Part shown: in pieces, positions 1 to 64,000 of the stretch
How positions within the stretch are numbered: position 1 is the stretch's first letter
Layout of the letters: each line of letters starts with the position of its first letter
DNA from: Bacteroidota bacterium
Lineage (GTDB): Bacteria > Bacteroidota > Bacteroidia > Chitinophagales > Chitinophagaceae
NCBI GenBank assembly: GCA_040386335.1
Contig: JAZKFT010000063.1
Location: 1,351-65,350 of the forward strand
DNA length: 64,000 bases
Reading direction: 5' to 3'
The notes under the pieces: generated by a model
Told to the model about the DNA's origin: nothing
Database searches by the model: none
What the model saw: only the letters and a program-made list of their open reading frames with translations
Program-made: the position numbers and the translations under genes

Positions 1-804
1 CCGGGAGACCTTGCAGGCATTGGCTGCCTGGTAGACAGTTGCCGTGTATGTGACAATTGTAAGGACGACCTGGAACAATATTGTGCGGAAGGCCCCGTGT
101 TTAGCTATAATGGTAACGAACGGGATGGAAGTGGCATTACCTATGGCGGGTATAGCCAATCGATATTGGCCCATGAGGATTTTGTATTGCATATTTCTGA
201 TAAGCTTCCGCTGGAAGGTGTGGCCCCGCTGCTTTGTGCTGGTATCACCAGTTACTCTCCGTTACGCCACTGGAAAGTGGGAAAGGGTACAAGAGTAGGC
301 ATTTTAGGTCTTGGCGGACTGGGACATATGGGCGTGAAACTGGCCGTGGCCATGGGAGCAGAAGTTACCATGCTCAGTCATACAGCAGCCAAAGAAGCGG
401 ATGCAAAAAGACTAGGCGCCCACAAATTTGTCTTAACCAGTGATGAGGAACAGGTAAAGACGGTAGCGGGTTATTTTGATTTTATTCTGGACACTGTTTC
501 TGCGGAGCATGATTATAATTTTTATATTGCTATGCTACGCACAAATGGCTCGCTGGTATGTGTAGGCCTGCCACCCAACCCCGCAAATATCCCTGCGATG
601 ACACTCATCTTTGGCCGCAAAAGTTTATCAGGTTCCCTCATTGGCGGCATTGCAGAAACACAGGAAATGCTGGATTATTGCGCGGAACATAATATTGTAA
701 GCGATGTGGAAGTGATCCCCATGAAAGACATTAACATGGCATATGAAAGAATGGAAAAAGGTGACGTCCGGTACCGGTTTGTGATTGATATGGCAACCTT
801 GTGA
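1..804 (+). CDS. Zn-dependent NAD(P) alcohol dehydrogenase, cinnamyl-alcohol-dehydrogenase/YahK-like (5-prime partial, runs off the window start)
   Basis: Frame 1 is open from nt 1 (PGDLAGIGCLVDSCRVCDNCKDDLEQYC, a structural-zinc Cys cluster). A Rossmann motif GILGLGGLGHMGVKLA follows. The ORF-track start at 97 is an internal Met. Confidence 0.85.
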   Translation, partial: PGDLAGIGCLVDSCRVCDNCKDDLEQYCAEGPVFSYNGNERDGSGITYGGYSQSILAHEDFVLHISDKLPLEGVAPLLCAGITSYSPLRHWKVGKGTRVGILGLGGLGHMGVKLAVAMGAEVTMLSHTAAKEADAKRLGAHKFVLTSDEEQVKTVAGYFDFILDTVSAEHDYNFYIAMLRTNGSLVCVGLPPNPANIPAMTLIFGRKSLSGSLIGGIAETQEMLDYCAEHNIVSDVEVIPMKDINMAYERMEKGDVRYRFVIDMATL

Positions 805-823
805 GTAATCAGCATATTAAAAA

Positions 824-863
824 AGAGCTGCAGGTATCTTGAAACACCTGCAGCTCTTTTTTA
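824..863. terminator. Bidirectional rho-independent terminator between convergent genes
   Basis: Perfect 12-bp stem AGAGCTGCAGGT (824-835) / ACCTGCAGCTCT (846-857). An A-run lies 5-prime and TTTTTTAT lies 3-prime. Confidence 0.8.
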
Positions 864-896
864 TATACCTGCGAAAATCCCGTCGTTACACCAATT

Positions 897-2093
897 CTAC
901 TGCTTCATAAACCCAATCCGTTCTGAGGTATTGGTCCCCTCCAGGCGGAGGTAGTAATTTCCGGCTGGCAGTTGGGCAACATTTACATTAAAAAGATTGT
1001 TTCCCTGGGTAAATAAGTAGCGGCCTGTTTGTACCTGTTTTCCATTCGCAGCAATAATCGTATACTGAACCGTTTCCTGCTTCTCCGCGTTTACAGAAAG
1101 CGTAGCGATATCTTTTACAGGGTTAGGATATAAGGTTATTACTGCTCCTGTTTTACTAATATTAACGGTAGCTATTGGTGAGTATTTATACAAACCGTCT
1201 TTATCTACCATCTTCAGCCGGTAATACAACAGTTTTACGCCAAGGCTGGTAATATTCCTGTCGGTAAATTGATAGTTAATAGCGCTGTTGGAATTACCCG
1301 CTGCCGCTACGGTTCCAATGCTGCTGAACACACGGCTATCTGTGCTTCTTTCTACAGAAAACTGTTGGGTGTTTTGTTCAGATGCAGTGGTCCATTCAAG
1401 GCTGGCATCCTCTGACCGGCGCACAGCTTTAAATGAACTAAGGGTTAAAGGAAGCCCTGCATCGTGAGTAAAACGGGTAATGGCAAAGTTGCCTTGAGTA
1501 GTGGTCGAAGTGCCTGAATAGTTACCGACCCAGCAGGCGCTGAAATTCGTTCCATAGCCTGTACCACTGGTCGTGATTGCTTCTACTGACACAGAAGTTC
1601 CTGTAAAACCAGTATGCCTGATCTCTACCAGCAGGTGACCGCCATTGTACGCATAGCCATCTGTAAATCCAATAACGGCGCCAAAATTATTAGGCGCCGG
1701 ATCGGGAGGAAATGAGCCCGCAGTGATCGTCAGTGCACCCGACCGAACCCTTGTTTGTGTGCCCACTATATTGTTTGCAAAGGTTAGACTACGCTGGGCA
1801 GGTGCAACACTTTCACTTAAATAAATATCATAATTGGTATAGGTAACATCGCTGTCTGGCCATGCTACTGTTGCAGATGCTAGACGCCCGAATGTTATTC
1901 CCTTTAGTGTTTGCCCCACAAGTGGTGTCAGCTGATTGGCATTGATCAATAACTGGTAAGTACGTTGTGTATTGGCCAGCGGCCCCAAAAACGAGCCGGT
2001 GGTCGTATACGAAACCGGAACTACATGCGTTTGCGAATGTGCCTGAATACAAAAAGCAAATGGCAATAGCAACAGGGTAAAAAATGGTTTCAT
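897..2093 (-). CDS. Secreted protein with T9SS (Por) C-terminal sorting domain
   Basis: A signal peptide starts at the Met at 2093 (MKPFFTLLLLPFAFCIQAHSQ). The C-terminal ~80 aa (ITLYPNPVKDIATLSV...LPAGNYYLRLEGTNTSERIGFMKQ) fit the T9SS CTD pattern. The ORF-track start at 2231 is a non-signal extension. Confidence 0.7.
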   Translation of the reverse strand: MKPFFTLLLLPFAFCIQAHSQTHVVPVSYTTTGSFLGPLANTQRTYQLLINANQLTPLVGQTLKGITFGRLASATVAWPDSDVTYTNYDIYLSESVAPAQRSLTFANNIVGTQTRVRSGALTITAGSFPPDPAPNNFGAVIGFTDGYAYNGGHLLVEIRHTGFTGTSVSVEAITTSGTGYGTNFSACWVGNYSGTSTTTQGNFAITRFTHDAGLPLTLSSFKAVRRSEDASLEWTTASEQNTQQFSVERSTDSRVFSSIGTVAAAGNSNSAINYQFTDRNITSLGVKLLYYRLKMVDKDGLYKYSPIATVNISKTGAVITLYPNPVKDIATLSVNAEKQETVQYTIIAANGKQVQTGRYLFTQGNNLFNVNVAQLPAGNYYLRLEGTNTSERIGFMKQ

Positions 2094-2256
2094 AAACAGG
2101 TAGTTTTTATGAATGGTTGGCTTAAAGATAAGCAGACCTGCTGATGTTTGAAACAACATAGCGCCGGAATAACGGTGTTTTACCTTCGGCCTACTGGTCA
2201 CAGACGTTTGTTGCTGCAAAAAAAAGGGCACGGAACATCCAGGGCCATATCATCAT

Positions 2257-3477
2257 TTATTTTTTGCTCACTCTATAAAGTTTCCCCTGGTCGGTTACGG
2301 CATACAATGCGCCATCGCCTCCAACCGTCACATCACGAAAGCGCTGTTTTTCATCTCCCAGCAATTTCTCCTCGCCTGTTACTTTATTGTTTTCTATCAC
2401 GAGCCGCACGATGCGCTGGCTGCTGAGGCCGCTGATGAATAAGTTATTCTTCCATTCGGGAATGACGTCACTGTTGTAAAAAGTCATGCCGCTGGGCGAC
2501 ACCACCGGGTCCCAATAATAGACCGGTTGTTCCAGGCCTTCTTTTTGCGTAATGCCCTCTCCCACTTTATCGCCACTATATTCCATACCGTAGGTAATGG
2601 TGGGCCAACCGTAATTTTTACCCGGCTGGATACGGTTTATTTCATCGCCTCCCCGTGGGCCAAATTCCCCTTCCCACAAATCGCCGGTAATGGGATGTAG
2701 TGCCAGCCCCTGCACATTTCGATGACCATAAGAATACAATTCAGGCCTGGCGCCCGCCGTCCCGGCAAAAGGGTTGCCAGCTGCAGGTTTGCCATCTGTT
2801 GTTATGCGGATAACTTTCCCCAATGACGAATTCAAAAATTGCGCCTGTGGCCTGGTTTCCTTGTCAGACCGTTCGCCGGTACTGAAGACCAGGTTACCTG
2901 TTTTATCAAAGAGAATACGCGAGCCGTAGTGCAGGGTTCCGTTATAGCCCGGAGTTGCGCGGTAGATCACCATCACATTTTCCAGGCTTTTTTCATCTGC
3001 TGACAGTTTTCCTTTGGCTACGGCTGTCAGGTTGCCTTCATTGGTCTTTTCAGAAAAAGTCCAGTATACCATGCGGTTTGTTGCAAAAGCCGGATCAATA
3101 GTGACGCCAAGCAGACCGCCTTGCCCGTTATCGTTAACGGCAGGCACGCCTTTGATTGCCTCGCTCTTTGCGCCTGCACTTGTTACAATACACATGTCGC
3201 CTCCCTTTTGTGTTACCAGGAACCTGCCGTCGGGCAGGGCGCAAATGCCCCATGGACTTTTCAAATCTTTAGTCAGCACTTTTACTTCAAATGGCGTTTT
3301 GGTGGTAACCGGGGTGATCCTTGTCTGACCTTCGAAAGCAGGGGCGTAACCGCTGGGTGAAGCAGCTTCTTCCTCAGTATTTTTTGAAGTACCTGTAGCC
3401 TTGGGGCTATTCGCGGAATTGTTGCCACAGCCCCATAAAAGCAGTATACAACAGATCGGAAACAAAATATTTTTCAT
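2257..3477 (-). CDS. PQQ-dependent soluble sugar (aldose/sorbosone) dehydrogenase, YliI-like lipoprotein
   Basis: Lipobox LLLWGC. Family motifs: HYGSRILF, GERSD, YSYGHRNVQGLALHPITGDLWEGEFGPRGGDEINRIQPGKNYGWP. Confidence 0.85.
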   Translation of the reverse strand: MKNILFPICCILLLWGCGNNSANSPKATGTSKNTEEEAASPSGYAPAFEGQTRITPVTTKTPFEVKVLTKDLKSPWGICALPDGRFLVTQKGGDMCIVTSAGAKSEAIKGVPAVNDNGQGGLLGVTIDPAFATNRMVYWTFSEKTNEGNLTAVAKGKLSADEKSLENVMVIYRATPGYNGTLHYGSRILFDKTGNLVFSTGERSDKETRPQAQFLNSSLGKVIRITTDGKPAAGNPFAGTAGARPELYSYGHRNVQGLALHPITGDLWEGEFGPRGGDEINRIQPGKNYGWPTITYGMEYSGDKVGEGITQKEGLEQPVYYWDPVVSPSGMTFYNSDVIPEWKNNLFISGLSSQRIVRLVIENNKVTGEEKLLGDEKQRFRDVTVGGDGALYAVTDQGKLYRVSKK

Positions 3478-3528
3478 GTGGTGATTTTTTAGGACAAAGA
3501 ATGAAGTAAATATAGCAAATCCGGTGCC

Positions 3529-4455
3529 TTAGATTTTGGGGTGAGCGTGCAGCCAGCCTGCCAGGTCCGTGACCACTTCCTCCCTGTTGATATCATTGAG
3601 CATTTCATGCCTGCCATTTGGGTATAGTTTCCAACTGATAGCCTTTGCTCCCGCGGCCTTCCAGTTTTCTACCATTTGCATAAACCCTTTTCCCTGTAAC
3701 CCTACCGGATCTTTGTCACCGGCAAATGCATAAATGGGAATATCCAGCGGCATGGCTGCAATATTTTTTTTGTTGAACGCATCCCTGATGCCTTTAAAAA
3801 AATAATAGAAAAAACTGGCGCTGCTTACCCAGCCGCATTGTGGGTCGGCCACATAATTATCTACTTCTTTTGGATCACGGCTCAGCCAGTCGTGTGCCGT
3901 GCGGTTGGGTGCAAAGCCTTTATTATATTTTTGAAAAGAGAGTTTATCAATCAACTTGCTCCTGTAAGTATGTCCAAATAATTTCATTTGAAGCCAGGCT
4001 ACTGCAATACCAAAACCCATCAAAGGGTCCGTCTTGCCATTGGTGGCGGAAAGCACCAATCCATCAATATCCCTTCCATGCATTTGAAAAAAACGCTGGC
4101 ATATAAACGAGCCCATGCTATGCCCCATCAGGAATAGCTTCTGCCCTGGGTGCTCGCTTCGTAAATGCTGCATCATTAAGTGCAGGTCGTCCACCTGTTT
4201 GTAAAACCAATTTTCTTCCGACAGCCCCTGCAAATCGATTGATGCAACAGCTTTGCCGTGAGCCCGTTCATCATGGGCATACACGGCAATCCCTTGCTTC
4301 ACCAGCATTTCAGCAATCGGGGCATAGCGCAAGGCATACTCCGCCATACCATGGGCTATATGCAAAACACAAGCGGGTTCCCCATCAGGCAACCATGCAT
4401 ATACCGGCATTTTGTGGCCATCAGAACAGGCGAGGAAAAATGATTTTGTTTGCAT
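3529..4455 (-). CDS. Alpha/beta hydrolase, lysophospholipase/monoacylglycerol-lipase-like
   Basis: 308 aa. Nucleophile elbow GHSMGS, HG oxyanion motif (HIAHGMAEY), C-terminal His (GRHEML). Confidence 0.8.
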   Translation of the reverse strand: MQTKSFFLACSDGHKMPVYAWLPDGEPACVLHIAHGMAEYALRYAPIAEMLVKQGIAVYAHDERAHGKAVASIDLQGLSEENWFYKQVDDLHLMMQHLRSEHPGQKLFLMGHSMGSFICQRFFQMHGRDIDGLVLSATNGKTDPLMGFGIAVAWLQMKLFGHTYRSKLIDKLSFQKYNKGFAPNRTAHDWLSRDPKEVDNYVADPQCGWVSSASFFYYFFKGIRDAFNKKNIAAMPLDIPIYAFAGDKDPVGLQGKGFMQMVENWKAAGAKAISWKLYPNGRHEMLNDINREEVVTDLAGWLHAHPKI

Positions 4456-4477
4456 GATGATGATTTTTTTCGGTCAT

Positions 4478-4676
4478 GTAGGGGCAGACCTATGTGTCTG
4501 CCCCAATGAATTTGAACCAGTCTCAATTCGTTGTAAAATTCATCCGATTCATTTGTTTCAGGGTTGACATACAGGTAGGGTTCACGGATAGGTAGGGTTC
4601 CCAAAAGGTAGCGTTCGCACGAAATGCAGGGTTGACACGAACGCAGGCAGGGTTGACACATAGGTCAACCCCTACA
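4478..4676. repeat. REP-like intergenic block of short hairpins and direct repeats
   Basis: Hairpins GGGGCAGAC-ctatgt-GTCTGCCCC (4481-4504) and GGTTGAC-acatag-GTCAACC (4651-4670). GGGTTGACA occurs 3 times (4561, 4629, 4650) and GGTAGGGTTC twice (4574, 4591). Confidence 0.7.
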
Positions 4677-4689
4677 AGTAACACCCGAA

Positions 4690-6924
4690 TCATTTTGTTT
4701 CCGTCGCCGCGGCATCCAAATATGCGGAAAAACTATTAATGGTTGCTGCCACTATCTCTATCTGCTCCTGTGCTTCTTTCCAATTGCGTTGCTCAATGGC
4801 CTCCCGTATACCTGGTAAGGTTTTTACTCCATAGCCCGTATAAAACCCAGGGGCGTAAATGGAGTGCCTGTACCAGCCGCGGCGGGGCAGCCCGTCTTTC
4901 ATCAGCAGCATTTGTTCTGCCTTGAACAACTTCTTGTTCAGTGCTATTTTCTTTTCTGGCGTTATCGTTGTTGCAACAGCAGCTTCGTTTAAGCTGTTGG
5001 TGGTTTTTTCAAGAGCTGCTACGGCATTTTGTAAAGCTGCAAAGTTTAAAAAAGGTACTTCGCCTTTAGCCGGCGGTGGCAGCAGCGATTCGGTTACATT
5101 ATTACCGGTGGTGTAATGTTTTCCTTTGAGGATTTCGTTTTCAACAGCTGTAGCTTCACGCATATCATCTGCCAGGGTCATTACTTCTGTGGCATATTTA
5201 CCAATCGTTTTTTGCAGGCTGCGAAAATCAAAAGGCAAGGCTTCAGCATTGGCGAAACGCAAGGTAGTGCGGCCGGCCGTTTTTGCCAGCACTACCCCAT
5301 AGTCAAAACCGGGATCTTTAAAACGCCTGTACATATCGTACGAATCGTATATGGAATGGTATTCGCCACCTTCATCCTCGCCGCCAAAACCAAGGTTCAT
5401 GCTGGGGATGCCGATATGCTGAAAGAACGGGCTATAGTCAGAGCCTGAGCCGAGAGCGCCCAGCGTAATGGTTTTCTTAGCCAGCAGGTCGCGTTTAGCC
5501 TTGCTCGTAGCTGCGTTGATGATGGCATTGGAGCGCTGTCTTTCCATCACACTAACATTGGATTGCGGATCCATAACATCCCTCGCCACTTCTGTAAAAG
5601 CAGGCTCCAGTGCATGAGAGCCGGCAGCTCCAAGAAATCCCCTTCCATTACCATCGGAGTTAATATATAAAACAGCTTTCTGCTGCAACTCATCGGCATG
5701 TGCTTCTACCCATTCGGTGGAACCCAACAACCCTTCTTCTTCTCCATCCCAGGAACAATACACAATGGTGCGTTTGGGTTTCCAGCCGGTCTTTACCATT
5801 TCACCAATACTCCTAGCTTCTTCCATCATGGCGGCCTCGCCGCTCAGCGGATCTGCAGCGCCATTTACCCAGGCATCATGGTGATTACCCCGCAGCACCC
5901 ATTCATCCGGAAACTCGCTTCCAATCATTTTTGCAATCACATTATTCACTGGTTTTGTATCCCAGTTAAATTCCAGTTTTAGATGCACTTTGTTTTTGCT
6001 CGGTCCGGCATGATAGGTGATGGGTAAAGCCCCACGCCAATCTTCCGGAACCACAGGCCCTTCAAGACTTTCGAGTAGCGGTAATGCATCTGCATAGCTG
6101 ATGGGGAGCACTGGTATTTTCAAGAGATTGACCGCATCTTTCTGGAGGATCCGTTTCGCATCTTTGGTGGAAGCATAACCCGGTGTCAGTGGGTCGCCGG
6201 GATAGATAGGCATGTCTTCCACCGAGCCGCGTTGCACACCATCCTGCGGGCGGTACGGTCCTTTTGGGTATACATCTCCCTGGAAGTAGCCATCACCTTT
6301 GGGATCACTGTAAATAATACAGCCTATGGCACCATGCTCCTGGGCCACTTTGGGTTTAATACCCCGCCAACTCTGGCCATATTTTGCAATGACGATTTTG
6401 CCTTTTACATCAATTCCCATACGAGCCAACTTTTCATAATCGGCAGGTACACCAAAGTTTACAAATACGAGTTCGCCGGTTACATCGCCATCAGGACTAT
6501 AGCAATTGTACGTGGGTAATTGTTCGGCTTCCTGGTTGCTGGTCGCATCTTCCTTAAGTGCCGGTTCTTTTAATGCCGCCTTGAAGTTTTTGGTACCGGT
6601 CATTTCCAGCAGCCTTGTTTTGGGCGTGGGAAATAGCACATAAAACGTTTCTATCTGGGTATCGTACCCCCAGCTTTTAAATTTATTGAGGATATAGTCG
6701 GCGTTCGCTTTACCGGCTGCAGACCCAACATGGTGTGGTCTTGCTGAAAGGTCTTTAATGTATTGATCCACATTTTTTGCCTGAAGGTTGGCATCAAATT
6801 TTTTCTCTGCAGCTAGTTGGGCTTCAGATGCCAGTTTGCTAAAACCAAGCAGGGGAGCTGTTTGAGAAAAACCCTGTGCGATGGTAAGTAGAGAGATGAT
6901 GGACAGAAGAAGGTTTTTTTTCAT
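4690..6924 (-). CDS. M28-family metallopeptidase, glutamate carboxypeptidase II/transferrin-receptor-like (PA + M28 + dimerisation domains)
   Basis: A signal peptide starts at the Met at 6924 (MKKNLLLSIISLLTIAQGFSQ). Long collinear resemblance to PSMA/NAALADase-type proteins (RGNHHDAW, WDGEEEGLLGSTEW, YHSIYDS). Confidence 0.85.
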   Translation of the reverse strand: MKKNLLLSIISLLTIAQGFSQTAPLLGFSKLASEAQLAAEKKFDANLQAKNVDQYIKDLSARPHHVGSAAGKANADYILNKFKSWGYDTQIETFYVLFPTPKTRLLEMTGTKNFKAALKEPALKEDATSNQEAEQLPTYNCYSPDGDVTGELVFVNFGVPADYEKLARMGIDVKGKIVIAKYGQSWRGIKPKVAQEHGAIGCIIYSDPKGDGYFQGDVYPKGPYRPQDGVQRGSVEDMPIYPGDPLTPGYASTKDAKRILQKDAVNLLKIPVLPISYADALPLLESLEGPVVPEDWRGALPITYHAGPSKNKVHLKLEFNWDTKPVNNVIAKMIGSEFPDEWVLRGNHHDAWVNGAADPLSGEAAMMEEARSIGEMVKTGWKPKRTIVYCSWDGEEEGLLGSTEWVEAHADELQQKAVLYINSDGNGRGFLGAAGSHALEPAFTEVARDVMDPQSNVSVMERQRSNAIINAATSKAKRDLLAKKTITLGALGSGSDYSPFFQHIGIPSMNLGFGGEDEGGEYHSIYDSYDMYRRFKDPGFDYGVVLAKTAGRTTLRFANAEALPFDFRSLQKTIGKYATEVMTLADDMREATAVENEILKGKHYTTGNNVTESLLPPPAKGEVPFLNFAALQNAVAALEKTTNSLNEAAVATTITPEKKIALNKKLFKAEQMLLMKDGLPRRGWYRHSIYAPGFYTGYGVKTLPGIREAIEQRNWKEAQEQIEIVAATINSFSAYLDAAATETK

Positions 6925-6949
6925 TTGTTTGGTTTTAATAGTAAAGTTA

Positions 6950-7081
6950 GCGTCATTGCGAGGAGGGTTCTTGCCCGACGAAGCAAGCCCCAACTATTAG
7001 TAGGCGGGGTTGTTATAGAGTTCAAACAGATTAACGAATTGCAGGGGATTGCTTCGGGCAAGAACCCTGCAATGACGATGC
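6950..7081. repeat. Long imperfect palindrome (about 38-nt arms, about 52-nt loop) between two same-strand genes
   Basis: Arm 1 is GCGTCATTGCGAGGAGGGTTCTTGCCCGACGAAGCAAGCCCC (6950-6991). Arm 2 is GGGGATTGCTTCGGGCAAGAACCCTGCAATGACGATGC (7044-7081). It sits 3-prime of the amidase stop and 5-prime of the M28 start. Confidence 0.7.
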
Positions 7082-7104
7082 GTTTTATGACGGTTTTCTC
7101 TGAT

Positions 7105-8760
7105 CTACTTAAACATTTCCGGGTGCATATCTTCCCATTCTGTTGCTTGCTGGAAGGCTTTTGCAATGGCCAATATGGTTGCTTCGCCGTACAGTTTACC
7201 AAGTATCGTAATACTTGTCGGCATTTTATTTTTATTGAAGCCGGTGGGCATGCACAAAGCGGGGTAGCCGGTAAGGTTCGTTACCGGTAACTGGCTGCCG
7301 CCAAAAGTGGGTGTTATGATGGCATCGTAAGGGGCGACTATTTTTGCCATCTCCAGCATCATTTTATAGCGGTGGCGGTTGGTGTTTACATACTCTACAG
7401 CCGGTATCAATCGGGCGCCCCGAAAATAATTGGGCCAGTCGTTTCTGGTTTGGCGGGTCAGCTGGTCGTCGATGTTCAACCTCGTGAGTTCATCAAATGC
7501 CCCTGCGGCTTCGGCACCTATCACCATTCCTATCATGTCGAAAGGATACAGCACCGAATCGGTTATTTCAATGGGTATCAAAGTGGCGCCCAATTTGCGA
7601 TACATATCCAGCACCCTGGGGTCGTTTGCATTGCTGTCGAGTTTATCGAAATAGTTTTTTACATAGGCAATTTTCAACTTTTTAAAATCCGCATTGCCAG
7701 TGTAGTTAAAGGCAGCATTAACAGCGCTTCCGTCTTTTCCATCGGTTCCATGGATAATGGAAAACACAGCTGCTGCATCTTCGGCGCTGCGACAAATAGG
7801 GCCTACTTTATCCAGGCTCCAACTGAGTGTCATAGCCCCGCTACGGCTGATGGTACCAAATGTGGGCCGGAGACCGGTAGCACCGCAGGCATTGCTGGGC
7901 GAAATGATAGAACCGTATGTTTCAGTGCCAATGGCAAATGGCACCAGCCCGGCCACGGTTGCCGCGGTTGATCCAGCAGAGGAGCCGCTGCTGCCTGATC
8001 TTAAATTCCACGGGTTCTTCGTGCGGCCTCCATACCAGTAATCACCCATAGCCAAAGCGCCTAATGTAAACTTGGCTATCAGCACGGCGCCTGACTTTTC
8101 AAGCTGGGTGTAAACAAATGCATCCTCATCAATGGTTTGGGTTTTGTAAGGGGCCGCACCCCAGGTAGTGGTCGTGCCCTTTACCGCAAAAAGATCTTTT
8201 AAGCCGTAGGGTATACCCTGTAAAATGCTACGGAACTTTCCTGCTTTTATTTCCGCATCGGCAGCGGCAGCCTGCTTCATAGCGATGGATTCGGTGATGC
8301 TGATGGTGCATTGCAAACTGTCGCCATGTTTGCGCAGGCGTTCGATAAAAAATCTTGTTAGTTCCACCGAACTGATCTTTTTACTGCGCAGCAACGACGC
8401 CAGTTGGGTTATCGAATAAAAGGCCAGCTCATTTTTATTCTTTGGCAACTGCACATTTTTGGGCAGGTTCCAGTTGATCGGTTTTTGATCGGTTGGTAGT
8501 TTCATGCCAGGCAACAAAGGCGTTTGCCAAAGGCTCATGGGTACGCTGTTATCCAGGTTCAGCCGGTGCATTTTTTCGTACTCCTTCAGGTTATCTTTCA
8601 CATCGGTATACATCATATCCACTTCCGGCTGGGAGAACTGCAGATTGGCTAGTTTGGCTGCGATAGGAATGTCTTCTTTTACCAGCGTGTCCTGGGCAAA
8701 CGATCGTTCGGTTGCTAAAACGCATAACAAAATGAGCCAGGTTCGTTGAAACAATTTCAT
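7105..8760 (-). CDS. Amidase-signature family amidase, exported
   Basis: Signal peptide ending SFAQ. Gly/Ser-rich amidase signature SGSSGSSAGSTAATVAGLVPFAIGTETYGSIISPS. Confidence 0.85.
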   Translation of the reverse strand: MKLFQRTWLILLCVLATERSFAQDTLVKEDIPIAAKLANLQFSQPEVDMMYTDVKDNLKEYEKMHRLNLDNSVPMSLWQTPLLPGMKLPTDQKPINWNLPKNVQLPKNKNELAFYSITQLASLLRSKKISSVELTRFFIERLRKHGDSLQCTISITESIAMKQAAAADAEIKAGKFRSILQGIPYGLKDLFAVKGTTTTWGAAPYKTQTIDEDAFVYTQLEKSGAVLIAKFTLGALAMGDYWYGGRTKNPWNLRSGSSGSSAGSTAATVAGLVPFAIGTETYGSIISPSNACGATGLRPTFGTISRSGAMTLSWSLDKVGPICRSAEDAAAVFSIIHGTDGKDGSAVNAAFNYTGNADFKKLKIAYVKNYFDKLDSNANDPRVLDMYRKLGATLIPIEITDSVLYPFDMIGMVIGAEAAGAFDELTRLNIDDQLTRQTRNDWPNYFRGARLIPAVEYVNTNRHRYKMMLEMAKIVAPYDAIITPTFGGSQLPVTNLTGYPALCMPTGFNKNKMPTSITILGKLYGEATILAIAKAFQQATEWEDMHPEMFK

Positions 8761-8802
8761 GTCGGTTTTGGTTTATGTGGTTTGCTTCGGGGCGGGCAAA
8801 AT

Positions 8803-9954
8803 CTAAATATACTTCGCTATCAACGTTTCAATTCCTTTTCCGTTCAGGAAATCTTTACGATACTTAAAAATTTCCTTGTCTTTGAGATCCAGCAGTTGCT
8901 CTTCCTGTAGTTGGTTGATCTTGATCATTTCCCTGATAGAAATATTGCCGTCCAGGATAAACCCCACCACAATCAACAAAAGGCAGATCTCCCGCTCGGG
9001 CTTTGGAGCAAGTTTGAGAGAAGCGATATAATCCCCGCGCAGCAGGTGTATTTCTTCCGGTTCGATCTTATAGATATTGAAAAGGTTCTTGGTAAGGATA
9101 CAATGGTTCTGGTGAAAATCCCTTTTGCTTACAGCTATATATTGCAGCGTATCATAGAGCAGTGCCTTAAATCCGGGCGTGGCTTCCTGGTCGGTTTTAA
9201 TCCGGGTACAAACCATTTCAATAAGATTTTGCCCCATAATAACGACCCTTGCCTGCTTTAGCACCGCCCATGTACCCCAGGCATTCCAGGCCGCAAAAAT
9301 GGGGACCCCGGCCATATCCTGAACCGCCTTTACAGCATAGCGGCCCAACAGGCGCTGTATAATAAATTTGAAAAGCATGTTGCTAAGGGTCGCCTTCAGC
9401 GTCAGCAGAAAGTTCCAAAGGATCAGCCCCCTTTTGTTCAGGCCCTGCAAAGGATCGATGCCGTATTTCAGCAGGCTTTTATCTTTTTTTTCAAGACCCA
9501 CGTTGAGCATTAATTTTCTCAGTTCCTGGTCTTTTTTATTCTCATGCGTAAGAAATCCTGTAGCCACTGCTATAGAGTGAATGCAGTAGATATTGAGAAA
9601 AGTGAGGAGCAATATTTCTATATAAACGAGCACAACGCCGTAGAGCAGGCCTACGATAGGAACGGGAAATAGTTTTCCAAATAATGTAACCGGGGTTACA
9701 GGAAACCACTTCGGGGCTACATACTGCGGCACATACAGTAATACAACGCCCATTGCACCAAAAAAAGCCGCTGCCCATACTGCAAATCTTTCTTTTTGTT
9801 TGATGGCTTTTATTTCATGGTCGTTCAGCAGAAAAAGATGCTGATCAGGGTTTATTTTTTTGATGGGCAATACCCGGTAAAACCAATTATAAGCGAATTG
9901 CACGACGGCTGTTTGTTTGGTGCAATTTAAACTTCCGGAACGGGTAATTTTCAT
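8803..9954 (-). CDS. Polytopic membrane protein, family not recognised
   Basis: 383-aa ORF with several hydrophobic helices (FAVWAAAFFGAMGVVLLYVPQYV; VGLLYGVVLVYIEILLLTFLNIYCI). ATG at 9954. Confidence 0.55.
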   Translation of the reverse strand: MKITRSGSLNCTKQTAVVQFAYNWFYRVLPIKKINPDQHLFLLNDHEIKAIKQKERFAVWAAAFFGAMGVVLLYVPQYVAPKWFPVTPVTLFGKLFPVPIVGLLYGVVLVYIEILLLTFLNIYCIHSIAVATGFLTHENKKDQELRKLMLNVGLEKKDKSLLKYGIDPLQGLNKRGLILWNFLLTLKATLSNMLFKFIIQRLLGRYAVKAVQDMAGVPIFAAWNAWGTWAVLKQARVVIMGQNLIEMVCTRIKTDQEATPGFKALLYDTLQYIAVSKRDFHQNHCILTKNLFNIYKIEPEEIHLLRGDYIASLKLAPKPEREICLLLIVVGFILDGNISIREMIKINQLQEEQLLDLKDKEIFKYRKDFLNGKGIETLIAKYI

Positions 9955-10100
9955 TACAAGCTAAAATAATCAAGGCATGATTGCCTTGCCGGAAGTCCCG
10001 GGCCTGGTATTTTATTGGGGAGCCCACACTTATCATGTACCGGTTCAATTTTGTTAGGCATGCTAATTGCAACAGCAGCTTGTACACTAAACGTAAATTC

Positions 10101-10202
10101 ATGAAAAAGAAACAGATCTTCATTCTCTCCCTGGTGGGGGCAGCGGCAGCGTCGGTAGCAGCTTACCTGCTGATTAAAAAAAGAAAAAAGCTAAGCAGCT
10201 AG
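10101..10202 (+). CDS. Possible 33-aa single-pass membrane peptide
   Basis: MKKKQIFILSLVGAAAASVAAYLLIKKRKKLSS: one TM helix with Lys-rich flanks. The ATG lies inside the longer ORF-track call 9981..10202. It is followed by a diverged copy of the stop-proximal motif (10213-10240). Support is weak. Confidence 0.3.
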   Translation: MKKKQIFILSLVGAAAASVAAYLLIKKRKKLSS

Positions 10203-10347
10203 TATACAAGCGCGACGAACCGCAGGTGTGGGTTGATTGTTTTTAATGAATGCCGCCGAGGCGTTCATAAACCCTTCACCCCTTGTAAAACAAATAAACC
10301 GCTATGGATTGATATTCTGTAGTGGTTTTTTGTTGCCTTATATCCAA

Positions 10348-13300
10348 TTAGCCAACCGTCAATTCCACAACGAAGCCATTATCATAACCGGTTGTGAGTT
10401 TGCCGCCGATCTTTTCTGCCCTCATTTTCATATTGCTGAGTCCCAGGCCATCGGAATTGATGGCTTGCTTCCGGCTGCCATTGTCATGTATCAACAAGTA
10501 CAAGCCGCTTTTTACAAATGCAAATTTTATGAAGACATGCCCCGCATCGCTATGCTTAATGATATTGGTGATGGCTTCTTTAAATACCAGGTAAATGGCC
10601 TGTCTTTTTTCGGCGTTAATAAATCTTTTTGCGTCGATATTTTCGATCATAAAATCATGGGTCATATTTTTCAGACCGAGGCATTTTTCGGCAAAGGCAC
10701 GCATCCGGTCTACCAGGTTTTCAAGCTTGTCTTTGCGGCTATCCATCGCCCACACGATGTCCCGCATTTGATCCATGGCTTCGCGGCTCATATTGCTTAT
10801 TTCGGTAAGCGCTTCTTTTTGCCCGGCTGGTGCAGTGTAGGTCATCATCTGGCTTTGCATGGCGAGGCCCGATAGGGTAGAACCCACTTCATCGTGCAAG
10901 TCGCTGCTGATTTTGGTGCGTAGTGCTTCCTGTTCCTTTAATTTTCTTATGCCCTGTTTTACACGTTGGCGGATAAAAAAATACGAAAGTGCCACTACCG
11001 CCAGGGCGTACAATACGCATGCCCACCAGGTGCGCCACCAGGGTGGTAGTATTTTTATGATCAGCGAACTGCCTTTTTCGTTCCATACCAGATCGCTGTT
11101 AGACGCTTTTACATGAAGGACATAATTGCCCGGTGGCAAGTTGGAAAACGTGAGTTCGCGGGTGGTACCCAACATCACCCAGTTATTATTACGCCCCTCT
11201 AACTGGTAGGCGTATTGATTTTTTTCGCTGTTGCTGTAGTTAAGTGATACAAAGCTCAGTGTAAATGTGTTTTCATTGTACTCCAGCTCCACGGTTGTAA
11301 GGTGCTGAATACCCCTTATGTATTCGGTGGTGGTTTGTTTGTCTTTGGTCCGGTATTTTTTAAATGAATTAATATAGACCGGCGGTATAAATTTATTGTT
11401 GCCAATGCTGTCAGGATAAAAAGCAACTAACCCATTGTTTGTGCCGGCATATATTTTGCCATCGGCCGGGCTTTTACAAATGGCCTGTGCAAGAAACTGG
11501 TTGCTTAATAAACCGTCTTCCACATTATAATTTTTGAAACTATATTTTTTCGTATCAAAACGGGACAAGCCTTTATCGGTTGTTATCCAGAGTATGCCCC
11601 TGTTGTCTTCAACTATGCCCCTGATTTCATTGCCTGGCAGTCCATCATTTTCTGAATAATGAACAAATTCATTTTTTTCCGGCACAAACAAGTTTAACCC
11701 GCCACCGGAACAGCCGATCCAAATCCTGTGCTTACTGTCCTCAAACAGGGTATTGATCTTATTGCTGCCCAGGCTGTTGATGTCATTAAAACTGTATTGG
11801 AAGAAGTCAAACCTGTCAACCGAAGGATTGTAGCGGCTTAACCCATTGGCGTCTGTTCCTATCCAGATGTTGCCGGCACGATCACAAAGCAGGGCATCTG
11901 TCCGCAAGCCAGCAGGACATTTATTGCTTCCGGGCTGATACACAAAACTCTTTAGCCCCGGTACCTGTTTTCCCTTTGTTTCAATGACAGATATACCCCT
12001 GGTGGTAGCCACCCAGATCCTGTCATCGGGAGACTGACAGAATGAAGTCACATAATCGTCCTGCAATGAAGTGGCTGAATTGACACCTTTTGTGAAATAG
12101 GAGAAAGCACCTGTTTTTGCATCGATCCTGTTTAGACCGCCGCCCCAGGTACCAATCCATTTATTGCCCTGACGGTCTTCAAAAATAGTTTTGACGTGCA
12201 GGGTGTTCAGGCCGTTTTGTTGGGGTTTAACCTGGCTGAAAAACTGTTTTTGAGGATCAAAAATACCAATGCCCGCGAGGCGGCTACTCAGCCAGAGCTG
12301 GCCCTGCTGCGACCAGGACACTCCAGATACCGGGCCTGCCGAAATAATATTTACATTATTTGGCTGATGTTCATACCCATTAAATTTTTTCAGATTTGTA
12401 TCCCACAGGAATAAACCGTTGCCTGCCATTCCAAACCAAACTTCCCCACTTTGGGTCGTCAATAATTCCTGGAGCGAATTATTGGCACGAATACTTGTAT
12501 CCCTGTCCAGCACCTGCGACCCTTCCAATTCAAGCCCGGAATTGTAGCTGTTAAACCCGCTACCGGTAGTACCTGCCAGGTACTTACCATGGCTTAGTTC
12601 GGCAATACAGCTTACTGACGTATAGACGCCTCCCCACTCATCTTTTCCAATGGCAACAAAAGCGTTTTCTTTTGGGTTAAAGCGCAGAAAACGGCCGTCT
12701 GCGGCCAAAAGATTGCCTTTTTTGTCAATATAGAAATGGTGGAGCCAATTCTTTTCTCTCCCGATTTTATGCACAATGCGTACAGGAACAAACCGGTGTG
12801 TCTTGCGGCTAAACCGGTAAACACCCACGCCCCAGACTGACAAGAAAACGTCGCCTTCAAAAACAATAATTCCTTCGATAGTCAGCGTTTCGCCTGTGAT
12901 GCTGGTGGCTGGTGGCCGGTAGTGGGTAAAGATGCCCGTTTTCGGATCCAGCCGGTCCAGCGTTTGAAATGCGCCTACCCACAAATAACCCGCTTCATCT
13001 TCATAAATAGATGTCACCTGGTTATTCGCAATACTGGTAGTGTCGTTGTCGCGATGCCTGAAATGTTTAAACGTTTCAGTTTTGGGGTCAAAACGGTTGA
13101 GCCCGTTATTAGTGGCTACCCAGATAAATCCTTTACTGTCTAAAAAAACGGTCTTTATAAAATTACTGCTGATGCTGTTGGTGTCCCCGATCCTGTTGGT
13201 ATATTGAACAAAGTCATAGCCATCGAACCGGTTCAAACCATTGGAGGTTCCGATCCAGATAAAACCATACTGGTCCTGGATAAGAGAAGACACATAATTA

Positions 13301-13434
13301 TTCGATAACCCATCCCTGGTAGTAAAATGCCTGTATTTGGCTGCTGATTGAGTAGGCTGCGCCATTGAAACAAAGTCAGCAGCCGCTAAAATGATCAGTA
13401 GAAAGCACCTGTATTTGCAATGTTTGTAATTCAA
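10348..13434 (-). CDS. Sensor histidine kinase with periplasmic two-component-regulator propeller repeats + Y_Y_Y domain, HisKA_3/HATPase_c core
   Basis: Repeated GLNRFD/GLSRFD propeller motifs. Y_Y_Y region YAYQLEGRNNNW...PPGNYVLHVKA, then a TM helix. H-box SSDLHDEVGSTLSGL; G-box DNGSRK...GLGLSNM. TTG start, so the 5-prime end is uncertain. Confidence 0.85.
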   Translation of the reverse strand: MNYKHCKYRCFLLIILAAADFVSMAQPTQSAAKYRHFTTRDGLSNNYVSSLIQDQYGFIWIGTSNGLNRFDGYDFVQYTNRIGDTNSISSNFIKTVFLDSKGFIWVATNNGLNRFDPKTETFKHFRHRDNDTTSIANNQVTSIYEDEAGYLWVGAFQTLDRLDPKTGIFTHYRPPATSITGETLTIEGIIVFEGDVFLSVWGVGVYRFSRKTHRFVPVRIVHKIGREKNWLHHFYIDKKGNLLAADGRFLRFNPKENAFVAIGKDEWGGVYTSVSCIAELSHGKYLAGTTGSGFNSYNSGLELEGSQVLDRDTSIRANNSLQELLTTQSGEVWFGMAGNGLFLWDTNLKKFNGYEHQPNNVNIISAGPVSGVSWSQQGQLWLSSRLAGIGIFDPQKQFFSQVKPQQNGLNTLHVKTIFEDRQGNKWIGTWGGGLNRIDAKTGAFSYFTKGVNSATSLQDDYVTSFCQSPDDRIWVATTRGISVIETKGKQVPGLKSFVYQPGSNKCPAGLRTDALLCDRAGNIWIGTDANGLSRYNPSVDRFDFFQYSFNDINSLGSNKINTLFEDSKHRIWIGCSGGGLNLFVPEKNEFVHYSENDGLPGNEIRGIVEDNRGILWITTDKGLSRFDTKKYSFKNYNVEDGLLSNQFLAQAICKSPADGKIYAGTNNGLVAFYPDSIGNNKFIPPVYINSFKKYRTKDKQTTTEYIRGIQHLTTVELEYNENTFTLSFVSLNYSNSEKNQYAYQLEGRNNNWVMLGTTRELTFSNLPPGNYVLHVKASNSDLVWNEKGSSLIIKILPPWWRTWWACVLYALAVVALSYFFIRQRVKQGIRKLKEQEALRTKISSDLHDEVGSTLSGLAMQSQMMTYTAPAGQKEALTEISNMSREAMDQMRDIVWAMDSRKDKLENLVDRMRAFAEKCLGLKNMTHDFMIENIDAKRFINAEKRQAIYLVFKEAITNIIKHSDAGHVFIKFAFVKSGLYLLIHDNGSRKQAINSDGLGLSNMKMRAEKIGGKLTTGYDNGFVVELTVG

Positions 13435-13530
13435 TGATGGGTTTAAAACCTTAGGGTTTTATGCAATTTAAAAACTTTATTGCTTAGGGTTCACAACCTG
13501 TAAAAGCTGCATAGCCGATCGCATACAACG

Positions 13531-14214
13531 CTACCTGATATGCCCCCGCATATATTGGGTAATGGCTTCTGTCTTATTATTTACATGAAGCACTTTGTAC
13601 ATCTTTTTGATATGGGTCCGCACGGTTTCTATGGAAATGAAAAGTTCTGCACCAATGGTTTGATAGCTTTTACCATCTACCATTTTCTCTAAGATTTCTT
13701 TCTGGCGTTCGGTCAATATCGTGGCTTTACTCACCCTTCCGCCCATTAAATGATTTACAATTTCCCGGGCGATGGATGGTGACATATAAGAGCCGCCTGC
13801 TGCCACTATCCGCAAAGCATCCACGATCTCTTCGAGGCTGGCTTTTTTCGAAATATAGGAACAAGCCCCCGAGCAGAGCGCCTTCACGATCACATTTTCT
13901 TCTTCGTAAGTGGTCAACATCACAATGTTCAGGTCGGGCATTTTCTCCAATATCATCGGTATCGCGTCGAGGCCGGAAATGCCTGGCAGCCCAATGTCCA
14001 ACAGCAGGATATCGGATTTAAAGGCCGGCCGGGTTTTCAGGTCTCCCAAGAAAGAAACGGCCGATCCATACATTGATACCACCTCAAACTCTTCGTGAAA
14101 GCTGATGAATTTGCTTACGTTGTCCCGGATGACTTTGTTATCCTCGATAATGCTGATGGCAACCTTACTCAATGCTGGATTTTTGATAAAAGTAAGTTCT
14201 TGGTCCGGAAGCAC
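13531..14214 (-). CDS. NarL/FixJ-type response regulator (REC + LuxR HTH), partner of the adjacent kinase
   Basis: REC motifs (IIEDN, LLLDIGLPGISG, MLTTY). C-terminal LTERQKEILEKMVDGKSYQTIGAELFISIETVRTHIKKMY. The start is ambiguous: GTG 14214 or TTG 14172. Confidence 0.85.
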   Translation of the reverse strand: MLPDQELTFIKNPALSKVAISIIEDNKVIRDNVSKFISFHEEFEVVSMYGSAVSFLGDLKTRPAFKSDILLLDIGLPGISGLDAIPMILEKMPDLNIVMLTTYEEENVIVKALCSGACSYISKKASLEEIVDALRIVAAGGSYMSPSIAREIVNHLMGGRVSKATILTERQKEILEKMVDGKSYQTIGAELFISIETVRTHIKKMYKVLHVNNKTEAITQYMRGHIR

Positions 14215-14276
14215 CTATCACCTTGAAGGGTGGTTGTTTGGTTTGTAAATAAATAGACAATCGCAGCATGCAACGA

Positions 14277-14834
14277 TTAAGTAGTTCCCTTTGGATTGTA
14301 GTGAATCACAACGATCCCGCAGGGACATGAGAGAGATTTGACCAATTCCAATTGTTGTTTGCTTTCAAGCATTTCGAAAATGGGCATCCCCTTGCCGACA
14401 GCGGTTGGATTTATGAACAAATGATACTCGTCAATGAGGCCATGTTTAATAAGCGACGATACAAAGCTGGCCCCGCCGTAGGCGATGATGTCTCCGCCTG
14501 TTTCATTTTTAAGGGCTGTGATCTCTTCCACCAGGTTACCCTTTGCTAATACAGTATTTGCCCATTCTGACCGATCCAGGGTTTTTGTAAAAACGACCTT
14601 TTTAAAACTATTGATCTTTTCCGCACCCTCTTGTTCCGGGTTGGAGGCCCAGTAAGGAATAAAACCTTCTGCCAGTTTTCGTCCGAGAACGACGCAGTCC
14701 ACCGGGTCTGTTATTGTTGTTACATAGTTTTTAAGTTCCTCATCCCAATTCCATACCATCCAATCCATTTCGCCATTGGGACCTGCTATGTATCCGTCGA
14801 TACTGATTTGCACCTGCAGTTTTAGTTTTCTCAT
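14277..14834 (-). CDS. Dihydrofolate-reductase-family (RibD C-terminal domain) protein
   Basis: MRKLKLQVQISIDGYIAGPNGEMDW..., VVLGRKL, IIAYGGASFVSSLIKHGLIDEYHLFINP: the typical RibD_C/YwjB layout. Confidence 0.8.
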   Translation of the reverse strand: MRKLKLQVQISIDGYIAGPNGEMDWMVWNWDEELKNYVTTITDPVDCVVLGRKLAEGFIPYWASNPEQEGAEKINSFKKVVFTKTLDRSEWANTVLAKGNLVEEITALKNETGGDIIAYGGASFVSSLIKHGLIDEYHLFINPTAVGKGMPIFEMLESKQQLELVKSLSCPCGIVVIHYNPKGTT

Positions 14835-14898
14835 GATCTATTTTTTAAAAATGGAGGATTAGTATGCCTTGATTGTAATTGTTCATTTTTTTGAAAAA

Positions 14899-15267
14899 TC
14901 AACGACTGCTAAACTGTCCAAAGTGCCAAAGAATACCTGAAGGATCATGCAGAAAACATTCTCGTCCCCAATCGTAGTTTCGGATAGCAGTTAGTCTTAC
15001 ACCTTCGTATTTGCCTGCCAGGTCCAGTTCGGAAAGTTCCTTCCACTGCAGATCAACATCGGCCACTTCTACAAAAATCATTGAATTGTCTATCCAGTCT
15101 TTCACATAAGCTTTTTGCAGGTAAAATGCAATGTTGCCTGTTTTGAATACGGACATATCCGGCGATAAAACAGTCTCCTGGAAGCCCAGGTCGCGGTAAA
15201 AACTTCGCGATACTTCGTACTCTTTGGCCCCAATAAAGGGGCGGATTGATATGGCGCTTGTGTTCAT
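14899..15267 (-). CDS. VOC (glyoxalase/bleomycin-resistance fold) family protein
   Basis: 122 aa with a beta-alpha-beta-beta-beta module pattern (SRSFYRDLGF..., DPSGILWHF). Confidence 0.7.
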   Translation of the reverse strand: MNTSAISIRPFIGAKEYEVSRSFYRDLGFQETVLSPDMSVFKTGNIAFYLQKAYVKDWIDNSMIFVEVADVDLQWKELSELDLAGKYEGVRLTAIRNYDWGRECFLHDPSGILWHFGQFSSR

Positions 15268-15364
15268 TGCTTTGGTTTATATGCTGACTAAAGTTAGGGC
15301 GCTGTTCTCAACTGGAAATACCTCCCGTCCTGTGAGTGATTAAAATGTCGTGCTTCCGCCTTTC

Positions 15365-16951
15365 TCAGAGCTGAATAATTTTTTTTATATTGACCTGTTC
15401 CAGGAAGGCCTCATCGTGCGATACCACCAACAATGTTCCCTGGTACTCATTAATCGCAGCCGTCAATATTTCTATGTTTACCAGGTCAAGATTATTTGTG
15501 GGTTCGTCTAAAAGGATCATATCAGGTGCCTGGCTGGCAATGCTGAGACAGCAAAGTATCAAACGCAATCTTTCTCCGCCACTCAGCGCACTACAGGATT
15601 TGCCCCAGTCTTCTTTTGTAAATAAAAACCTGTGTAGCCTGGTTTTTATTTCGTGTTCCTGTAATGCTGTATTATTGAATCGTTCTGCCTGTTCGTAGAG
15701 TTTCAGTCCATTATTGATCAGGGTGTAATCCTGGTCGATATACACTGCTTCGTTGTCGGCCCTGTAAATTGTTCCGTTTGGGGGTGATAAAGTTCCCAAG
15801 ATGATTTTTATCAACGTTGTTTTGCCCGAACCATTCAACCCTTTCAGAGCAATCCGTTCTCCACTGGTGATTTGAAAATCCAGGTCATTGTTCCAGAGTC
15901 TTTTGTTGCCCCAGGCAAAGTTGATCCCTGTTGCCTTACATAATATTTTGCCCTTGTGCAATGCTGAATGATCAAAGCTGGATTTCATTTTGTCCATGCC
16001 CGGCAGCTCCGTTCGTAAAGCCTGTAATTCCTGCGATATTCCGCTAATTTTTTCGGCATGCACATGTTTTATTTGGGAAGTGCTTTTTTCTGCATTGTTC
16101 CTCAAGGTATTCATCATGATAGTGGCTACACCTGCCTTTTCCTGTTTCTTTTTGCCGCGTGCATCCAGCTTTTGTTGCCTTTCCAACGATTCCCGTTCTT
16201 TTTCCCTCGCCTTACGCAGCGCTTTTTCTTTGCTTTTCAAATCCTGGTTAAGTGCTTCGTTCTCTATTTGTTTTTGCGCTGTATAAAAATCATAATTGCC
16301 GCCATAAACGGTGATGCCACCTTTGCTTAGTTCACAAATAGTATTCAGAAGCCCTAGCAACTTCCTATCGTGGCTCACCACTATCTGGGTTACAGGTGCG
16401 GATTGAACGAAATCGTATAGCAATGTTCGGCCGGCTGTGTCCAGGTGGTTACTGGGTTCATCCATTAAAACCAGAGCTGGCTGATGAATAAGGATGCCCG
16501 CAAGAAAAACTTTTGTTTTTTGGCCACCACTGAGCGATTCCATTTTTTGTGCCAGGTCCAAACCAGTTAATTGCCAATGGTTCAGGGCTTCTATACAACG
16601 CTCTTCAACAGACCAATCATCTTGTAGTAAATCAAGATTGGCTTCTGAAGGATTCCCGTCCAGAATTTCCTGTAATGCCCTGAGTTTTATATCTACCCTC
16701 AATGCCTGGGCAATGGAGAGGTGATTATACTGCCCAAAGATTTGCGGAACATAATAAGGTTCAACACTTACATGCAATTGTCCGCCGGATGCTTTTAATT
16801 CACCCGCGATGATCTTTAAGAGCGTTGATTTTCCGGTACCGTTGTTGCCAATAAGGGCAATCTTATCGTATTGGTTAATGACAAGATTAAGGTTGTCAAA
16901 CAATGGTTCCTTATCGGGATGTAAGTAGGAGAGATTTTGTAGAATAACCAT
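15365..16951 (-). CDS. ABC-F family ATPase (two ABC cassettes, no TM domain)
   Basis: Walker A GNNGTGKST and GLNGSGKTT. Signatures LSGGQK and LSGGER. A charged Lys/Glu inter-domain linker. Confidence 0.85.
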   Translation of the reverse strand: MVILQNLSYLHPDKEPLFDNLNLVINQYDKIALIGNNGTGKSTLLKIIAGELKASGGQLHVSVEPYYVPQIFGQYNHLSIAQALRVDIKLRALQEILDGNPSEANLDLLQDDWSVEERCIEALNHWQLTGLDLAQKMESLSGGQKTKVFLAGILIHQPALVLMDEPSNHLDTAGRTLLYDFVQSAPVTQIVVSHDRKLLGLLNTICELSKGGITVYGGNYDFYTAQKQIENEALNQDLKSKEKALRKAREKERESLERQQKLDARGKKKQEKAGVATIMMNTLRNNAEKSTSQIKHVHAEKISGISQELQALRTELPGMDKMKSSFDHSALHKGKILCKATGINFAWGNKRLWNNDLDFQITSGERIALKGLNGSGKTTLIKIILGTLSPPNGTIYRADNEAVYIDQDYTLINNGLKLYEQAERFNNTALQEHEIKTRLHRFLFTKEDWGKSCSALSGGERLRLILCCLSIASQAPDMILLDEPTNNLDLVNIEILTAAINEYQGTLLVVSHDEAFLEQVNIKKIIQL

Positions 16952-17140
16952 TCATTTCCTTCTTTAAGAATCAATAATCATAGCACGCCGATTAGGGCCA
17001 CTATCTTTTTTGTCCGAAAGAAATGATATCCTACATTTTAAATTTGCCTTGAGTTGAAGGCTGCAAATCTAGTAATTTTTTCAGTTATGGTATTTTGAAA
17101 ATGCCGCCACAATGGGTGACTGCCAGGGATTATGAACCAA

Positions 17141-18808
17141 TCATTTTTTCAAATACCCCGTCCCCTTGCACAGGTCACAATGAAACTCTGTGTATTGGGT
17201 TCTTTTCTTATTGGGGCTGCGTACATAAATATTGAAGTTAACCTGCTCCCACCGGTCGTCGGCTACGGTTTCTTCTGTTCTTGAATGCGGAACGCCTTTG
17301 CATTTTGAGCAAACCGTAAAGCCGCCAGGTTCGCTACACAACTCATAATCGAACAGGTTGTATTCGTAATAACTGGTACTGCCATTCACCGATGCCAGTT
17401 GATAGGCGGTGCGATCACAGTCGACTCCCTTCAATACAAGCGCACTTCCGCTGGTAGACGTCTTTTTGCGACATAGCAATGAACCCACTTTCCAGGACAT
17501 TTGTTGTTTCATGTCGCTGCAGCGTTGTTTTCGCTGCGCCAATACCTCCGAAGCTGTTGGGCGCATCAGCAGGTAGGGAGAAACAAAAGAAGTGGGTTTG
17601 CCGCTTTTAAGATCAAAGAAAACAGGGTAAGCATATTGGCGGCTAACACCCCACATCAAATCATATCCATCATCCCATCTTGACATTCCCGGCGTGGAGG
17701 ATGGCACCAGTGCCACGTAATCCTTGAGTACCCTGAAAAAGTAGGGTTGTGCGCTCGATTTTACACCGTCCTGTTGAAGCGTTATCTGCTTCGACATCAA
17801 CATTTCGTTCCCCGACATTTTAAAAATGGCCACGTCACCCGATTTTCCATTGTAGAAATAAAGATCATCATTCTCCGCCAGGTAAAAGTCTTCCACCACG
17901 CTGTCCTGAGACACATGTTCCAATAATTTTGCGCCGTCTGAAACCCGGTACACGATCGCTTTGTCCTTACCATTGGTTGCCAGTAAAAGCTGCCTGCCCA
18001 TTTGAGTTGCCTTTAGTGAGTTGACCCATGGCAGTATTGTTTTTTTGCCCGTGGCAATATCCATAAAACTGCCTTCGATCTGTTCTGCGCTTTGCCTGCT
18101 TGTCAACACAAACATTGTTTTTTCGTCGGCGCTCATCATTAGCTGTGGGTCTTTTCCCGTACCGTCTTTGATCAGGTCTTCCCGCAGGGTTTGCCGCTTG
18201 CCTGTCCGTGGGTCTATGAGCCAAAGGCCCCGCATTTTTACGATCTCAGCTTCTGTTATGTTTCCAGCCCGGTTTTTTTTCGTATCCACTTCAGCGGGAT
18301 TGGTGGTAATAATAGATCCCTCATTCGTTACGGCAAGCACATAATCCTTATCAACGTTGCACCAGGTCCATGGCGTATCTGCATACGATGTCACAAACCC
18401 TTTGCTAATTGAATTCCTGACCTTGCTTTTGGTACTAAAAGTGGTGGAGCCGCTTTTATCTGGCAGTGTCTCACTGCATCCAACACAATTGTTTACCCCA
18501 AAGCGCAGGTTGGGTGACCAAACCTGGGATTGTACAAACGCGGAATAAATGCTACAGGTTGAGTAGCCTGTGATACTTCCATGCCATTGTGCTTCAACCG
18601 CCTTTTTGGTAGCAGGGTAGATAGTGGTATTGGGTGGAAAAACGAGGCCCTCGCCACCCGGAATTACAAAAGGTGGAAGGATAGGTTTTTTACTTTCATA
18701 ACTGATGGATGGCAATGCATAAACACGGCTGTCGACACCTGATTGGCAAAAAACCGGTAATCCTGCGATCGTCATCGCCAGCGCAGTAAGGAAGGTGACT
18801 GGTTTCAT
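17141..18808 (-). CDS. Exported orphan protein with a C-terminal pair of CxxCxG motifs
   Basis: A signal peptide starts at the ATG at 18808 (MKPVTFLTALAMTIAGLPVFCQ). The C-terminus has CSKCKG ... CDLCKGTG. No family recognised. Confidence 0.6.
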   Translation of the reverse strand: MKPVTFLTALAMTIAGLPVFCQSGVDSRVYALPSISYESKKPILPPFVIPGGEGLVFPPNTTIYPATKKAVEAQWHGSITGYSTCSIYSAFVQSQVWSPNLRFGVNNCVGCSETLPDKSGSTTFSTKSKVRNSISKGFVTSYADTPWTWCNVDKDYVLAVTNEGSIITTNPAEVDTKKNRAGNITEAEIVKMRGLWLIDPRTGKRQTLREDLIKDGTGKDPQLMMSADEKTMFVLTSRQSAEQIEGSFMDIATGKKTILPWVNSLKATQMGRQLLLATNGKDKAIVYRVSDGAKLLEHVSQDSVVEDFYLAENDDLYFYNGKSGDVAIFKMSGNEMLMSKQITLQQDGVKSSAQPYFFRVLKDYVALVPSSTPGMSRWDDGYDLMWGVSRQYAYPVFFDLKSGKPTSFVSPYLLMRPTASEVLAQRKQRCSDMKQQMSWKVGSLLCRKKTSTSGSALVLKGVDCDRTAYQLASVNGSTSYYEYNLFDYELCSEPGGFTVCSKCKGVPHSRTEETVADDRWEQVNFNIYVRSPNKKRTQYTEFHCDLCKGTGYLKK

Positions 18809-18996
18809 ACCCAATTATAAATAAAAAATGCCTTGGTTTTGCAAAGGACGTAAAAAGCATTTAAGTGCCTTGCCGCTGTTTACCTGGATTACACCTGGTG
18901 TCAGCTAGCCCAAATGCCGGCAGAGGCGTAACTGTATTCCTAAAACCAGTGGCCATCATTCTCTTTTTATAGTAGTTTTAAAACAAAAAAGGCGTT

Positions 18997-21066
18997 ATGA
19001 AAAATGTGCTCCTTGTGGTGCTTGCTTGTGTAAATCTTTCGCTATTTGCGCAAAAGAATGCTTCTGTTTCGTTTGAAAAATGGATCAGTTTGAAAGGTGT
19101 TGGTACTCCTGTTATTTCTCCTGATGGTAAAACAGTTGTGTATAGCATGACTAGTACAGACTGGGCTAATAATACCTACGACACCGAACTCTGGATGTCA
19201 AGAGATGGCGGCGAACCATTACAATTAACCAGGACACACAAAGCCGGTAGCACCAACGCAGCGTTTACTCCAGATGGGAAATATGTAAGCTTTTTGGCAA
19301 AGAGGGATGAAAAAACACAACTGTATATAATTTCAATAATGGGCGGCGAAGCTGTGACCGTTACCAATGACGCAGATGGTATCAGTAGCTACGAATGGAG
19401 CCCTGATGGAACCCGGATTGTTTACAGTAAACCACAAACCGATAGCAAGGTTGAAAAAAATACAAAGGAGCGTTTGGGTGCATTTGCTGTGGAAGGAGAA
19501 GAATACAAACAAAACCACTTATGGTTGGTGAACTTTAACTACGATTCTGTTTTCCTGGCAGGTCAACTACCTTGCTACCAGGTAAAGAAAGACTCATCAA
19601 AAACAAATGACACCAAAGCACCGGAATGTTTTTCATTACCCGTGGCCAAACAACTAACTGAAGGTGATTTCACGGTGGCTGGTTTTTCCTGGAGTCCTGA
19701 TGGTAAGCAAATTGCTTTTAGCAGGCAGGTCAATCCGCTGATTCTTTCATCCGTAAGTGCAGATATTGTTTTGATAAATGCAGACACAAAAAAGATGACG
19801 ACAGTGATCAGCAATCCGACGGGTGATTTCTTTAACAGGTGGAACCCTGATGGAACTGCATTTGTGTATGGCAGTTCGGTTAATGATTCCATCACAGATT
19901 TTTTTAAAAATAACCGCCTGTTTATTTATGATCTGAAAACAAAAAGCAGTATGGAGATTGCAAAAGATATTGATGAAAACAAATCGGTTGCTGCGTGGAG
20001 CAAGTCTGGCCTGTTTCTTACTGCTTTAGAAAAAACAAAACGAAAATTGTATAGTGTGGATCTTAAATCCGGATCAACCAACGCTGTTACACTTGGCTTG
20101 GACCTGCCTGGCAATTTCTCCTTCAGCAAGAACACTGATGCCATCGCTTTGTCAGGTGCGAATTACACCGGGCTCAGCGAAATTTACCTGTGGCGATTGA
20201 ATCAACCCCTGAAACAAATCAGCGATAACACTGCCCAAATCAAAAACTGGAACACCCCAACAAACGAAGTGATACAATGGAAGAGTAAAGACGGTGCTAC
20301 AATTGAAGGCATTTTATTAAAACCCAAAAATTACGACGCCAATAAAAAATATCCGTTGCTGGTTGTTATCCATGGCGGGCCAACTGGTATCGATTTGCCG
20401 GATCCTGTGCCCACTTATGTCTACCCGATCATGCAATGGACTGAAAAAGGCGCCCTGGTCTTGCGGGTAAATTATCGCGGTAGTGCCGGTTATGGAGAAA
20501 AATTCCGTTCACTTAATGTAACCAACCTGGGCGTAGGTGATATGTGGGATGTAGTAAGTGGCGTGGAATATCTTAACAGCAAAAACATGATCGACACCTC
20601 ACGTATGGGATGCATGGGTTGGAGCCAGGGCGGATACATCTCTGCATTTTTAACCACCAATACCAATATGTTCAAAGCCATTTCTGTTGGTGCCGGCATT
20701 TCCAATTGGGTAACCTATTATGTAAGTACCGACATCACCCCGTTTACCCGGCAATACCTGGAAAAAACGCCCTGGGCAGATATGAACATTTATTTAAAGA
20801 CGTCGCCAATGACCAATATCAATAAAGCTTCTACACCCACTTTGATACAACATGGCGAATTTGATAAAAGAGTTCCCATTCCCAATGCTTATGAATTATA
20901 TCGGGGCCTGCAGGACAGGGGCATAAGATCTAAGCTAATTGTATACAAGGGTTTTGGGCATTCCATTAATAAACCTAAAGAACGATTGGCTGCTGTATGG
21001 CATAACTGGCAATGGTTTAATCATTTTGTCTTTGGAGAAAAGGAAGAACCTCTTCCGGTGGAATAG
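18997..21066 (+). CDS. S9-family serine peptidase (prolyl oligopeptidase/acylaminoacyl-peptidase-like) with N-terminal beta-propeller
   Basis: Signal peptide ending LFAQ. WD40-like repeats (SPDGK.., TPDGKY.., SPDGT.., SPDGKQ.., NPDGT..). Catalytic GWSQGG, plus D and H (GFGHS) in the C-terminal domain. Confidence 0.9.
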   Translation: MKNVLLVVLACVNLSLFAQKNASVSFEKWISLKGVGTPVISPDGKTVVYSMTSTDWANNTYDTELWMSRDGGEPLQLTRTHKAGSTNAAFTPDGKYVSFLAKRDEKTQLYIISIMGGEAVTVTNDADGISSYEWSPDGTRIVYSKPQTDSKVEKNTKERLGAFAVEGEEYKQNHLWLVNFNYDSVFLAGQLPCYQVKKDSSKTNDTKAPECFSLPVAKQLTEGDFTVAGFSWSPDGKQIAFSRQVNPLILSSVSADIVLINADTKKMTTVISNPTGDFFNRWNPDGTAFVYGSSVNDSITDFFKNNRLFIYDLKTKSSMEIAKDIDENKSVAAWSKSGLFLTALEKTKRKLYSVDLKSGSTNAVTLGLDLPGNFSFSKNTDAIALSGANYTGLSEIYLWRLNQPLKQISDNTAQIKNWNTPTNEVIQWKSKDGATIEGILLKPKNYDANKKYPLLVVIHGGPTGIDLPDPVPTYVYPIMQWTEKGALVLRVNYRGSAGYGEKFRSLNVTNLGVGDMWDVVSGVEYLNSKNMIDTSRMGCMGWSQGGYISAFLTTNTNMFKAISVGAGISNWVTYYVSTDITPFTRQYLEKTPWADMNIYLKTSPMTNINKASTPTLIQHGEFDKRVPIPNAYELYRGLQDRGIRSKLIVYKGFGHSINKPKERLAAVWHNWQWFNHFVFGEKEEPLPVE

Positions 21067-21152
21067 TTTATGGGGTGCCATTTTTGAATGACTCCGGTTT
21101 GCAAAAACAGGTAGTTACCGGCGAATTTATGTAGCACCCGAGTAGAAAATTC

Positions 21153-21794
21153 TTAGTTATTCTTACTGCAAATAGCAGCTATCGTCTTTTCATCCAACTG
21201 CAACGCATGGAAGTCATTCCCCTGTTGAATCACAGAGGTGATGATCCCTTTCATGGTGTAGTTCTCAAACCGGTGTTCCAGTTTCAGGATTAAGCCGCCT
21301 TCCGTTTTTTCATTGCAAAATTTCCAGTTGTAGGCAACATGCTTTTGATAAGTGCCGGGAGCTATTTTCAAGTCGGTGCTTACAAAATACCTCGTCCAAA
21401 AAAGTTTAGACTGGAACTCGATTATTTTACAACGGTGACCAAGAACCTTTTCATCGGTATCATGCATGCTAAATGAAATAATTGAATCCGTCGCGACTGC
21501 GTAGTCCTCGCAAGTATAATCCTTCTTGCTGTTGGTTTCTGAAATGCATTTATTAAGGGCTCCTGCATAGAAAAAGGTAAACGTGTCTTGTCCAATGAAT
21601 TTGCTTTGATAGTTGTTGTTATCGAACCGGAATACACTTTTCTGTGATTTTAATTGCATCAACGAATCCATGACCGGTTGCTTGCGATCGTAGGTATAGC
21701 TGTATTCAACTTCCCCTATAAAAAACGCCTGCTTTTCGGTGCATGATGTATGCATCAGCATTACTAAAAAAAGGTATTTGAAAAGCAGTTTCAT
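21153..21794 (-). CDS. Hypothetical lipoprotein
   Basis: MKLLFKYLFLVMLMHTSC lipobox-like leader. 213-aa ORF. No family recognised. Confidence 0.55.
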   Translation of the reverse strand: MKLLFKYLFLVMLMHTSCTEKQAFFIGEVEYSYTYDRKQPVMDSLMQLKSQKSVFRFDNNNYQSKFIGQDTFTFFYAGALNKCISETNSKKDYTCEDYAVATDSIISFSMHDTDEKVLGHRCKIIEFQSKLFWTRYFVSTDLKIAPGTYQKHVAYNWKFCNEKTEGGLILKLEHRFENYTMKGIITSVIQQGNDFHALQLDEKTIAAICSKNN

Positions 21795-21928
21795 CTTGAA
21801 GAATTGTTAGTTACAATTCAGCCGGTTGGTTAAGAATCGCAGTGTTCAGCTAAATTACAAAATAGGAACAATAATTGACAGAGTTGGGCAAGGATATCGG
21901 TCTGCCCGCTTTTGAGAAGTGCAGGCTG

Positions 21929-22486
21929 TTACCCGATTTGAAGATGTTCCATCTGTTTGCCAAAAAGAACCTTGCGGTCCACCATTTTAAATCCCAGTTT
22001 TAGATATAGCCTTTTTGCTTTTGCGTTCTGTTCATCTACAAGTAACCCTAAGGTTTGATGCTGCTTATTCACATATTCATCTATAACAAACTGTAGCAGC
22101 TTTGTGCCAATTCCCTTTCCCTGTTTATCTGGCTGTACGCCGAGAGAATCAATATAGTATTCTCCTTCCCGGGTTTCATCTTCCGGTTTAATGCACCTGC
22201 TAAATTCGGTTTCCAGGTAGTCGATGACCGGTTGTCTTAATGCACTTAAATGGCTTCCAATATATAAAACCAGCGCCGCCATTACTTCGCCGTCTTCTTC
22301 CGCAACCCAGCAATTTTGATAGGAATACTGGTTATTATCACTTGCTGCAAAGTGTAAAAGAAATGCAATGGCTTTCTCCGGATCCTGTGTGCCGATAAAC
22401 TGGTACACAATTTCCTCCATTGCTAAAAACAAGTGACTGGCAATCATCTTCGCATCCGTTATAACCGCTTTTCTTATCGTCATCAT
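21929..22486 (-). CDS. GNAT-family N-acetyltransferase
   Basis: Acetyl-CoA motif A: VQPDKQGKGIGTKLLQFVI, followed by ...AKRLYLKLGF. Confidence 0.85.
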   Translation of the reverse strand: MMTIRKAVITDAKMIASHLFLAMEEIVYQFIGTQDPEKAIAFLLHFAASDNNQYSYQNCWVAEEDGEVMAALVLYIGSHLSALRQPVIDYLETEFSRCIKPEDETREGEYYIDSLGVQPDKQGKGIGTKLLQFVIDEYVNKQHQTLGLLVDEQNAKAKRLYLKLGFKMVDRKVLFGKQMEHLQIG

Positions 22487-22506
22487 GGCTTGTATCTTGA
22501 AGCAGG

Positions 22507-22962
22507 CTATTGTGTAGATGTTAGTTCTTTTACGAAACCCGATGATTTAACCTCGTAACCAATTTTCTTATAGAAATTTTGGGCTACTATTCTTTCGTCC
22601 CTGTTTCCACAGTTTAGTAACACTTTCTTTGATCCGATATCCCGTGCCCAGTTTTCTGCGGCTTCCATCAGATGTTTGCCTACGCCTCTTTGGCGAAACC
22701 TGGTGCTGGTTACCAGTGCTCCAACTCTAACATAGGTTCCATTCTGTTCGTAACTATAGTTCCTTGACAAACCGGCCATGCCCACAATGGTTTTATCAAT
22801 CAGGGCAACCAGTGTTTTATAGTCATGATGGTTATGAATGGGTTCAAATCTCATTTTCATCTCGTCTGCTGTTGTCTTATAACCTAATTCATTCATCAGA
22901 TCTGCCAAAGCAAAAATGTCTGCGGGTTCCCCGTCCCTGATAATAAGTTGATCGTCTTGCAT
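22507..22962 (-). CDS. GNAT-family N-acetyltransferase
   Basis: Motif A: VTSTRFRQRGVGKHLMEAAENWA, followed by ...AQNFYKKIGY. Confidence 0.85.
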   Translation of the reverse strand: MQDDQLIIRDGEPADIFALADLMNELGYKTTADEMKMRFEPIHNHHDYKTLVALIDKTIVGMAGLSRNYSYEQNGTYVRVGALVTSTRFRQRGVGKHLMEAAENWARDIGSKKVLLNCGNRDERIVAQNFYKKIGYEVKSSGFVKELTSTQ

Positions 22963-23038
22963 CGGTTTTTACTAAAAGTCCTGTATGATGTTCTTGTTAG
23001 ATTTTCTTGCTTCCTCTTCGCTAAAAGAATCTGACCTG

Positions 23039-23416
23039 CTATTTTTTTTGTTTTAACTGGAAAACATTTCCTTCAGGATCCGCTCCGTCACAAACCCAAT
23101 AATCATAGTTGTCAAATGTCTTTATTTCTTTCAGCGGCACGTTTAGTTTTAGTAAGGTGTCGCGGAGCGAATAAATGTCCTCTTCAATTTCAAAGACAAT
23201 TTTTGTGTTGCTTTCAAATTTGATGGCTTCGTTGGTATTGTCCAAATAGCGATTGCCAATTTTATGTAGCCCGATCTTGCAATTTCCCGCTTTTAAAAGC
23301 AGCCATTCCGATTGTAATTCTTCAAGCATGTCAAGTTTTAAAATATCTACATAAAAATGTTTGAGTCTACTGACATCCTGTACAAAAATGATAATAGAAT
23401 CTAAATGCAGTTTCAT
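23039..23416 (-). CDS. VOC (glyoxalase-fold) family protein
   Basis: About 125 aa, ATG at 23416 (MKLHLDSIIIFVQDVSRLKHFY...DPEGNVFQL). Confidence 0.7.
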   Translation of the reverse strand: MKLHLDSIIIFVQDVSRLKHFYVDILKLDMLEELQSEWLLLKAGNCKIGLHKIGNRYLDNTNEAIKFESNTKIVFEIEEDIYSLRDTLLKLNVPLKEIKTFDNYDYWVCDGADPEGNVFQLKQKK

Positions 23417-23772
23417 AAACAAATAGGGATCGTTGGAAGTGGCTGCTATCGCTCAGGTTTTCAAGGTTAAAAGGCTGAAGTTGAAGTTATATTGTTTTGT
23501 TGAAAACCGGGTCGTTGCGCCAGGACAATAGGTCCCCGCGAATGAATATCCGGCAAATTCAGTAAGACATTTATTTGCCCCATATGCAAATAAGGTGGTC
23601 GTTTTACGAAACCTGACCACTCCTGTAACCACCCAGTTGAAATTCAATTGAACTTTTGTATCTATATTGAGCATCAGTTTTTCAATTGGCTGGCCTGGAT
23701 CTAAATGATATTGAAAACGAATAAGCCTGCAATTGCAACACAAAACTCAAAGCATATAAATAACTGCTAACC

Positions 23773-26700
23773 TTGAGCAAAAAAGCCGGTCACCTCTTTA
23801 CGGTGTTTCATGTTTTGAGATCATTCCTGCTACTATTTTCTTTTTGTACTTTACAGATTGTTTTTGCACAAGAGCGTCTGTTTACCAACCAACAGCATTT
23901 TACGGTAGAAGATGGACTCCCCCAAAGTTTCATCAGCGGTATCCTGCAGGATGAAGATGGCTTTATATGGATGGCCACGCTGGACGGAATGTGCCGGTAT
24001 GATGGCCGCGGATTTAAAACCGTCCGGTCCAACCCGGGAGACAGCACCGGGCTTTCTGCCAATGTCATTAATAATCTTGAAAGTTTTCACGATAATATCG
24101 TTACGGTTCGCTATAGTCTAAGCCAGGCGGATGATTTTGACCTTCGCAGTTTTAAAGTCCGCCGTCATAATATGCCAGCCCGGCTAAATGCCATTCCTGG
24201 TGCACGCTGGCAAACCCGCCGGTTGGCCACCAATACAAACAACTGGTATTTCATGACTGGTGATCACAAGGGAATGGGATGGCTCGATAGCAGAACAGGC
24301 AAAGTTTACTATGCAAACAGGTCCAATGGTATGTTACAACAAGATACCATTAGTGCTATCGTGGAATCGGCAGAAGGCAAGCTGTACCTCGTTAGCGAAG
24401 ATGGTGTTCAGGTAAGTGATAACAGCCGCCGGAAGTTTTCCCGGGTAGTTTTTACCACACACGTGAAAAAAGAAACACCTGGTGAAATTGCCAATGGTTT
24501 TAGTGAACGGTTTTCTATCGTTTCTATGCCCGGAAACCGGCTGGCGGTCGCAGATTATGATAAGGTCATACTCCTTGACATTGATAAAAAAACGAGTAAA
24601 GTTTTTACACCCACGCGGGTTAAAATAGAAAAGAAATTTTCCATGAACAATGGACTGCAGGCAGATGTGCAAGGACAGGTCTATTTCGAAAACGGCGGAC
24701 GGATATTCAGGATTACAGAAACAGGTGACATGAAATTGTTGTGGGAGAATACCGCCAATCCCACTTTACGCATCAGTGCGTTTTTTATAGACCGGTCGAA
24801 TGTATTATGGTTAAGTGTAAATGCGCAGGGCCTGCTCAAGATCGACCTCCAGTCGTCGCCATTCCAATCGTATAAATACCGCGCTGGTTTTGTGACAGAT
24901 ATCCTGGAGCACGCCGCAGAGAAGAGGGGGCTCATTTCTAAGCCCCAAACCTACATAGAAGCTTCGTCTTCCTTCCGGCATGCCCGGGACACAAAGGGCA
25001 ATCTTTATTTCACCTCCAATTGGATAGGTGAAAACAATATCTACCAGTTGTCCGGGCAGGTGCTGCGAAAGTTTCCACACTGTCCCGGCGGAATGCTATA
25101 TACTGCCCTACTTACGATGCCCGACGATGTCGTAAGGGCTTTTGACCAATTGTCGGGGACCTGGTTCTGCTGGAAAACGCCCTCATCGCTGCCAGATAAA
25201 TTTTCGCTTGATGACAGTATGAAAATAATGGAGGTAACAGATGCCCGGTTCATAGGAGGATATACCTGGCTAACTACCGATAAGCACGGGTTACTGCAAT
25301 ACCAGGATAGAAAAAGGATGAACCGATTTGCAGGTGTCATGACCAAGGGTATTATGCCGCAGACGCTAACCGAAATTTGTCCCGACCCGGTTGATACAAA
25401 CAAGTTTTGGATCGGTTCCCGGGGAGGTGGTCTTGTATTATGGGACCTGCAAAAAGGGTTACAGCGTATCTATACCACTGACGACGGGTTACCCAACAAC
25501 ACGATCTATTGCATATTGCCCGACAAAGCCGGGAAAATATGGTGCAGTACCAACAAAGGTATTTTTAGATTGGATGTTGTTACAGGGCAGATCACTGCAT
25601 TTGAAAAAACGGATGGCCTGCCTGGCAATGAATTTAACCGGGCTCATAAATTCCTGTTTCCCGATGGACGGCTGGCTTTTGGTGGTTTGGATGGGTATAC
25701 TATTTTTAACCCGGCTGATTTTGATTTTAGTAAAAAAATAGAAGATGTGCCGGTACTGCTTACCGGCCTGCAGATAAACAACCTGGCCCAGGACGTGAAT
25801 CTGGCCAACAGTGTGATAAAGGAACCATTTAGTTTGCTATCATCAGTTGAGTTGCCCTACAATAAAAATAACCTGCGTTTCGAGTTCGCCGCCCTGTTGT
25901 ATAACCAGCCGCAAAAAATAAAATACCGCTACCAATTAAAAGGGGCCGATGCCGGATGGATAGAAAACGGGACATCAAATATTGCGTCCTATGCAGCGTT
26001 GAGACCGGGCCACTATACGTTGCGCATGAACGCCTCAGACAGAAATGGATTATGGAGTGATACGATAAAAGAAATTGACATCATCATTCATCCCCCGTTT
26101 TGGGCTACCTGGTGGGCTTATCTCATTTATGCATTCATTGCATTGGGCATCGTACGATGGTATTTTATTTTCAGGGAAGGGCGCTTAAAAACAGAACAAC
26201 ATCTGGCCTTCGAAAAAAGAGAAGCGATCCGGTTAAGAGAAACTGATGAATTGAAAGACCGGTTTTTCAGCAATATCACCCATGAATTCCGAACACCTCT
26301 CACCTTAATCATTACCCCTTTGGAGAAACTGGAGCAGGACCCTTCGCTTTCAGCCGCAGCTATCAGCATTGTAAAAACGGCACAACGAAACTCAAATCAA
26401 TTATTACAGTTAATTAATGAGTTTCTTGATTTTTCTAAACTGAACGACGGGCAGCTTACAATAAAATTATCAACCGGGGAACCGGATCTGTTTACAGCCG
26501 ATTGTGTACGATCTTTTGAGGCTGCCGCCAAAGAAAAAAATATCACCCTCCTTTTTTCCGCCACGGGTATTGAGGGTCATTACCTGTTTGATCAGGAGAA
26601 ATGGGGTAAAATAATTTTTAACCTGCTGAGCAATGCACTAAAATTTACACCCGGTGGCGGGATGGTTTCCGTTTTCCTGTTTTCTCCCGCCAACGATCAC

Positions 26701-27759
26701 ATAACACTGGAAGTAAGAGATAATGGCCCGGGCATACCCGTTGAACAGCAACAAAAAATATTCACCCGTTTTTACCAGGTTGATGATTCATCTATACGGT
26801 CTTATGGAGGCACGGGTATCGGACTGTCGCTGGTGAAAGAACTGACCGAATTGATGCAGGGCACCGTTGAACTGGAAAGTAAACCCGGCGGGCCTACCCG
26901 TTTTATGGTTTCGATACCTGTGAAAAAAGCGGTTACTGCTGAGGCGTCGCAGACCTTAGATGCCCTTCAACCTAAACCGCAACATACGGCTATCCCTGAA
27001 CAGGATGCTCCCCTGTTGCTGGTGGTAGAAGACAATGATGAACTGCGGTCTTTTTTGGTAGAAACCATGCGCAACCATTACCGGGTCATTGAAGCTGCTG
27101 ACGGCCTGAAAGCCTGGGATCTTATATTACTGGAACTTCCGGATATTGTGATCAGTGACGTCATGATGCCGGGACAGGATGGTTTCGATCTTTGCCGGAT
27201 CTGCAAGGCGGACAACCGCACTGCTCATATCGGTTTTATGTTACTCACTTCAAAAGCCGCCCACGATGCCCGGTTAAAAGGATTGGGAATCGGTGCCGAC
27301 GATTATATCACCAAACCCTTTAACCTGCAGGAACTGGAATTGCGTACTGCCAACCTGCTACAGCTACAGCAAAAATTAAGGATCTGGTTGCAGGCTCAGT
27401 TGATCAGTACGGCTCCCACCGAACAATTGCCTGAAATTACAGATCCATTCCTTGCGCAGCTGTACGGGGAAATGGATGCTAAACTTGGCGATGCCGAATT
27501 AGGTATCGATCACCTTTGTAAAACCATGGCGATGAGCCGGAGTACCTTAAACCGAAAATTAAAATCACTCCTCGATATTTCTACCAACGACCTGATACGC
27601 CAGTATCGTTTGCAAAAAGCATCCCGGCTCCTTTCTACGGGCCTGGATGTTACCACCGTTGCTTACCAGGTCGGTTTTAGCAGCCTCTCCTATTTCGGCC
27701 AGTGTTTTAAAGAACAATACGGAATTCCGCCATCAGCCTACACTTCAAGGCAAAATTGA
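23773..27759 (+). CDS. Hybrid two-component system protein (propeller repeats + Y_Y_Y + HisKA + HATPase_c + REC + AraC HTH)
   Basis: H-box FSNITHEFRTPLTLI. G-boxes DNGPGIP/GTGIGLSLV. REC: LLLVVEDNDELR...ISDVMMPGQDG...LTSK. AraC HTH: VAYQVGFSSLSYFGQCFKEQYGIPPSAY. TTG start at 23773; other starts are possible within about 40 nt. Confidence 0.9.
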   Translation: MSKKAGHLFTVFHVLRSFLLLFSFCTLQIVFAQERLFTNQQHFTVEDGLPQSFISGILQDEDGFIWMATLDGMCRYDGRGFKTVRSNPGDSTGLSANVINNLESFHDNIVTVRYSLSQADDFDLRSFKVRRHNMPARLNAIPGARWQTRRLATNTNNWYFMTGDHKGMGWLDSRTGKVYYANRSNGMLQQDTISAIVESAEGKLYLVSEDGVQVSDNSRRKFSRVVFTTHVKKETPGEIANGFSERFSIVSMPGNRLAVADYDKVILLDIDKKTSKVFTPTRVKIEKKFSMNNGLQADVQGQVYFENGGRIFRITETGDMKLLWENTANPTLRISAFFIDRSNVLWLSVNAQGLLKIDLQSSPFQSYKYRAGFVTDILEHAAEKRGLISKPQTYIEASSSFRHARDTKGNLYFTSNWIGENNIYQLSGQVLRKFPHCPGGMLYTALLTMPDDVVRAFDQLSGTWFCWKTPSSLPDKFSLDDSMKIMEVTDARFIGGYTWLTTDKHGLLQYQDRKRMNRFAGVMTKGIMPQTLTEICPDPVDTNKFWIGSRGGGLVLWDLQKGLQRIYTTDDGLPNNTIYCILPDKAGKIWCSTNKGIFRLDVVTGQITAFEKTDGLPGNEFNRAHKFLFPDGRLAFGGLDGYTIFNPADFDFSKKIEDVPVLLTGLQINNLAQDVNLANSVIKEPFSLLSSVELPYNKNNLRFEFAALLYNQPQKIKYRYQLKGADAGWIENGTSNIASYAALRPGHYTLRMNASDRNGLWSDTIKEIDIIIHPPFWATWWAYLIYAFIALGIVRWYFIFREGRLKTEQHLAFEKREAIRLRETDELKDRFFSNITHEFRTPLTLIITPLEKLEQDPSLSAAAISIVKTAQRNSNQLLQLINEFLDFSKLNDGQLTIKLSTGEPDLFTADCVRSFEAAAKEKNITLLFSATGIEGHYLFDQEKWGKIIFNLLSNALKFTPGGGMVSVFLFSPANDHITLEVRDNGPGIPVEQQQKIFTRFYQVDDSSIRSYGGTGIGLSLVKELTELMQGTVELESKPGGPTRFMVSIPVKKAVTAEASQTLDALQPKPQHTAIPEQDAPLLLVVEDNDELRSFLVETMRNHYRVIEAADGLKAWDLILLELPDIVISDVMMPGQDGFDLCRICKADNRTAHIGFMLLTSKAAHDARLKGLGIGADDYITKPFNLQELELRTANLLQLQQKLRIWLQAQLISTAPTEQLPEITDPFLAQLYGEMDAKLGDAELGIDHLCKTMAMSRSTLNRKLKSLLDISTNDLIRQYRLQKASRLLSTGLDVTTVAYQVGFSSLSYFGQCFKEQYGIPPSAYTSRQN

Positions 27760-27779
27760 CTCAAAATTGAGAACATTTG

Positions 27780-27809
27780 AACCGATCCTTATACCTGCCA
27801 GGATCGGTT
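27780..27809 (+). terminator. Possible terminator hairpin after the hybrid sensor gene
   Basis: AACCGATCC (27780-27788) / GGATCGGTT (27801-27809) with a 12-nt loop. Only a weak T tract follows. Confidence 0.35.
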
Positions 27810-28191
27810 GGAGGGTACTTTTATAGTATGCAAAAGGTCTTGATTTTTTCAACTTCATAAACACACATAACATGAAACTGCGGCCAAAATTTTCATGAAA
27901 GCTATTTTGCTAACCTCTGGCAATAGCCACTGATTTCTTTGCCAGCCTGCCAATTCTATTACTATTTCCAATATTCTGTATCCTCTGGGAACTTGCCACT
28001 GCTTTATTAAAGAAGCAGCGGCATAGGCCCTGCGGAATAGCGCCTGCCAAAATATAATATTCCATGGGCAGGTTGTGGTAGCAAAACCTTAATGGTGTAT
28101 GTTTTTCAATTAGCTAAAGATTTCACCATTCTCGTCCAAATGCCCTTACCCGAATGCGCCACTTTTTTAACGACGTAAAACGTATCCTAAG

Positions 28192-31100
28192 ATGACCCCT
28201 GTTTTTACCCGCACTACCATTGCCATCAAAAGGCTGAAAATTTCCAGCCTCCTTTTTACAACATTATTTTTTGCGGTCAATGCATTTTCAGCACCGGTTA
28301 TTAGCAGCTTTTCGCCCGCCAGCGGACCGGTAGGTACATCCGTTGTCATAACCGGTTCAGGCTTCAGTGCAACTGCAGCTCAGAACGTGGTTTTCTTTGG
28401 GGCCACAAAAGCCGCAGTAACCGCAGCCTCTGCTAGCAGTATTACAGTTACCGTACCCGGGGGTTCTACCTACGAAAAAATTACGGTCACTAACCTTGCC
28501 GTGGCTCAAACAGGCTTCTCGGCAAAACCTTTTATTGTAACCCTAAACGGCAGCGGCCTCTTCAAGCCAAAGCAGGATCTATCTACCGGGTCAATTCCCT
28601 ATTCCAGCCGCAATACTGATATTGATGGGGATGGTAAGCCCGATATTGTTGTTGCCAATCAAAGCGGTAACTCGGTATCCGTTATTCGGAATACTTCAGT
28701 TGCAGGTGTAGGAAGTTTTGCGGCAAAACTGGACTTTGCAACCGCCAGTAGTCCCTATACAGTTGCGGTTGGGGATATAGATGGAGATGGAAAACCCGAC
28801 CTCGTGGTCGCTTGTTTTTTCAATCAGAAGGTATCGGTATTTCGCAACACTTCTACACCAGCCTCCATTAGTTTTGACACAAGGGTCGATCTTACCTCAG
28901 GGTTCTGCACGTCAGTTGCCATTGCAGATTATGATGGCGATGGAAAACCAGACCTGGCAGCAGCCTGTCATTCTCCCAACAATGTATTGGTTTTTCGGAA
29001 TACATCGCCCGCAGCCGGATCGGTGAGTTTTGCAGCCGGGCTTAGTTTCACTCCGGGAGCAAGCCCACTATGTATTGCATCCGGCGATATCGACGGCGAT
29101 GGTAAGGTTGACCTGGTCACAGCCAATTCCGATGGCGGAACGATATCAGTACTTCGAAACGGTTCCAGCCCGGGATCTATCAATTTTGCACCAAAAACAG
29201 ATGCAGCCACGGGGACTGATCCACGTTACTGTATCGTCGGCGATTTTGACAATGATGGAAAAATGGATATCGCATCAGCCAATTACGGCTCAGGCACGGT
29301 TTCCATTCTGCGCAATGTCTCGTCTTCCGGTTCGGTAACTTTTGGCGTAAAAACAGACCTTACTACACCTTCCAGTCCAAGATGCCTCGATATGGGTGAT
29401 ATTAATGGTGATGGAAAACCTGATATTGCGATTGGCGTCAACGACCTCCAGGTAGTTACGTTTAAAAATATTTCGGTTGCAGGAACAATTAACCTCACCG
29501 AGCAAATCAACACCGGTACAGGAGGAAATTCCATATCCGTCACGATCGGCGATTTAGACGGTGATGCAAAGCCTGATCTCTGTGTTACCAATGCCAATGC
29601 CAGCAATATCTCTTTTCTTTCGCAGGCCAGCAAATCGCCGGCAATAACCAGTTTTTCACCTCTTAGTGGTATTGTTGGAAGCAGTGTAGTGATCACCGGA
29701 ACAGCCTTTAATACAACACCATCTCAAAACATCGTGTTTTTTGGGGCAACAAAAGCGACTGTTACTGCTGCCACCGCGACCAGCTTAACGGTTACCGTGC
29801 CGTTCGGTTCCACTTACCAGTTAATTTCTGTTACCAACCTGGCCACCAGCTTAACTGCCTTTTCGGATAAAGTCTTTAACGTCACATTGGCGGGAGGCAC
29901 CGCTTTTAATCCAAAGCAAGACTTCGCTGTAGGTTTAAATCCACAATCCTTAACCAGTGGCGACCTGGACGGTGATGGGAAACCGGACCTGGCGATGGTG
30001 AATGGCAGTGCCTCCCCGGTTACGGTCATTCGAAATACTTCCAGCGGTGGGGTGGTCAGCTTTGCTCCAAAACAGGACTTTGGCTCAGGAACGCAGGTGA
30101 AAACGGTAACGATCGGCGATTTGGATGGCGATGGAAAACCTGACCTTGCTGTGTCATCCTGGGGCAGTTCAACCGTGGATATATACCGGAACACTTCTGT
30201 ACCGGGCAATATTAGCTTCGCTGCACCAGTCGGCTTTTATGCATTCAATTTCCCGCAAAGTGTGGACATCGACGATCTTGATGGTGATGGAAAACCAGAC
30301 CTGGCGGTAGCCTGCGGAATGGACAGGGTGGTCATTTTGCGGAACATATCTTCTCCTGGTACCATCTTGTTTGATCCGGAAATTGAAATCTCAACACCCA
30401 ACTACTCTGAGGCAGTGAGCCTGGCCGACATCGATGGTGATGGTAAACCCGACCTGGCAGTGACGAATGATGCATCAGGAAACATGTCACTGTTGCGAAA
30501 TACTTCCTACCCCGGCAATATTCGTTTCGCGACCAGGATCGATTTCGTTACTGGTCTGAACCCTGGGAAAGTAGTGGTTGCTGATATCGATGGGGATGGA
30601 AAATTCGATGTATCTGTGACAGGAAGAACGAATTACATTGTTTCCGTTTTTAGAAATACATCCACACCCGGCGTACTTAGCCTGGCACCAAAAGTTGATT
30701 TTACCACTCCAAACAACCCAAACTCCCTTAGCATTGGTGATGTAGACGGAGATGGAAAACCAGACCTGGCCACGGCTAATTATTATTCAGCCTCAGCGTC
30801 ATTGCTGAAAAACACTTCCAGTCCCGGAACGATCAGTTTTGCCCCCCGGATCGATTGGGCTACAACAGTTAACCCCGAATCGGTTGTAATTGGTGATATT
30901 GATGCCGACGGGAAACCAGATTTGTCGGTGCTTTCCTATGTCGGTACGTTATCTGTTTTTAAACAGTATGCTGTTATTCCACCACCTACCATAACTGCTA
31001 TCTCACCAGCAAGCGGTGCTGTTGGAAGCAGTGTCGTTATTTCCGGAACCAATTTCAATACAACGGCAGTTAACAACATCGTTTTTTTTGGCGCAACAAG

Positions 31101-32778
31101 AGCAACCGTTACTGCCGCCACTGCCAACAGCTTAACGGTTACTGTACCCTTAGGGTCAACCTATCAAGTTATTTCGGCTACCAACCTGGCCAGTAACCTC
31201 ACCGCTTTTTCGGATAAGATCTTTAATGTCACGCTGGCCGGCGCCACCAATTTTAATCCTAAACAGGATCTTGATATTGGTCCGCTTCGATTCTCACTTG
31301 CCATGGGTGACCTGGATAGTGATGGAAAACCCGACTTTGCGATGTTGAACTATAGTGCTACCCCAATCACGGTTATTCGAAATACTTCCACCGCAGGCGT
31401 TATTAGCTTTGCCCCCCGGCAGGACTTTGGCTCTGGGACTTCGCTACAAATGGTAAGGATCGGGGATTTGGACGGCGACGGAAAACCCGACCTGGCAGTG
31501 TCAGGTGAGACTAGCCGAACCGTGGACATCTACAGGAACACGTCTGTTCCCGGCACTATTAGTTTTGCCGGGCCGGTTAGCTTTGGCGTTTCCCTATACC
31601 CGAAACAGATAGCCATCGACGATATCGACGGTGATGGAAAGCCGGACCTGGCGGTAGCGAGCGGGCCGAACAGGGTGGTCGTTTTACGAAACCTGTCAAG
31701 TGCCGGCAATATCTTGTTTGATACAAAAATGGAATTTGCAACGATTGACTATTCCAGCTCAGTCGGCCTGGGAGATATTGACGGGGATGGAAAACCTGAC
31801 ATGGTGGTAACTAACAATGTAGGCGGAAGTCTGTCGCTGTTTCGGAATACTTCTATACCTGGTAACATCAGTTTTGCTGCGAGGGTTGATTTACCTACAG
31901 GAGCCAGTCCTGGTATGTTGTTGATTGCTGATATTGATGGAGATGGAAAATCGGACGTATCAGTATCTATAGGAGGTGCTGATCTTATTTCCGTCTTTAG
32001 AAATGTATCCACCCCCGGCACCATCAACATGGCGCCGAAAATTGATTTCGCCACGCCCGACCAGCCGGCAGGGTTTGACATTGGTGATGTAGACGGTGAC
32101 GGAAAACCTGACCTGGCAACGACAAACTTTTATGCTACTTCAGCATCATTGCTAAAAAATACCAGTAGTCCCGGCAACATCAGTTTTGCCACCCGGATCG
32201 ATTTGGTCGCACCGTTTAATCCAGGATCGGTGGCGATTGGCGATATCGACGGAGACGGAAAACCAGATTTAACAGTACTCTCCGTTCGCGATATATTATC
32301 AGTGCTTCGTCAAAAGGTTATTGTTCCGCCTCCCACAGGCAACCCCTCACAATCGTTTTGTGCATCCATTTCTCCCAAAGTATCTGACCTGGCTGCAACA
32401 GGTACCGCTATTAAATGGTATAGTGCAGGCAACGTGTTACTGGAAGCTGCGACGCCGCTTGCAAATGCAACAACCTATTATGCCAGTCAAACGGTAAATG
32501 GTAATGAATCGGAGCAGCGATTGGCGGTTACGGTTACCATCAATGCTGCAGGTACGAATATTACCTGGCTGGGTGTCACAAACAATTGGCACAGTACAGC
32601 CAACTGGAGTAATGCAACGGTACCAAATACCTGTATGAATGTGATCGTTAACAGCGGAGCTGGTATTGTAATGCCGGTGGTAACCGGACTAACTGGCGCA
32701 TGTAATAAATTAACCCTTAATAACGGAGCCACGATAACGATTGCTGCAGGTGCGAAACTGCTGATTGTCTCTCAGTAA
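28192..32778 (+). CDS. Giant exported protein: 3 x (IPT/TIG domain + seven FG-GAP/VCBS repeats) plus a C-terminal Ig-like region
   Basis: Signal peptide. Three IPT-like segments (P.I.SFSP.SG.VGSSVVI.G..F........VFFGAT.A.V). 21 D.DGDGK.D calcium-loop repeats in three groups of seven. Confidence 0.85.
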   Translation: MTPVFTRTTIAIKRLKISSLLFTTLFFAVNAFSAPVISSFSPASGPVGTSVVITGSGFSATAAQNVVFFGATKAAVTAASASSITVTVPGGSTYEKITVTNLAVAQTGFSAKPFIVTLNGSGLFKPKQDLSTGSIPYSSRNTDIDGDGKPDIVVANQSGNSVSVIRNTSVAGVGSFAAKLDFATASSPYTVAVGDIDGDGKPDLVVACFFNQKVSVFRNTSTPASISFDTRVDLTSGFCTSVAIADYDGDGKPDLAAACHSPNNVLVFRNTSPAAGSVSFAAGLSFTPGASPLCIASGDIDGDGKVDLVTANSDGGTISVLRNGSSPGSINFAPKTDAATGTDPRYCIVGDFDNDGKMDIASANYGSGTVSILRNVSSSGSVTFGVKTDLTTPSSPRCLDMGDINGDGKPDIAIGVNDLQVVTFKNISVAGTINLTEQINTGTGGNSISVTIGDLDGDAKPDLCVTNANASNISFLSQASKSPAITSFSPLSGIVGSSVVITGTAFNTTPSQNIVFFGATKATVTAATATSLTVTVPFGSTYQLISVTNLATSLTAFSDKVFNVTLAGGTAFNPKQDFAVGLNPQSLTSGDLDGDGKPDLAMVNGSASPVTVIRNTSSGGVVSFAPKQDFGSGTQVKTVTIGDLDGDGKPDLAVSSWGSSTVDIYRNTSVPGNISFAAPVGFYAFNFPQSVDIDDLDGDGKPDLAVACGMDRVVILRNISSPGTILFDPEIEISTPNYSEAVSLADIDGDGKPDLAVTNDASGNMSLLRNTSYPGNIRFATRIDFVTGLNPGKVVVADIDGDGKFDVSVTGRTNYIVSVFRNTSTPGVLSLAPKVDFTTPNNPNSLSIGDVDGDGKPDLATANYYSASASLLKNTSSPGTISFAPRIDWATTVNPESVVIGDIDADGKPDLSVLSYVGTLSVFKQYAVIPPPTITAISPASGAVGSSVVISGTNFNTTAVNNIVFFGATRATVTAATANSLTVTVPLGSTYQVISATNLASNLTAFSDKIFNVTLAGATNFNPKQDLDIGPLRFSLAMGDLDSDGKPDFAMLNYSATPITVIRNTSTAGVISFAPRQDFGSGTSLQMVRIGDLDGDGKPDLAVSGETSRTVDIYRNTSVPGTISFAGPVSFGVSLYPKQIAIDDIDGDGKPDLAVASGPNRVVVLRNLSSAGNILFDTKMEFATIDYSSSVGLGDIDGDGKPDMVVTNNVGGSLSLFRNTSIPGNISFAARVDLPTGASPGMLLIADIDGDGKSDVSVSIGGADLISVFRNVSTPGTINMAPKIDFATPDQPAGFDIGDVDGDGKPDLATTNFYATSASLLKNTSSPGNISFATRIDLVAPFNPGSVAIGDIDGDGKPDLTVLSVRDILSVLRQKVIVPPPTGNPSQSFCASISPKVSDLAATGTAIKWYSAGNVLLEAATPLANATTYYASQTVNGNESEQRLAVTVTINAAGTNITWLGVTNNWHSTANWSNATVPNTCMNVIVNSGAGIVMPVVTGLTGACNKLTLNNGATITIAAGAKLLIVSQ

Positions 32779-32816
32779 TTAGTTGCAATCGTTTAATTTC
32801 TAAATAAATACCCGGT

Positions 32817-32878
32817 ATGATTTTCAACTGTTGGCGTAGTAATTTTGGGGATAAAGTCCGCCAGCCGTTGAAAATCAT
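32817..32878. terminator. Imperfect 20-bp inverted repeat between convergent genes
   Basis: ATGATTTTCAACTGTTGGCG (32817-32836) / CGCCAGCCGTTGAAAATCAT (32859-32878). Confidence 0.45.
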
Positions 32879-32925
32879 TTCGGGTTACTATCTTACCTTT
32901 TTGAGAGGCGTTTTTAGAACGAAAA

Positions 32926-33419
<494 letters not shown>

Positions 33420-33423
<4 letters not shown>

Positions 33424-33740
33424 TTTTTTTGTTTTTTAATGGTTGATAATACGGTGTCAAGTTGATTGAAGCGGGTTTCCCAAATTTTCCTGAACTGGGC
33501 TATCCAATTGTCTATCTCCTGCATTTTGGGGGGATTAAAGTGATAATAGATTTCTCTGCCGGAAGGTTCCGGTTTAATCAATTCACAATCCTGTAATACT
33601 TTAATATGTTTTGATACTGCCTGCCGGCTCATCTCGAATTTTTCTGCCATTGCATTGGGCGTTAATGCCTGGATAGCAATTAAGGCTAAAATAGCCCTGC
33701 GCGTCGGGTCTGCTATGGCCTGGAATATATCTTGCTTCAT
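33420..33740 (-). CDS. ArsR/SmtB-family transcriptional regulator
   Basis: [21 protein letters not shown]...[19 protein letters not shown] winged-helix signature. The ATG at 33740 is preferred over the ORF-track start at 33791. Confidence 0.85.
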
Positions 33741-34143
33741 TTTTTTCAATATTTTAATTACGCAACCTTCGGGTTGCAAATATATATGCAACTTTTGGGT
33801 TGCGCAAATTTATCATCAATTATTTTTACTAAGCTAAATGGTTGGGAAGGTTATTGTTGGGGCTACAATGAGATCTAACGTACAAGGCTGGTGCTGTGCT
33901 GGATGTAATAACGTCCGGACCGGACCTGCCAGGGGTGGGACTATTTTTACAATGCCTAACTTCGGTAAAATGCGACCAATGATGGCCGATGGAAAAACTC
34001 CTAACATGATACCGAAATCCGATAGTGCAGGCATTGCGGACAATGCTGTGCAATATTTTGACACGACGGCGCAAACATATCTCCCGGCCGGTTTGCAGCC
34101 AGCCAGCCCTGGATACAGGGCCTTGCAGAAAGCAGTCACGAAT

Positions 34144-35673
34144 ATGAAAAGATCCGGCCGCGCTATCACCCCGGGCTTAGCTTTGTTTGTCGTGTTATGC
34201 ATAGGCGGGCAAGCATTTGCACAAAATGGCAACAATCCATCGGGACAGCCTGAAGCCGGTCAAATACCTCCGCATCCACCGCGGCTGCCTGAAGGTGTTA
34301 TTCCTGCCTTTCCCGGCGCCTGGGGAGCTGGGATGTTTACCACTGGAGGACGTGGAGGCAACACCATTGCAGTTACAAATCTTAATGATAATGGTGACGG
34401 GAGCCTGCGTGCTGCGCTGGAAACAAAGGGACCCCGTATCGTGGTGTTTCGCGTAGCAGGCACGATCAAACTTGCTGCAGATCTTAATATCAATCATCCC
34501 GATATAACTATAGCCGGCCAGTCTGCGCCTGGCGATGGAATTTGTGTTGCAGGAACACTCAATATCAATACACATAATGTTATCATCCGCCATCTGCGTG
34601 TACGGCGTGGTGTTCCAACCGGGGGACAGGGAGATGATAATATCGGCGGTAACCCACACCATCACATCATCATCGACCATTGTTCTACAAGCTGGGGTAT
34701 GGACGAAAACATTTCGCTCTACCGGCATATGCGGCCATCATTGGACGGAAAAACACAGATTAAAGATCCCGCGGAAAATATCACGGTGCAATGGACGATC
34801 TCCAGTGAAGCACTGGATGCCAAAGGGCATGCTTTCGGCGGAACCTGGGGAGGCAACCCTTCTACATTTCATCATAACCTTTTCGCCAGTAATACTGCCC
34901 GAAACCCATCCATCGGGATGTCGGGTCCTTTTGATTTCCGATACAATGTCGTTTTCAACTGGCGCCACCGTTCAATAGATGGCGGCGATGAAACCTCCAT
35001 GGTCAATCTAATCAACAACTATTTCAAACCCGGGCCTGCCACCAATGACAACATACGCGACGTGTTTGCCCGCATCGAACAGCGTAGTATGTATTCGCCG
35101 GGAAGCGCATGGGCGGAAGGTGGCTGGTATACAAAGGCTGCTGTCCGGCCGGGTAAATGGTATGTGGCCGGCAATATCATGCACGGAAACCAGGAGGTGA
35201 TCAACAAGAACTGGGCGGGAATGCGTGGCCCTGAGAACCTTGCCCGTGTGAATACGCCTTTCGAAGGCTGGCCCGTAAGCCCGCACCAAACGGCCGGGGT
35301 CGTCTTCGAGGCCGTATTGGCGAAAGCTGGCGCCACCCTACCTAAACGGGATGCTGTCGATACCCGCGTTACAAATATGGTACGCACAGGAACCCCTGCG
35401 ACAGCAACAGGTATCATCAAAGATGTATCAGAAGTAGGAGGGTACCCAAACCTCAGCTTCAATCCTGGCCAGGTTCCTGCCGACAGCGATGGCGATGGTA
35501 TGCCAGACGATTGGGAAATTAAAAACAAGCTGAATTCTAAGGAATTTAAAGATGCTGCGTTGGATACAGACGGCGACGGATACACAAATATTGAGGAATT
35601 TCTTAACGGTACAAATCCACAGGAAAAGATCAATTACCGCAACCTGGGCAACAATATCGATTCGATCAGTTAA
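34144..35673 (+). CDS. Pectate-lyase-fold polysaccharide lyase (PL1-like) with C-terminal Asp-rich calcium-binding repeats
   Basis: A signal peptide starts at the ATG at 34144 (MKRSGRAITPGLALFVVLCIGGQAFAQ). Motifs: FPGAWGAGMFTTGGRGG, GSLRAALE, ITIAGQSAPGDGI, VIIRHLRVRRG, IIIDHCSTSWGMDEN, HHNLFASNTARNP. Tail: DSDGDGMPDDWE...DTDGDGYTNIEEF. Confidence 0.8.
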   Translation: MKRSGRAITPGLALFVVLCIGGQAFAQNGNNPSGQPEAGQIPPHPPRLPEGVIPAFPGAWGAGMFTTGGRGGNTIAVTNLNDNGDGSLRAALETKGPRIVVFRVAGTIKLAADLNINHPDITIAGQSAPGDGICVAGTLNINTHNVIIRHLRVRRGVPTGGQGDDNIGGNPHHHIIIDHCSTSWGMDENISLYRHMRPSLDGKTQIKDPAENITVQWTISSEALDAKGHAFGGTWGGNPSTFHHNLFASNTARNPSIGMSGPFDFRYNVVFNWRHRSIDGGDETSMVNLINNYFKPGPATNDNIRDVFARIEQRSMYSPGSAWAEGGWYTKAAVRPGKWYVAGNIMHGNQEVINKNWAGMRGPENLARVNTPFEGWPVSPHQTAGVVFEAVLAKAGATLPKRDAVDTRVTNMVRTGTPATATGIIKDVSEVGGYPNLSFNPGQVPADSDGDGMPDDWEIKNKLNSKEFKDAALDTDGDGYTNIEEFLNGTNPQEKINYRNLGNNIDSIS

Positions 35674-35773
35674 ACATTTCCCGACGAAAAAACCCCGGTG
35701 AAAAAACTGACTGGGAATAGTGTAATTAATCCGCGTTAGCACTAAACCCCATGTTGTTAATTACAGCAATCAT

Positions 35774-37822
35774 TCAAATGCAATATTGTGGGTCGCCTTC
35801 AAGGATTTCCTGCTCAAGCTTAGGTGCCTCGCCTGGCTTCCATAAACGTGTGCGATGCACAACACGATAAACCAAAGGGCCGCCATCAGCACGCTCACTG
35901 CGTTCCAGTGGTCGCGGTATACATACAAATTCGGTAGAAAGCTGATCGGAAGTGGCGGTTACTAAACCGTAGCCATGGCCACCGAAATCGAGAAATGACA
36001 AATGCGGTGCCAGGTCCGGATTTCGCACAGCACGTGCCTGCTTCATATCTCCCGTCTCCTTCAACTTTAAAGTGGAAAGCACTCCATGCATAGGAGTAAC
36101 ATTCATAGAAGGAATCACTTTACCATCGGGTTGATCCACCAGGTGCAGCATACGCAACGCATGGTCTTTGGCCATGGTGAGTTCCAACACTTCGAAAAGC
36201 GTTTGCTGCGAAATAGAACCGGTAATGAATTCCACGCCCAGTGGCTCGTATTTCTTCGGCGGCAGCGCTTTAGAGGCTAAACCCGCATGAAACGCATGAC
36301 GGTCGCCTCCGACAACACAAAAACCGGTGATTTCCTGGTTGCTTATAAAATCAAATATCTCGTCTTTATCACGCAGGAATCGATTATCAATTACCGCATA
36401 GCCGGCATCTTTAGGCCATTTACTACCCAGTTCGCCAGGCAGGTTTTGATAGTCGCTTCGCACTTCCATGGTACCAAATGTATGTCCCCAGATTTTCCAG
36501 CGAGCCTTAGAAGCTCCGAGCTGTTCTAAGAACCAACGTCGTTGCTCACGACCCAGGAAGGTCTGGGCATGAACATCTTTTGTCGGATTTGGAAGATCCT
36601 TGTCATTGAAACGAATAGTATCCGGCGGTTTGCCGCCGTTATAATGGCGGCCATAATTCATAATTTCAAAAGGCACTTGTGGAGTGACCCTGGGATATCC
36701 GGCTGCATAAAAATCGTCACTTGACATATCAGGAGAACGGAATGACCAATTATCGGTTAGCAGCAAATCGACATTCCTGCCCCAACGCAGCACCCGCTGA
36801 ATCTTCAAACTATTGATCGCCGCCAGGTTGTTAGGCTCTTCCGAAAGTCCGTCTTCGTTGAACGCCTCCATTGGTGTATCCACCACTACAGGAGCCTTGA
36901 AATGTTCAAGCTTAGGGTTACCGGGCTGTGAAACCCGGGCTGGGATGAACTCCCACCAGGCCTGGTTGGCAAAGACTTTCTGGTTTTGTGCAGGAGCATT
37001 GTACGCGCCCCCTGCCACATACTGACTTTGATACCCGGCCCAGGCAAACTCGTGATTGTCCCAAACACCAACAAATGGCCAGCGGGCACGGGCATCCTGT
37101 AAATCAGGATCTTCAAGATATGCACGATAGAGTGTTCGGTAATCTTCAAGAGAAACCGGGAGATGAAAATTGCCAACCTTTCGCCCCTGCGGAAACTTGT
37201 ACAGGTTTTTGATGCGACGACCACGGTTTCCTTTAGGATTATCTTCGGCATACCAGGTGACTTCGTAAATAAAATCGCCCAAATGCAACACAAAATTAAG
37301 TCGTTGCTCTTTCGCACGTGCCTCATCTTCAAAGATCATCTTACGGTAAGCATTCATGGCGCCTTCGTTAGGGCATTGGCAACTCACAAACGTAAAACGA
37401 ACGGGAGCATCCGAATCATCACTGTGGGCTGTTATCGTACGGCCGATGCGGCTGGCGAACCCATGCTCATCCACGAAGCGGTACCAATACTCACGGTTGG
37501 GTTTGAGATCCGTAACCAGGAAACGACATGTCCAGTCTGAGTCTGCATCAATATTTGCAGTACCACCTGCCAGGATTTTTTTGAAATCCGGGGTGGCCGA
37601 TATTTCAACGATCAGCTTTTTAGCGTAATTGCCATTTACCGGCGGACGCCGCGTCCATAAGATGACACTGTCAGCTGTTGGGTCACCTGATGCCACACCC
37701 TGTGGAAAGAGGTCGCGGCGCTCAATTGCCGGCGTGGGAAGCTTGTTTGCCCAACCTTTTTTTGTCGTTAGGGCAAAGCCAATGAAGAAGGATTGTAAGA
37801 ACTTACGGCGGGTGACATTCAT
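35774..37822 (-). CDS. PhoD-family alkaline phosphatase/phosphodiesterase with Tat signal
   Basis: Twin-arginine leader MNVTRRKFLQSFF. GVASGDPTADSVILWTR. Metallophosphatase motifs HLGDFIYE and GVWDNHEF. Confidence 0.85.
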   Translation of the reverse strand: MNVTRRKFLQSFFIGFALTTKKGWANKLPTPAIERRDLFPQGVASGDPTADSVILWTRRPPVNGNYAKKLIVEISATPDFKKILAGGTANIDADSDWTCRFLVTDLKPNREYWYRFVDEHGFASRIGRTITAHSDDSDAPVRFTFVSCQCPNEGAMNAYRKMIFEDEARAKEQRLNFVLHLGDFIYEVTWYAEDNPKGNRGRRIKNLYKFPQGRKVGNFHLPVSLEDYRTLYRAYLEDPDLQDARARWPFVGVWDNHEFAWAGYQSQYVAGGAYNAPAQNQKVFANQAWWEFIPARVSQPGNPKLEHFKAPVVVDTPMEAFNEDGLSEEPNNLAAINSLKIQRVLRWGRNVDLLLTDNWSFRSPDMSSDDFYAAGYPRVTPQVPFEIMNYGRHYNGGKPPDTIRFNDKDLPNPTKDVHAQTFLGREQRRWFLEQLGASKARWKIWGHTFGTMEVRSDYQNLPGELGSKWPKDAGYAVIDNRFLRDKDEIFDFISNQEITGFCVVGGDRHAFHAGLASKALPPKKYEPLGVEFITGSISQQTLFEVLELTMAKDHALRMLHLVDQPDGKVIPSMNVTPMHGVLSTLKLKETGDMKQARAVRNPDLAPHLSFLDFGGHGYGLVTATSDQLSTEFVCIPRPLERSERADGGPLVYRVVHRTRLWKPGEAPKLEQEILEGDPQYCI

Positions 37823-37892
37823 GAGATTTTTATTTATACCGTTTCTTTATTTAGAAGCCGCTATTGTGTCAATGCAATGTTGGCCGTTGCTT

Positions 37893-38351
37893 TTATGGCG
37901 TTCTTTCCAATTCAGTCGAATGAAGAAGGCTAACTTTCCAAGTACTTTTCTCTCTTTTTAGAACAACACTTTCAAGCCATTTTACAATCACGGTTTTCCC
38001 ATTTGATGTAATGGTTGCCTGATTAAGATAATAAAGCCAGGCAATATCACCTGAAATAGTTGTTTCGAGAAAGTCCAACTGATTGATTCTTTTAAAGTCC
38101 CCGGATGTCGCTTTTCTTGCCGTAATCCGATTAGCCAAAGAGTCAAAGTTCCAAACTGCGCCACTTTCAAGAATTTTTACATCTGATGTGCAGAAGGATT
38201 TTGATTTTTCAACATCTAATTCAGCAAGTCCATCAAATAATCCAGTAACAGCATTTTGAACGATGGTTTTTTCGCTTCGGTCAGTTTTCTGAGCCCACCC
38301 GGTAGTCAGGAAACTTAAGGTTATAACCATAGTAAAAATTGCGAGTCGCAT
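37893..38351 (-). CDS. NTF2-like (SnoaL/DUF4440-type) exported protein
   Basis: A signal peptide starts at the ATG at 38351 (MRLAIFTMVITLSFLTTGWAQ). About 150 aa with an NTF2-like ending (...VLKREKSTWKVSLLHST). Confidence 0.6.
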   Translation of the reverse strand: MRLAIFTMVITLSFLTTGWAQKTDRSEKTIVQNAVTGLFDGLAELDVEKSKSFCTSDVKILESGAVWNFDSLANRITARKATSGDFKRINQLDFLETTISGDIAWLYYLNQATITSNGKTVIVKWLESVVLKREKSTWKVSLLHSTELERTP

Positions 38352-38540
38352 GTTGTTCAAATTTGAGGACTGTTAAAAAAAATTCCACCCGACGTTCAGG
38401 GCCCGGCGATATGGGGAATTTCATGCTCCACTGCCCAACCTTTGTACTAAAGTTAAATAGAAATTCAAATGATGATCCTTTATTCTGATGCCCCGTACCA
38501 GGATCACCTGTAGCTGAAAGTCTAAGAATAACAAATTTCA

Positions 38541-38825
38541 TCACGTCAAAATCGTCAGCTTCTTCCCCGGTTCTACTCTCAGATCCGCATGCTGTGATAT
38601 ATTCAACACGCCCTGGAAAATACACACTCCATTGGCAGGGTTAAAGTTTACCCGTGCTCCTGCTGGTATAGCAGTTGGCGGCTTTAAACCATTTTGCCAG
38701 TTGGCTATATTATTCCAGTCGCTGCCGGGGCCGGTGAAAGTATAAACGCCGTTGTAAACGCGAACAGAATCTTCTATCGTACAACCATTGCAGGCAGTTG
38801 TAGTGATGGAATACAAGCAGGGAAT
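38541..38825 (-). pseudogene. 3-prime remnant of a cell-surface protein gene, fused in frame to the decayed Crp/Fnr gene upstream
   Basis: TFTGPGSDWNNIANWQNG...RVEPGKKLTILT parallels the C-terminus of the 28192-32778 protein (WLGVTNNWHSTANWSNA...AAGAKLLIV). It has no own start or signal peptide. Confidence 0.35.
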
Positions 38826-39304
38826 TGCTACCGTTTTTAAGAATTCAAGATATTTTTCCTTTGCAGGAGTTCATTGAAGTTTAAAAAGTCTATCGGTGAA
38901 ACAACGAAAATTTTGTTCTGCTAAAACCCTTCCAACTTTTTCCCATTGAGTAATACTATCATACAACTCCTGCATCCTTTAAAGCTAATAGAAAGCGTTT
39001 CTGTTTTTTCAAGACACTGAATATTCTCAACAGATTTTGTTTGATTGATAAAACTTGAATAAGAGGAGACAAAGCCATTGTCACTTGATAAATAGGTGGT
39101 TGTTTCTTTAGCCTCTCTCAAATGAAAGACCCGCACCAAACCACTTTCAATAAAATGTAGATGGGTTGAAATTTTACCTTCAACAAGTATATACTCTTTT
39201 TGCCTAAATTCATTATATGTGAATTTGGACGCGATTATTTCTAAATCAGTAGTTGACAATTTCCAAAATGAAACAACCTGCTTTTTTAAATTTTCACTTA
39301 TCAC
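38826..39304 (-). pseudogene. Crp/Fnr-family regulator pseudogene (frameshift, in-frame TGA, HTH domain deleted)
   Basis: The cNMP-binding domain is intact to ...TETLSISFK. The expected continuation MQELYDSITQWEKVGRVLAEQNFRCFTDRLFKLQ is in a shifted frame (shift near 38970). It then hits TGA at 38873-38875, reads TPAKEKYLEFLKT, and breaks off. Confidence 0.6.
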
Positions 39305-39542
39305 CTCTTCAAAATTCTATAGTATGTCTGCAAATTACAATGACCGCTACCGTTTTGGCCTTTCTGCGGTGCCGATATTCCTCGTTCCGCCGGAACTGTT
39401 GGTGAGTAAAGTTAATGCCCTTGAAGTTATATTCTGTTGCCCGGTAGTGTTCGTTTGGCCAGATATGCGGATAAGAAGCGAACGGGACGATGAGGACGCC
39501 CAGCCCCGCTATAGGCAATTACAATATGTGTGCACAGTGCAT

Positions 39543-40022
39543 TTACTTGGTGTCGTACCAATACTTTTGTATTACAACCTCTTTCAATTTAGCATTTGAC
39601 ATTCCCAACATCACTTCACATGTGTCTTCGTAGTTGTCCGGATACATATTCTGGAAATAGCCGATTACCGCATGAATTGTGTCTATACTATCAAAATCTT
39701 TCTGTAAGAATGTCAAATCCCTGTTTGCCTCAGTTTTATACATTGAGCGCCACTGATTGTACATTTGGAAATACCTAAGGGCAATCTTTAAGCAAACATT
39801 ATTTAGGTCTGTTTGTAAAACTGCCGTCCCAACTTTGTACAGAAAATGCTCCGTGATAATTTTGAAATTCTTTTCCAGGATAGTTTTTGTTTCATTAAGC
39901 GTCTGATTGGGTACAAACCAGTTTTCTGCTTCTGTTGTCAACCTAATTCCGTTGTTTTCATCGGAGATATTAACTTTTATGTTGTCAAGATTAAATGTCA
40001 TTGGGATTGACTGAAATTCCAT
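39543..40022 (-). CDS. Hypothetical cytoplasmic protein (orphan)
   Basis: 159-aa ORF with an ATG start and no signal peptide, in AT-rich context. No family recognised. Confidence 0.5.
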   Translation of the reverse strand: MEFQSIPMTFNLDNIKVNISDENNGIRLTTEAENWFVPNQTLNETKTILEKNFKIITEHFLYKVGTAVLQTDLNNVCLKIALRYFQMYNQWRSMYKTEANRDLTFLQKDFDSIDTIHAVIGYFQNMYPDNYEDTCEVMLGMSNAKLKEVVIQKYWYDTK

Positions 40023-40321
40023 TTGAAAAAATTAAACTTCTCGTCATAAAATTAGCTAAAGTCTTTGAGAGCCTTTGTTGCATTGTGCCCAACGTCCTGG
40101 TATTGGTGAAGGCTGCGAATATTACCGAAGCTTCCCGGCCACCGATGTTAAAATTGGCAATAAAAGTTGATGATTGTTCCCCGGGCCCAAAGTTGTTTGC
40201 CAAACCCGAACTGAAGCCCGCTACTGTTACAAATGATGAGGGCGCACTATGTCTGCACAGCTTCTATCGATACTTTCGTTGGTAGCTGTTTTGCTCTCAA
40301 CTCAGGAATAAATTCAGTTAC

Positions 40322-40744
40322 TCAGTCCTTCTTAATAGTAAAGCCAACAGGTGCTTTTAATACTCCTTTGTCATACATATTAATATAAATAGAAACTGTA
40401 TCTGTCGTGCCACTCCAGGTTACTCTATAATTATCAAGCATTGCGTAACCCAGAAAGCCTTTTTCACTTTTAACGGGACAACAACTACCTGCCCTATAAT
40501 AGCTTATTTTCTCCCCGTTTGGACCAGCCAACATATTTAAGTACCTCCTTTCATTTGATGGCCCGCTGCTACTACTATTTCCGCCAACTTCAACCGGGTT
40601 TTTAGAATTCAACCCATAAGTTTCGTCAGTAGAAATTTCTGTGATAACAAAGCTTTCGTTGTCACTAGTTGCTGTTCCGGCTATATTCTTCGTTTGAGAA
40701 CAACCTGAGACTAAAATCAAAAGAAGTGAAAAGAAATGTTTCAT
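40322..40744 (-). CDS. Hypothetical lipoprotein
   Basis: MKHFFSLLLILVSGCSQ lipobox. 140 aa. Confidence 0.6.
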   Translation of the reverse strand: MKHFFSLLLILVSGCSQTKNIAGTATSDNESFVITEISTDETYGLNSKNPVEVGGNSSSSGPSNERRYLNMLAGPNGEKISYYRAGSCCPVKSEKGFLGYAMLDNYRVTWSGTTDTVSIYINMYDKGVLKAPVGFTIKKD

Positions 40745-40904
40745 AAAAAAGGACTTAATTGTTATTAGTGTGTGTTTCCTGAAATGAATATATCACAAAT
40801 TGGGTCAAGTATATAAAAGGTATATCCATAAATCAAAATGAACTTTAAATTTAATTAAAATTGCCACCGGGCAGGCCGTGCCGCGGGCTTGAATTTAGAA
40901 CCTA

Positions 40905-41044
40905 CAGCCTGGAACAGAAGCCCAATTAAATTAATGCTGATGAGGATAAGAACAAAAGGCTAGCAGATTTCCGTTAGCCCGAACCGATGCAGCCGATTGT
41001 ATTTCCTTCTGCCCGGCTTTTGTAAATACCAATGTTTGCTGTAG
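40905..41044. repeat. Intergenic repeat family, copy A
   Basis: In my hand alignment it is roughly three-quarters identical to copy B over the first ~88 nt without gaps. It shares the terminal block TTGTAAA..CCAATGTT.GC.GT and ends 3 nt before the stop of the 41048 gene. Confidence 0.7.
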
Positions 41045-41047
41045 TAC

Positions 41048-41596
41048 TCATGCTCTCGTGCCATAAATTTTCCAACCCTGTTTAGTTTTTCTGACTACCA
41101 TCCAAAAAAACCCGTCACCCGCAACCCTTTTTTCATTGCTCTTTTGGATATTGCCAAATACCAGATAATCAGAATTTGTAAAGTTGTTATTGAACTCTTG
41201 TAAAATTTCGTAAACAAATAAATTATCCGTTTTTTCTGCGGATATTTTCTTAATGATGGTGTCATTATTTTTAGAGGTAAATTCCTTCTTGTTCAGTATC
41301 ACAATTTTATAATGATTGAGATAGTCTTGAAAAGAAGAAAGTCCTTCTGTGAACTCTTCAAATTTGTCACACGCTTTCTTACTTTCAATCATTTTTTTCG
41401 TCGAATAAACTCCTACGCCATTCGGACTAATTATCGCCGCAGAATCGGTAAAAAATGAATAGAATCTGTCACAATCAAGGTCAAAGCAGGTCTTTACAAT
41501 TGATTTGAAAAATTCACTCGCTTCTTGTTTAATGGATTGAGAAGCTCCCAGGTAAGGAGTCAAGATTAGAATTCCTATGTAGAAAAGTTGTTTCAT
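41048..41596 (-). CDS. Hypothetical exported protein, possibly NTF2-like
   Basis: Signal peptide MKQLFYIGILILTPYLGASQ. Ending ...FFWMVVRKTKQGWKIYGTRA. Confidence 0.55.
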   Translation of the reverse strand: MKQLFYIGILILTPYLGASQSIKQEASEFFKSIVKTCFDLDCDRFYSFFTDSAAIISPNGVGVYSTKKMIESKKACDKFEEFTEGLSSFQDYLNHYKIVILNKKEFTSKNNDTIIKKISAEKTDNLFVYEILQEFNNNFTNSDYLVFGNIQKSNEKRVAGDGFFWMVVRKTKQGWKIYGTRA

Positions 41597-41648
41597 TAAA
41601 TTATAGCTAACGTTTATGGCTGACTGCTGTGATTACATTCATACACGC

Positions 41649-41800
41649 CAGCCTGGAACCGAAGTCCAATAGAATTACTTCTGATGAAGATATGGACAAA
41701 TGACCATCAAATTTCCATATGCCAGAACTGCTGATGATAGTGAGCCAAAAGATGAGAATTTATCAGCAAGGATTGTTGTAAACCCAATGTTAGCGGTTCG
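41649..41800. repeat. Intergenic repeat family, copy B (longest)
   Basis: See copy A. It ends CCAATGTTAGCGGTTCG, 13 nt before the stop (41814) of the next minus-strand gene. Confidence 0.7.
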
Positions 41801-41813
41801 TCTTTCTTGTTTT

Positions 41814-42812
41814 CTAATTCGATGTCATTTTTATTGTCTGCAACCATCTTACAACCAGGCTTTCCCAATCAGCTATGGGAAGTTTATTCCAAAGCGGATT
41901 GTCAAGTGCTGTTCTATTTAAACCAAATGCATGTCCACCTTCTGCATAAATATGGTATTCAGCTGAAACACCTGCTTTTTTCAAAGCAATATAATAAACC
42001 AATGAATTCTGAATGGTATCAACAGGGTCGTTTCCTGCTTGAAGAATAAACATAGGAGGGGTGTTGCTGTCTACGTGAAGTGTATTGTTGAGGTCATATG
42101 GATGTTTTGTATGCACAGTCATATGACCTGGAAAAAATGATAAGCCGAAATCAGGTCTGCAATTTATAGTGTCAATATTGTCAGTGATCGGGTAGGCCCG
42201 CTTCTTGTAATTGGTACTTACATCCGCAACTAAATGTCCGCCTGCTGAAAATCCCATTACCCCAACTTTGTTGGCGTTAATATTCCATTCTTTGGCCCGG
42301 AAGCGAACTAAACTTACTGCTCTTTGTGCGTCTTGCAAGGCAAGGGGTTTAATTGGGTCTTTTCCGCATTCACAATCTTTGTCATAATGATGCCCTGACG
42401 CTGGAACGCGGTATTTTAGTAGTACTCCTGTTACTCCGATAGACGCTAACCATTCACATATTTCTGAACCTTCAAGGTCAATAGCAAGTCTATTGTAACC
42501 ACCACCCGGAAATACAAGTATTGCAACTCCTGTATTATTCTCTCTGGGAGCGTAAATTTTTATAGTTGGGTTGGATACATTATTTATCATTCCTTCATCA
42601 TATGTTTCTGTTCCCTTTATTAGTTCAAAGTCGGGAATGCTTTTTGCCCAAATGGGAATTTCTTTACTTACTATTGAAGCATTTGTTGATTGAGCTTTAT
42701 TGTTCGTTTCTTGTGTTCCTTGTCTATTTTGGTTACAAGAAATTAAGTTGATAGTAATTACTAAAACAAATAAAAACTGTCTGATTGATATTTTACTTTT
42801 CGATAGGTTCAT
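41814..42812 (-). CDS. Alpha/beta-hydrolase esterase lipoprotein (carbohydrate-esterase/xylanase-like)
   Basis: Leader with LISC lipobox. Oxyanion FPGGGY. Nucleophile elbow GFSAGGH. C-terminal GGHAF. Confidence 0.8.
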   Translation of the reverse strand: MNLSKSKISIRQFLFVLVITINLISCNQNRQGTQETNNKAQSTNASIVSKEIPIWAKSIPDFELIKGTETYDEGMINNVSNPTIKIYAPRENNTGVAILVFPGGGYNRLAIDLEGSEICEWLASIGVTGVLLKYRVPASGHHYDKDCECGKDPIKPLALQDAQRAVSLVRFRAKEWNINANKVGVMGFSAGGHLVADVSTNYKKRAYPITDNIDTINCRPDFGLSFFPGHMTVHTKHPYDLNNTLHVDSNTPPMFILQAGNDPVDTIQNSLVYYIALKKAGVSAEYHIYAEGGHAFGLNRTALDNPLWNKLPIADWESLVVRWLQTIKMTSN

Positions 42813-42850
42813 TTCTAATGCAAGTGTCGGTTAAGCTGACCACTAACGGA

Positions 42851-43205
42851 TTAAGGCTTACTGCTGAACTGGCATTCAATATTATCCAGCCTTGGCCGCA
42901 GCCGATTGAAAAACTGATGCTCAAGATAAATACAAAAGCCCAAAAGTGTTTCGTCTGCCGGATAATAGCTGATAGTATTCCAACAGTCGATTGGCTCTTT
43001 GGATGCTGTTCCAGTGAAAGAGTACGTCAGGTGGAATTTCACTTCTGTCATTAAGGAGAACGGGAAAAGAATGCACGGGAGTTGCCCTGATTTTATTTTG
43101 CTCAATGTGAATTTCCCAACGCACTTTGTGAAAGCTGTTATTGAGTCCGCTTAAATTGTCAGTACTTAATAAAATGATTTTATTTGACAGTTCAGCCAGG
43201 TACAA
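42851..43205 (-). pseudogene. Possible remnant of an AraC-type regulator N-terminal (cupin-like) domain; frameshifted, no HTH domain
   Basis: Two overlapping minus-strand frames read ...HKVRWEIHIEQNKIRATPVHSFP / FSLMTEVKFHLTYSFTGTASKEPIDCWNTISYYPADETLLGFCIYLEHQFFN. No DNA-binding domain follows. Confidence 0.3.
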
Positions 43206-43331
43206 ACGGATGGTGGTGGCTATTTTACCAACAGACAGCCTGCTGTGTTTTTGCAGACAGCGGAAACAAACTTTCCCTGAATCACTTGCTATTAATATTG
43301 CAGCAACGAAACCTGATCCGGCATATATTAT

Positions 43332-44774
43332 TTAGTAAGCCTTAAGGTTCCATTTAGAATTGTCGCTATTAAAATCAAATGTGGCAAGTGCCGGTGTGCT
43401 ATCTCCGGAAGATACGAGTGCTAATTTTTTTCCTGTATTGGAATCTGTTTTAGGCATTATTCTATAGGTACCATCAGTCAATTGATCTATCCGCCATAAT
43501 TGTTCAGGAGCACCTGTAAATGCCGGTACTGTTACCACCTCAGCATTTGCTGTAGCTGCCAATGCCCGCTCCGTTCCTGCCAAGACAATTTGATAATAAG
43601 GTCCGCCTAAATACCCGGTGCTATCAGGAGCCTTGGTAATCGTCCATTTTTGGTGGGGGCGGGACATATAATCACCAATGCGTAAAGCTATATTACCCGT
43701 TGGCCAGTTTTTTATTACATCTGCTAACTCTTGTGCGGGAACGGGTTTTATGGGCTCATTGTTGGGCTGACCAAATCCCCGCATTCCACCAGCCATTCTT
43801 GTAAAATCAACTGCGAGCTCCAAAGCATATCCTCTTCTCACGGATTCAATTTCATACACGCCCTCTTTAAATTTCTCTCCTGCAACTGGCCATCCATCTT
43901 TCCAAAGCACTGGAAGAATTCCCAATACACTTCGGCCGCCCTGCTCTAAATCTGCCTCATAATGAAGGGACATTTTTTCAACTCCTTTCTCAAGAATTAT
44001 GTGTCCAAAATGGCCGGGACCTATTAATCCGCCACGGGTAGCAGCGACCATTTTGCCACCACCTTCCAACATGCTTCTTCCCACATTATCAAGATAAGGG
44101 CCTGTAATTTGTTTTGAACGGCCTACCACTACGTTGTAAGTAGAGTTCGCACCATCGCAACAACTACCATGGGTGGCGAGCAGATAGTACCATCCCTCAC
44201 GATATACTAAAACTGAAGCTTCACATACAATGGCTACATCTACGGGTTTATTACCCGCTACACGTTTCCCTGTTTTGGGATCCAATTCTACAAGGCGGGT
44301 GAATCCAAAATAAGTTCCGTATGTCAACCAAAGGCGACCCGTAACAGGATCTAACATAAGTCCGGGGTCGATAGCATCATTTTCTTCATAACCGTCAGAC
44401 GTGGCGACCACAACCGGTTCAGAATATTTAAAATCAGGTGATATTGGATCCAGTGTTTTATTCCACATAGTGAGTATGGCGCCTTTGTGGTTACTTGCGC
44501 CGCCGGTTGCTCCATATACAACAAGGTAACGGTTTCCAATTTTCATGGCATCCGGGGCGGCCCCACCGCCTGGCCTCACACCACCGCCATTCCAGGTCCA
44601 GCCATCTTTGGAAATTAATCCGCCACTACCTGTGCCAAAGGTGTAATACTTTCCGTCACATTCAACGATCGTTGAAGGATCATGGATAAATGGCTTTCCA
44701 ACCTGTGCTATTAATGTTTGTGTTATCAATACTGTTAACAAGCAACTGATGCCGGCTATTTTTATTCTTTTCAT
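43332..44774 (-). CDS. GH43-family glycoside hydrolase (arabinanase-like) with C-terminal ricin-B/CBM13-like lectin domain
   Basis: Signal peptide. FIHDPSTIVECDGKYYTFGTG five-bladed-propeller start. The C-terminal ~130 aa carry QLW/KW ricin-type repeats. Confidence 0.8.
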   Translation of the reverse strand: MKRIKIAGISCLLTVLITQTLIAQVGKPFIHDPSTIVECDGKYYTFGTGSGGLISKDGWTWNGGGVRPGGGAAPDAMKIGNRYLVVYGATGGASNHKGAILTMWNKTLDPISPDFKYSEPVVVATSDGYEENDAIDPGLMLDPVTGRLWLTYGTYFGFTRLVELDPKTGKRVAGNKPVDVAIVCEASVLVYREGWYYLLATHGSCCDGANSTYNVVVGRSKQITGPYLDNVGRSMLEGGGKMVAATRGGLIGPGHFGHIILEKGVEKMSLHYEADLEQGGRSVLGILPVLWKDGWPVAGEKFKEGVYEIESVRRGYALELAVDFTRMAGGMRGFGQPNNEPIKPVPAQELADVIKNWPTGNIALRIGDYMSRPHQKWTITKAPDSTGYLGGPYYQIVLAGTERALAATANAEVVTVPAFTGAPEQLWRIDQLTDGTYRIMPKTDSNTGKKLALVSSGDSTPALATFDFNSDNSKWNLKAY

Positions 44775-44826
44775 AATAAACTTCGATTTCAGACTAATGG
44801 ATACTTTAAAAAAAGGCTAACAACTT

Positions 44827-45588
44827 TTATTCGTAACTAATACTGAAGTTTTTTACCGGCAATCCCTTTTCATCGATAAACCGAACACAATAGTTGCACA
44901 TACCTGGGCCATTGATGACTGCGCCACGAATAATATTTTTTCCTTTTTTCAATGTTATAAGTGAGGAGGTTCCATTATCTACTATCATATCCCTGTCACC
45001 GGATAATATCAACGCTTCTTCTCCATTCAACCACCACATGCTTCCGGAATTACATCCTGCAGCTAATCGTACGTTTTTGATTTCTGCAGGGCAATCAATA
45101 ACGGTGACTAACCAAAACAGTACACCGTAAGGCGGTTTGTTGATAGCATAAGTAAAATGATACAAATTAAAGTTGAAGGTCTTGCTGTCAAGCGCATGCC
45201 ATTTTAATTCCTGGTCTCCTACTTTTACTTGTTCACCATTTTTAGGAATCAGATTGTAATCAGCAGAAAAATTATCATTCGAAAAATTTGTGCGGAGATA
45301 GTTATCGGTGAATATATTATTCCTGGCAATGGTTTTTCTTACGGGTTCGAGTACCAGCCACCTTTGAATAAATCCCTTATTGTCAGGTGTCTTTTTGCTC
45401 TTGGCCGCCGGTATAAAATGCCTGGTCAGTGTATGTGTCGTATCGCCGCTAATCGGTATTGGAGGCAGGTTTGGTCTTTGTGGTTGTTGCGGGGGAGTTT
45501 GTCCGACAGCGTTAAAACTACATAGCTGTAGTCCCGATAAAACAACAAAAGTCGTAGCTGGTAAAAGGAATTTAAATTTTCTGTTCAT
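44827..45588 (-). CDS. Exported protein, probable galactose-binding-domain-like beta-sandwich; function unknown
   Basis: Signal peptide ending AVGQ. 253 aa. WLVLEP... motif region. No catalytic motif recognised. Confidence 0.5.
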   Translation of the reverse strand: MNRKFKFLLPATTFVVLSGLQLCSFNAVGQTPPQQPQRPNLPPIPISGDTTHTLTRHFIPAAKSKKTPDNKGFIQRWLVLEPVRKTIARNNIFTDNYLRTNFSNDNFSADYNLIPKNGEQVKVGDQELKWHALDSKTFNFNLYHFTYAINKPPYGVLFWLVTVIDCPAEIKNVRLAAGCNSGSMWWLNGEEALILSGDRDMIVDNGTSSLITLKKGKNIIRGAVINGPGMCNYCVRFIDEKGLPVKNFSISYE

Positions 45589-45660
45589 AGCAGATATCTT
45601 GTGTAAAAAATTTTGTTCCTGTAATTATGATCTTAAATAATCAGTCCGGACAAATAATAA

Positions 45661-45694
45661 TATCCCGGGACGTTTTTCTCAACATCCCGGGATA
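45661..45694 (-). terminator. Rho-independent terminator of the 45716-46051 gene
   Basis: Perfect 10-bp stem TATCCCGGGA / TCCCGGGATA with a 14-nt loop, 22 nt after the stop. On the minus strand it is followed by TTATTTG. Confidence 0.5.
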
Positions 45695-45715
45695 ATAATT
45701 TATAAACAATAGTTG

Positions 45716-46051
45716 TTACTTAACCCTGGTAAGTTTCATTTCTCCTCTTTCATTCTTAACCAATATTTCATTTTCATTGATCAGCTCTGCTGTACTGGCC
45801 ATTTTAGTATCATTAAAAGAAATACTGTAGGAAAATTTTTTACCATCGATCTTGCCATCTTCTAACTTAGCTTCACCAAATTGTGTCTTCCACAGTCCGG
45901 TAACTACATTTCCTTCTACTTTAAAAGTATAATTTACTTCGAAAGTACCGTTGGGTGTCTCACGGCTTCCTTTCCAGTTCCCATCAACAGGATTTTGAGC
46001 AACGGCTGTATAAAATCCGAAGGATAGTAATAAACTTAAAATGTATTTCAT
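45716..46051 (-). CDS. Small exported protein, unknown function
   Basis: Signal peptide MKYILSLLLSFGFYTAVAQ. 111 aa with an all-beta-looking pattern. Confidence 0.55.
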   Translation of the reverse strand: MKYILSLLLSFGFYTAVAQNPVDGNWKGSRETPNGTFEVNYTFKVEGNVVTGLWKTQFGEAKLEDGKIDGKKFSYSISFNDTKMASTAELINENEILVKNERGEMKLTRVK

Positions 46052-46109
46052 ATCGTCTTGTTTTTAATTATTAATACTTTTCTAAAAATTAAATCAGGGT
46101 TTTATATTT

Positions 46110-47183
46110 TTAAAATGCTTCTACTCCTTTAACATTCATCTTTACGGAAGTAACTCTGTCAGGGCTTGTCATAAATAATATTTTATTATTTGATCCTGCA
46201 AAAACATTGTTGGTGCCTCCTTTACCTGGAATGGTAAGTATTTTAGTTCCATTTTTATCATAGGCATTCAATCCAACTCCGCCACTTAGATAAATATTTC
46301 CTTTATCGTCTAATGACATGCCATCACAGAAATTTAAATTGCTAACCAATGTCTGCATATTGGAAAGTGTACCATCAGGATTTATAGTAAATGACCTGAT
46401 TTGCCCGGAACCATCATAAGTCCAATTATTTACGTAGAGCGTTTTTCCATCAGGAGTTCCGGTGATACCATTGGGCCAAATGTCGGCATTCCATCCTGCC
46501 ATTGTTGTTACTCTTACAAGTGTGTTGCTACCCGGGGCGAGATAATATACATGTCCGCCTTTACCAGTTGCAGCCTGCTCTGAGTGTGTTGGTTCCCAAT
46601 TTTGTTTGCGTGGATCTGATGCATCCCAATAATCTCTTGGAAAAATAGGATCAGTAATATAAATGCCACCATTTTTTGGATTTATCCAAACATCATTCGG
46701 GCCATTTAATAATTTACCATTATAGTTATTTACCAATACAGTATGGGATCCGTCAGGTGCTATTCTCCAAATTTCTCCATGCATATCCGCACAAGCAATG
46801 AGGTAGCCATCTTTATCAAAAGCCATTCCATTAGAGCGGCCGGTACCTGCTAAAAAAGTAGTGATCTCTCCCGTTGATGCTTTCCATTTGTAAATCTTAT
46901 CATTAGGCTGATCAGTAAAGAATACGTTTCCGTTTTTATCAACAGCAGGACCTTCTGTAAAACCGAATCCTTTTTGAATAGTGTCTAACACATCGTGCTG
47001 GCTTGAAGAAATAAGGCCAGTCGGGTCAAAAAAATTGCTGCCCGATGAAGGGCCATTAGCAGAAGCAGTTTCCGTTGCTAATGTAGTTTGATCTTCATTT
47101 TCATGTTGGAGCATGCTTTTTGTACATGAAAAAAGCCCGATGGCTAATACTAATCCGAAGGAAAAAATCATTTTCGTTTTCAT
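46110..47183 (-). CDS. SMP-30/gluconolactonase/LRE-family lipoprotein
   Basis: ATG at 47183 (MKTKMIFSFGLVLAIGLFSC). GFTEGPAVDKNGNVFFTD, SNGMAFDKDG, GPNDVWINP six-blade propeller motifs. The ORF-track extension to 47387 belongs to a decayed upstream gene. Confidence 0.8.
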   Translation of the reverse strand: MKTKMIFSFGLVLAIGLFSCTKSMLQHENEDQTTLATETASANGPSSGSNFFDPTGLISSSQHDVLDTIQKGFGFTEGPAVDKNGNVFFTDQPNDKIYKWKASTGEITTFLAGTGRSNGMAFDKDGYLIACADMHGEIWRIAPDGSHTVLVNNYNGKLLNGPNDVWINPKNGGIYITDPIFPRDYWDASDPRKQNWEPTHSEQAATGKGGHVYYLAPGSNTLVRVTTMAGWNADIWPNGITGTPDGKTLYVNNWTYDGSGQIRSFTINPDGTLSNMQTLVSNLNFCDGMSLDDKGNIYLSGGVGLNAYDKNGTKILTIPGKGGTNNVFAGSNNKILFMTSPDRVTSVKMNVKGVEAF

Positions 47184-47362
47184 ACTGGCAAACAGTTTTG
47201 AGGTTAATGTAAAAAGTGACAATCGTTTGAATTTTGCAGATCTCTGCAATAACCGGAAAGCTATCTGGTTTAAAAAGTAAAAACTACCATCATCTACCGC
47301 CGGAGAATTTTGAACAAATGCACTGTTATCTGTCTCCGCTATAAATGGTCCTGCCCATTTTA

Positions 47363-47617
47363 TTATCTTGTCACCATTGCTACCCAATGCACCCAGGTTC
47401 TCATCCGGGCGTCAGGGTCATCCATAATTATTGCAAAACTTTTCGTGTTTTCAGGAGCCCCAGTCTTACTAAGCGGTGGTAAAACATTAGAACCATCACA
47501 AGTAAATTTAACCGGGACAGGCTTACCAACTTCGAAGGCGGAGCTGAACTATTGAAATTTGCCTGATGCCTGCGCAGTTGCTACTCCTGTTATAAAAAGA
47601 AAATTAAAAAGGAACAT
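47363..47617 (-). pseudogene. PEBP (YbhB/YbcL) family pseudogene
   Basis: Hand translation: MFLFNFLFITGVATAQASGKFQ*FSSAFEVGKPVPVKFTCDGSNVLPPLSKTGAPENTKSFAIIMDDPDARMRTWVHWVAMVTR*. There is an in-frame TAG at codon 23 and the C-terminal half is lost. Confidence 0.5.
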
Positions 47618-47649
47618 ATGGCTTAAAAGAATTCTGAGTGAACATTCGT

Positions 47650-47734
47650 CGGCTGGCACCGAAGCCGAATAGCAAAAATGCTGAGAATTTATTCGTTGCC
47701 CCGCCATATTGCCAATGCAATGTTATGCGTTCGG
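47650..47734. repeat. Intergenic repeat family, copy C (internally deleted)
   Basis: GGCTGGCACCGAAGCCGAATAGCAAAAATGCTGAGAATTTA...GCCAATGCAATGTTATGCGTTCGG matches the two ends of copy B. Confidence 0.6.
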
Positions 47735-47775
47735 CATTCATTCAGTATAGTTAGTATTTTAACTACTGATGTTAG

Positions 47776-48015
47776 TTATAAGCCAACCCTATTCTTAAGG
47801 TCCTTAAATCTCACATCATTTCTAATTCGTTTCCAGCGGGGATCATGGTTCAGCCAGAGTAAGCAGCCATGAATGCCACCACCATCTTCTGCATCCCTGT
47901 TTAGCCAGAGAAAAGTGTTTTCGAAATCTCCAGGAGCTTCATACACTGAGGCTATTTAATACTTCACCACATGCTCACCTCCTGCATATATGTCCAGCAC
48001 TTCTTGTAATGCCAG
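47776..48015 (-). pseudogene. 3-prime remnant of a gene with a TPR-protein-type C-terminus; internal stop
   Basis: Hand translation: LALQEVLDIYAGGEHVVKY*IASVYEAPGDFENTFLWLNRDAEDGGGIHGCLLWLNHDPRWKRIRNDVRFKDLKNRVGL*. The W.N.DPR....R.D.RF.DL..RVGL ending is typical. No start codon. Confidence 0.4.
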
Positions 48016-48058
48016 TTAATGCTGAATTTTTTTTACATTCAATTCAAAATTGCCTGTT

Positions 48059-49222
48059 ATGAAAACATGTTGCTTTACTTTAATTGTTCTTCTTTTTTCT
48101 GTGCTGCTACAGGCACAGCATGTAGGTGTAAACACCAGCGAACCCCAAGCGTCTCTAGATGTAAATGGTGCATTGGCTCTAAGAGCCGCTGCCAACATCC
48201 AGGAGTTAAACCAGCCTGTTTCATTGCTCGACCTCAGCAACCGATCATATGTACGGTTTTTTGTGAACAACGGAAACGGTAATCTGCAAAGGAACATAAA
48301 GCTCAGTGCTGGCGTTCCCGGGCAGATCAGCACCGTCGAATTTACGGGTGCCGGTAACGGTACGCTCATCAACGGGAGTCGGCATGCCGGTGGTGGCAAA
48401 GTGATCCTGGCCGGCGACGTGCTGTTTCAAAACAAAACAATGGTGCTGTCCCTGGTGTTTGTCAACAATAACTGGAGGGAATTGTACAGAACTGAGAACC
48501 TGCCCAATGAAACGGATACGATAAGCGTGACTTACAATATTCCCGGAACCTATTTATTTACAGTGCCGCCCGGCGTGCAACAAATAAGAGTAACCGTGAA
48601 TGGCGCAGGTGGCTGGGGGGGCGGCAGTTTTCCTCCCACCACCGGAAGCGGTGGGCGTGGGGGAAAACTGATTTGCCTCATTAATACTACAGAAGGACAG
48701 CAGCTGGAAGTTGGTATTGGCGCAGGTGGTGGCGTAAATCAAAAAGGAAAGATCACTTATATAAAATCAGGCACTACCTACCTGCTTTTGGCTGGCGCAG
48801 GTGGGAACGGATCTAAAAACGGCGGAGTGGGCGGAGCCGGCGGGTCCGTGGGTGGCAATGGGCTAATCGGCCAGAATTCAATGGGCACAGGCGGTGGTGG
48901 GGCTACCGTGAATGCCGGCGGGGCAGGCGGTATTTCGGGTGGTGCCGGTGCCGGGCAGGCGGGCATAGCACTTACGGGCGGCACCTTGTTTACGTTTAAC
49001 CAGGGTGAAGGTTTTGGTGGGGATGGATGGTTTGGTGGCGGTTCTTCAGGAGCATATACATCTGGAAGCGGCAGCAACCCATGGGCCTCCGGCGGCGGTG
49101 GTGGGGGAAGCAATTACCAGCATTCAACGGTAACCAGTTTACTTAATAACAGCCTGGGTAATGAGGGTGGCTTAGGGGCCGCAAGTGGGGGACACGGCAA
49201 TGTAAAAATTGAATGGTATTGA
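48059..49222 (+). CDS. Exported glycine-rich-domain protein with fibre-type N-terminal module
   Basis: ATG at 48059. Leader ...VLLQAQ, then HVGVNTSEPQASLDVNG. YLFTVPPGVQQIRVTVNGAGGWGGG...GGRGGKL...IGAGGG and further GGxGG runs to the C-terminus. Confidence 0.7.
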   Translation: MKTCCFTLIVLLFSVLLQAQHVGVNTSEPQASLDVNGALALRAAANIQELNQPVSLLDLSNRSYVRFFVNNGNGNLQRNIKLSAGVPGQISTVEFTGAGNGTLINGSRHAGGGKVILAGDVLFQNKTMVLSLVFVNNNWRELYRTENLPNETDTISVTYNIPGTYLFTVPPGVQQIRVTVNGAGGWGGGSFPPTTGSGGRGGKLICLINTTEGQQLEVGIGAGGGVNQKGKITYIKSGTTYLLLAGAGGNGSKNGGVGGAGGSVGGNGLIGQNSMGTGGGGATVNAGGAGGISGGAGAGQAGIALTGGTLFTFNQGEGFGGDGWFGGGSSGAYTSGSGSNPWASGGGGGGSNYQHSTVTSLLNNSLGNEGGLGAASGGHGNVKIEWY

Positions 49223-49658
49223 TCTTCTGTGGGAAATTTTACTTTAATGCGGATACATTGTATGAAATGCCATAAAGACATTTCCCAATGGTTCAGGATA
49301 TAAGAAAAAATTAAATAATTGGATGTTGTCGAATCCTGGTAGCAGCAGAGTTGAAAAGGATATTTTGGCAAGCACATATGTAAAAGTGAATAAAATGTAA
49401 CTGATAAACTTCGAAGCCCTGGTAGCTGATGATTTTATTGCAACGCTGTGATAAAGGCTAGTTCATTAACGTAATGTTGGGATTATCGCTGGAAGCAGCT
49501 TTATAAGTCTGAATCTCCAGACAAAGGGTATTAATGTACGGTCTCCCCATGCAGCTGTCCCTTTCATCCGCCATGTCCTGAAAAGTAAACGATTGTTGAA
49601 CTTTCGTCTAAACGCTGAGTTCATTTCTCGTGTTTTATTATTAGCTTACAATTAGACT

Positions 49659-52037
49659 ATGACTAAGATATGCTGCTTGTGGTTTGTTTTTTTTAACGCT
49701 GTTGTTTTTGCACAGAGCAAAGACAAGAATGAGACGCATACTGTAGTTAGAAACAAGGAGTTGAAAAATGCCACGATTCAAACTACTCCTACAATTTCTG
49801 AATTAATCCTGTTATTGCAAAAACCGGAAACCGTTTCAAAAAAAGTTGACATACTTTATGAGATTGCTGAAGGTTATGCTAACTATCTCAAAATTGATTC
49901 TGCCCTTTTTTATGCCCAAAAAATAAAAGCTGTTTCAGACAGTGCAGGTTACGAAGCTGGTCTTGCTAAATATTATCTCGCCAGGGGTTCTGCTTTATAT
50001 TACCGCAACAAGGGTGTTGAGGTAACACAAAATCTACAGCAGGCAATCAGTTTATTCACACGATACAACAACAACCTTTTTCTTGGCATAAGTTATCACC
50101 AGTTGGCAAGACATACAGCCAACACGAGAGATTATTCAGGAGCGGAAAAATTTTATCGTAAGGCTGTGTCGCTCCTGGTTGGTTCCGGAGATGTTAGCAA
50201 GCTGCAATTTGCTGTCTATAATCTCGGACGAAATTTTTATCTCAGTTTGGAGTTAGATAGTGCTGCTTATTATTTGTCGTGGGGTTTGCGGCTGGCTGAA
50301 GGTATACAGAGTAAACCAAAAATATTTACCATAGCCGCTATGCTTGGTGCGGTGTATTTTACTGCCGGAAATAATAACGAGGCCGAACGGATATTGAGTT
50401 ATGCTTTGGCTAATCAGCCTTCCTTCATCGACAAAGTGCATCTGCGTGGTGTGTTGGCTAATTATGCAGAAGTGCTAACCTCACAAGATAAATATGAACA
50501 AGCCGCAAAAGCAATAACGGACTACGCGAAAATCAATGTTTCGTTTGGAGATGTTTGGGGCCGCATGACAGAGATGAAATTAAAAGGGGCCCTGCTATAT
50601 CGCCAGGGTCATTATGACGCTGCGCTTCGTTATTTACAGGATGGGTATAAACTGAATCCCGGTGAGCATTTATTTGCACATGATTTAATGAATCTTGCTT
50701 CTTATCTCGGAAAAACAGAATTAAAAACCGGGCATGCAGACAGTGCGATTATTCATTTTCATCTCGCAAAAAAGCTGGCAACGGAATCGAATTTTATAGC
50801 CGGAATACTTGAAGGGAACATGCTGTTGGCGGAGGCTTTCCGGCAAAACAATAAAATGGATTCTGCTTACCACTATTTCCATTACTACGCTCATCTTAAA
50901 GATTCTATACTGACTTTTAAAAAAGAAAGAACAGTGATGGAGTTGAGTGCGAAATACAATGCTGAAAAAAAGGAACAACAGATAAAAAATCTGCAAACAG
51001 AAAAGCAGGTGTATGATTTTCAGCTGATGTTGAAAAACAAAACCATTGAGCAGCAAGAGCTGGTTGGACTAAAAAATGCGCAGCAGCTAACACTGCTGAC
51101 ACAACAATCGGAAATAAGCAGGCTGCAGGCATCCGAGAAAAGCCTGGCATTAGAAAACCGTGAAAAAGAGTTTTTAAAGAAACAGAAAGAACTGGAGTTG
51201 TTGCAAAAAGAAAAACAATTACAATCGGCATTGGCAGCAAAGCAGGCACAGCAAAAAAATCTTCTTTTTTTTATTATTGGTGCTGTTTTGTTGTTTGTAT
51301 TATATGGTGCACACCGTTATAAGCAGAATAAGAAATTAACTGAACAACTATCACAATCTCTTATAGATTTAAAACTGGCGCAGGAACAAATAATAAAATC
51401 GGAGAAAGAAAAAGAATCAGAAAATGTCAGGGTAAGCATTAGTCGCGATATACATGATGAAGTGGGTGCTACACTGAGCGGGGTAGCCTTATTTAGTGAA
51501 ATAGCAAAGCAAAAAGTATTGCAGCATAACCAGCAGGATGCACTTGAATATCTTGGCCATATTTCAACCAATTCAAAAGAAATGGTTGAAAAAATCAGTG
51601 ACATTGTTTGGTCTATTAATCCTGAGAATGACAGCTTTGAACGTATCACCGAAAAGCTGAAAGCTTACACCTTAAACTTATGCGCCGGCAGAGGCATTCG
51701 TTTGAGCTTTAACGTAGATGAAAACATAAACAATTTGGCTCCTGCCATGCAGGTACGAAGAAATATTTACCTGTTCTGTAAGGAGGCTATCAACAATGCT
51801 ATAAAATATTCAGGCTGCCGTCATTTTTCGTTTTCATTGCAGTGGGGTACCGGGCATAGTTTGCTGGAGATAAAAGATGATGGCACCGGCTTTAATGAAG
51901 ACACGGTGATAAAAGGCAATGGCCTGAAAAATATGCAGGCAAGAGCTAACGACTTGAAAGCAGACTTTGAATTGAAAACGGGGCCGGGTAAAGGAACAAA
52001 CATAAAGCTGCGTTTTAATTTTCACCCAAACGGGTGA
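49659..52037 (+). CDS. TPR-repeat sensor histidine kinase (signal peptide, about 450-aa TPR region, coiled coil, TM helix, HisKA_3 + HATPase_c)
   Basis: Leader ending VFAQ. Long helical repeat region. Q/K/E-rich coiled coil. TM helix LLFFIIGAVLLFVLYGA. H-box SRDIHDEVGATLSGV. G-box DDGTGF...GNGLKNM. Confidence 0.85.
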   Translation: MTKICCLWFVFFNAVVFAQSKDKNETHTVVRNKELKNATIQTTPTISELILLLQKPETVSKKVDILYEIAEGYANYLKIDSALFYAQKIKAVSDSAGYEAGLAKYYLARGSALYYRNKGVEVTQNLQQAISLFTRYNNNLFLGISYHQLARHTANTRDYSGAEKFYRKAVSLLVGSGDVSKLQFAVYNLGRNFYLSLELDSAAYYLSWGLRLAEGIQSKPKIFTIAAMLGAVYFTAGNNNEAERILSYALANQPSFIDKVHLRGVLANYAEVLTSQDKYEQAAKAITDYAKINVSFGDVWGRMTEMKLKGALLYRQGHYDAALRYLQDGYKLNPGEHLFAHDLMNLASYLGKTELKTGHADSAIIHFHLAKKLATESNFIAGILEGNMLLAEAFRQNNKMDSAYHYFHYYAHLKDSILTFKKERTVMELSAKYNAEKKEQQIKNLQTEKQVYDFQLMLKNKTIEQQELVGLKNAQQLTLLTQQSEISRLQASEKSLALENREKEFLKKQKELELLQKEKQLQSALAAKQAQQKNLLFFIIGAVLLFVLYGAHRYKQNKKLTEQLSQSLIDLKLAQEQIIKSEKEKESENVRVSISRDIHDEVGATLSGVALFSEIAKQKVLQHNQQDALEYLGHISTNSKEMVEKISDIVWSINPENDSFERITEKLKAYTLNLCAGRGIRLSFNVDENINNLAPAMQVRRNIYLFCKEAINNAIKYSGCRHFSFSLQWGTGHSLLEIKDDGTGFNEDTVIKGNGLKNMQARANDLKADFELKTGPGKGTNIKLRFNFHPNG

Positions 52038-52080
52038 AGCCAAATCTGAGATTATTGTAAGTTATTTATCAAAACAAAGA

Positions 52081-52722
52081 ATGGCAATAAGGGTAGCAAT
52101 ATTTGAAGACAATAAACTAATGCGAAATGGCTTTGAAGCCATCTGCAATGGTACCGAAGGACTTATGTGTAGCGGTGCCTTTGCTGATAGTTTTGACCTT
52201 GACTTCAAAATAAAAAAGGCCGCTCCACAGGTTATTCTTATGGATATTGAAATGCCAGGCACTGATGGTATAGCAGCTACACGCCATGTAATAAAAAAAT
52301 GGCCGGAGATAAAAATCCTGATACAAACGGTATTTGAAGATGATGATAAGATTTTTAAAGCTATTTGTGCAGGTGCATCGGGCTATATACTAAAGTCAAC
52401 TTCGCCTGCAAGGTTAGTTGAATCTATCATAGAAGTTTACAACGGTGGCTCGCCTATGAGTCCATACATAGCCAGCCGTGTATTAAAACTTTTTCAGCAA
52501 TTTGCACCCACAGAACAGCAAAACGAAGATTACAGCCTAAGCAGCCGTGAAAAAGAAATTCTTTCACTGATGGTGGAAGGAATCAATTTGCAGTTGATAG
52601 CCGATAAAATTTTCATTTCGTATGAAACGGTGCGCAGTCACGTCAAGCGCATCTACAAAAAGCTTCATGTAGCTTCTGCGTCAGAGGCAGTAGCAAAGGC
52701 AATCAGGCAGCGCATCATCTGA
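52081..52722 (+). CDS. NarL/FixJ-type response regulator (REC + LuxR HTH)
   Basis: VAIFEDNKL, ILMDIEMPGTDG, REC pattern. LSSREKEILSLMVEGINLQLIADKIFISYETVRSHVKRIY. Confidence 0.9.
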   Translation: MAIRVAIFEDNKLMRNGFEAICNGTEGLMCSGAFADSFDLDFKIKKAAPQVILMDIEMPGTDGIAATRHVIKKWPEIKILIQTVFEDDDKIFKAICAGASGYILKSTSPARLVESIIEVYNGGSPMSPYIASRVLKLFQQFAPTEQQNEDYSLSSREKEILSLMVEGINLQLIADKIFISYETVRSHVKRIYKKLHVASASEAVAKAIRQRII

Positions 52723-52837
52723 TCCATTTAATTAGCTGCGTTAATACGCACCCCCAATTTCTTATACAGCCTTAAAATTCACCCACCTGGGGTATAGTTC
52801 AACCTATGCTGCATTCGGAATTTCACAATCTCCTTAC

Positions 52838-54040
52838 ATGCAATTTTTAAAACCAGGTTTTATGAGACAGCTATTTTATGTTCCCGCAGTATTTCTCTTT
52901 GCTGTGGCATTAACGGCAGGTGTATTATCTACATCGGCAAAAAAGAATTATCGTTTTTTCAGCGAACGAAATATTACGACAGCCGAATACCAGTTTGCCC
53001 TTTCCATATTTGCAAGAGAGTTTCCGCCAAAAGACATGATCACACTTACCAATGGAACGGGCTTTAGTAACAGGCCGTATGTAAGACCTTCTATCAATGG
53101 TGGTGTGCAAATGAATCTTGGCGATATATACAGCGATCCCCTTTCTACGCCAAGCAGCAGGGAGCTTTTTGCACATGAGCTAACACATGCCTGGCAGTTA
53201 GAACACTATGGATATGCATGGTACATTAAGCAGGCAATCGGAAACCAGGTGGTAGATGGTGCACCATATGATTATGTATGCGATGCTGCTAAAACGCTGG
53301 GCGACTATAATGCAGAACAGCAGGGTGAAATAGTAAAAGACTACTATAAAAAAAATGTATGTGCCACCGCTGTTGCGCGCCCATTGAGAAGTGCTACATG
53401 GAAATTATTGACAGGAAGCGATGCAGTGGATATGGCTGTTAACAACGATGGCACATACTATATGGTGAATACTGCAGGCATCATTTACAACTATAAAACA
53501 ACAGATAATGACTGGAATAAAATGCAGGGTAGTGCAGGAAAAGCAATCGCCGCCAATGCAGGAAAAGTCTGCATGGTTAATTCGGTTGGAAATATTTACG
53601 AACTAGCTGGAACGGCCTGGAAGAAAATGCCTGGTAGCTCAGGAAAAGATGTTGGTATTGATGCTGATGGAACAATATGGATGGTGAATACTGCCGGTAA
53701 AATTTATAAATACTCAGGTACTAAATGGATGCAGATGCCAGGGAGCGACGCCGCCAGGATAGCTGCAGGTGGAGGACAAGTTTGGATGGTAAATACTGTC
53801 GGTAAAATATATCGATACAATGGCACTAAATGGACCCAAATGTCTGGTAGTGCAGGATTAGATATTGCTGTGGCCAACGATGGTAAAGTTTTTATGACGA
53901 ATAACGTTGGCAAGATTTACCAATGGGGCGGCAATGCGTGGATGCAGCTTGATGGCAATGATGGAAGAAAAGTATCAGCAAATAATAACAAGCTGGTTCT
54001 TGTAAACAAAAAAGGAAGAATGTATTTCAGAACATACTGA
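52838..54040 (+). CDS. Exported HExxH-motif domain fused to a six-repeat tectonin-like beta-propeller
   Basis: Hydrophobic leader (alternative ATG at 52862). HELTH at 53174-53188 (LFAHELTHAWQLEHYG). Six ~35-aa repeats of the type G.IY.Y.GT.W.QMPGS....IA....G.VWMVN (53393-54037). Confidence 0.7.
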   Translation: MQFLKPGFMRQLFYVPAVFLFAVALTAGVLSTSAKKNYRFFSERNITTAEYQFALSIFAREFPPKDMITLTNGTGFSNRPYVRPSINGGVQMNLGDIYSDPLSTPSSRELFAHELTHAWQLEHYGYAWYIKQAIGNQVVDGAPYDYVCDAAKTLGDYNAEQQGEIVKDYYKKNVCATAVARPLRSATWKLLTGSDAVDMAVNNDGTYYMVNTAGIIYNYKTTDNDWNKMQGSAGKAIAANAGKVCMVNSVGNIYELAGTAWKKMPGSSGKDVGIDADGTIWMVNTAGKIYKYSGTKWMQMPGSDAARIAAGGGQVWMVNTVGKIYRYNGTKWTQMSGSAGLDIAVANDGKVFMTNNVGKIYQWGGNAWMQLDGNDGRKVSANNNKLVLVNKKGRMYFRTY

Positions 54041-54083
54041 TAACTGATTAGAAATTTCAAATAAAGACAACCCGAATAGGTTT

Positions 54084-55553
54084 ATGAAAACGATATCTTT
54101 TTATGGTAGCTTTTTAGCCTTGTTCTTTGTTTTGATTGTTCGTTCAGCAATTTGCTTTTCTCAAAACGTAGGCATTGGCACCAACATACCGGTATTTAAG
54201 TTAGACGTAAAAAACGGCAGCATCAATACCGATTCAGTTTATCGCATTAGCAGCAAAACAGTGTTGTCAATAAAAGGAACGCATAATACTTTCATTGGCA
54301 TTGGCGCCGACAGTTCTATTACGACCGGAAGTAATAATACTGCTTCGGGCTACCAGGCACTTTATTTCAATACAACCGGGGAAATTAATACAGCTATTGG
54401 CACCACTGCACTATACAACAACATGACTGGTTATAGAAACGTTGCTATTGGCAGCAGTGCACTTTATACTAACACAAGCGGTTATTATAATACGGCTGTT
54501 GGTGCACTGGCTCTTGCAAATAGTACAGCTTCGGAAAATACAGCGGTTGGTTATTATACGCTGGCTTTTAATACAACAGGGCGGCAAAATACTGCAACCG
54601 GGGCTTCAGCACTTAGAACCAATACTATCGGGGATTATAATACAGCAATTGGTTACGCTGCACTATATACTAACACAACCGGTGACAGGAATACAGCTAC
54701 CGGCAATGAAGCACTTCGTAGTAACATCACTGGCTTTAGTAATACAGCGAATGGCCATATGGCTTTGCATTCAAATACAATGGGCCCGAATAATACGGCT
54801 ACGGGCAGCGGTGCACTTGATGATAATACGACTGGTAGCGATAATACCGCTACAGGTCTTGGAGCTCTTGGCGATAATTCAACTGGATATGACAATACTG
54901 CTACCGGAGTTCTTGCACTCTGGCATAATTCAACCGGGCATGCTAATGCGGCTTACGGGAACCAGGCACTCTCTGCCAACACAACCGGGCAATTCAATAC
55001 AGCCATTGGGGTTGAGGCTGATGTTACTTCAGGGAATTTAATACTTGCGACTGCGATTGGCTACAACGCAAGAGTGGATGCCAACTACAAAGTACGTATT
55101 GGCAGCACAGGTGTAACATCCATTGGCGGGCAAGTAGGTTGGAGTAATTTTTCCGATGGCCGTTATAAACAAAATATACAGGAAAATGTACCTGGAATTT
55201 CATTCATCAATAAGCTTCGCCCAGTAACATACACAGTGGACATAAAAAGTCTTGACGAGCGTTATTATAAATTAAAACCTGGCATTGCTACTGCTGCAGG
55301 TAATTCATATTGTCATACTGGTTTTATTGCACAGGAAGTAGAACGCAGTGCATTAGAACTTGGCTTCAGCTTCAGTGGAGTAGATAAACCCCAACAACCC
55401 AATGGACTCTACGGTTTACGTTATGCAGAATTTGTAGTGCCACTGGTGAAAGCAGTACAAGAGCTGTCAAAAGAAAACAACGAGTTAAAAAATCAAAACA
55501 AGGAATTGCTTGAGCGTATTGTGTCAATTGAAAAAATCTTAAAAACTAAATAG
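54084..55553 (+). CDS. Tail-fibre-like exported protein, paralogue 1: N-module + 13 x 17-residue repeats + S74 intramolecular-chaperone domain
   Basis: Leader ...ICFSQ, then NVGIGTNIPVFKLDVKNG. Repeats follow NTA.G..AL..NT.G... The C-terminus has SDGRYKQNI...LRPVTYTV...HTGFIAQEVE...YGLRYAEFVVPLVKAVQEL plus a coiled coil. Confidence 0.8.
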   Translation: MKTISFYGSFLALFFVLIVRSAICFSQNVGIGTNIPVFKLDVKNGSINTDSVYRISSKTVLSIKGTHNTFIGIGADSSITTGSNNTASGYQALYFNTTGEINTAIGTTALYNNMTGYRNVAIGSSALYTNTSGYYNTAVGALALANSTASENTAVGYYTLAFNTTGRQNTATGASALRTNTIGDYNTAIGYAALYTNTTGDRNTATGNEALRSNITGFSNTANGHMALHSNTMGPNNTATGSGALDDNTTGSDNTATGLGALGDNSTGYDNTATGVLALWHNSTGHANAAYGNQALSANTTGQFNTAIGVEADVTSGNLILATAIGYNARVDANYKVRIGSTGVTSIGGQVGWSNFSDGRYKQNIQENVPGISFINKLRPVTYTVDIKSLDERYYKLKPGIATAAGNSYCHTGFIAQEVERSALELGFSFSGVDKPQQPNGLYGLRYAEFVVPLVKAVQELSKENNELKNQNKELLERIVSIEKILKTK

Positions 55554-55560
55554 GGCCGAT

Positions 55561-56799
55561 ATGAAAAACATATTCCTGTTGCTGCTATCCATTCTGTGTT
55601 TTCCTGTTTCGGTATTCACGCAAAACATAGGCATTGGCACTAACATACCTGCATTTAAGTTAGACGTAAAAAACGGCAGCATCAATACCGATTCAGTTTA
55701 TCGCATTAGCAGCAAAACAGTGTTGTCAATAAAAGGAACGCATAATACTTTCATTGGCATTGGCGCCGACAGTTCTATTACGACCGGAAGTAATAATACT
55801 GCTTCGGGCTACCAGGCACTTTATTTCAATACAACCGGGGAAATTAATACAGCTATTGGCACCACTGCACTATACAACAACACGAGTGGTTATAGAAACG
55901 TTGCCATTGGCAGCAGCGCACTTTATACGAACACAGCCGGTTATTATAATACGGCTGTCGGTGCACTGGCTCTTGCAAATAGTACAGCTACGGAGAATAC
56001 GGCTGTTGGTTATTATACACTTGCTTTTAATACAACAGGGCGGCAAAATACTGCAAGTGGTGCTTTAGCACTTACAAGTAATACCATTGGGGATTATAAT
56101 ACAGCTAATGGTTACTCTGCACTATATTCTAATACTTCAAGCAATGGAAATGTAGCAATTGGTTACCATGCACTTTACAGCGCAACCAGCGGATTCAATA
56201 CTGCTATTGGAGCTTACACGATGGATGGCAATATAAATGGTTCGCTTAATACTGCGATAGGTTGTTATGCAGATGTGAGTCCGTACAATGGCAACATAAG
56301 CAATTCTATTGTCATTGGTAATAGTGCAATTGTTGATGGAAGCAACAAGGTAAGGATAGGCAACGGCATCATTACTTCCATCGGAGGACAAGTAGGCTGG
56401 AGCACATTTTCTGATGCCAGGTATAAGCAAAATATAGAGGAAGATGTGCCAGGCATTTTATTCATCAATAAACTTCGTCCCGTAACATACACGGTAGATA
56501 GCAAAAGCCTTGCTGAAAATTATTACAAATTAAAACCCGGCATTGCTTCTTCCTCTAACAATTCATATCGCCATACTGGTTTTATTGCACAGGAAGTAGA
56601 ACGCAGTGCATTAGAACTTGGCTTCAGCTTCAGTGGAGTAGATAAACCCCAACAACCCAATGGACTCTACGGTTTACGTTATGCAGAATTTGTAGTGCCA
56701 CTGGTGAAAGCAGTACAAGAGCTGTCAAAAGAAAATGACGAATTAAAAAATAAAATCAAGGAATTGCTTGAGCGTATTGTAGCAATAGAAAAAATGTAA
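55561..56799 (+). CDS. Tail-fibre-like exported protein, paralogue 2
   Basis: Same architecture as paralogue 1. 230 nt of the 5-prime part and 164 nt of the 3-prime part are identical to paralogue 1. SDARYK motif. Confidence 0.8.
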   Translation: MKNIFLLLLSILCFPVSVFTQNIGIGTNIPAFKLDVKNGSINTDSVYRISSKTVLSIKGTHNTFIGIGADSSITTGSNNTASGYQALYFNTTGEINTAIGTTALYNNTSGYRNVAIGSSALYTNTAGYYNTAVGALALANSTATENTAVGYYTLAFNTTGRQNTASGALALTSNTIGDYNTANGYSALYSNTSSNGNVAIGYHALYSATSGFNTAIGAYTMDGNINGSLNTAIGCYADVSPYNGNISNSIVIGNSAIVDGSNKVRIGNGIITSIGGQVGWSTFSDARYKQNIEEDVPGILFINKLRPVTYTVDSKSLAENYYKLKPGIASSSNNSYRHTGFIAQEVERSALELGFSFSGVDKPQQPNGLYGLRYAEFVVPLVKAVQELSKENDELKNKIKELLERIVAIEKM

Positions 56800-56818
56800 A
56801 AAACTAAATAGGGCTGAT

Positions 56819-58261
56819 ATGAAAAACATATTCCTGTTGGTGCTATCCATTCTGTGTTTTACTGTTTCGGTATTCACGCAAAACATAGGTATCGGTACAG
56901 CCACACCTGCATTTAAGTTAGACGTAAAAAACGGCAGCATTAATACTGATTCTGTTTATCGGATTGGTGGTAAAAGGGTATTGTCAACAAATCTTCAAAA
57001 TACATTTGTTGGTATTGGCATAGCCAGTTTATCAACGGGAGATTATAATACGGCCGTTGGAAACGAAGCGCTTTATTCCAATACAACCGGAGAGCGGAAC
57101 ACGGCTTTGGGCTTATGGGCATTATACAGCAATACGTCAGGAGATTACAATACCGGCGTTGGAAAATCTGCACTTCATGTAAATTCATACGGTGACGGTA
57201 ATACGGCTTATGGCTATGAAGCCCTTTATACCAATAACGCTTCATTTAACACGGCAGTTGGTTATCACGCATTGCTCTTTAATAGTGGGGGCAATGAAAA
57301 TACAGCCAATGGGTACGAAGCCCTGAATCGCAACAGCACCGGTTATTTTAATACCGCGATTGGGTCACAGTCATTGCTTTTCAATACAACAGGAGCGCGA
57401 AATAGCGCTACCGGCACTAAGGCTCTTTATTCCAATTCCCTGGGTCATTACAATACTGCCAATGGCTATGGAGCACTTTATGGAAATACCCAGGGAACTT
57501 ACAATACTGCCCATGGCTACCAGGCACTTTATTCAAACGGCTTTGGTGATTACAACACGGCATGCGGCACCGAGACACTTTATTCCAACACGGCCGACAG
57601 AAATACAGCGCTGGGTTATAACACACTTTATGCGAATACGATAGGTTTTCAAAATACTGGTGTTGGTTTTTATACGCTGGTTAATAATATTTCAGGCAAT
57701 AACAATACCACTATCGGAAGTTTTAGTGATGTAAGTTCTGGTGATCTGATTAACGCTACTGCTCTTGGTTACTCTACAAAGGTTGATGCCAGCAATAAAG
57801 TGCGGATAGGTAATGCTTCTGTGACTTCCATCGGCGGCCAGGTAGGATGGACAAATTTTTCGGATGGACGCTACAAACAAAATATACGGGAAGACGTGCC
57901 AGGGATTTTATTCATCAACAAACTTCGCCCCGTAACCTACACAGTAGATAACAAAAGCCTTGATGAAAGTTATTACAAATTAAAACCCGGCATTGCTGCT
58001 TCCACGAGCAATCCATATCGCCATACTGGTTTTATTGCACAGGAAGTAGAACGCAGCGCAACAGAATTGGGCTTCATTTTCAGCGGAGTAGATAAACCCC
58101 AACAACCCAATGGACTCTACGGATTACGTTATGCAGAATTTGTAGTGCCACTGGTAAAATCAGTACAAGAGCTGTCAAAAGAAAACGAAGAATTAAAAAA
58201 TCAAAACAAGGAATTGCTTGAGCGTATTGTGGCAATAGAAAAAATCTTAAAAACTAAATAG
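56819..58261 (+). CDS. Tail-fibre-like exported protein, paralogue 3
   Basis: Same architecture. SDGRYK motif. The 5-prime part is near-identical to paralogue 4. Confidence 0.8.
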   Translation: MKNIFLLVLSILCFTVSVFTQNIGIGTATPAFKLDVKNGSINTDSVYRIGGKRVLSTNLQNTFVGIGIASLSTGDYNTAVGNEALYSNTTGERNTALGLWALYSNTSGDYNTGVGKSALHVNSYGDGNTAYGYEALYTNNASFNTAVGYHALLFNSGGNENTANGYEALNRNSTGYFNTAIGSQSLLFNTTGARNSATGTKALYSNSLGHYNTANGYGALYGNTQGTYNTAHGYQALYSNGFGDYNTACGTETLYSNTADRNTALGYNTLYANTIGFQNTGVGFYTLVNNISGNNNTTIGSFSDVSSGDLINATALGYSTKVDASNKVRIGNASVTSIGGQVGWTNFSDGRYKQNIREDVPGILFINKLRPVTYTVDNKSLDESYYKLKPGIAASTSNPYRHTGFIAQEVERSATELGFIFSGVDKPQQPNGLYGLRYAEFVVPLVKSVQELSKENEELKNQNKELLERIVAIEKILKTK

Positions 58262-58268
58262 GGCTGAT

Positions 58269-59570
58269 ATGAAAAGCATATTCCTTTTGTTGCTATCCAT
58301 TCTTTGTTTTACTGTTTCTGTATTCACGCAAAACATAGGTATCGGCATAGCCACACCTGCATTTAAGTTAGACGTAAAAAACGGCAGCATTAATACTGAT
58401 TCTGTTTATCGGATTGGTGGTAAAAGGGTATTGTCAACAAATCTTCAAAATACATTTGTTGGTATTGGCATAGCCAGTTTAGCAACGGGAGATTATAATA
58501 CGGCCGTTGGAAACGAAGCGCTTTATTCCAATACTACGGGGGAGCGGAATACTGCTTTGGGTCTATGGGCATTATACAGTAATGCAACAGGCAACTACAA
58601 CACGGGCGTTGGAAAATCTGCACTTCATTTAAATTTAGACGGTTCCGGTAATACGGCTCAGGGATACGAAGCACTTTATTATAATACCGCTTCATTTAAC
58701 ACGGCGGTGGGTTATCATGCATTGCTACAAAACACCAGCGGCCCCTTAAATACAGCGAATGGCTATGCGGCTTTAGCTCGCAATACTACCGGGAGCAGTA
58801 ACACAGCTCAGGGCACACAGGCATTATTTTATAATACATCTGGTTCTTATAATACCGCTATGGGCTACCAGGCTCTTTATTCAAACTCGTATGGCCGGTA
58901 CAATACTGCCCAGGGGTATAGAGCCCTTTATGGAAATTTGACAGGTTTTGATAATACAGCCATTGGGGTAGAAGCACTTTATTCAAACACTTCCGGTGAG
59001 CACAACACTGCCATAGGGCACCATAGTGATGTTACCTCTGGCAGTTTTCTCAACGCTACTGTTATCGGATATGCTGCCGAGGTTGATGCCAGCAATAAAG
59101 TGCGGATCGGCAATACGGTGGTTACTTCTATTGGGGGCCAGGTAGGATGGACAAATTTTTCGGATAGCCGCTACAAACTAAATATACGGGAAGACGTGCC
59201 AGGCCTTTCGTTTGTTACCGCGCTTCGTCCTGTAACCTACACAGTAGATACAAAAAGCCTTGATGAGAACTATTACAAATTAAAACCCGGAATTGCTGCT
59301 TCTACTAACACTTCTTACCGGCATACAGGTTTTATTGCCCAGGAAGTAGAACGTAGCGCAGCAGCATTGAACTACAGCTTTAGCGGGGTAGATAAGCCGC
59401 AACAACCCGATGGACTCTATGGATTGCGTTATGCAGAATTTGTAGTGCCATTAGTAAAAGCTGTGCAGGAACAACAGCAGCAAGTCAACCATCTGCAGGT
59501 AGAAATTGAGTTGCTGAAAGAACAAAACAAATTACTCATCCAACAACTTAATAAAAAGAACAGGGAATGA
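58269..59570 (+). CDS. Tail-fibre-like exported protein, paralogue 4
   Basis: Same architecture. SDSRYK motif. The C-terminal coiled coil is diverged. The stop overlaps the next start (ATGA). Confidence 0.8.
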   Translation: MKSIFLLLLSILCFTVSVFTQNIGIGIATPAFKLDVKNGSINTDSVYRIGGKRVLSTNLQNTFVGIGIASLATGDYNTAVGNEALYSNTTGERNTALGLWALYSNATGNYNTGVGKSALHLNLDGSGNTAQGYEALYYNTASFNTAVGYHALLQNTSGPLNTANGYAALARNTTGSSNTAQGTQALFYNTSGSYNTAMGYQALYSNSYGRYNTAQGYRALYGNLTGFDNTAIGVEALYSNTSGEHNTAIGHHSDVTSGSFLNATVIGYAAEVDASNKVRIGNTVVTSIGGQVGWTNFSDSRYKLNIREDVPGLSFVTALRPVTYTVDTKSLDENYYKLKPGIAASTNTSYRHTGFIAQEVERSAAALNYSFSGVDKPQQPDGLYGLRYAEFVVPLVKAVQEQQQQVNHLQVEIELLKEQNKLLIQQLNKKNRE

Positions 59571-61024
59571 AAAAGATCACAACACTCGGTTGTAGCCTAT
59601 TTGTATTCACGCATGTTTTATACGCGCAAAATGTAGGCATCGGCACAACCAGTCCGAATGAAAAACTTCATGTGGCCGGAAATTTAAAAGCCGATACCAT
59701 AAAACCTGCTGCCATAAAACTGCCACTTAACGCAGGCGACGGTAAAATATTAACCAGCGATGCGGCGGGTAATGCTAGTTGGAAACTTAATAGTGCAGCG
59801 GCAGCAGGTAATGTTGGTTATGGTGTTTGGGGCGACTGTGCTACTAATGGCAATATCAGTGATTATCAACCAGTGGCCGATGCTAATGGTGAGTTTCCCG
59901 ATAAATTTGGGAACAGCGTCGCCATTGCCGGCGGCTATGCTATTATTGGAACTCCCGGAGATGCTGTAGGAGCAAATACGGGTCAGGGTTCTGTCAGCAT
60001 ATATCAAAACGATGGAAGCGGCTGGATATTGATGCAGAAACTTACAGATGCAACCGGTGCAGCTGATGATAATTTTGGTATTAGCGTAAACATTTCCGGC
60101 AATTATGTGATAGTGGGAGCGCCTAATGATGACATAGGTCCAAATGTTAACCAGGGCTCAGCCAGTATTTATAAATATGTTGGGGCTAGTTGGGTGCTGA
60201 TGCAGAAAATCACGGATGCCGGGGGTGCCGCCAACGATAACTTCGGAATAAGTGTAGCCATTTCGGGTAACTATGCTTTAGCAGGATCCCGTAATGATGA
60301 TATGGGTGCAAACAGCAATCAGGGCTCGGCCAGTTTTTATCAATACGATGGCGCAAATTGGATATTGACACAGAAATCAGCGGAGCCTGGTGGTGCGGCA
60401 AATGATAATTACGGTAATAGTGTTTCTATGTCGGGCGGCTTTGCCGTAATAGGTGTGCCCGGTGATGGTGTAACAGTGTCAGGCATTAATCATGGTTCAG
60501 CTATTATCTATCAATACAATGGTACTACCGGCTGGAACCTTACGCAGAAGCTAACAACTAACACAGGCGCAAACAGCGAATTTTTTGGTACAAGTGTATC
60601 TATATCCGGGAACTATTTTATTGGAGGAGCCCTTCGCGCTGATGTTGGTGCAAATACCGACCAGGGCTCGTGCTGTATTTTTCAGTTTAATGGCAGTAAT
60701 TGGATGCTAATGCAGAAAATATATGATCACTATGGCGAAGCAAGTGATGCATTTGGATCTGCTGTCTCAATTTCCGGAGATTATGCTATTGTTGGAACTC
60801 CTTTTACCTATGTTACTAATAAGATCAATCATGGCTCTGCAACTATTTATCAGCGCATAGGAATGGGCTGGCAAAAGCTGCAATTCATTATTGATCCCGG
60901 TGGTCTTGAGCATAATTTTACCGGTAACGCTGTTGCTGTTGACGGAATCACAAAACAGTTTATTATTGGTGCTTATGGCTATATGAATGTTATCGGCAAA
61001 GTGCTTTTTGGGAAAGTAAATTAA
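59567..61024 (+). CDS. Exported seven-blade FG-GAP-like propeller protein with fibre-type N-terminal module
   Basis: Leader ...VLYAQ, then NVGIGTTSPNEKLHVAGN. Seven repeats of FG.SV.ISG.Y..VGAP.DD.G.N.GQGSA.IY...G..W...QK. Confidence 0.75.
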   Translation: MKKITTLGCSLFVFTHVLYAQNVGIGTTSPNEKLHVAGNLKADTIKPAAIKLPLNAGDGKILTSDAAGNASWKLNSAAAAGNVGYGVWGDCATNGNISDYQPVADANGEFPDKFGNSVAIAGGYAIIGTPGDAVGANTGQGSVSIYQNDGSGWILMQKLTDATGAADDNFGISVNISGNYVIVGAPNDDIGPNVNQGSASIYKYVGASWVLMQKITDAGGAANDNFGISVAISGNYALAGSRNDDMGANSNQGSASFYQYDGANWILTQKSAEPGGAANDNYGNSVSMSGGFAVIGVPGDGVTVSGINHGSAIIYQYNGTTGWNLTQKLTTNTGANSEFFGTSVSISGNYFIGGALRADVGANTDQGSCCIFQFNGSNWMLMQKIYDHYGEASDAFGSAVSISGDYAIVGTPFTYVTNKINHGSATIYQRIGMGWQKLQFIIDPGGLEHNFTGNAVAVDGITKQFIIGAYGYMNVIGKVLFGKVN

Positions 61025-61440
61025 TTGTGATGGTACATTACTCCTGACTCGTATTTCTGCATCCTTGAGAAAGCATAACCATTGCAACGCTGCTTTTGAA
61101 TACTGCTATCAGTTGAAGGAGCTTATACACGGATGCTCTATGCCGCTACCACCAAAATTCAAATGTTCTGAAGACTATCTAACCAAGCTACTATTCCATA
61201 GGGTGAGCCAGGAACATCGGTTGCCGAACTTGATTAAAGATGATGATTTTTATTTGAAACGCAAAGCGTATTAATGAACGGTCTGGCCATGACTAAAGAA
61301 GAGTAGAGGTACCATCCCGTTTTTTAAAAACGCCGAATTTTTTTGGGGAAAGTTATTGATGTTAAAGGAAAAATAGATAAGTATAACAAAAATAAGAATT
61401 TTCATTTTTGAACTTGGTAGTCAAATAGTTTGAATAGGTT

Positions 61441-61580
61441 GCAGCTAGCGTTTCGGGTATTGTCGAAGGCAGGCTAAACTAAGCACTACCGTTAGGCTAA
61501 TGTATAAAAGTTCAATAGAAGCACAAAAGCTGAAGTTTGCACTTCAGCCCTGCTTTTGCCAATCCCTTGTTAGCGGGTGC
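61441..61580. repeat. Intergenic repeat family, copy D (diverged)
   Basis: It shares GTTCAATAGAA..AC....GCTGAAG and the terminal TTTTGCCAATCCCTTGTTAGCGGGTGC block with copies B and C. It ends 16 nt before the stop at 61597. Confidence 0.5.
61521..61548 (-). terminator. Rho-independent terminator of the 61597-62631 gene, embedded in repeat copy D
   Basis: Stem GCTGAAGT (61529-61536) / ACTTCAGC (61541-61548) with a 4-nt loop. On the minus strand it is followed by TTTTGTGC. Confidence 0.6.
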
Positions 61581-61596
61581 CCTTTTTCTCTTTCTA

Positions 61597-62631
61597 TTAT
61601 TTCAAATTCATTCTAAAAAAAGTTTCCAATTTGTCAAACGGAATAATATCCACTTTGTCATACAAATCCGTGTGAACGGCATTTGGAACGATGACTAATT
61701 CTTTCGGTTCTTTGGCGTTTTGAAATGCGGTTTCACTGAAATATCTTGAGTGTGCTTTTTCTCCAGCAATTATTAAAATTGGTCGTGACGAAATTTCTTT
61801 GATGTAAGTTAAGATAGGCATATTCATAAACGATAAAGGCATGGTAGCTGTCCATGAATTTCCCGAATTTACCGAACGTTCATGAAATCCCCTTTTAGTT
61901 CGGTAATAATCGTAATATTCTTTTAAAAATTGTGGTTCATCTCCTTTCAACGCTTTATTGCCTTCTGGTCCATAAGCAAATGTTCCATTTTCTGCATCTT
62001 TCCAACGTTGTTGTCCTAATTGTTCCAACATTTTTGTGCGTTGTTCTAAAGTTACTACATCGTTATAGCCTTTCGACATCACTCTGGTCATATCATACAT
62101 TGTTGAGGTAGCAACAGCTTTCATTCGTTTGTCAATAGCCGTAGCGTTTAAAGCAAAACCACCATAACCACAAATACCGATAATGCCTATTTTATTTCGG
62201 TCTATATTTTTCTGTAGTCCAAGAAAATCTACTGCTGCACTAAAATCTTCTGTGTTTATTTCAGGTGATGCAAGGTTACGAGGTTCGCCACCGCTTTCTC
62301 CTGTATAAGATGGGTCGAAAGCAATAACGGCAAAACCTCGTTCCGCCATTTGATTGGCATACAGTCCTGATGATTGTTCTTTTACTGCTCCAAAAGGTCC
62401 GCTTATTGCTAATGCCGCTAAAGTATCTTTTCCAATATTTTTTGGCAGGTATAAATCTCCTGATAACGTAATTCCATATCTGTTTTTGAAAGATACTTTT
62501 TGGCGTGATACTTTATCACTTAATTGAAAGGTATAATGCTCTGTTGCTTCCATTTTTTTAGATTTACTCTTTTGTGCAAATGCTTGTCCTGTTATCAGAA
62601 ACACTATTGCGATAGCTAATGCTTTTTTCAT
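61597..62631 (-). CDS. Exported alpha/beta hydrolase with G-x-C-x-G nucleophile elbow (dienelactone-hydrolase-like)
   Basis: Signal peptide ending AFAQ. GIIGICGYGG sits where GxSxG is expected. C-terminal His (NAVHTDLYD). Confidence 0.7.
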   Translation of the reverse strand: MKKALAIAIVFLITGQAFAQKSKSKKMEATEHYTFQLSDKVSRQKVSFKNRYGITLSGDLYLPKNIGKDTLAALAISGPFGAVKEQSSGLYANQMAERGFAVIAFDPSYTGESGGEPRNLASPEINTEDFSAAVDFLGLQKNIDRNKIGIIGICGYGGFALNATAIDKRMKAVATSTMYDMTRVMSKGYNDVVTLEQRTKMLEQLGQQRWKDAENGTFAYGPEGNKALKGDEPQFLKEYYDYYRTKRGFHERSVNSGNSWTATMPLSFMNMPILTYIKEISSRPILIIAGEKAHSRYFSETAFQNAKEPKELVIVPNAVHTDLYDKVDIIPFDKLETFFRMNLK

Positions 62632-62642
62632 TTTATTATAAA

Positions 62643-63143
62643 TTATTTTTCGTGAATTAAATACTGTTCATCTGTTACGGCTTCCTTCCATTCCACAATT
62701 CCTTTTTCAGTATTCGGTATGATATAGAGTTGCTGTAAGCCTACATCTGGGCTTGCTCCATGCCAATGTCTTACATTGGGCGGACATTTTACTACGCTAC
62801 CTTTTTTAATGATTTCAATTGGTTTTCCTTCAATTTGATGATAGCCTACTCCGTCAGTAATAATCAGTATTTGACCAGCAGGATGGCTGTGCCAATTGCT
62901 TCTTGCACCAGGTTCAAAATAAACGTTGCCAACTAATGTATTGTAAATGCTATCTGATTCAACCAATCCTGTAGGATAAGCATTGCCAGTGAAAAAATCC
63001 TTTGAGCCTGATTCGCCTTTTGGGAAAATGGCTTCCAATTCTGTTTCTGCATTTTTCATTGTTTCTTTACTTTGATTGTTGCTACAAGAAATGGCTACAA
63101 ACCCAATGATGAGCGCAGATGCTATTTTTAAATTACTTTTCAT
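62643..63143 (-). CDS. Cupin-domain lipoprotein
   Basis: ATG at 63143 (MKSNLKIASALIIGFVAISC). Cupin motifs FEPGARSNWHSHPAGQILIITDG and VKCPPNVRHWHGA. Confidence 0.75.
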   Translation of the reverse strand: MKSNLKIASALIIGFVAISCSNNQSKETMKNAETELEAIFPKGESGSKDFFTGNAYPTGLVESDSIYNTLVGNVYFEPGARSNWHSHPAGQILIITDGVGYHQIEGKPIEIIKKGSVVKCPPNVRHWHGASPDVGLQQLYIIPNTEKGIVEWKEAVTDEQYLIHEK

Positions 63144-63156
63144 TGTGATTTTATTT

Positions 63157-63621
63157 TTATTGTTTTTCAAATTTCACCCTTACACTTCCTGCACCTAATG
63201 CAACAACAAGCCCCGAAGTATTATCAATGCGAACAAGCCTGGTATAACTGTAGGAAGTATTGAAGCCTTCGTAAAAAAGCACCAGGCAATTATTTCCGTA
63301 AAGCATTAAATCGCCAACTTGTATATTACCACCTCTTGAAGCATTAGTTGGTAAAGTGGTAGAGAAATAATAAAATTTTTCGTTGCCATTAAGCTCACTC
63401 ATATTAATCGTAAGTGGTAACATTGCCTTAAAAGCCGTTGCCGTAGCATTGTTGTTTAACGTAGCTATAAAAACTGTAGAACCAATTGTTATTTTCATTT
63501 TTGCTGTATCTGTGTCGGAATTGTTGTTAGAATTATTTGTTTGCCCAATTTCATTATTCTTACTACAGGCAAACAATTGGATGCAGATTAGACTTACTAA
63601 AATTGTGGATATGATTTTCAT
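63157..63621 (-). CDS. Cyclophilin-like-fold lipoprotein (non-PPIase cyclophilin-like family)
   Basis: Lipobox LFAC. ITIGSTVFIATLNNNATATAFKAMLPLTINMSELNGNEK...GDLMLYGNNCLVLFY pattern. Confidence 0.6.
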   Translation of the reverse strand: MKIISTILVSLICIQLFACSKNNEIGQTNNSNNNSDTDTAKMKITIGSTVFIATLNNNATATAFKAMLPLTINMSELNGNEKFYYFSTTLPTNASRGGNIQVGDLMLYGNNCLVLFYEGFNTSYSYTRLVRIDNTSGLVVALGAGSVRVKFEKQ

Positions 63622-63637
63622 TTTGATCAGTTATAAG

Positions 63638-64000
63638 CTAAATATTTTTTATAAATTTTGCAGGCACACCGCCAACAATAGAATTGTCGGGAACATCTTT
63701 AGAAACTACTGCACCAGCAGCTACAATTGAATTTTCGCCAATAGTTACTCCACCAAGTATGGTAGCGTTTGCTCCAATCCAGGCATTTTTTTTAATTCGA
63801 ATGGGTTTGGGAATTAAAGAATGTCTGTCTTCTAAAGAGGTTGGATGGCCTTCGGTTACTAAACTAACTTTCGGGCCAATCAACACATTGTCTTCAATAG
63901 TAATGCCACCTAAATCCAAAAACACACAATCAAAATTGATGAATACATTTTTACCGATTTTGGTATGCTTACCATAATTGATGTGCAAAGGAGTAAATAC
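63638..64000 (-). CDS. Maltose/galactoside-type sugar O-acetyltransferase (left-handed beta-helix), 5-prime partial at the window end
   Basis: Hexapeptide repeats [50 protein letters not shown]. The frame stays open to nt 64000. Confidence 0.85.

Follow-up and report, generated by a model that had tools for sequence, protein, structure and literature searches.

What kind of protein is encoded by six genes that lie side by side, share one short pattern directly behind a signal peptide and then continue into quite different bodies? The question is raised by an island in the window, that is, the whole 64-kb stretch of Bacteroidota DNA analysed here. The original prediction described it as phage-free and took the shared module for a possible adaptor that docks interchangeable fibres or lectins onto one envelope anchor, in a fibre-display system of undescribed function. 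The open reading frames agree with the gene positions given there (48059–61024). Genes A to I all lie on the + strand, and the intergenic gaps from HK to I are −4 to 115 bp.

48059..49222, + strand: gene A; signal peptide, capping-loop motif, about 140 aa, Gly-rich C-terminal domain
49659..52037, + strand: HK; signal peptide, extracytoplasmic TPR region, one TM segment, HisKA_3, HATPase_c (Pfam TPR, HisKA_3 and HATPase_c)
52081..52722, + strand: RR; NarL/LuxR-type response regulator (Pfam receiver domain and GerE)
52838..54040, + strand: gene D; N-terminal hydrophobic segment, HExxH region, lectin-like Tectonin beta-propeller
54084..55553, + strand: fibre E; signal peptide, motif, 17-residue repeat shaft, S74 chaperone
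55561..56799, + strand: fibre F; the shortest fibre, with four repeats fewer than E
56819..58261, + strand: fibre G; Pfam S74, phage tail-fibre and PHROG matches
58269..59570, + strand: fibre H; Pfam S74 and PHROG matches
59567..61024, + strand: gene I; signal peptide, one fibre repeat unit, linker, integrin-alpha-like FG-GAP propeller

The six motif genes (A and E–I) encode proteins of 387–489 aa with three body types: a Gly-rich domain (A), a 17-residue-repeat shaft with an S74 chaperone (E–H) and an FG-GAP propeller (I). As predicted, all six have the same kind of N-terminus, in which a basic and hydrophobic leader is followed by Q and the motif. The shared pattern behind the signal peptide is Q-N/H-[VI]-G-[IV]-[GN]-T-x-x-P-x-x-x-L-x-V, a 16-residue motif. 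A loose regular expression run on the six-frame translation of the 64 kb gave exactly six matches, all at the N-termini of A and E–I, and a stricter DNA pattern gave four matches against 0.00 expected (100 shuffles).

48116..48163, + strand: motif of A, QHVGVNTSEPQASLDV, the G/N variant of the capping loop (regular expression)
54162..54209, + strand: motif of E, QNVGIGTNIPVFKLDV (DNA pattern and regular expression)
55621..55668, + strand: motif of F, QNIGIGTNIPAFKLDV (DNA pattern and regular expression)
56879..56926, + strand: motif of G, QNIGIGTATPAFKLDV (DNA pattern and regular expression)
58329..58376, + strand: motif of H, QNIGIGIATPAFKLDV (regular expression)
59627..59674, + strand: motif of I, QNVGIGTTSPNEKLHV (DNA pattern and regular expression)

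When the PDB was searched with a profile of viral motif copies, solely structures of Bdellovibrio MAT (mosaic adhesive trimer) fibres were matched: 8OND (E = 1.7e-29, with three copies), then 8OML, 8OL4, 8OJN and 8ON4. A second profile, built from the Bacteroidota N-termini, found the same MAT loops and MyRF (7DC3); its other matches, all at E > 1, are not significant. The loops concerned were defined, with near-identical sequences, as capping loops in the MAT study, with the consensus V-G-G/N-pi-x-x-P-x-x-x-L; R656–H669 of Bd3182, RVGVGTTAPTSALH, is a solved example (PMC10769870). In the solved fibres, namely the Bdellovibrio MAT adhesins (PDB 8OJN, 8OND, 8OML, 8OL4) and MyRF, the loop forms a cap over the edge of a trimeric beta-helix unit, at the point where that unit starts. 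The variant present in A agrees with Bd3182 FFGINTAAPAYNIH and MyRF RVGINTDRPDEALV.

In phage tail fibres, the motif is mostly internal and repeated, with up to nine copies per viral ORF, and the residue before N in the internal copies is G, not Q, in 86 per cent. Tail-fibre PHROGs account for 37 of the 50 viral ORFs with the motif, and 18 of the 50 carry S74. The N-terminal 70 aa of I match 24 768 protein clusters, the best matches being giant fibre proteins with 10–43 matched stretches and a median of 18.5 motif copies, up to 54 each. Because it is a capping loop, and internal and repeated in phage and giant fibres, the motif can be read as a marker of fibre-unit start. Judged by sequence comparison, it is the capping loop that begins trimeric beta-helix fibre units, and not a private docking adaptor.

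The arrangement of a signal peptide followed directly by QNVGIGT..P..KL.V is found throughout the phylum, at no fewer than 120 Bacteroidota loci. The motif stands directly behind a signal-peptide-like leader, at position +1/+2, in 101 of 127 Bacteroidota matches. It also lies within the first 70 aa in 96 of the 120 best homologues of I, with Q in 93, and these homologues were picked without use of the motif pattern. Pfam bodies among 74 module-bearing Bacteroidota proteins include S74 (20), YadA_head (15), FG-GAP_2 (7) and Gly_rich_2 (3). Thus S74, FG-GAP and Gly-rich bodies recur across the motif loci alongside other bodies, and the architecture of A (motif and Gly_rich_2) is also present at two of them, L194 and L125. 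The module is therefore not restricted to recent local paralogues, and the predicted combination of one N-terminal element with interchangeable bodies holds in the window and well beyond it. The word 'undescribed' overstates the case, because mosaic cellular fibres with a conserved end and variable tips are already known as the MAT superfamily of Bdellovibrio, with Bacteroidota (FCB group) examples of 417–854 aa named in Table S3 of that paper (PMC10769870).

The strict N-terminal placement could also mean that the motif, at a mature and probably pyroglutamylated end, is an adaptor or sorting tag docking fibres and lectins to one envelope anchor or export machinery. Besides the position of the motif in the Bacteroidota matches and in the homologues of I, conservation within the I family agrees with this: residues 21–40 are the best-conserved stretch (0.85; residues 21–93, 0.77; propeller, 0.70), yet they have no confident fold in the monomer model. 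A free capping-loop end can moreover act as a ligand, since in the 8OND crystal the N-terminal peptide TSGNLG, the start of a capping loop, binds the tip pocket of a neighbouring trimer. MAT proteins, too, presumably attach to the cell through the conserved N-terminal end (PMC10769870); the presumed anchor there is, however, a different domain of about 130 residues. A dedicated adaptor is also at odds with the structural role of the motif in solved fibres, with its internal repetition in phage and giant fibre proteins, and with the fact that only about 16–18 residues are common to the three body classes. Among 124 neighbours in 29 loci, no gene recurred that could be a candidate for the anchor. 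We regard docking to one common anchor as unlikely, although it has some claim.

The bodies themselves are of phage ancestry. Fibres E–H match Pfam Peptidase_S74 (E = 3e-7 to 1e-8), and all four have the catalytic S-D-x-x-x-K; they also match the tail spike family phrog_4636 (1e-60 to 6e-70; fibre E, 6e-70); tblastn also matched them to phage tail fibres.

55152..55553, + strand: S74 intramolecular chaperone of E, beginning at catalytic Ser357 (SDGRYK)
56410..56799, + strand: S74 chaperone of F, beginning at Ser284 (SDARYK)
57860..58261, + strand: S74 chaperone of G, beginning at Ser348 (SDGRYK)
59160..59570, + strand: S74 chaperone of H, beginning at Ser298 (SDSRYK)

The DNA identity between E–H is 92–100 per cent at parts of their ends and 45–67 per cent in the distal shaft. 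For F, the monomer model is of poor quality (pLDDT 54.5), and none of the Foldseek matches obtained with it reaches significance. Gene I has a single fibre repeat unit of about 60 residues, from the capping loop to GKILTSDAAGNASW, and matches FG-GAP_2 in six stretches (E = 3.5e-61). Its predicted propeller (pLDDT > 90) matches integrin alpha (E about 2e-17), and residues 48–93 are of low confidence in the monomer model. The match of A to Gly_rich_2 (22.7 bits) is under the Pfam cut-off of 24.3 bits. With this reservation for A, the three unrelated bodies expected behind the module were all matched. Full-length A, G and I gave no match to PDB sequences. Gene D has a Tectonin match (E = 1.4e-32) and the motif HELTH, in line with the earlier description; it had been set apart from the six genes with a signal peptide, but also begins with a hydrophobic segment, MQFLKPGFMRQLFYVPAVFLFAVALTAGVLSTSA followed by KK, and is probably exported or membrane-anchored as well.

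With such bodies, the genes might be orphans that supply fibres to a system encoded elsewhere in the genome, be it a prophage, a tailocin or an extracellular contractile injection system (eCIS). Some eCIS fibres carry S74 domains, and D gives a weak match to the CIS12 family model, but this match covers the tectonin repeats, and its 28.6 bits fall far short of the cut-off (860 bits). All six proteins have Sec-type signal peptides, which is at odds with the cytoplasmic assembly of phage and eCIS particles. The Pfam scan of 32 further window ORFs (those of at least 150 aa, minus three overlapping longer ORFs) found no phage or eCIS family in the 64 kb, only ordinary chromosomal genes, for instance those for GH43, PhoD, pectate lyase, hydrolases and hybrid two-component regulators. 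No tRNA was found in the window, PADLOC gave no defence-system component except an HTH match in RR, and no phage or eCIS families recur among the 124 neighbours. Fibres of eCIS resemble the window proteins in joining a conserved N-terminal element (eBAP1–5) to variable receptor-binding domains, including S74 and C1q; the eBAP domains are, however, baseplate anchors of 50–200 aa, within eCIS operons and without a Sec signal, and neither applies here (PMC12923769). Likewise, the repeat shaft and S74 domain are homologous to those of S74 phage fibres and spikes (K1F endosialidase, T5 L-shaped fibre pb1, SPO1 gp2.52, Pelagibacter and Methylophilales podophage fibres), many phage fibres having the capping-loop motif; the phage proteins differ in their virion-attachment N-termini, the lack of a signal peptide, the mostly internal motif and their location among capsid and tail genes. 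An orphan origin is thus very improbable, and the predicted phage-free state of the island stands: the proteins derive from phage fibres but are cellular and Sec-targeted, and no prophage surrounds their genes.

The closest known proteins are the MAT fibres of Bdellovibrio bacteriovorus, Bd3182, Bd2133, Bd1334 and Bd2439 (Caulton et al. 2024, PMC10769870). Like these, the window proteins are cellular, with a signal peptide, phage-fibre ancestry and the same capping loop; they are divided into S74 members (S-D-x-x-x-K) and members with other adhesive tips, and there are several paralogues per genome with swapped tips. They differ in size (MATs have about 600–1900 aa) and start directly with the capping loop, lacking the conserved beta-rich N-domain of about 130 residues that is thought to hold MATs on the cell. 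The FG-GAP propeller and Gly-rich domain are not among the listed MAT tips, and the cluster formed by the window genes also includes a TPR-kinase/LuxR pair and a tectonin gene. Unlike Bdellovibrio, the organism is not a known predator. Short Asn/Gly/Ala-rich repeats of beta-roll type, as in YadA heads, are a further likeness, to trimeric autotransporter adhesins; the window fibres have a period of 17 residues and an S74 chaperone instead of the YadA-type C-terminal membrane anchor. On balance, it is rather likely that the island encodes Sec-exported, MAT-like mosaic adhesins made from phage tail-fibre parts, without the MAT N-domain.

The domain scan of the island proteins found neither a T9SS C-terminal domain nor an autotransporter anchor. 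With no evident means of crossing the outer membrane, the proteins could stay periplasmic or be released. They might then be soluble lectins and enzymes, periplasmic or secreted, whose N-terminal segment descends from fibres but which are not themselves presented in fibre form. They are short compared with about 1000 aa for MATs, the neighbouring window genes code for secreted polysaccharide-degrading enzymes, and one related tectonin locus has a Pel9A-like beta-helix where a fibre would stand. S74 chaperones are nevertheless specialized for the folding of trimeric fibres, the repeats of the shaft are similar to repeats in adhesins and phage fibres, and integrin-like propellers and tectonins are binding modules rather than catalytic ones, which makes soluble proteins quite improbable.

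For MAT-like adhesins, the following course may be proposed. Signal peptidase I would probably cut the precursors just ahead of Gln. Such a cut fits the Bacteroidetes Q-rule for exported proteins (Gln directly after the signal peptide), by which the Gln would probably be cyclized to pyroglutamate. The mature chain would open directly with the capping loop and, since this loop marks a unit start in solved fibres, the module may be the structural element with which a short trimeric stalk begins, rather than a specific docking adaptor. Behind it would follow interchangeable binding bodies: a beta-solenoid shaft of 17-residue repeats (E–H), a propeller (I) or a Gly-rich domain (A). The S74 chaperone would help E–H to trimerize and then cut itself off at the Ser of S-D-x-x-x-K, probably exposing the distal, most divergent part of the shaft. 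Gene D is probably a co-expressed lectin-protease. The likely role would be adhesion, at the cell surface, to glycans or other cells.

The upstream TPR-kinase/LuxR pair probably controls expression, and the island may thus be a regulated cluster of phage-derived adhesin-like proteins with a putative function. The association with the regulators and tectonin extends beyond the window to the nearest relative found (L244), in which a TPR-kinase, a LuxR regulator, a tectonin and an S74 fibre follow one another in the same order. It is not general: an RR homologue lies directly upstream of the module gene at only six of 97 other loci (6%), a value whose significance rests on an assumed background rate. 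More distant tectonin homologues do not adjoin capping-loop genes; L244 and L245 both retain a tectonin with an S74 fibre behind it.

Nine genes, all on the + strand, fill 48.06-61.02 kb of the window. Their coordinates were established by ORF listing and translation and their domains by Pfam, and both bear out the gene positions and domain calls of the original prediction.

48059-49222, + strand: A, a protein with a weak Gly-rich domain
49659-52037, + strand: HK, a histidine kinase with TPR, HisKA_3 and HATPase_c
52081-52722, + strand: RR, a response regulator with receiver domain and GerE
52838-54040, + strand: D, with a HELTH motif ahead of Tectonin (E = 1.4e-32)
54084-55553, + strand: E, a fibre with Peptidase_S74
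55561-56799, + strand: F, a fibre with Peptidase_S74
56819-58261, + strand: G, a fibre with Peptidase_S74
58269-59570, + strand: H, a fibre with Peptidase_S74
59567-61024, + strand: I, with FG-GAP_2 (E = 3.5e-61)

The intergenic gaps from the kinase to I range from -4 to 115 bp; the gap between A and the kinase is 436 bp. A scan for sigma-70 promoters and terminators, a model that does not cover Bacteroidota promoters, gave sites no commoner than in shuffled sequences. Protein A scores 22.7 bits against Gly_rich_2, just under the 24.3-bit threshold, and protein I is identical to V4722_28865. Leaders were called by hydrophobicity and position alone, and leaders of signal-peptide type are present in A and E-I. 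D, for which no signal peptide had been predicted, opens with a basic and hydrophobic segment (52838-52945, …RQLFYVPAVFLFAVALTAGVLSTSA followed by KK) resembling a signal peptide or a signal anchor. In the kinase, a signal peptide is followed by just one hydrophobic stretch, near residue 540 (LLFFIIGAVLLFVLYG), from which the TPR region (~500 residues) is predicted to be extracytoplasmic, facing the periplasm, the compartment into which the fibre proteins would be exported.

The motif shared by the exported proteins, Q-N/H-[VI]-G-[IV]-[GN]-T-x-x-P-x-x-x-L-x-V, is real and beyond chance. A loose regular expression run against the six-frame translation of the whole window gave exactly six matches, one at the predicted mature N-terminus of each of A and E-I, the six proteins originally said to share it; the back-translated DNA pattern gave four matches, against 0.00 expected from 100 shuffles. 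About 16-18 residues are common to the three body classes (A, E-H and I), which diverge thereafter.

The same motif is frequent in phage fibres. A DNA pattern for N-[VI]-G-I-G-T-x-x-P-x-x-K-L-x-V, scanned against IMG/VR, was found on at least 120 contigs in at least 182 instances. Among the matches listed, it lies mostly inside long ORFs, with up to nine copies per ORF, and falls in the first 60 residues in 10 of 96 complete-ORF instances. Its usual context is ...ERMRIdSsGNVGIGTtSPxxKLdVxG, and the ORFs that bear it match the tail-fibre PHROGs 9942 (37 of 50) and 18345 (30 of 50), S74 (18 of 50) and Gly_rich_2 (2 of 50). A profile of these viral segments, compared with all PDB sequences, matched only five chains, all of them mosaic adhesive trimer (MAT) fibres of Bdellovibrio bacteriovorus: 8OND (Bd2133; three copies, E = 1.7e-29), 8OML and 8ON4 (Bd1334), 8OL4 (Bd2439) and 8OJN (Bd3182). 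A second profile, made only from Bacteroidota mature N-termini including those of the window, recovered the same MAT loops and mouse MyRF (7DC3), the remaining PDB matches not being significant (E > 1). The PDB profile search led to the MAT paper; a literature search with the motif as a text string found no paper.

In the MATs, segments on the edges of the trimeric beta-helix domains are called 'capping loops' (Caulton et al. 2024, PMC10769870). Those of Bd3182 are R656-H669 (RVGVGTTAPTSALH) and F752-H765 (FFGINTAAPAYNIH); the published alignment also includes LVGIGTATPAAPLH, AVGIGTTNPSGILH and RVGINTDRPDEALV of MyRF, and the consensus is V-G-G/N-pi-x-x-P-x-x-x-L (PMC10769870). Judged by its sequence, the window's motif is the capping-loop element of trimeric beta-helix fibres, and the deviant QHVGVNTSEP of A is the G/N variant of this loop.

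The first 70 mature residues of I were searched with phmmer against 1.84 billion cluster representatives, giving 24,768 matches at E <=1e-3 and 4,900 at E <=1e-10. The best matches are 1,000-7,900 residues long, and each is matched in 10-43 stretches. In the top 150 (P0246-P0395) the motif occurs with a median of 18.5 and a maximum of 54 copies per protein, usually 63-188 residues apart, so the 'module' is a single unit of a fibre repeat that is very abundant. Examples of these giant proteins are P0391 (7,920 aa) and P0252 (7,448 aa). Their repeat unit also aligns with a second conserved element, G-x-[IV]-L-T-S-D/N-x-x-G-x-x-x-W, located ~25-35 residues past the capping loop in I (window 59627-59836). 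This element is present in 97 of 120 homologues of I and in many module proteins with different bodies (loci L155, L165, L194, L125, L139, L207, L221 and L145).

In Bacteroidota the motif is placed at the N-terminus. The Q-prefixed pattern, scanned against one genome per GTDB species, was found at at least 120 loci, which among the matches listed are nearly all from Bacteroidota: Chitinophagaceae, Ferruginibacter, Lacibacter, Saprospiraceae, Hymenobacter, Fluviicola, Sphingobacterium and a Bacteroides MAG. It lies at most 45 residues from an ATG in 113 of the 127 matches listed, and a leader with a hydrophobic core precedes it in 101 of the 127. Few matches are internal, and these include two non-Bacteroidota records, L153 (Woesearchaeota, a DPANN archaeal MAG) and L161 (Candidatus Peribacteria, a CPR bacterial MAG), in whose ORFs the context is phage-like (…ITIDSSQNVGIGTTSP…). 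There are 3,744 homologues of I at E <=1e-20 among the 8,000 candidates scored. Of the best 120 of the 3,744, selected without the pattern, 96 carry the motif within their first 70 residues, 93 of them with Gln two residues before Val; most of the rest are near-variants or truncated. The module therefore reaches beyond the local paralogues, in line with the original prediction. In Bacteroidetes, Gln follows the signal peptide of exported proteins (the Q-rule). Among the viral internal copies listed, 86% have Gly and 2% have Gln ahead of Asn; the occurrence of Gln is therefore tied to the N-terminal position, as this rule would predict.

A 53-aa N-terminal alignment used as homologue query returned 12 short fragments (45-93 aa), and architectures were instead tabulated from the degenerate DNA pattern scans. 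Relatives of the window were found in Chitinophagaceae and Ferruginibacter. A Pfam scan of 73 complete proteins with signal peptide and motif from the listed loci, together with I (n = 74), identified Peptidase_S74 in 20, YadA_head in 15, FG-GAP_2 in seven, Gly_rich_2 in three, Fib_succ_major and Lcl_C in two each, and Kelch, LVIVD and C1q in one each; few other families recur. The three bodies of the window thus recur elsewhere behind the same N-terminus, beside others.

The original prediction suggested that the N-terminal motif may be a dedicated adaptor that docks different fibres or lectins onto one envelope anchor. The motif stretch is indeed strictly N-terminal and highly conserved, and in the 8OND crystal the tip pocket of a neighbouring trimer is occupied by a free TSGNLG peptide, with which a capping-loop motif begins; however, the motif's use elsewhere is internal, repeated and structural, and no conserved partner gene was found among 124 neighbours in 29 module loci, so that we regard such an adaptor as unlikely. 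There is a slim chance that the capping loop, at a mature and probably pyroglutamylated N-terminus, was co-opted in Bacteroidota to attach or sort proteins in a phylum-specific way, or to dock one fibre to another like the TSGNLG peptide bound in 8OND, allowing many unrelated binding domains to use one envelope receptor. If true, this would be a new route of surface display beside T9SS and lipoprotein export.

The four S74 fibres E-H are 54-67% identical in pairwise comparison, and all keep the S74 catalytic S-D-x-x-x-K as SD[GAS]RYK. About 58 residues separate the predicted cleavage site from the first of the 17-residue repeats (NTAxGxxALxxNTTGxx) that form the shaft, and the paralogues differ by gain or loss of whole repeats. 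They match the tail-spike family phrog_4636 (E = 1e-60 to 6e-70) and, by tblastn, fibres of Pelagibacter, Methylophilales, Roseobacter and SPO1-like phages. Two of the phage proteins were examined: they have the repeat shaft and S74 in common with E-H, with ordinary virion-attachment N-termini and genes lying among capsid and tail genes.

At the DNA level, E and F are 94-100% identical over the proximal shaft (window 54162-54461 and 55621-55920), and G and H share 95-97% identity at the N-terminus. In the distal shaft, immediately ahead of the S74 cleavage site, identity drops to 45-67% for all pairs; it is higher again in the chaperone, at 75-93%. Cleavage of an S74 fibre leaves the stretch directly preceding the cut as the exposed tip (PMC10769870). 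This mosaic (54084-59570) suggests that recombination or gene conversion may keep the ends alike while the binding tip region diversifies. An AlphaFold2 monomer model of F, made with its four paralogues as input, reached a mean pLDDT of 54.5 and is poor; its best Foldseek matches, HK620 tailspikes (E ~0.4), are not significant and are not taken as evidence.

Protein I, modelled with 60 homologues, has a confident propeller at residues 95-485 (pLDDT mostly >90), and the best PDB matches of the model are integrin alpha subunits (E ~2e-17). In this monomer model residues 21-47 form a small hairpin (pLDDT 62-68) and residues 48-93 remain below 50. The N-terminal stretch is better conserved across the family than the propeller (0.77 versus 0.70), with 0.85 for residues 21-40. 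A segment conserved yet unfolded in the monomer model would fit a trimerizing stalk and a partner-binding segment equally well. Full-length A, G and I have no match among PDB sequences.

It is very unlikely that these genes encode orphan fibres of a phage or an eCIS. Sec signals are present in all six proteins, eCIS fibres begin with eBAP anchor domains (PMC12923769), and particle genes are absent nearby. The island genes and 32 further ORFs (>=150 aa, three overlapping longer ORFs excepted) contain no phage Pfam family, in agreement with the phage-free window originally described; the 32 encode a glycoside hydrolase, PhoD, a pectate lyase, esterases, hybrid two-component regulators, an ABC protein and the like. 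Pfam found no eCIS gene in the 64 kb, and the window has no tRNA gene; D scores 28.6 bits against the CIS12 model, whose cut-off is 860. PADLOC found no defence-system component in the window apart from an HTH match in the regulator, so the proposed phage-decoy or defence role is without support from known systems. Around 29 randomly sampled module loci (124 ORFs), the commonest neighbours are further S74 proteins (seven), T9SS-tailed proteins (five) and response regulators (three), and the other families listed are ordinary cellular genes, some of them housekeeping. No phage or eCIS family recurs among the first 25 of 165 families.

The closest known system is the MAT superfamily. The MATs and the window proteins have in common their cellular origin, signal peptide, phage ancestry, capping loop, division into S74 and non-S74 types and mosaic tips, the variable tips here being S74 in E-H, an integrin-like propeller in I and, weakly, a Gly-rich domain in A. 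They differ at the N-terminus: right after the signal peptide the MATs have a beta-rich domain of ~130 residues, compared here by its description, which is thought to hold them on Bdellovibrio (PMC10769870) and which the window proteins lack. We therefore describe the latter as working like MATs, as a variant that opens directly with the capping loop, without counting them as demonstrated members. Table S3 of the MAT paper already includes Bacteroidota ('FCB group') proteins among the MATs; these are 417-854 residues long, and one is an S74-like Dokdonia protein of 481 residues (PMC10769870). Its Bacteroidota entries include A0A239D1M7 (Dokdonia), A0A5J4FZN9 and A9E803.

Other systems are more distant. 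The homologous S74 chaperone and shaft are shared with phage tail fibres and tailspikes, but not the virion gene context and the lack of a signal peptide. Neither the eBAP1-5 anchor of eCIS or tailocin fibres, compared by description, nor an eCIS operon was found. There is no YadA-type C-terminal membrane anchor as in trimeric autotransporter adhesins, the sole C-terminal Pfam match being Peptidase_S74. The C-terminal sorting domain of T9SS cargo (Por_Secre_tail/TIGR04183) has no match in A and D-I, and is absent from the 22 Pfam families matched by the 74 module proteins.

We propose that A and E-I would be exported by Sec and cleaved ahead of Gln, and that the capping loop would start a short trimeric beta-helix stalk. 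The S74 chaperone would aid the folding of E-H and then remove itself at the conserved Ser, while in I and A other binding domains would be mounted on a single fibre repeat unit. The kinase and regulator probably set expression, and D is probably a co-expressed lectin-protease. The likely role of the island proteins is adhesion to glycans or cells. As regards surface attachment, they have no T9SS tail, autotransporter anchor or equivalent of the ~130-residue MAT domain; that they are soluble lectins or enzymes rather than displayed fibres nevertheless seems improbable to us. If the MAT-like reading is right, soil and freshwater Bacteroidota have a very large repertoire of secreted, adhesin-like proteins of phage-fibre origin that is essentially unstudied, with more than 3,700 homologues in the FG-GAP family alone among the candidates scored. 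Such proteins, with a common structural motif at the start, swappable binding tips at the end and, for some, two-component control, could shape attachment to polysaccharides, partners or prey, and the MAT principle would extend past obligate predators. What seems new is the breadth of the arrangement of signal peptide, Gln and capping loop in Bacteroidota, the FG-GAP and Gly-rich tips, and the link to TPR-kinase/LuxR pairs; these points are hardly surprising to a specialist.

The clustering with regulators and tectonin recurs elsewhere in part. Homologues of the window's kinase and regulator adjoin module genes in several loci, and 6 of 97 informative cases have a same-strand LuxR-type regulator that ends within 1 kb upstream, with a chance probability of 1e-5 to 0.013 at assumed, unmeasured background rates of 0.5-2%. 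D has 113 homologues, chiefly in Chitinophagaceae. In L244 (GCA_031398005.1; 77% identity), the closest relative examined having a long contig, the order TPR-kinase, LuxR regulator, tectonin and S74 fibre is identical, and the fibres begin with QNVGIGTTTPAFKLDIKNGSINTD. A general association of tectonin and fibres does not hold: capping-loop genes are missing from two of three tectonin-homologue loci inspected, the more distant L246 and L247, and D gave no tblastn match in 120 module loci. The link of the regulators to module genes is therefore moderately supported, and that of tectonin is confined to close relatives. L247 (3527-13169, GCA_964581975.1) has a parallel arrangement of Reg_prop/Y_Y_Y kinase, LuxR regulator, two unknown proteins, tectonin and a Pel9A-like beta-helix, with the capping-loop motif in none of its proteins. 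In the cultivable relative Lacibacter sp. MH-610, kinase, regulator and module gene follow in that order, and this strain might be tractable for the question of outer-membrane crossing and attachment, which is shared with the Bdellovibrio MATs.

Elsewhere in the window, a separate protein of 1,028 residues (10348-13434, - strand; attributed by ORF length) matches FG-GAP_3 (E = 3e-150), without the capping-loop motif or any evident connection with the island. Gene orientation flips from - to + at the island's left edge (window 47500-48100). GC is 0.457 at 48-50 kb, against 0.39 just upstream, and GC skew is positive (+0.10 to +0.14) from 48 kb onward.

Follow-up and report, generated by a model that had tools for sequence, protein, structure and literature searches.

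The S74/ICA chaperone domain has two familiar settings, virion fibres and MyRF (myelin regulatory factor), a eukaryotic transcription factor. Its phage representatives, in endosialidase endoNF (3gw6), the GA-1 neck appendage (3gud), S16 gp37 (6f45), and T5 pb1, sit at the C-terminus after a trimeric beta-structure and act in the cytoplasm on virion proteins. MyRF is membrane-bound and has no fibre body; there, cleavage frees a DNA-binding trimer from its tether. Trimeric autotransporter adhesins are surface adhesins held by a C-terminal membrane anchor, and their heads (YadA 1p9h, BoaA 3s6l, CbpF 9gh4/9u93, and SadA 2yo3) form a beta-roll or beta-helix with 'NTAxG..A' cores. To our knowledge, no classical trimeric autotransporters have been described in Bacteroidota.

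Here, we propose that four tandem genes in a 64-kb stretch of Bacteroidota DNA (64,000 nucleotides, referred to as the window) encode cellular, Sec-exported trimeric fibres that would be assembled by a phage-type chaperone and then shed a C-terminal fragment. Drawing on sequence, a structure model, and analogy with described systems, we give this reading a probability of roughly 65%. The array itself is as the earlier note described it: four open reading frames at 54084-59570 (F1 to F4), all on the forward strand, with intergenic gaps of 7, 19, and 7 nt (Table 1). They are paralogues, with F2 to F4 being 62-79% identical to F1.

Table 1. Features of the fibre array and its surroundings (positions are those of the window).
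Feature	Position	Strand	Details
Secreted Gly-rich protein gene	48059..49222	+	N-terminal module QHVGVNTSEPQASLDV, related to that of the fibres; glycine-rich C-terminal part
Two-component pair	49659..52722	+	TPR-HisKA_3 sensor kinase 49659-52037; LuxR-type response regulator 52081-52722
HExxH + Tectonin gene	52838..54040	+	43 nt upstream of F1; secreted
F1 fibre gene	54084..55553	+	489 aa; putative signal peptide aa 1-26; N-terminal module QNVGIGTNIPVFKLDV; 14 repeats of 17 aa at aa 85-321, S74/ICA domain after
F1 S74/ICA domain	55152..55550	+	Ser357 (SDGRYK) to C-terminal helix; predicted fragment 133 aa, 15.0 kDa
F2 fibre gene	55561..56799	+	412 aa; putative signal peptide aa 1-20; 10 repeats at aa 79-246
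F2 S74/ICA domain	56410..56796	+	from Ser284 (SDARYK); predicted fragment 129 aa, 14.6 kDa
F3 fibre gene	56819..58261	+	480 aa; putative signal peptide aa 1-20; 14 repeats at aa 77-312
F3 S74/ICA domain	57860..58258	+	from Ser348 (SDGRYK); predicted fragment 133 aa, 15.2 kDa
F4 fibre gene	58269..59570	+	433 aa; MES2778221.1 (NCBI); putative signal peptide aa 1-20; 11 repeats at aa 77-262
F4 S74/ICA domain	59160..59567	+	from Ser298 (SDSRYK); predicted fragment 136 aa, 15.5 kDa
Secreted FG-GAP_2 beta-propeller gene	59567..61024	+	start overlaps F4 stop by 4 nt

That all four proteins end in an S74/ICA domain with an intact Ser-Lys dyad, the central claim of the earlier note, is borne out by sequence, profile, and fold. 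A PF13884 (Peptidase_S74) search scored F1 to F4 at 31.1, 35.7, 34.2, and 33.9 bits (E 1e-8 to 3e-7); since all four lie above the gathering score of 22 bits, the match is not a chance one, and 127 of 128 relatives match the same Pfam family. The dyad lies where it had been placed, with Ser codons at 55152, 56410, 57860, and 59160 corresponding to S357, S284, S348, and S298, each within S-D-x-R-Y-K, and the other C-terminal motifs quoted at the time are invariant when the four proteins are aligned. The same holds for the dyad motif across 100 sequences, where Ser, Asp, and Lys never vary (with Arg kept in at least 90%), and in a set of 128 these three residues are at least 90% conserved. The family profile aligns its SDxRxK and GFIAQEVE motifs with those of the phage S16 fibre (6f45, 4.9e-9) and of the MyRF ICA (7dc3, 2.8e-8), such that SD[GAS]RYK of F1 to F4 falls on SDRRIK of S16 gp37 and on ADLRAK of the MyRF chain, which in 7dc3 has Ala at the Ser column.

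The predicted fold agrees. In a Foldseek search, a monomer model of F2 residues 213-412 (pLDDT 86.9) found 7dc3 as its best PDB match (TM 0.67, rmsd 3.9 A, probability 1.0), also matched 3gw6 and 3gud (probability 0.99), and gave 147 viral structure matches at E<=1e-3, the best at 1.6e-12. The 'heptad coiled coil' said to follow the domain is present as a helix (model residues 162-199, pLDDT 93-98) but is not a separate element: it aligns with the MyRF ICA helix and is the C-terminal helix of the S74/ICA domain itself. Domain family, dyad spacing, terminal helix, and C-terminal position are those of the phage ICAs; the phage domains act in the cytoplasm, whereas that of F1 to F4 would act after Sec export. 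MyRF, the best structural match, is a precedent for such a cellular, non-viral use.

The N-termini are where F1 to F4 part from phage fibres. Using our own heuristic for signal peptides (a basic start, a hydrophobic core, and a small residue followed by Gln), we found in all four the features of the signal peptides that had been claimed for them: a basic start, a core with a Kyte-Doolittle value of 3.25-3.45 over 10 residues, and then CFS/QN or VFT/QN, with no lipobox Cys. In Bacteroidetes, Gln at +1 after the signal peptidase I site is known as the Q-rule (PMC5837995; PMC10653852), and from this pattern we infer that F1 to F4 are Sec and signal peptidase I substrates. By the same heuristic, a signal peptide is carried by at least 103 of 129 homologues from bacteria, always with a small residue and Gln next, and by 0 of 81 from viral contigs, which upholds the distinction from phage fibres drawn previously.

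Could F1 to F4 instead be receptor-binding fibres of a phage-derived particle (a prophage, tailocin, or eCIS) that is encoded nearby and assembled in the cytoplasm? The full-length likeness to phage tail spike and fibre families is strong, as the whole architecture of repeat body, S74 domain, and terminal helix is common to F1 to F4 and to phage proteins of phrog_4636 (6e-70, the lowest PHROG E value) and phrog_23837. Homologues from cultured phages cover 80-96% of F2 at 28-37% identity, examples being gp2.52 of Bacillus phage SPO1, the tail fibre of Pelagibacter phage HTVC112P, and proteins of Prochlorococcus phages P-SSM2/P-SSM5. In addition, eCIS fibres of Bacteroidota are known to bear S74 folds (PMC12923769), and the Tectonin protein encoded upstream of F1 has weak matches to eCIS-related models, all sub-threshold (28.6 bits for CIS12_fam, whose cut-off is 860; E 0.027 for eCIS_core). 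However, the phage versions have no signal peptide, begin with a virion-attachment N-terminus, and lie amid virion genes, whereas in the window copies a putative signal peptide and then a short, conserved module take the place of that N-terminus, and the genes form a tandem array in the chromosome. Signal peptides on all four would be incompatible with cytoplasmic assembly. The earlier note saw no virion genes around the array, and indeed the 64-kb window holds no virion, tailocin, or eCIS genes, only ordinary chromosomal ones; genes for a tail, baseplate, sheath, or capsid are absent from the 54 kb upstream and the 4.4 kb downstream, nor is any phage-like neighbour conserved across 80 related loci. 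About 9 kb of the contig lies beyond the window, which does not leave room for a complete contractile tail module. Assembly as part of such a particle is thus highly improbable, and we reject F1 to F4 as virion tail fibres on the basis of their signal peptides and of a window with no virion, tail, or eCIS module.

The body of these presumably exported fibres is a run of 10-14 repeats, each 17 aa long (NTAxGxxALxxNTTGxx). The family profile matches adhesin heads (Hep_Hag head 3s6l at 3.5e-5, 9u93 at 2e-3, 9gh4 at 6e-3, and YadA 1p9h at 0.02), and the F2 model has Foldseek matches to CbpF, SadA, BoaA, and YadA with probabilities of 0.3-0.87. The analogy is a remote one, because the repeats of F1 to F4 find no Pfam match, YadA_head included, even at E<=5, and because their period is 17 aa rather than the 14 aa of adhesin-head repeats (3s6l alignment). 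By profile and fold, then, the repeat body appears to be a remote relative of trimeric autotransporter adhesin heads. That F1 to F4 are themselves such adhesins is what the JGI name of many relatives ('trimeric autotransporter adhesin') would imply, a name to which the adhesin-head matches and a YadA_head match in 1 of 128 relatives (1.7e-16) lend some colour. Yet the S74 domain is the C-terminus of F1 to F4, the presumed trimerisation device in place of an anchor barrel, and the window proteins differ from adhesin heads in Pfam recognition and period as above. We give this identity almost no credence and reject it, as it is contradicted by the absence of a YadA-type membrane anchor.

Along the four genes, the proximal parts of the pairs F1/F2 and F3/F4 are 97-100% identical in DNA; identity falls to 50-60% in the distal repeats, where whole repeats are inserted or deleted, and climbs back to about 70-100% over the S74 domain and C-terminal helix. 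The region beside the predicted cleavage site, which would become the new C-terminal end, is the most variable among the paralogues; the N-terminal module is conserved, as is the chaperone. Phage receptor-binding fibres have a like layout, namely a constant attachment end, a variable tip, and a conserved chaperone. By this analogy, a variable tip on a common N-terminal 'handle' suggests four binding specificities, and we regard them as adhesin- or lectin-like fibres.

How might such fibres be built? The precursor would leave the cytoplasm by the Sec route and, going by its sequence and the Q-rule, be cut by signal peptidase I just before Gln. Once outside, three chains would be brought into register by the helix that ends the S74/ICA domain, and the domain would template the folding of the adjoining beta-structure and of the shaft of 17-aa repeats. 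Using the Lys five positions further along as base, the conserved Ser would then cut the chain at its own position, freeing a chaperone fragment of 129-136 aa and leaving a stable trimer of 27-34 kDa subunits. The assembly and cleavage steps are modelled on homology to endosialidase endoNF, the phage S16 and T5 fibres, and MyRF. A shed fragment had been anticipated at about 13-15 kDa; its predicted mass is slightly larger, at 14.6-15.5 kDa.

Alternatively, the S74 domain may be a trimerisation module only, with the chain uncut or cut conditionally and the coiled coil kept in the mature fibre. Where relatives carry a sorting domain for the type IX secretion system (T9SS) after S74, early cutting would detach the fibre from its tag for export, an argument that cleavage is delayed or regulated in that subtype at least. 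We nevertheless consider this alternative improbable, since the dyad motif is kept in subtypes with and without the sorting domain, and conservation of the dyad at the level given above is hard to explain without catalysis.

Returning to self-cleaving fibres, their N-terminal module is shared with other proteins of the locus. The mature N-terminus of the FG-GAP_2 protein, QNVGIGTTSPNEKLHV, carries the module of the fibres, in a protein with neither an S74 domain nor a T9SS sorting domain, and the Gly-rich protein is the sixth of the locus with an N-terminal module of this kind. The product of the gene just upstream of F1 combines a Tectonin domain, a lectin-like propeller, with an N-terminal part containing HExxH. 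The two-component pair, upstream on the same strand, is a possible regulator of the array, though it may lie there by chance.

The family to which F1 to F4 belong is very large and already named automatically in databases (NCBI uses 'tail fiber domain-containing protein') but apparently unstudied, as we found no experimental literature on these exported bacterial proteins. An exhaustive search returned 8,871 representative clusters at E<=1e-30, which makes the genes anything but rare, and they often stand in tandem arrays, with examples in Chitinophagales, Saprospiraceae, Flavobacteriales, and Bacteroidales. Pfam finds a T9SS sorting domain (PF18962) after S74 in 22 of 128 relatives, and 40 of 121, about a third, have a tail of sorting-domain length there; the short-tail form without a sorting domain makes up the other two thirds. 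Arrays are never mixed: every member is without the sorting domain in 20 of 25 multi-copy arrays. Which type of N-terminal module a protein has goes along with whether it has the sorting domain, a hint that the tag-less subtype may take another export route, one that depends on the N-terminus.

Judging by its sequences, the third with a sorting domain is clearly surface-destined, which supports an extracytoplasmic role for the family; it also raises a question of timing for these relatives, as periplasmic cleavage upstream of the sorting domain would strip the export tag. F1 to F4 belong to the other subtype. With tails of 129-136 aa after the Ser and no sorting domain of the PF18962 type, and with no lipobox or beta-barrel anchor by Pfam search and sequence, they have no known route across the outer membrane. 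A T9SS cargo is encoded elsewhere in the window, at 897-2231.

These absences would also suit exported, S74-trimerised proteins that stay in the periplasm or leave only inside outer-membrane vesicles, for example binding envelope glycans or incoming phage. The short tails of most relatives, never mixed in arrays with sorting-domain-bearing copies, fit such a location, and a 'tail fiber domain-containing protein' of Tannerella forsythia, a possible family member, appears in a list of vesicle proteins (PMC10682907). On the other hand, adhesin-head-like repeats and a variable tip suit external ligands better, and both the surface-destined third of the family and the tracking of the sorting domain by the N-terminal module point outwards. 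A periplasmic or vesicular location is therefore, in our estimate, a modest chance.

Self-cleaving fibres at this locus may in turn belong to a phylum-wide Bacteroidota class of Sec-exported trimeric fibres that use a phage-type chaperone in place of the membrane anchor by which adhesins of other Gram-negative bacteria trimerise. In that class, the tag-less majority would reach the surface or the medium by an undescribed route, perhaps dependent on the N-terminal module, with recombining tips serving in adhesion, cell-cell recognition, or as decoys for phages whose own fibres are related. As a whole, this extension is speculative and rather unlikely.

What our findings add to the earlier note is a huge, database-named family, a body that appears remotely related to autotransporter heads, a T9SS-tagged third, and the whole architecture in phages. 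After virion fibres and MyRF, an exported bacterial use of S74/ICA on a scale of tens of thousands of sequence clusters would give the domain a third setting. The family poses the problems of how a self-cleaving domain upstream of a T9SS tag avoids premature cutting and of how the tag-less majority exits the periplasm, if at all. For annotation, 'tail fiber domain-containing protein' in a Bacteroidota genome is not evidence of a prophage. If our reading is true, Bacteroidota would gain an alternative way to build trimeric adhesin-like fibres.

Here, we propose that F1-F4, the four tandem fibre genes of the window that each end in a Peptidase S74 (intramolecular chaperone auto-processing, ICA) domain, are a distinct, exported form of phage-type fibre. 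This is based on the distribution of signal peptides among bacterial and viral homologues; the earlier note had already contrasted F1-F4 with phage fibres on this point. With one heuristic used for both sets, a signal peptide was found in 103/129 bacterial S74 ORFs vs 0/81 viral-contig S74 ORFs (several of the 81 viral contigs being near-duplicates). About 10 more bacterial ORFs visibly carry a signal peptide that falls narrowly under the threshold, and most of the remaining ORFs that fail are incomplete or start at the wrong position. As had been claimed for the array itself, F1-F4 each begin, by the same kind of heuristic of our own, with a basic residue, after which come a hydrophobic core and a cleavage-type site, predicted as CFS|QN in F1 and VFT|QN in F2-F4. 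A Gln at position +1 marks signal peptidase I substrates in Bacteroidetes (PMC5837995; PMC10653852). Lipoprotein anchoring was considered and rejected, the signal-peptide Cys lying outside a lipobox context and being missing from many homologues.

The entire architecture of repeats plus S74 domain is also present in phages. PHROG tail spike and virion structural families match both parts (up to 6e-70), and in 29 records from cultured phages the match spans at least 80% of F2, with 28-37% identity; among these are Bacillus phage SPO1 gp2.52, Pelagibacter phage HTVC112P, Roseobacter phage CRP-1, and P-SSM2/5. The best putatively viral matches (L081-L083), with 40-44% identity, come from very large IMG/VR contigs (154-439 kb) that possibly represent jumbo phages or giant viruses; these S74 proteins have a collagen-like N-terminus (e.g. 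GPRGFHGRDGKNGLNGK).

The four genes were recovered as + strand ORFs exactly where the earlier note had placed them, in a same-strand array with spacings of 7, 19, and 7 nt. All of the C-terminal motifs that it quoted are there, the last ~130 aa being almost invariant across F1-F4, and the Ser-Lys dyad is intact as S-D-x-R-Y-K in every copy. In a 100-sequence alignment the Ser, Asp, and Lys of this motif are invariant, with the Arg conserved in at least 90%. Membership of the S74 family, for which a check against PF13884 had been suggested, is upheld by matches of 31-36 bits for all four proteins (gathering score 22). The predicted heptad coiled coil is indeed a helix, but it is the terminal helix of the S74 domain itself (residues 162-199 of the F2 C-terminal model; pLDDT 93-98) and not a separate element.

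Coordinates of the fibre genes, their neighbours in the window, and the small secreted proteins of related loci
Feature	Position	Strand	Description
F1	54084-55553	+	489 aa; Ser codon 55152 (S357)
F2	55561-56799	+	412 aa; Ser codon 56410 (S284)
F3	56819-58261	+	480 aa; Ser codon 57860 (S348)
F4	58269-59570	+	433 aa; Ser codon 59160 (S298)
FG-GAP/TIG protein	28192-32778	+	1528 aa; 18 FG-GAP_3 repeats, TIG domains
Gly-rich protein	48059-49222	+	secreted
Kinase and regulator pair	49659-52722	+	TPR-HisKA_3 kinase, LuxR-type regulator
HExxH-plus-Tectonin protein	52838-54040	+	secreted
Small secreted protein, L003	3940-4437
Small secreted protein, L027	5273-5767
Small secreted protein, L033	11217-11720
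Small secreted protein, L039	829-1347
Small secreted protein, L042	3289-3807
Small secreted protein, L044	8758-9273
Small secreted protein, L055	6443-6928
Small secreted protein, L072	8339-8818

PDB sequence searches with a single protein or with a full-length 31-sequence profile gave nothing useful; only a C-terminal profile, built from the last 300 aa of 128 family members, reached solved ICA and adhesin structures. It matched the distal subunit of the S16 long tail fibre (6f45, E 4.9e-9) and the ICA domain of MyRF (7dc3, E 2.8e-8), with the SDxRxK and GFIAQEVE motifs in register with both in the profile alignment. A mediocre full-length model of F2 (pLDDT 70, weak fold E-values) was superseded by a model of residues 213-412 built on a deeper alignment (pLDDT 86.9, pTM 0.70), whose closest PDB fold is the MyRF ICA domain (TM 0.67, rmsd 3.9 A, prob 1.0) and which also resembles the endoNF (3gw6) and GA-1 (3gud) chaperones (prob 0.99 each). 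Among predicted viral structures it has 147 matches at E<=1e-3, the best at 1.6e-12. Cleavage at the conserved Ser of F1-F4 is computed to give fragments of 129-136 aa (14.6-15.5 kDa), leaving mature chains of 26.9-34.2 kDa.

Between a short N-terminal module and the S74 domain lies a 17-aa repeat, NTAxGxxALxxNTTGxx, present in 14, 10, 14, and 11 copies in F1, F2, F3, and F4, respectively. Pfam does not recognise it even at E<=5; in the full-length F2 model the region is a beta-helix (pLDDT 80-93). The family profile matched the Hep_Hag head 3s6l (3.5e-5), CbpF (9u93, 2e-3; 9gh4, 6e-3), and YadA (1p9h, 0.02), Foldseek on the repeat part returned CbpF, SadA, BoaA, and YadA, and one relative has a Pfam YadA_head match (1.7e-16). 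As judged from these profiles and models, the relation to trimeric autotransporter adhesin heads is real but remote. Many relatives are named trimeric autotransporter adhesins by JGI; however, although the head repeats are related, the window fibres are not autotransporters, because they have no membrane anchor.

How might such fibres leave the cell? Across the family, the stretch from the Ser to the end of the protein has a bimodal length distribution (81 proteins <190 aa, 40 of 220-290 aa). In the long form the coiled coil is followed by a T9SS sorting domain, recognised by Pfam as PF18962 in 22/128. F1-F4 belong to the short form, which has no such tag. Since the tag of the long subtype lies downstream of the cleavage site, cleavage would have to be delayed past export or the fragment would have to stay bound. 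For the untagged subtype, none of the known ways of crossing the outer membrane is evident. Piggy-back export on a neighbouring T9SS-tagged paralogue is ruled out as far as neighbours are concerned, because arrays are never mixed (20 multi-copy arrays all-short, 5 all-long, 0 mixed). The N-terminal modules also differ between the subtypes: in raw counts that ignore kinship, 'AINTD..MLDV' occurs in 36 short and 0 long fibres, 'FxYQAVVR' in 16 and 0, 'GIGT' in 53 and 11, and the tagged-biased 'WxLxGN' in 23 and 38. The first two are thus confined to tag-less fibres, 52 to 0, a correlation from which the export or anchoring route may be N-terminus-dependent.

By gene content the window is ordinary Bacteroidota chromosome, with genes for a PhoD phosphatase, GH43, S9 peptidases, an amidase, a glucose/sorbosone dehydrogenase, Y_Y_Y hybrid sensors, a 1528-aa FG-GAP/TIG protein, and one T9SS-tagged protein. 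In agreement with the claim that no virion genes accompany the array, capsid, tail, baseplate, and sheath genes are all absent within these 64 kb; the source contig measures 72,893 bp, ~9 kb of it beyond the window. The 1528-aa protein, encoded 21 kb upstream of the fibres, is the second large protein with FG-GAP repeats and has a weak TcdB toxin mid/N match.

Around the array, the same-strand order is TPR-HisKA_3 kinase, LuxR regulator, HExxH-plus-Tectonin protein, four fibres, and FG-GAP_2 protein, the start of the last overlapping the F4 stop by 4 nt. The mature chains of the FG-GAP_2 and Gly-rich proteins open with the fibre module Q[NH][IV]G[IV][GN]T..P...L.V, so that six proteins of the locus have this N-terminal module in common (four fibres, the FG-GAP protein, and the Gly-rich protein). 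It is a general fibre element and not something new, because the motif also occurs, internal and repeated, in some viral fibre ORFs. The mature N-terminus of the Gly-rich protein, which resembles the module, reads QHVGVNTSEPQASLDV, and its C-terminal part is glycine-rich (Pfam Gly_rich_2, E 1.1e-4, below cut-off). The Tectonin-domain protein has the HExxH motif FAHELTHAWQ in its N-terminal part, which shows a weak similarity to the eCIS_core/DUF4157 metallopeptidase-like domain (E 0.027, below cut-off), and its Tectonin part has a far sub-threshold NCBIfam CIS12_fam match; no eCIS genes were found near it. Promoter and terminator scans gave matches no more frequent than in shuffled sequence.

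At the family level, a word-indexed search gave at least 7,949 significant matches among the 8,000 candidates listed, and an exhaustive search of 50%-identity representatives found 53,194 proteins at E<=1e-3, 29,845 at <=1e-10, and 8,871 at <=1e-30. Species-representative genomes hold at least 575 loci, of which 80 were kept for analysis. Nearly all of these are labelled Bacteroidota (two carry other labels), and they include Chitinophagales, Saprospiraceae, Flavobacterium (with the cultured F. fontis DSM 25660, locus L020), Bacteroidales, and Lentimicrobiaceae. With the window added, 27/81 loci contain between two and six S74 fibre genes in the surrounding +-10 kb, arranged almost without exception in tandem on a single strand, and hence the window array is typical.

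No phage-like neighbour is conserved across these loci; the genes that recur beside the fibres encode sensor kinases and regulators, proteins with a T9SS tag, and proteins that lack an S74 domain but share fibre N-terminal modules. TPR-HisKA_3 kinases adjoin fibre arrays in L005, L020, L043, L051, L056, L071, and other loci, and the kinase cluster is found in 28/81, often with a LuxR-type regulator. Such kinases make up 5.5% of all ORFs neighbouring fibres and number three in the window's 64 kb; by a rough estimate the adjacency is at about chance level, and the kinase/regulator pair was not accepted as a demonstrated fibre partner. A secreted protein of ~160-170 aa, absent from the window, directly adjoins a fibre gene in 8/8 loci that have it, with a conserved N-terminal motif, SSGG...W(S/T)(L/I)GE...TQGFQQP, and a T9SS-type C-terminal domain. 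In L048, L062, L073, and L075, several non-S74 neighbours share the fibre signal peptide and N-terminal module and have a differing C-terminal domain (motif YYWSSTEYD...AW...F..G), which may resemble DUF1566/the Fibrobacter paralogous domain. The sharing of modules suggests modular secreted-protein families built on one N-terminal handle.

The paralogues, F2-F4 being 62-79% identical to F1, are mosaics. DNA identity is 97-100% between F1 and F2 over alignment columns 30-150 (and 100% in part of the S74 domain) and 93-99% between F3 and F4 over columns 0-90, while F2 and F3 are 96% identical in the signal-peptide segment and 90-93% at the 3' end; the distal repeats drop to 50-60%, with whole-repeat indels. 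This pattern indicates, at the level of sequence, recombination or gene conversion among the copies. The junctions TAGGGC[C/T]GATATG are conserved at 55551-55563, 56812-56821, and 58259-58271, and the duplication unit therefore takes in stop, spacer, and start. In the 19-nt gap before F3, a TAA is followed by an extra stretch ending in this motif. The layout is the same as that of phage receptor-binding proteins, the variable region being the distal body beside the cleavage site.

Sequence analysis established the domain identity, the intact dyad, and the signal-peptide features; it also showed that virion genes are lacking in the window, how the family is structured, and that the distal body varies. 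What might the mechanism be? By homology to the characterised ICA proteins (endoNF, GA-1, the S16 and T5 fibres, and MyRF), the precursor would be exported by Sec and cut by signal peptidase I before the Gln, the ICA domain would nucleate a trimer, the shaft would fold from C to N, and self-cleavage at the conserved Ser, with the Lys five residues on taking part, would free the ~15 kDa fragment.

The S74 literature deals with phages, giant viruses and polinton-like viruses, MyRF, and eCIS fibres, and we found in it no study of exported bacterial S74 fibres. One vesicle proteome includes a T. forsythia protein, linked to the family by the same NCBI name only (PMC10682907). The genes themselves are already in databases: F2 is MES2778219.1 and F4 is MES2778221.1, both 'MAG: tail fiber domain-containing protein [Bacteroidota bacterium]' at NCBI. 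F1 and F3 have no exact counterpart in the protein collection, and public annotation may have used other starts for them or left them uncalled. The domain combination is visible in public records, and the biology appears to be undescribed. Because their repeats resemble adhesin heads and their tip is variable, we infer by analogy that these fibres would have an adhesin- or lectin-like role.
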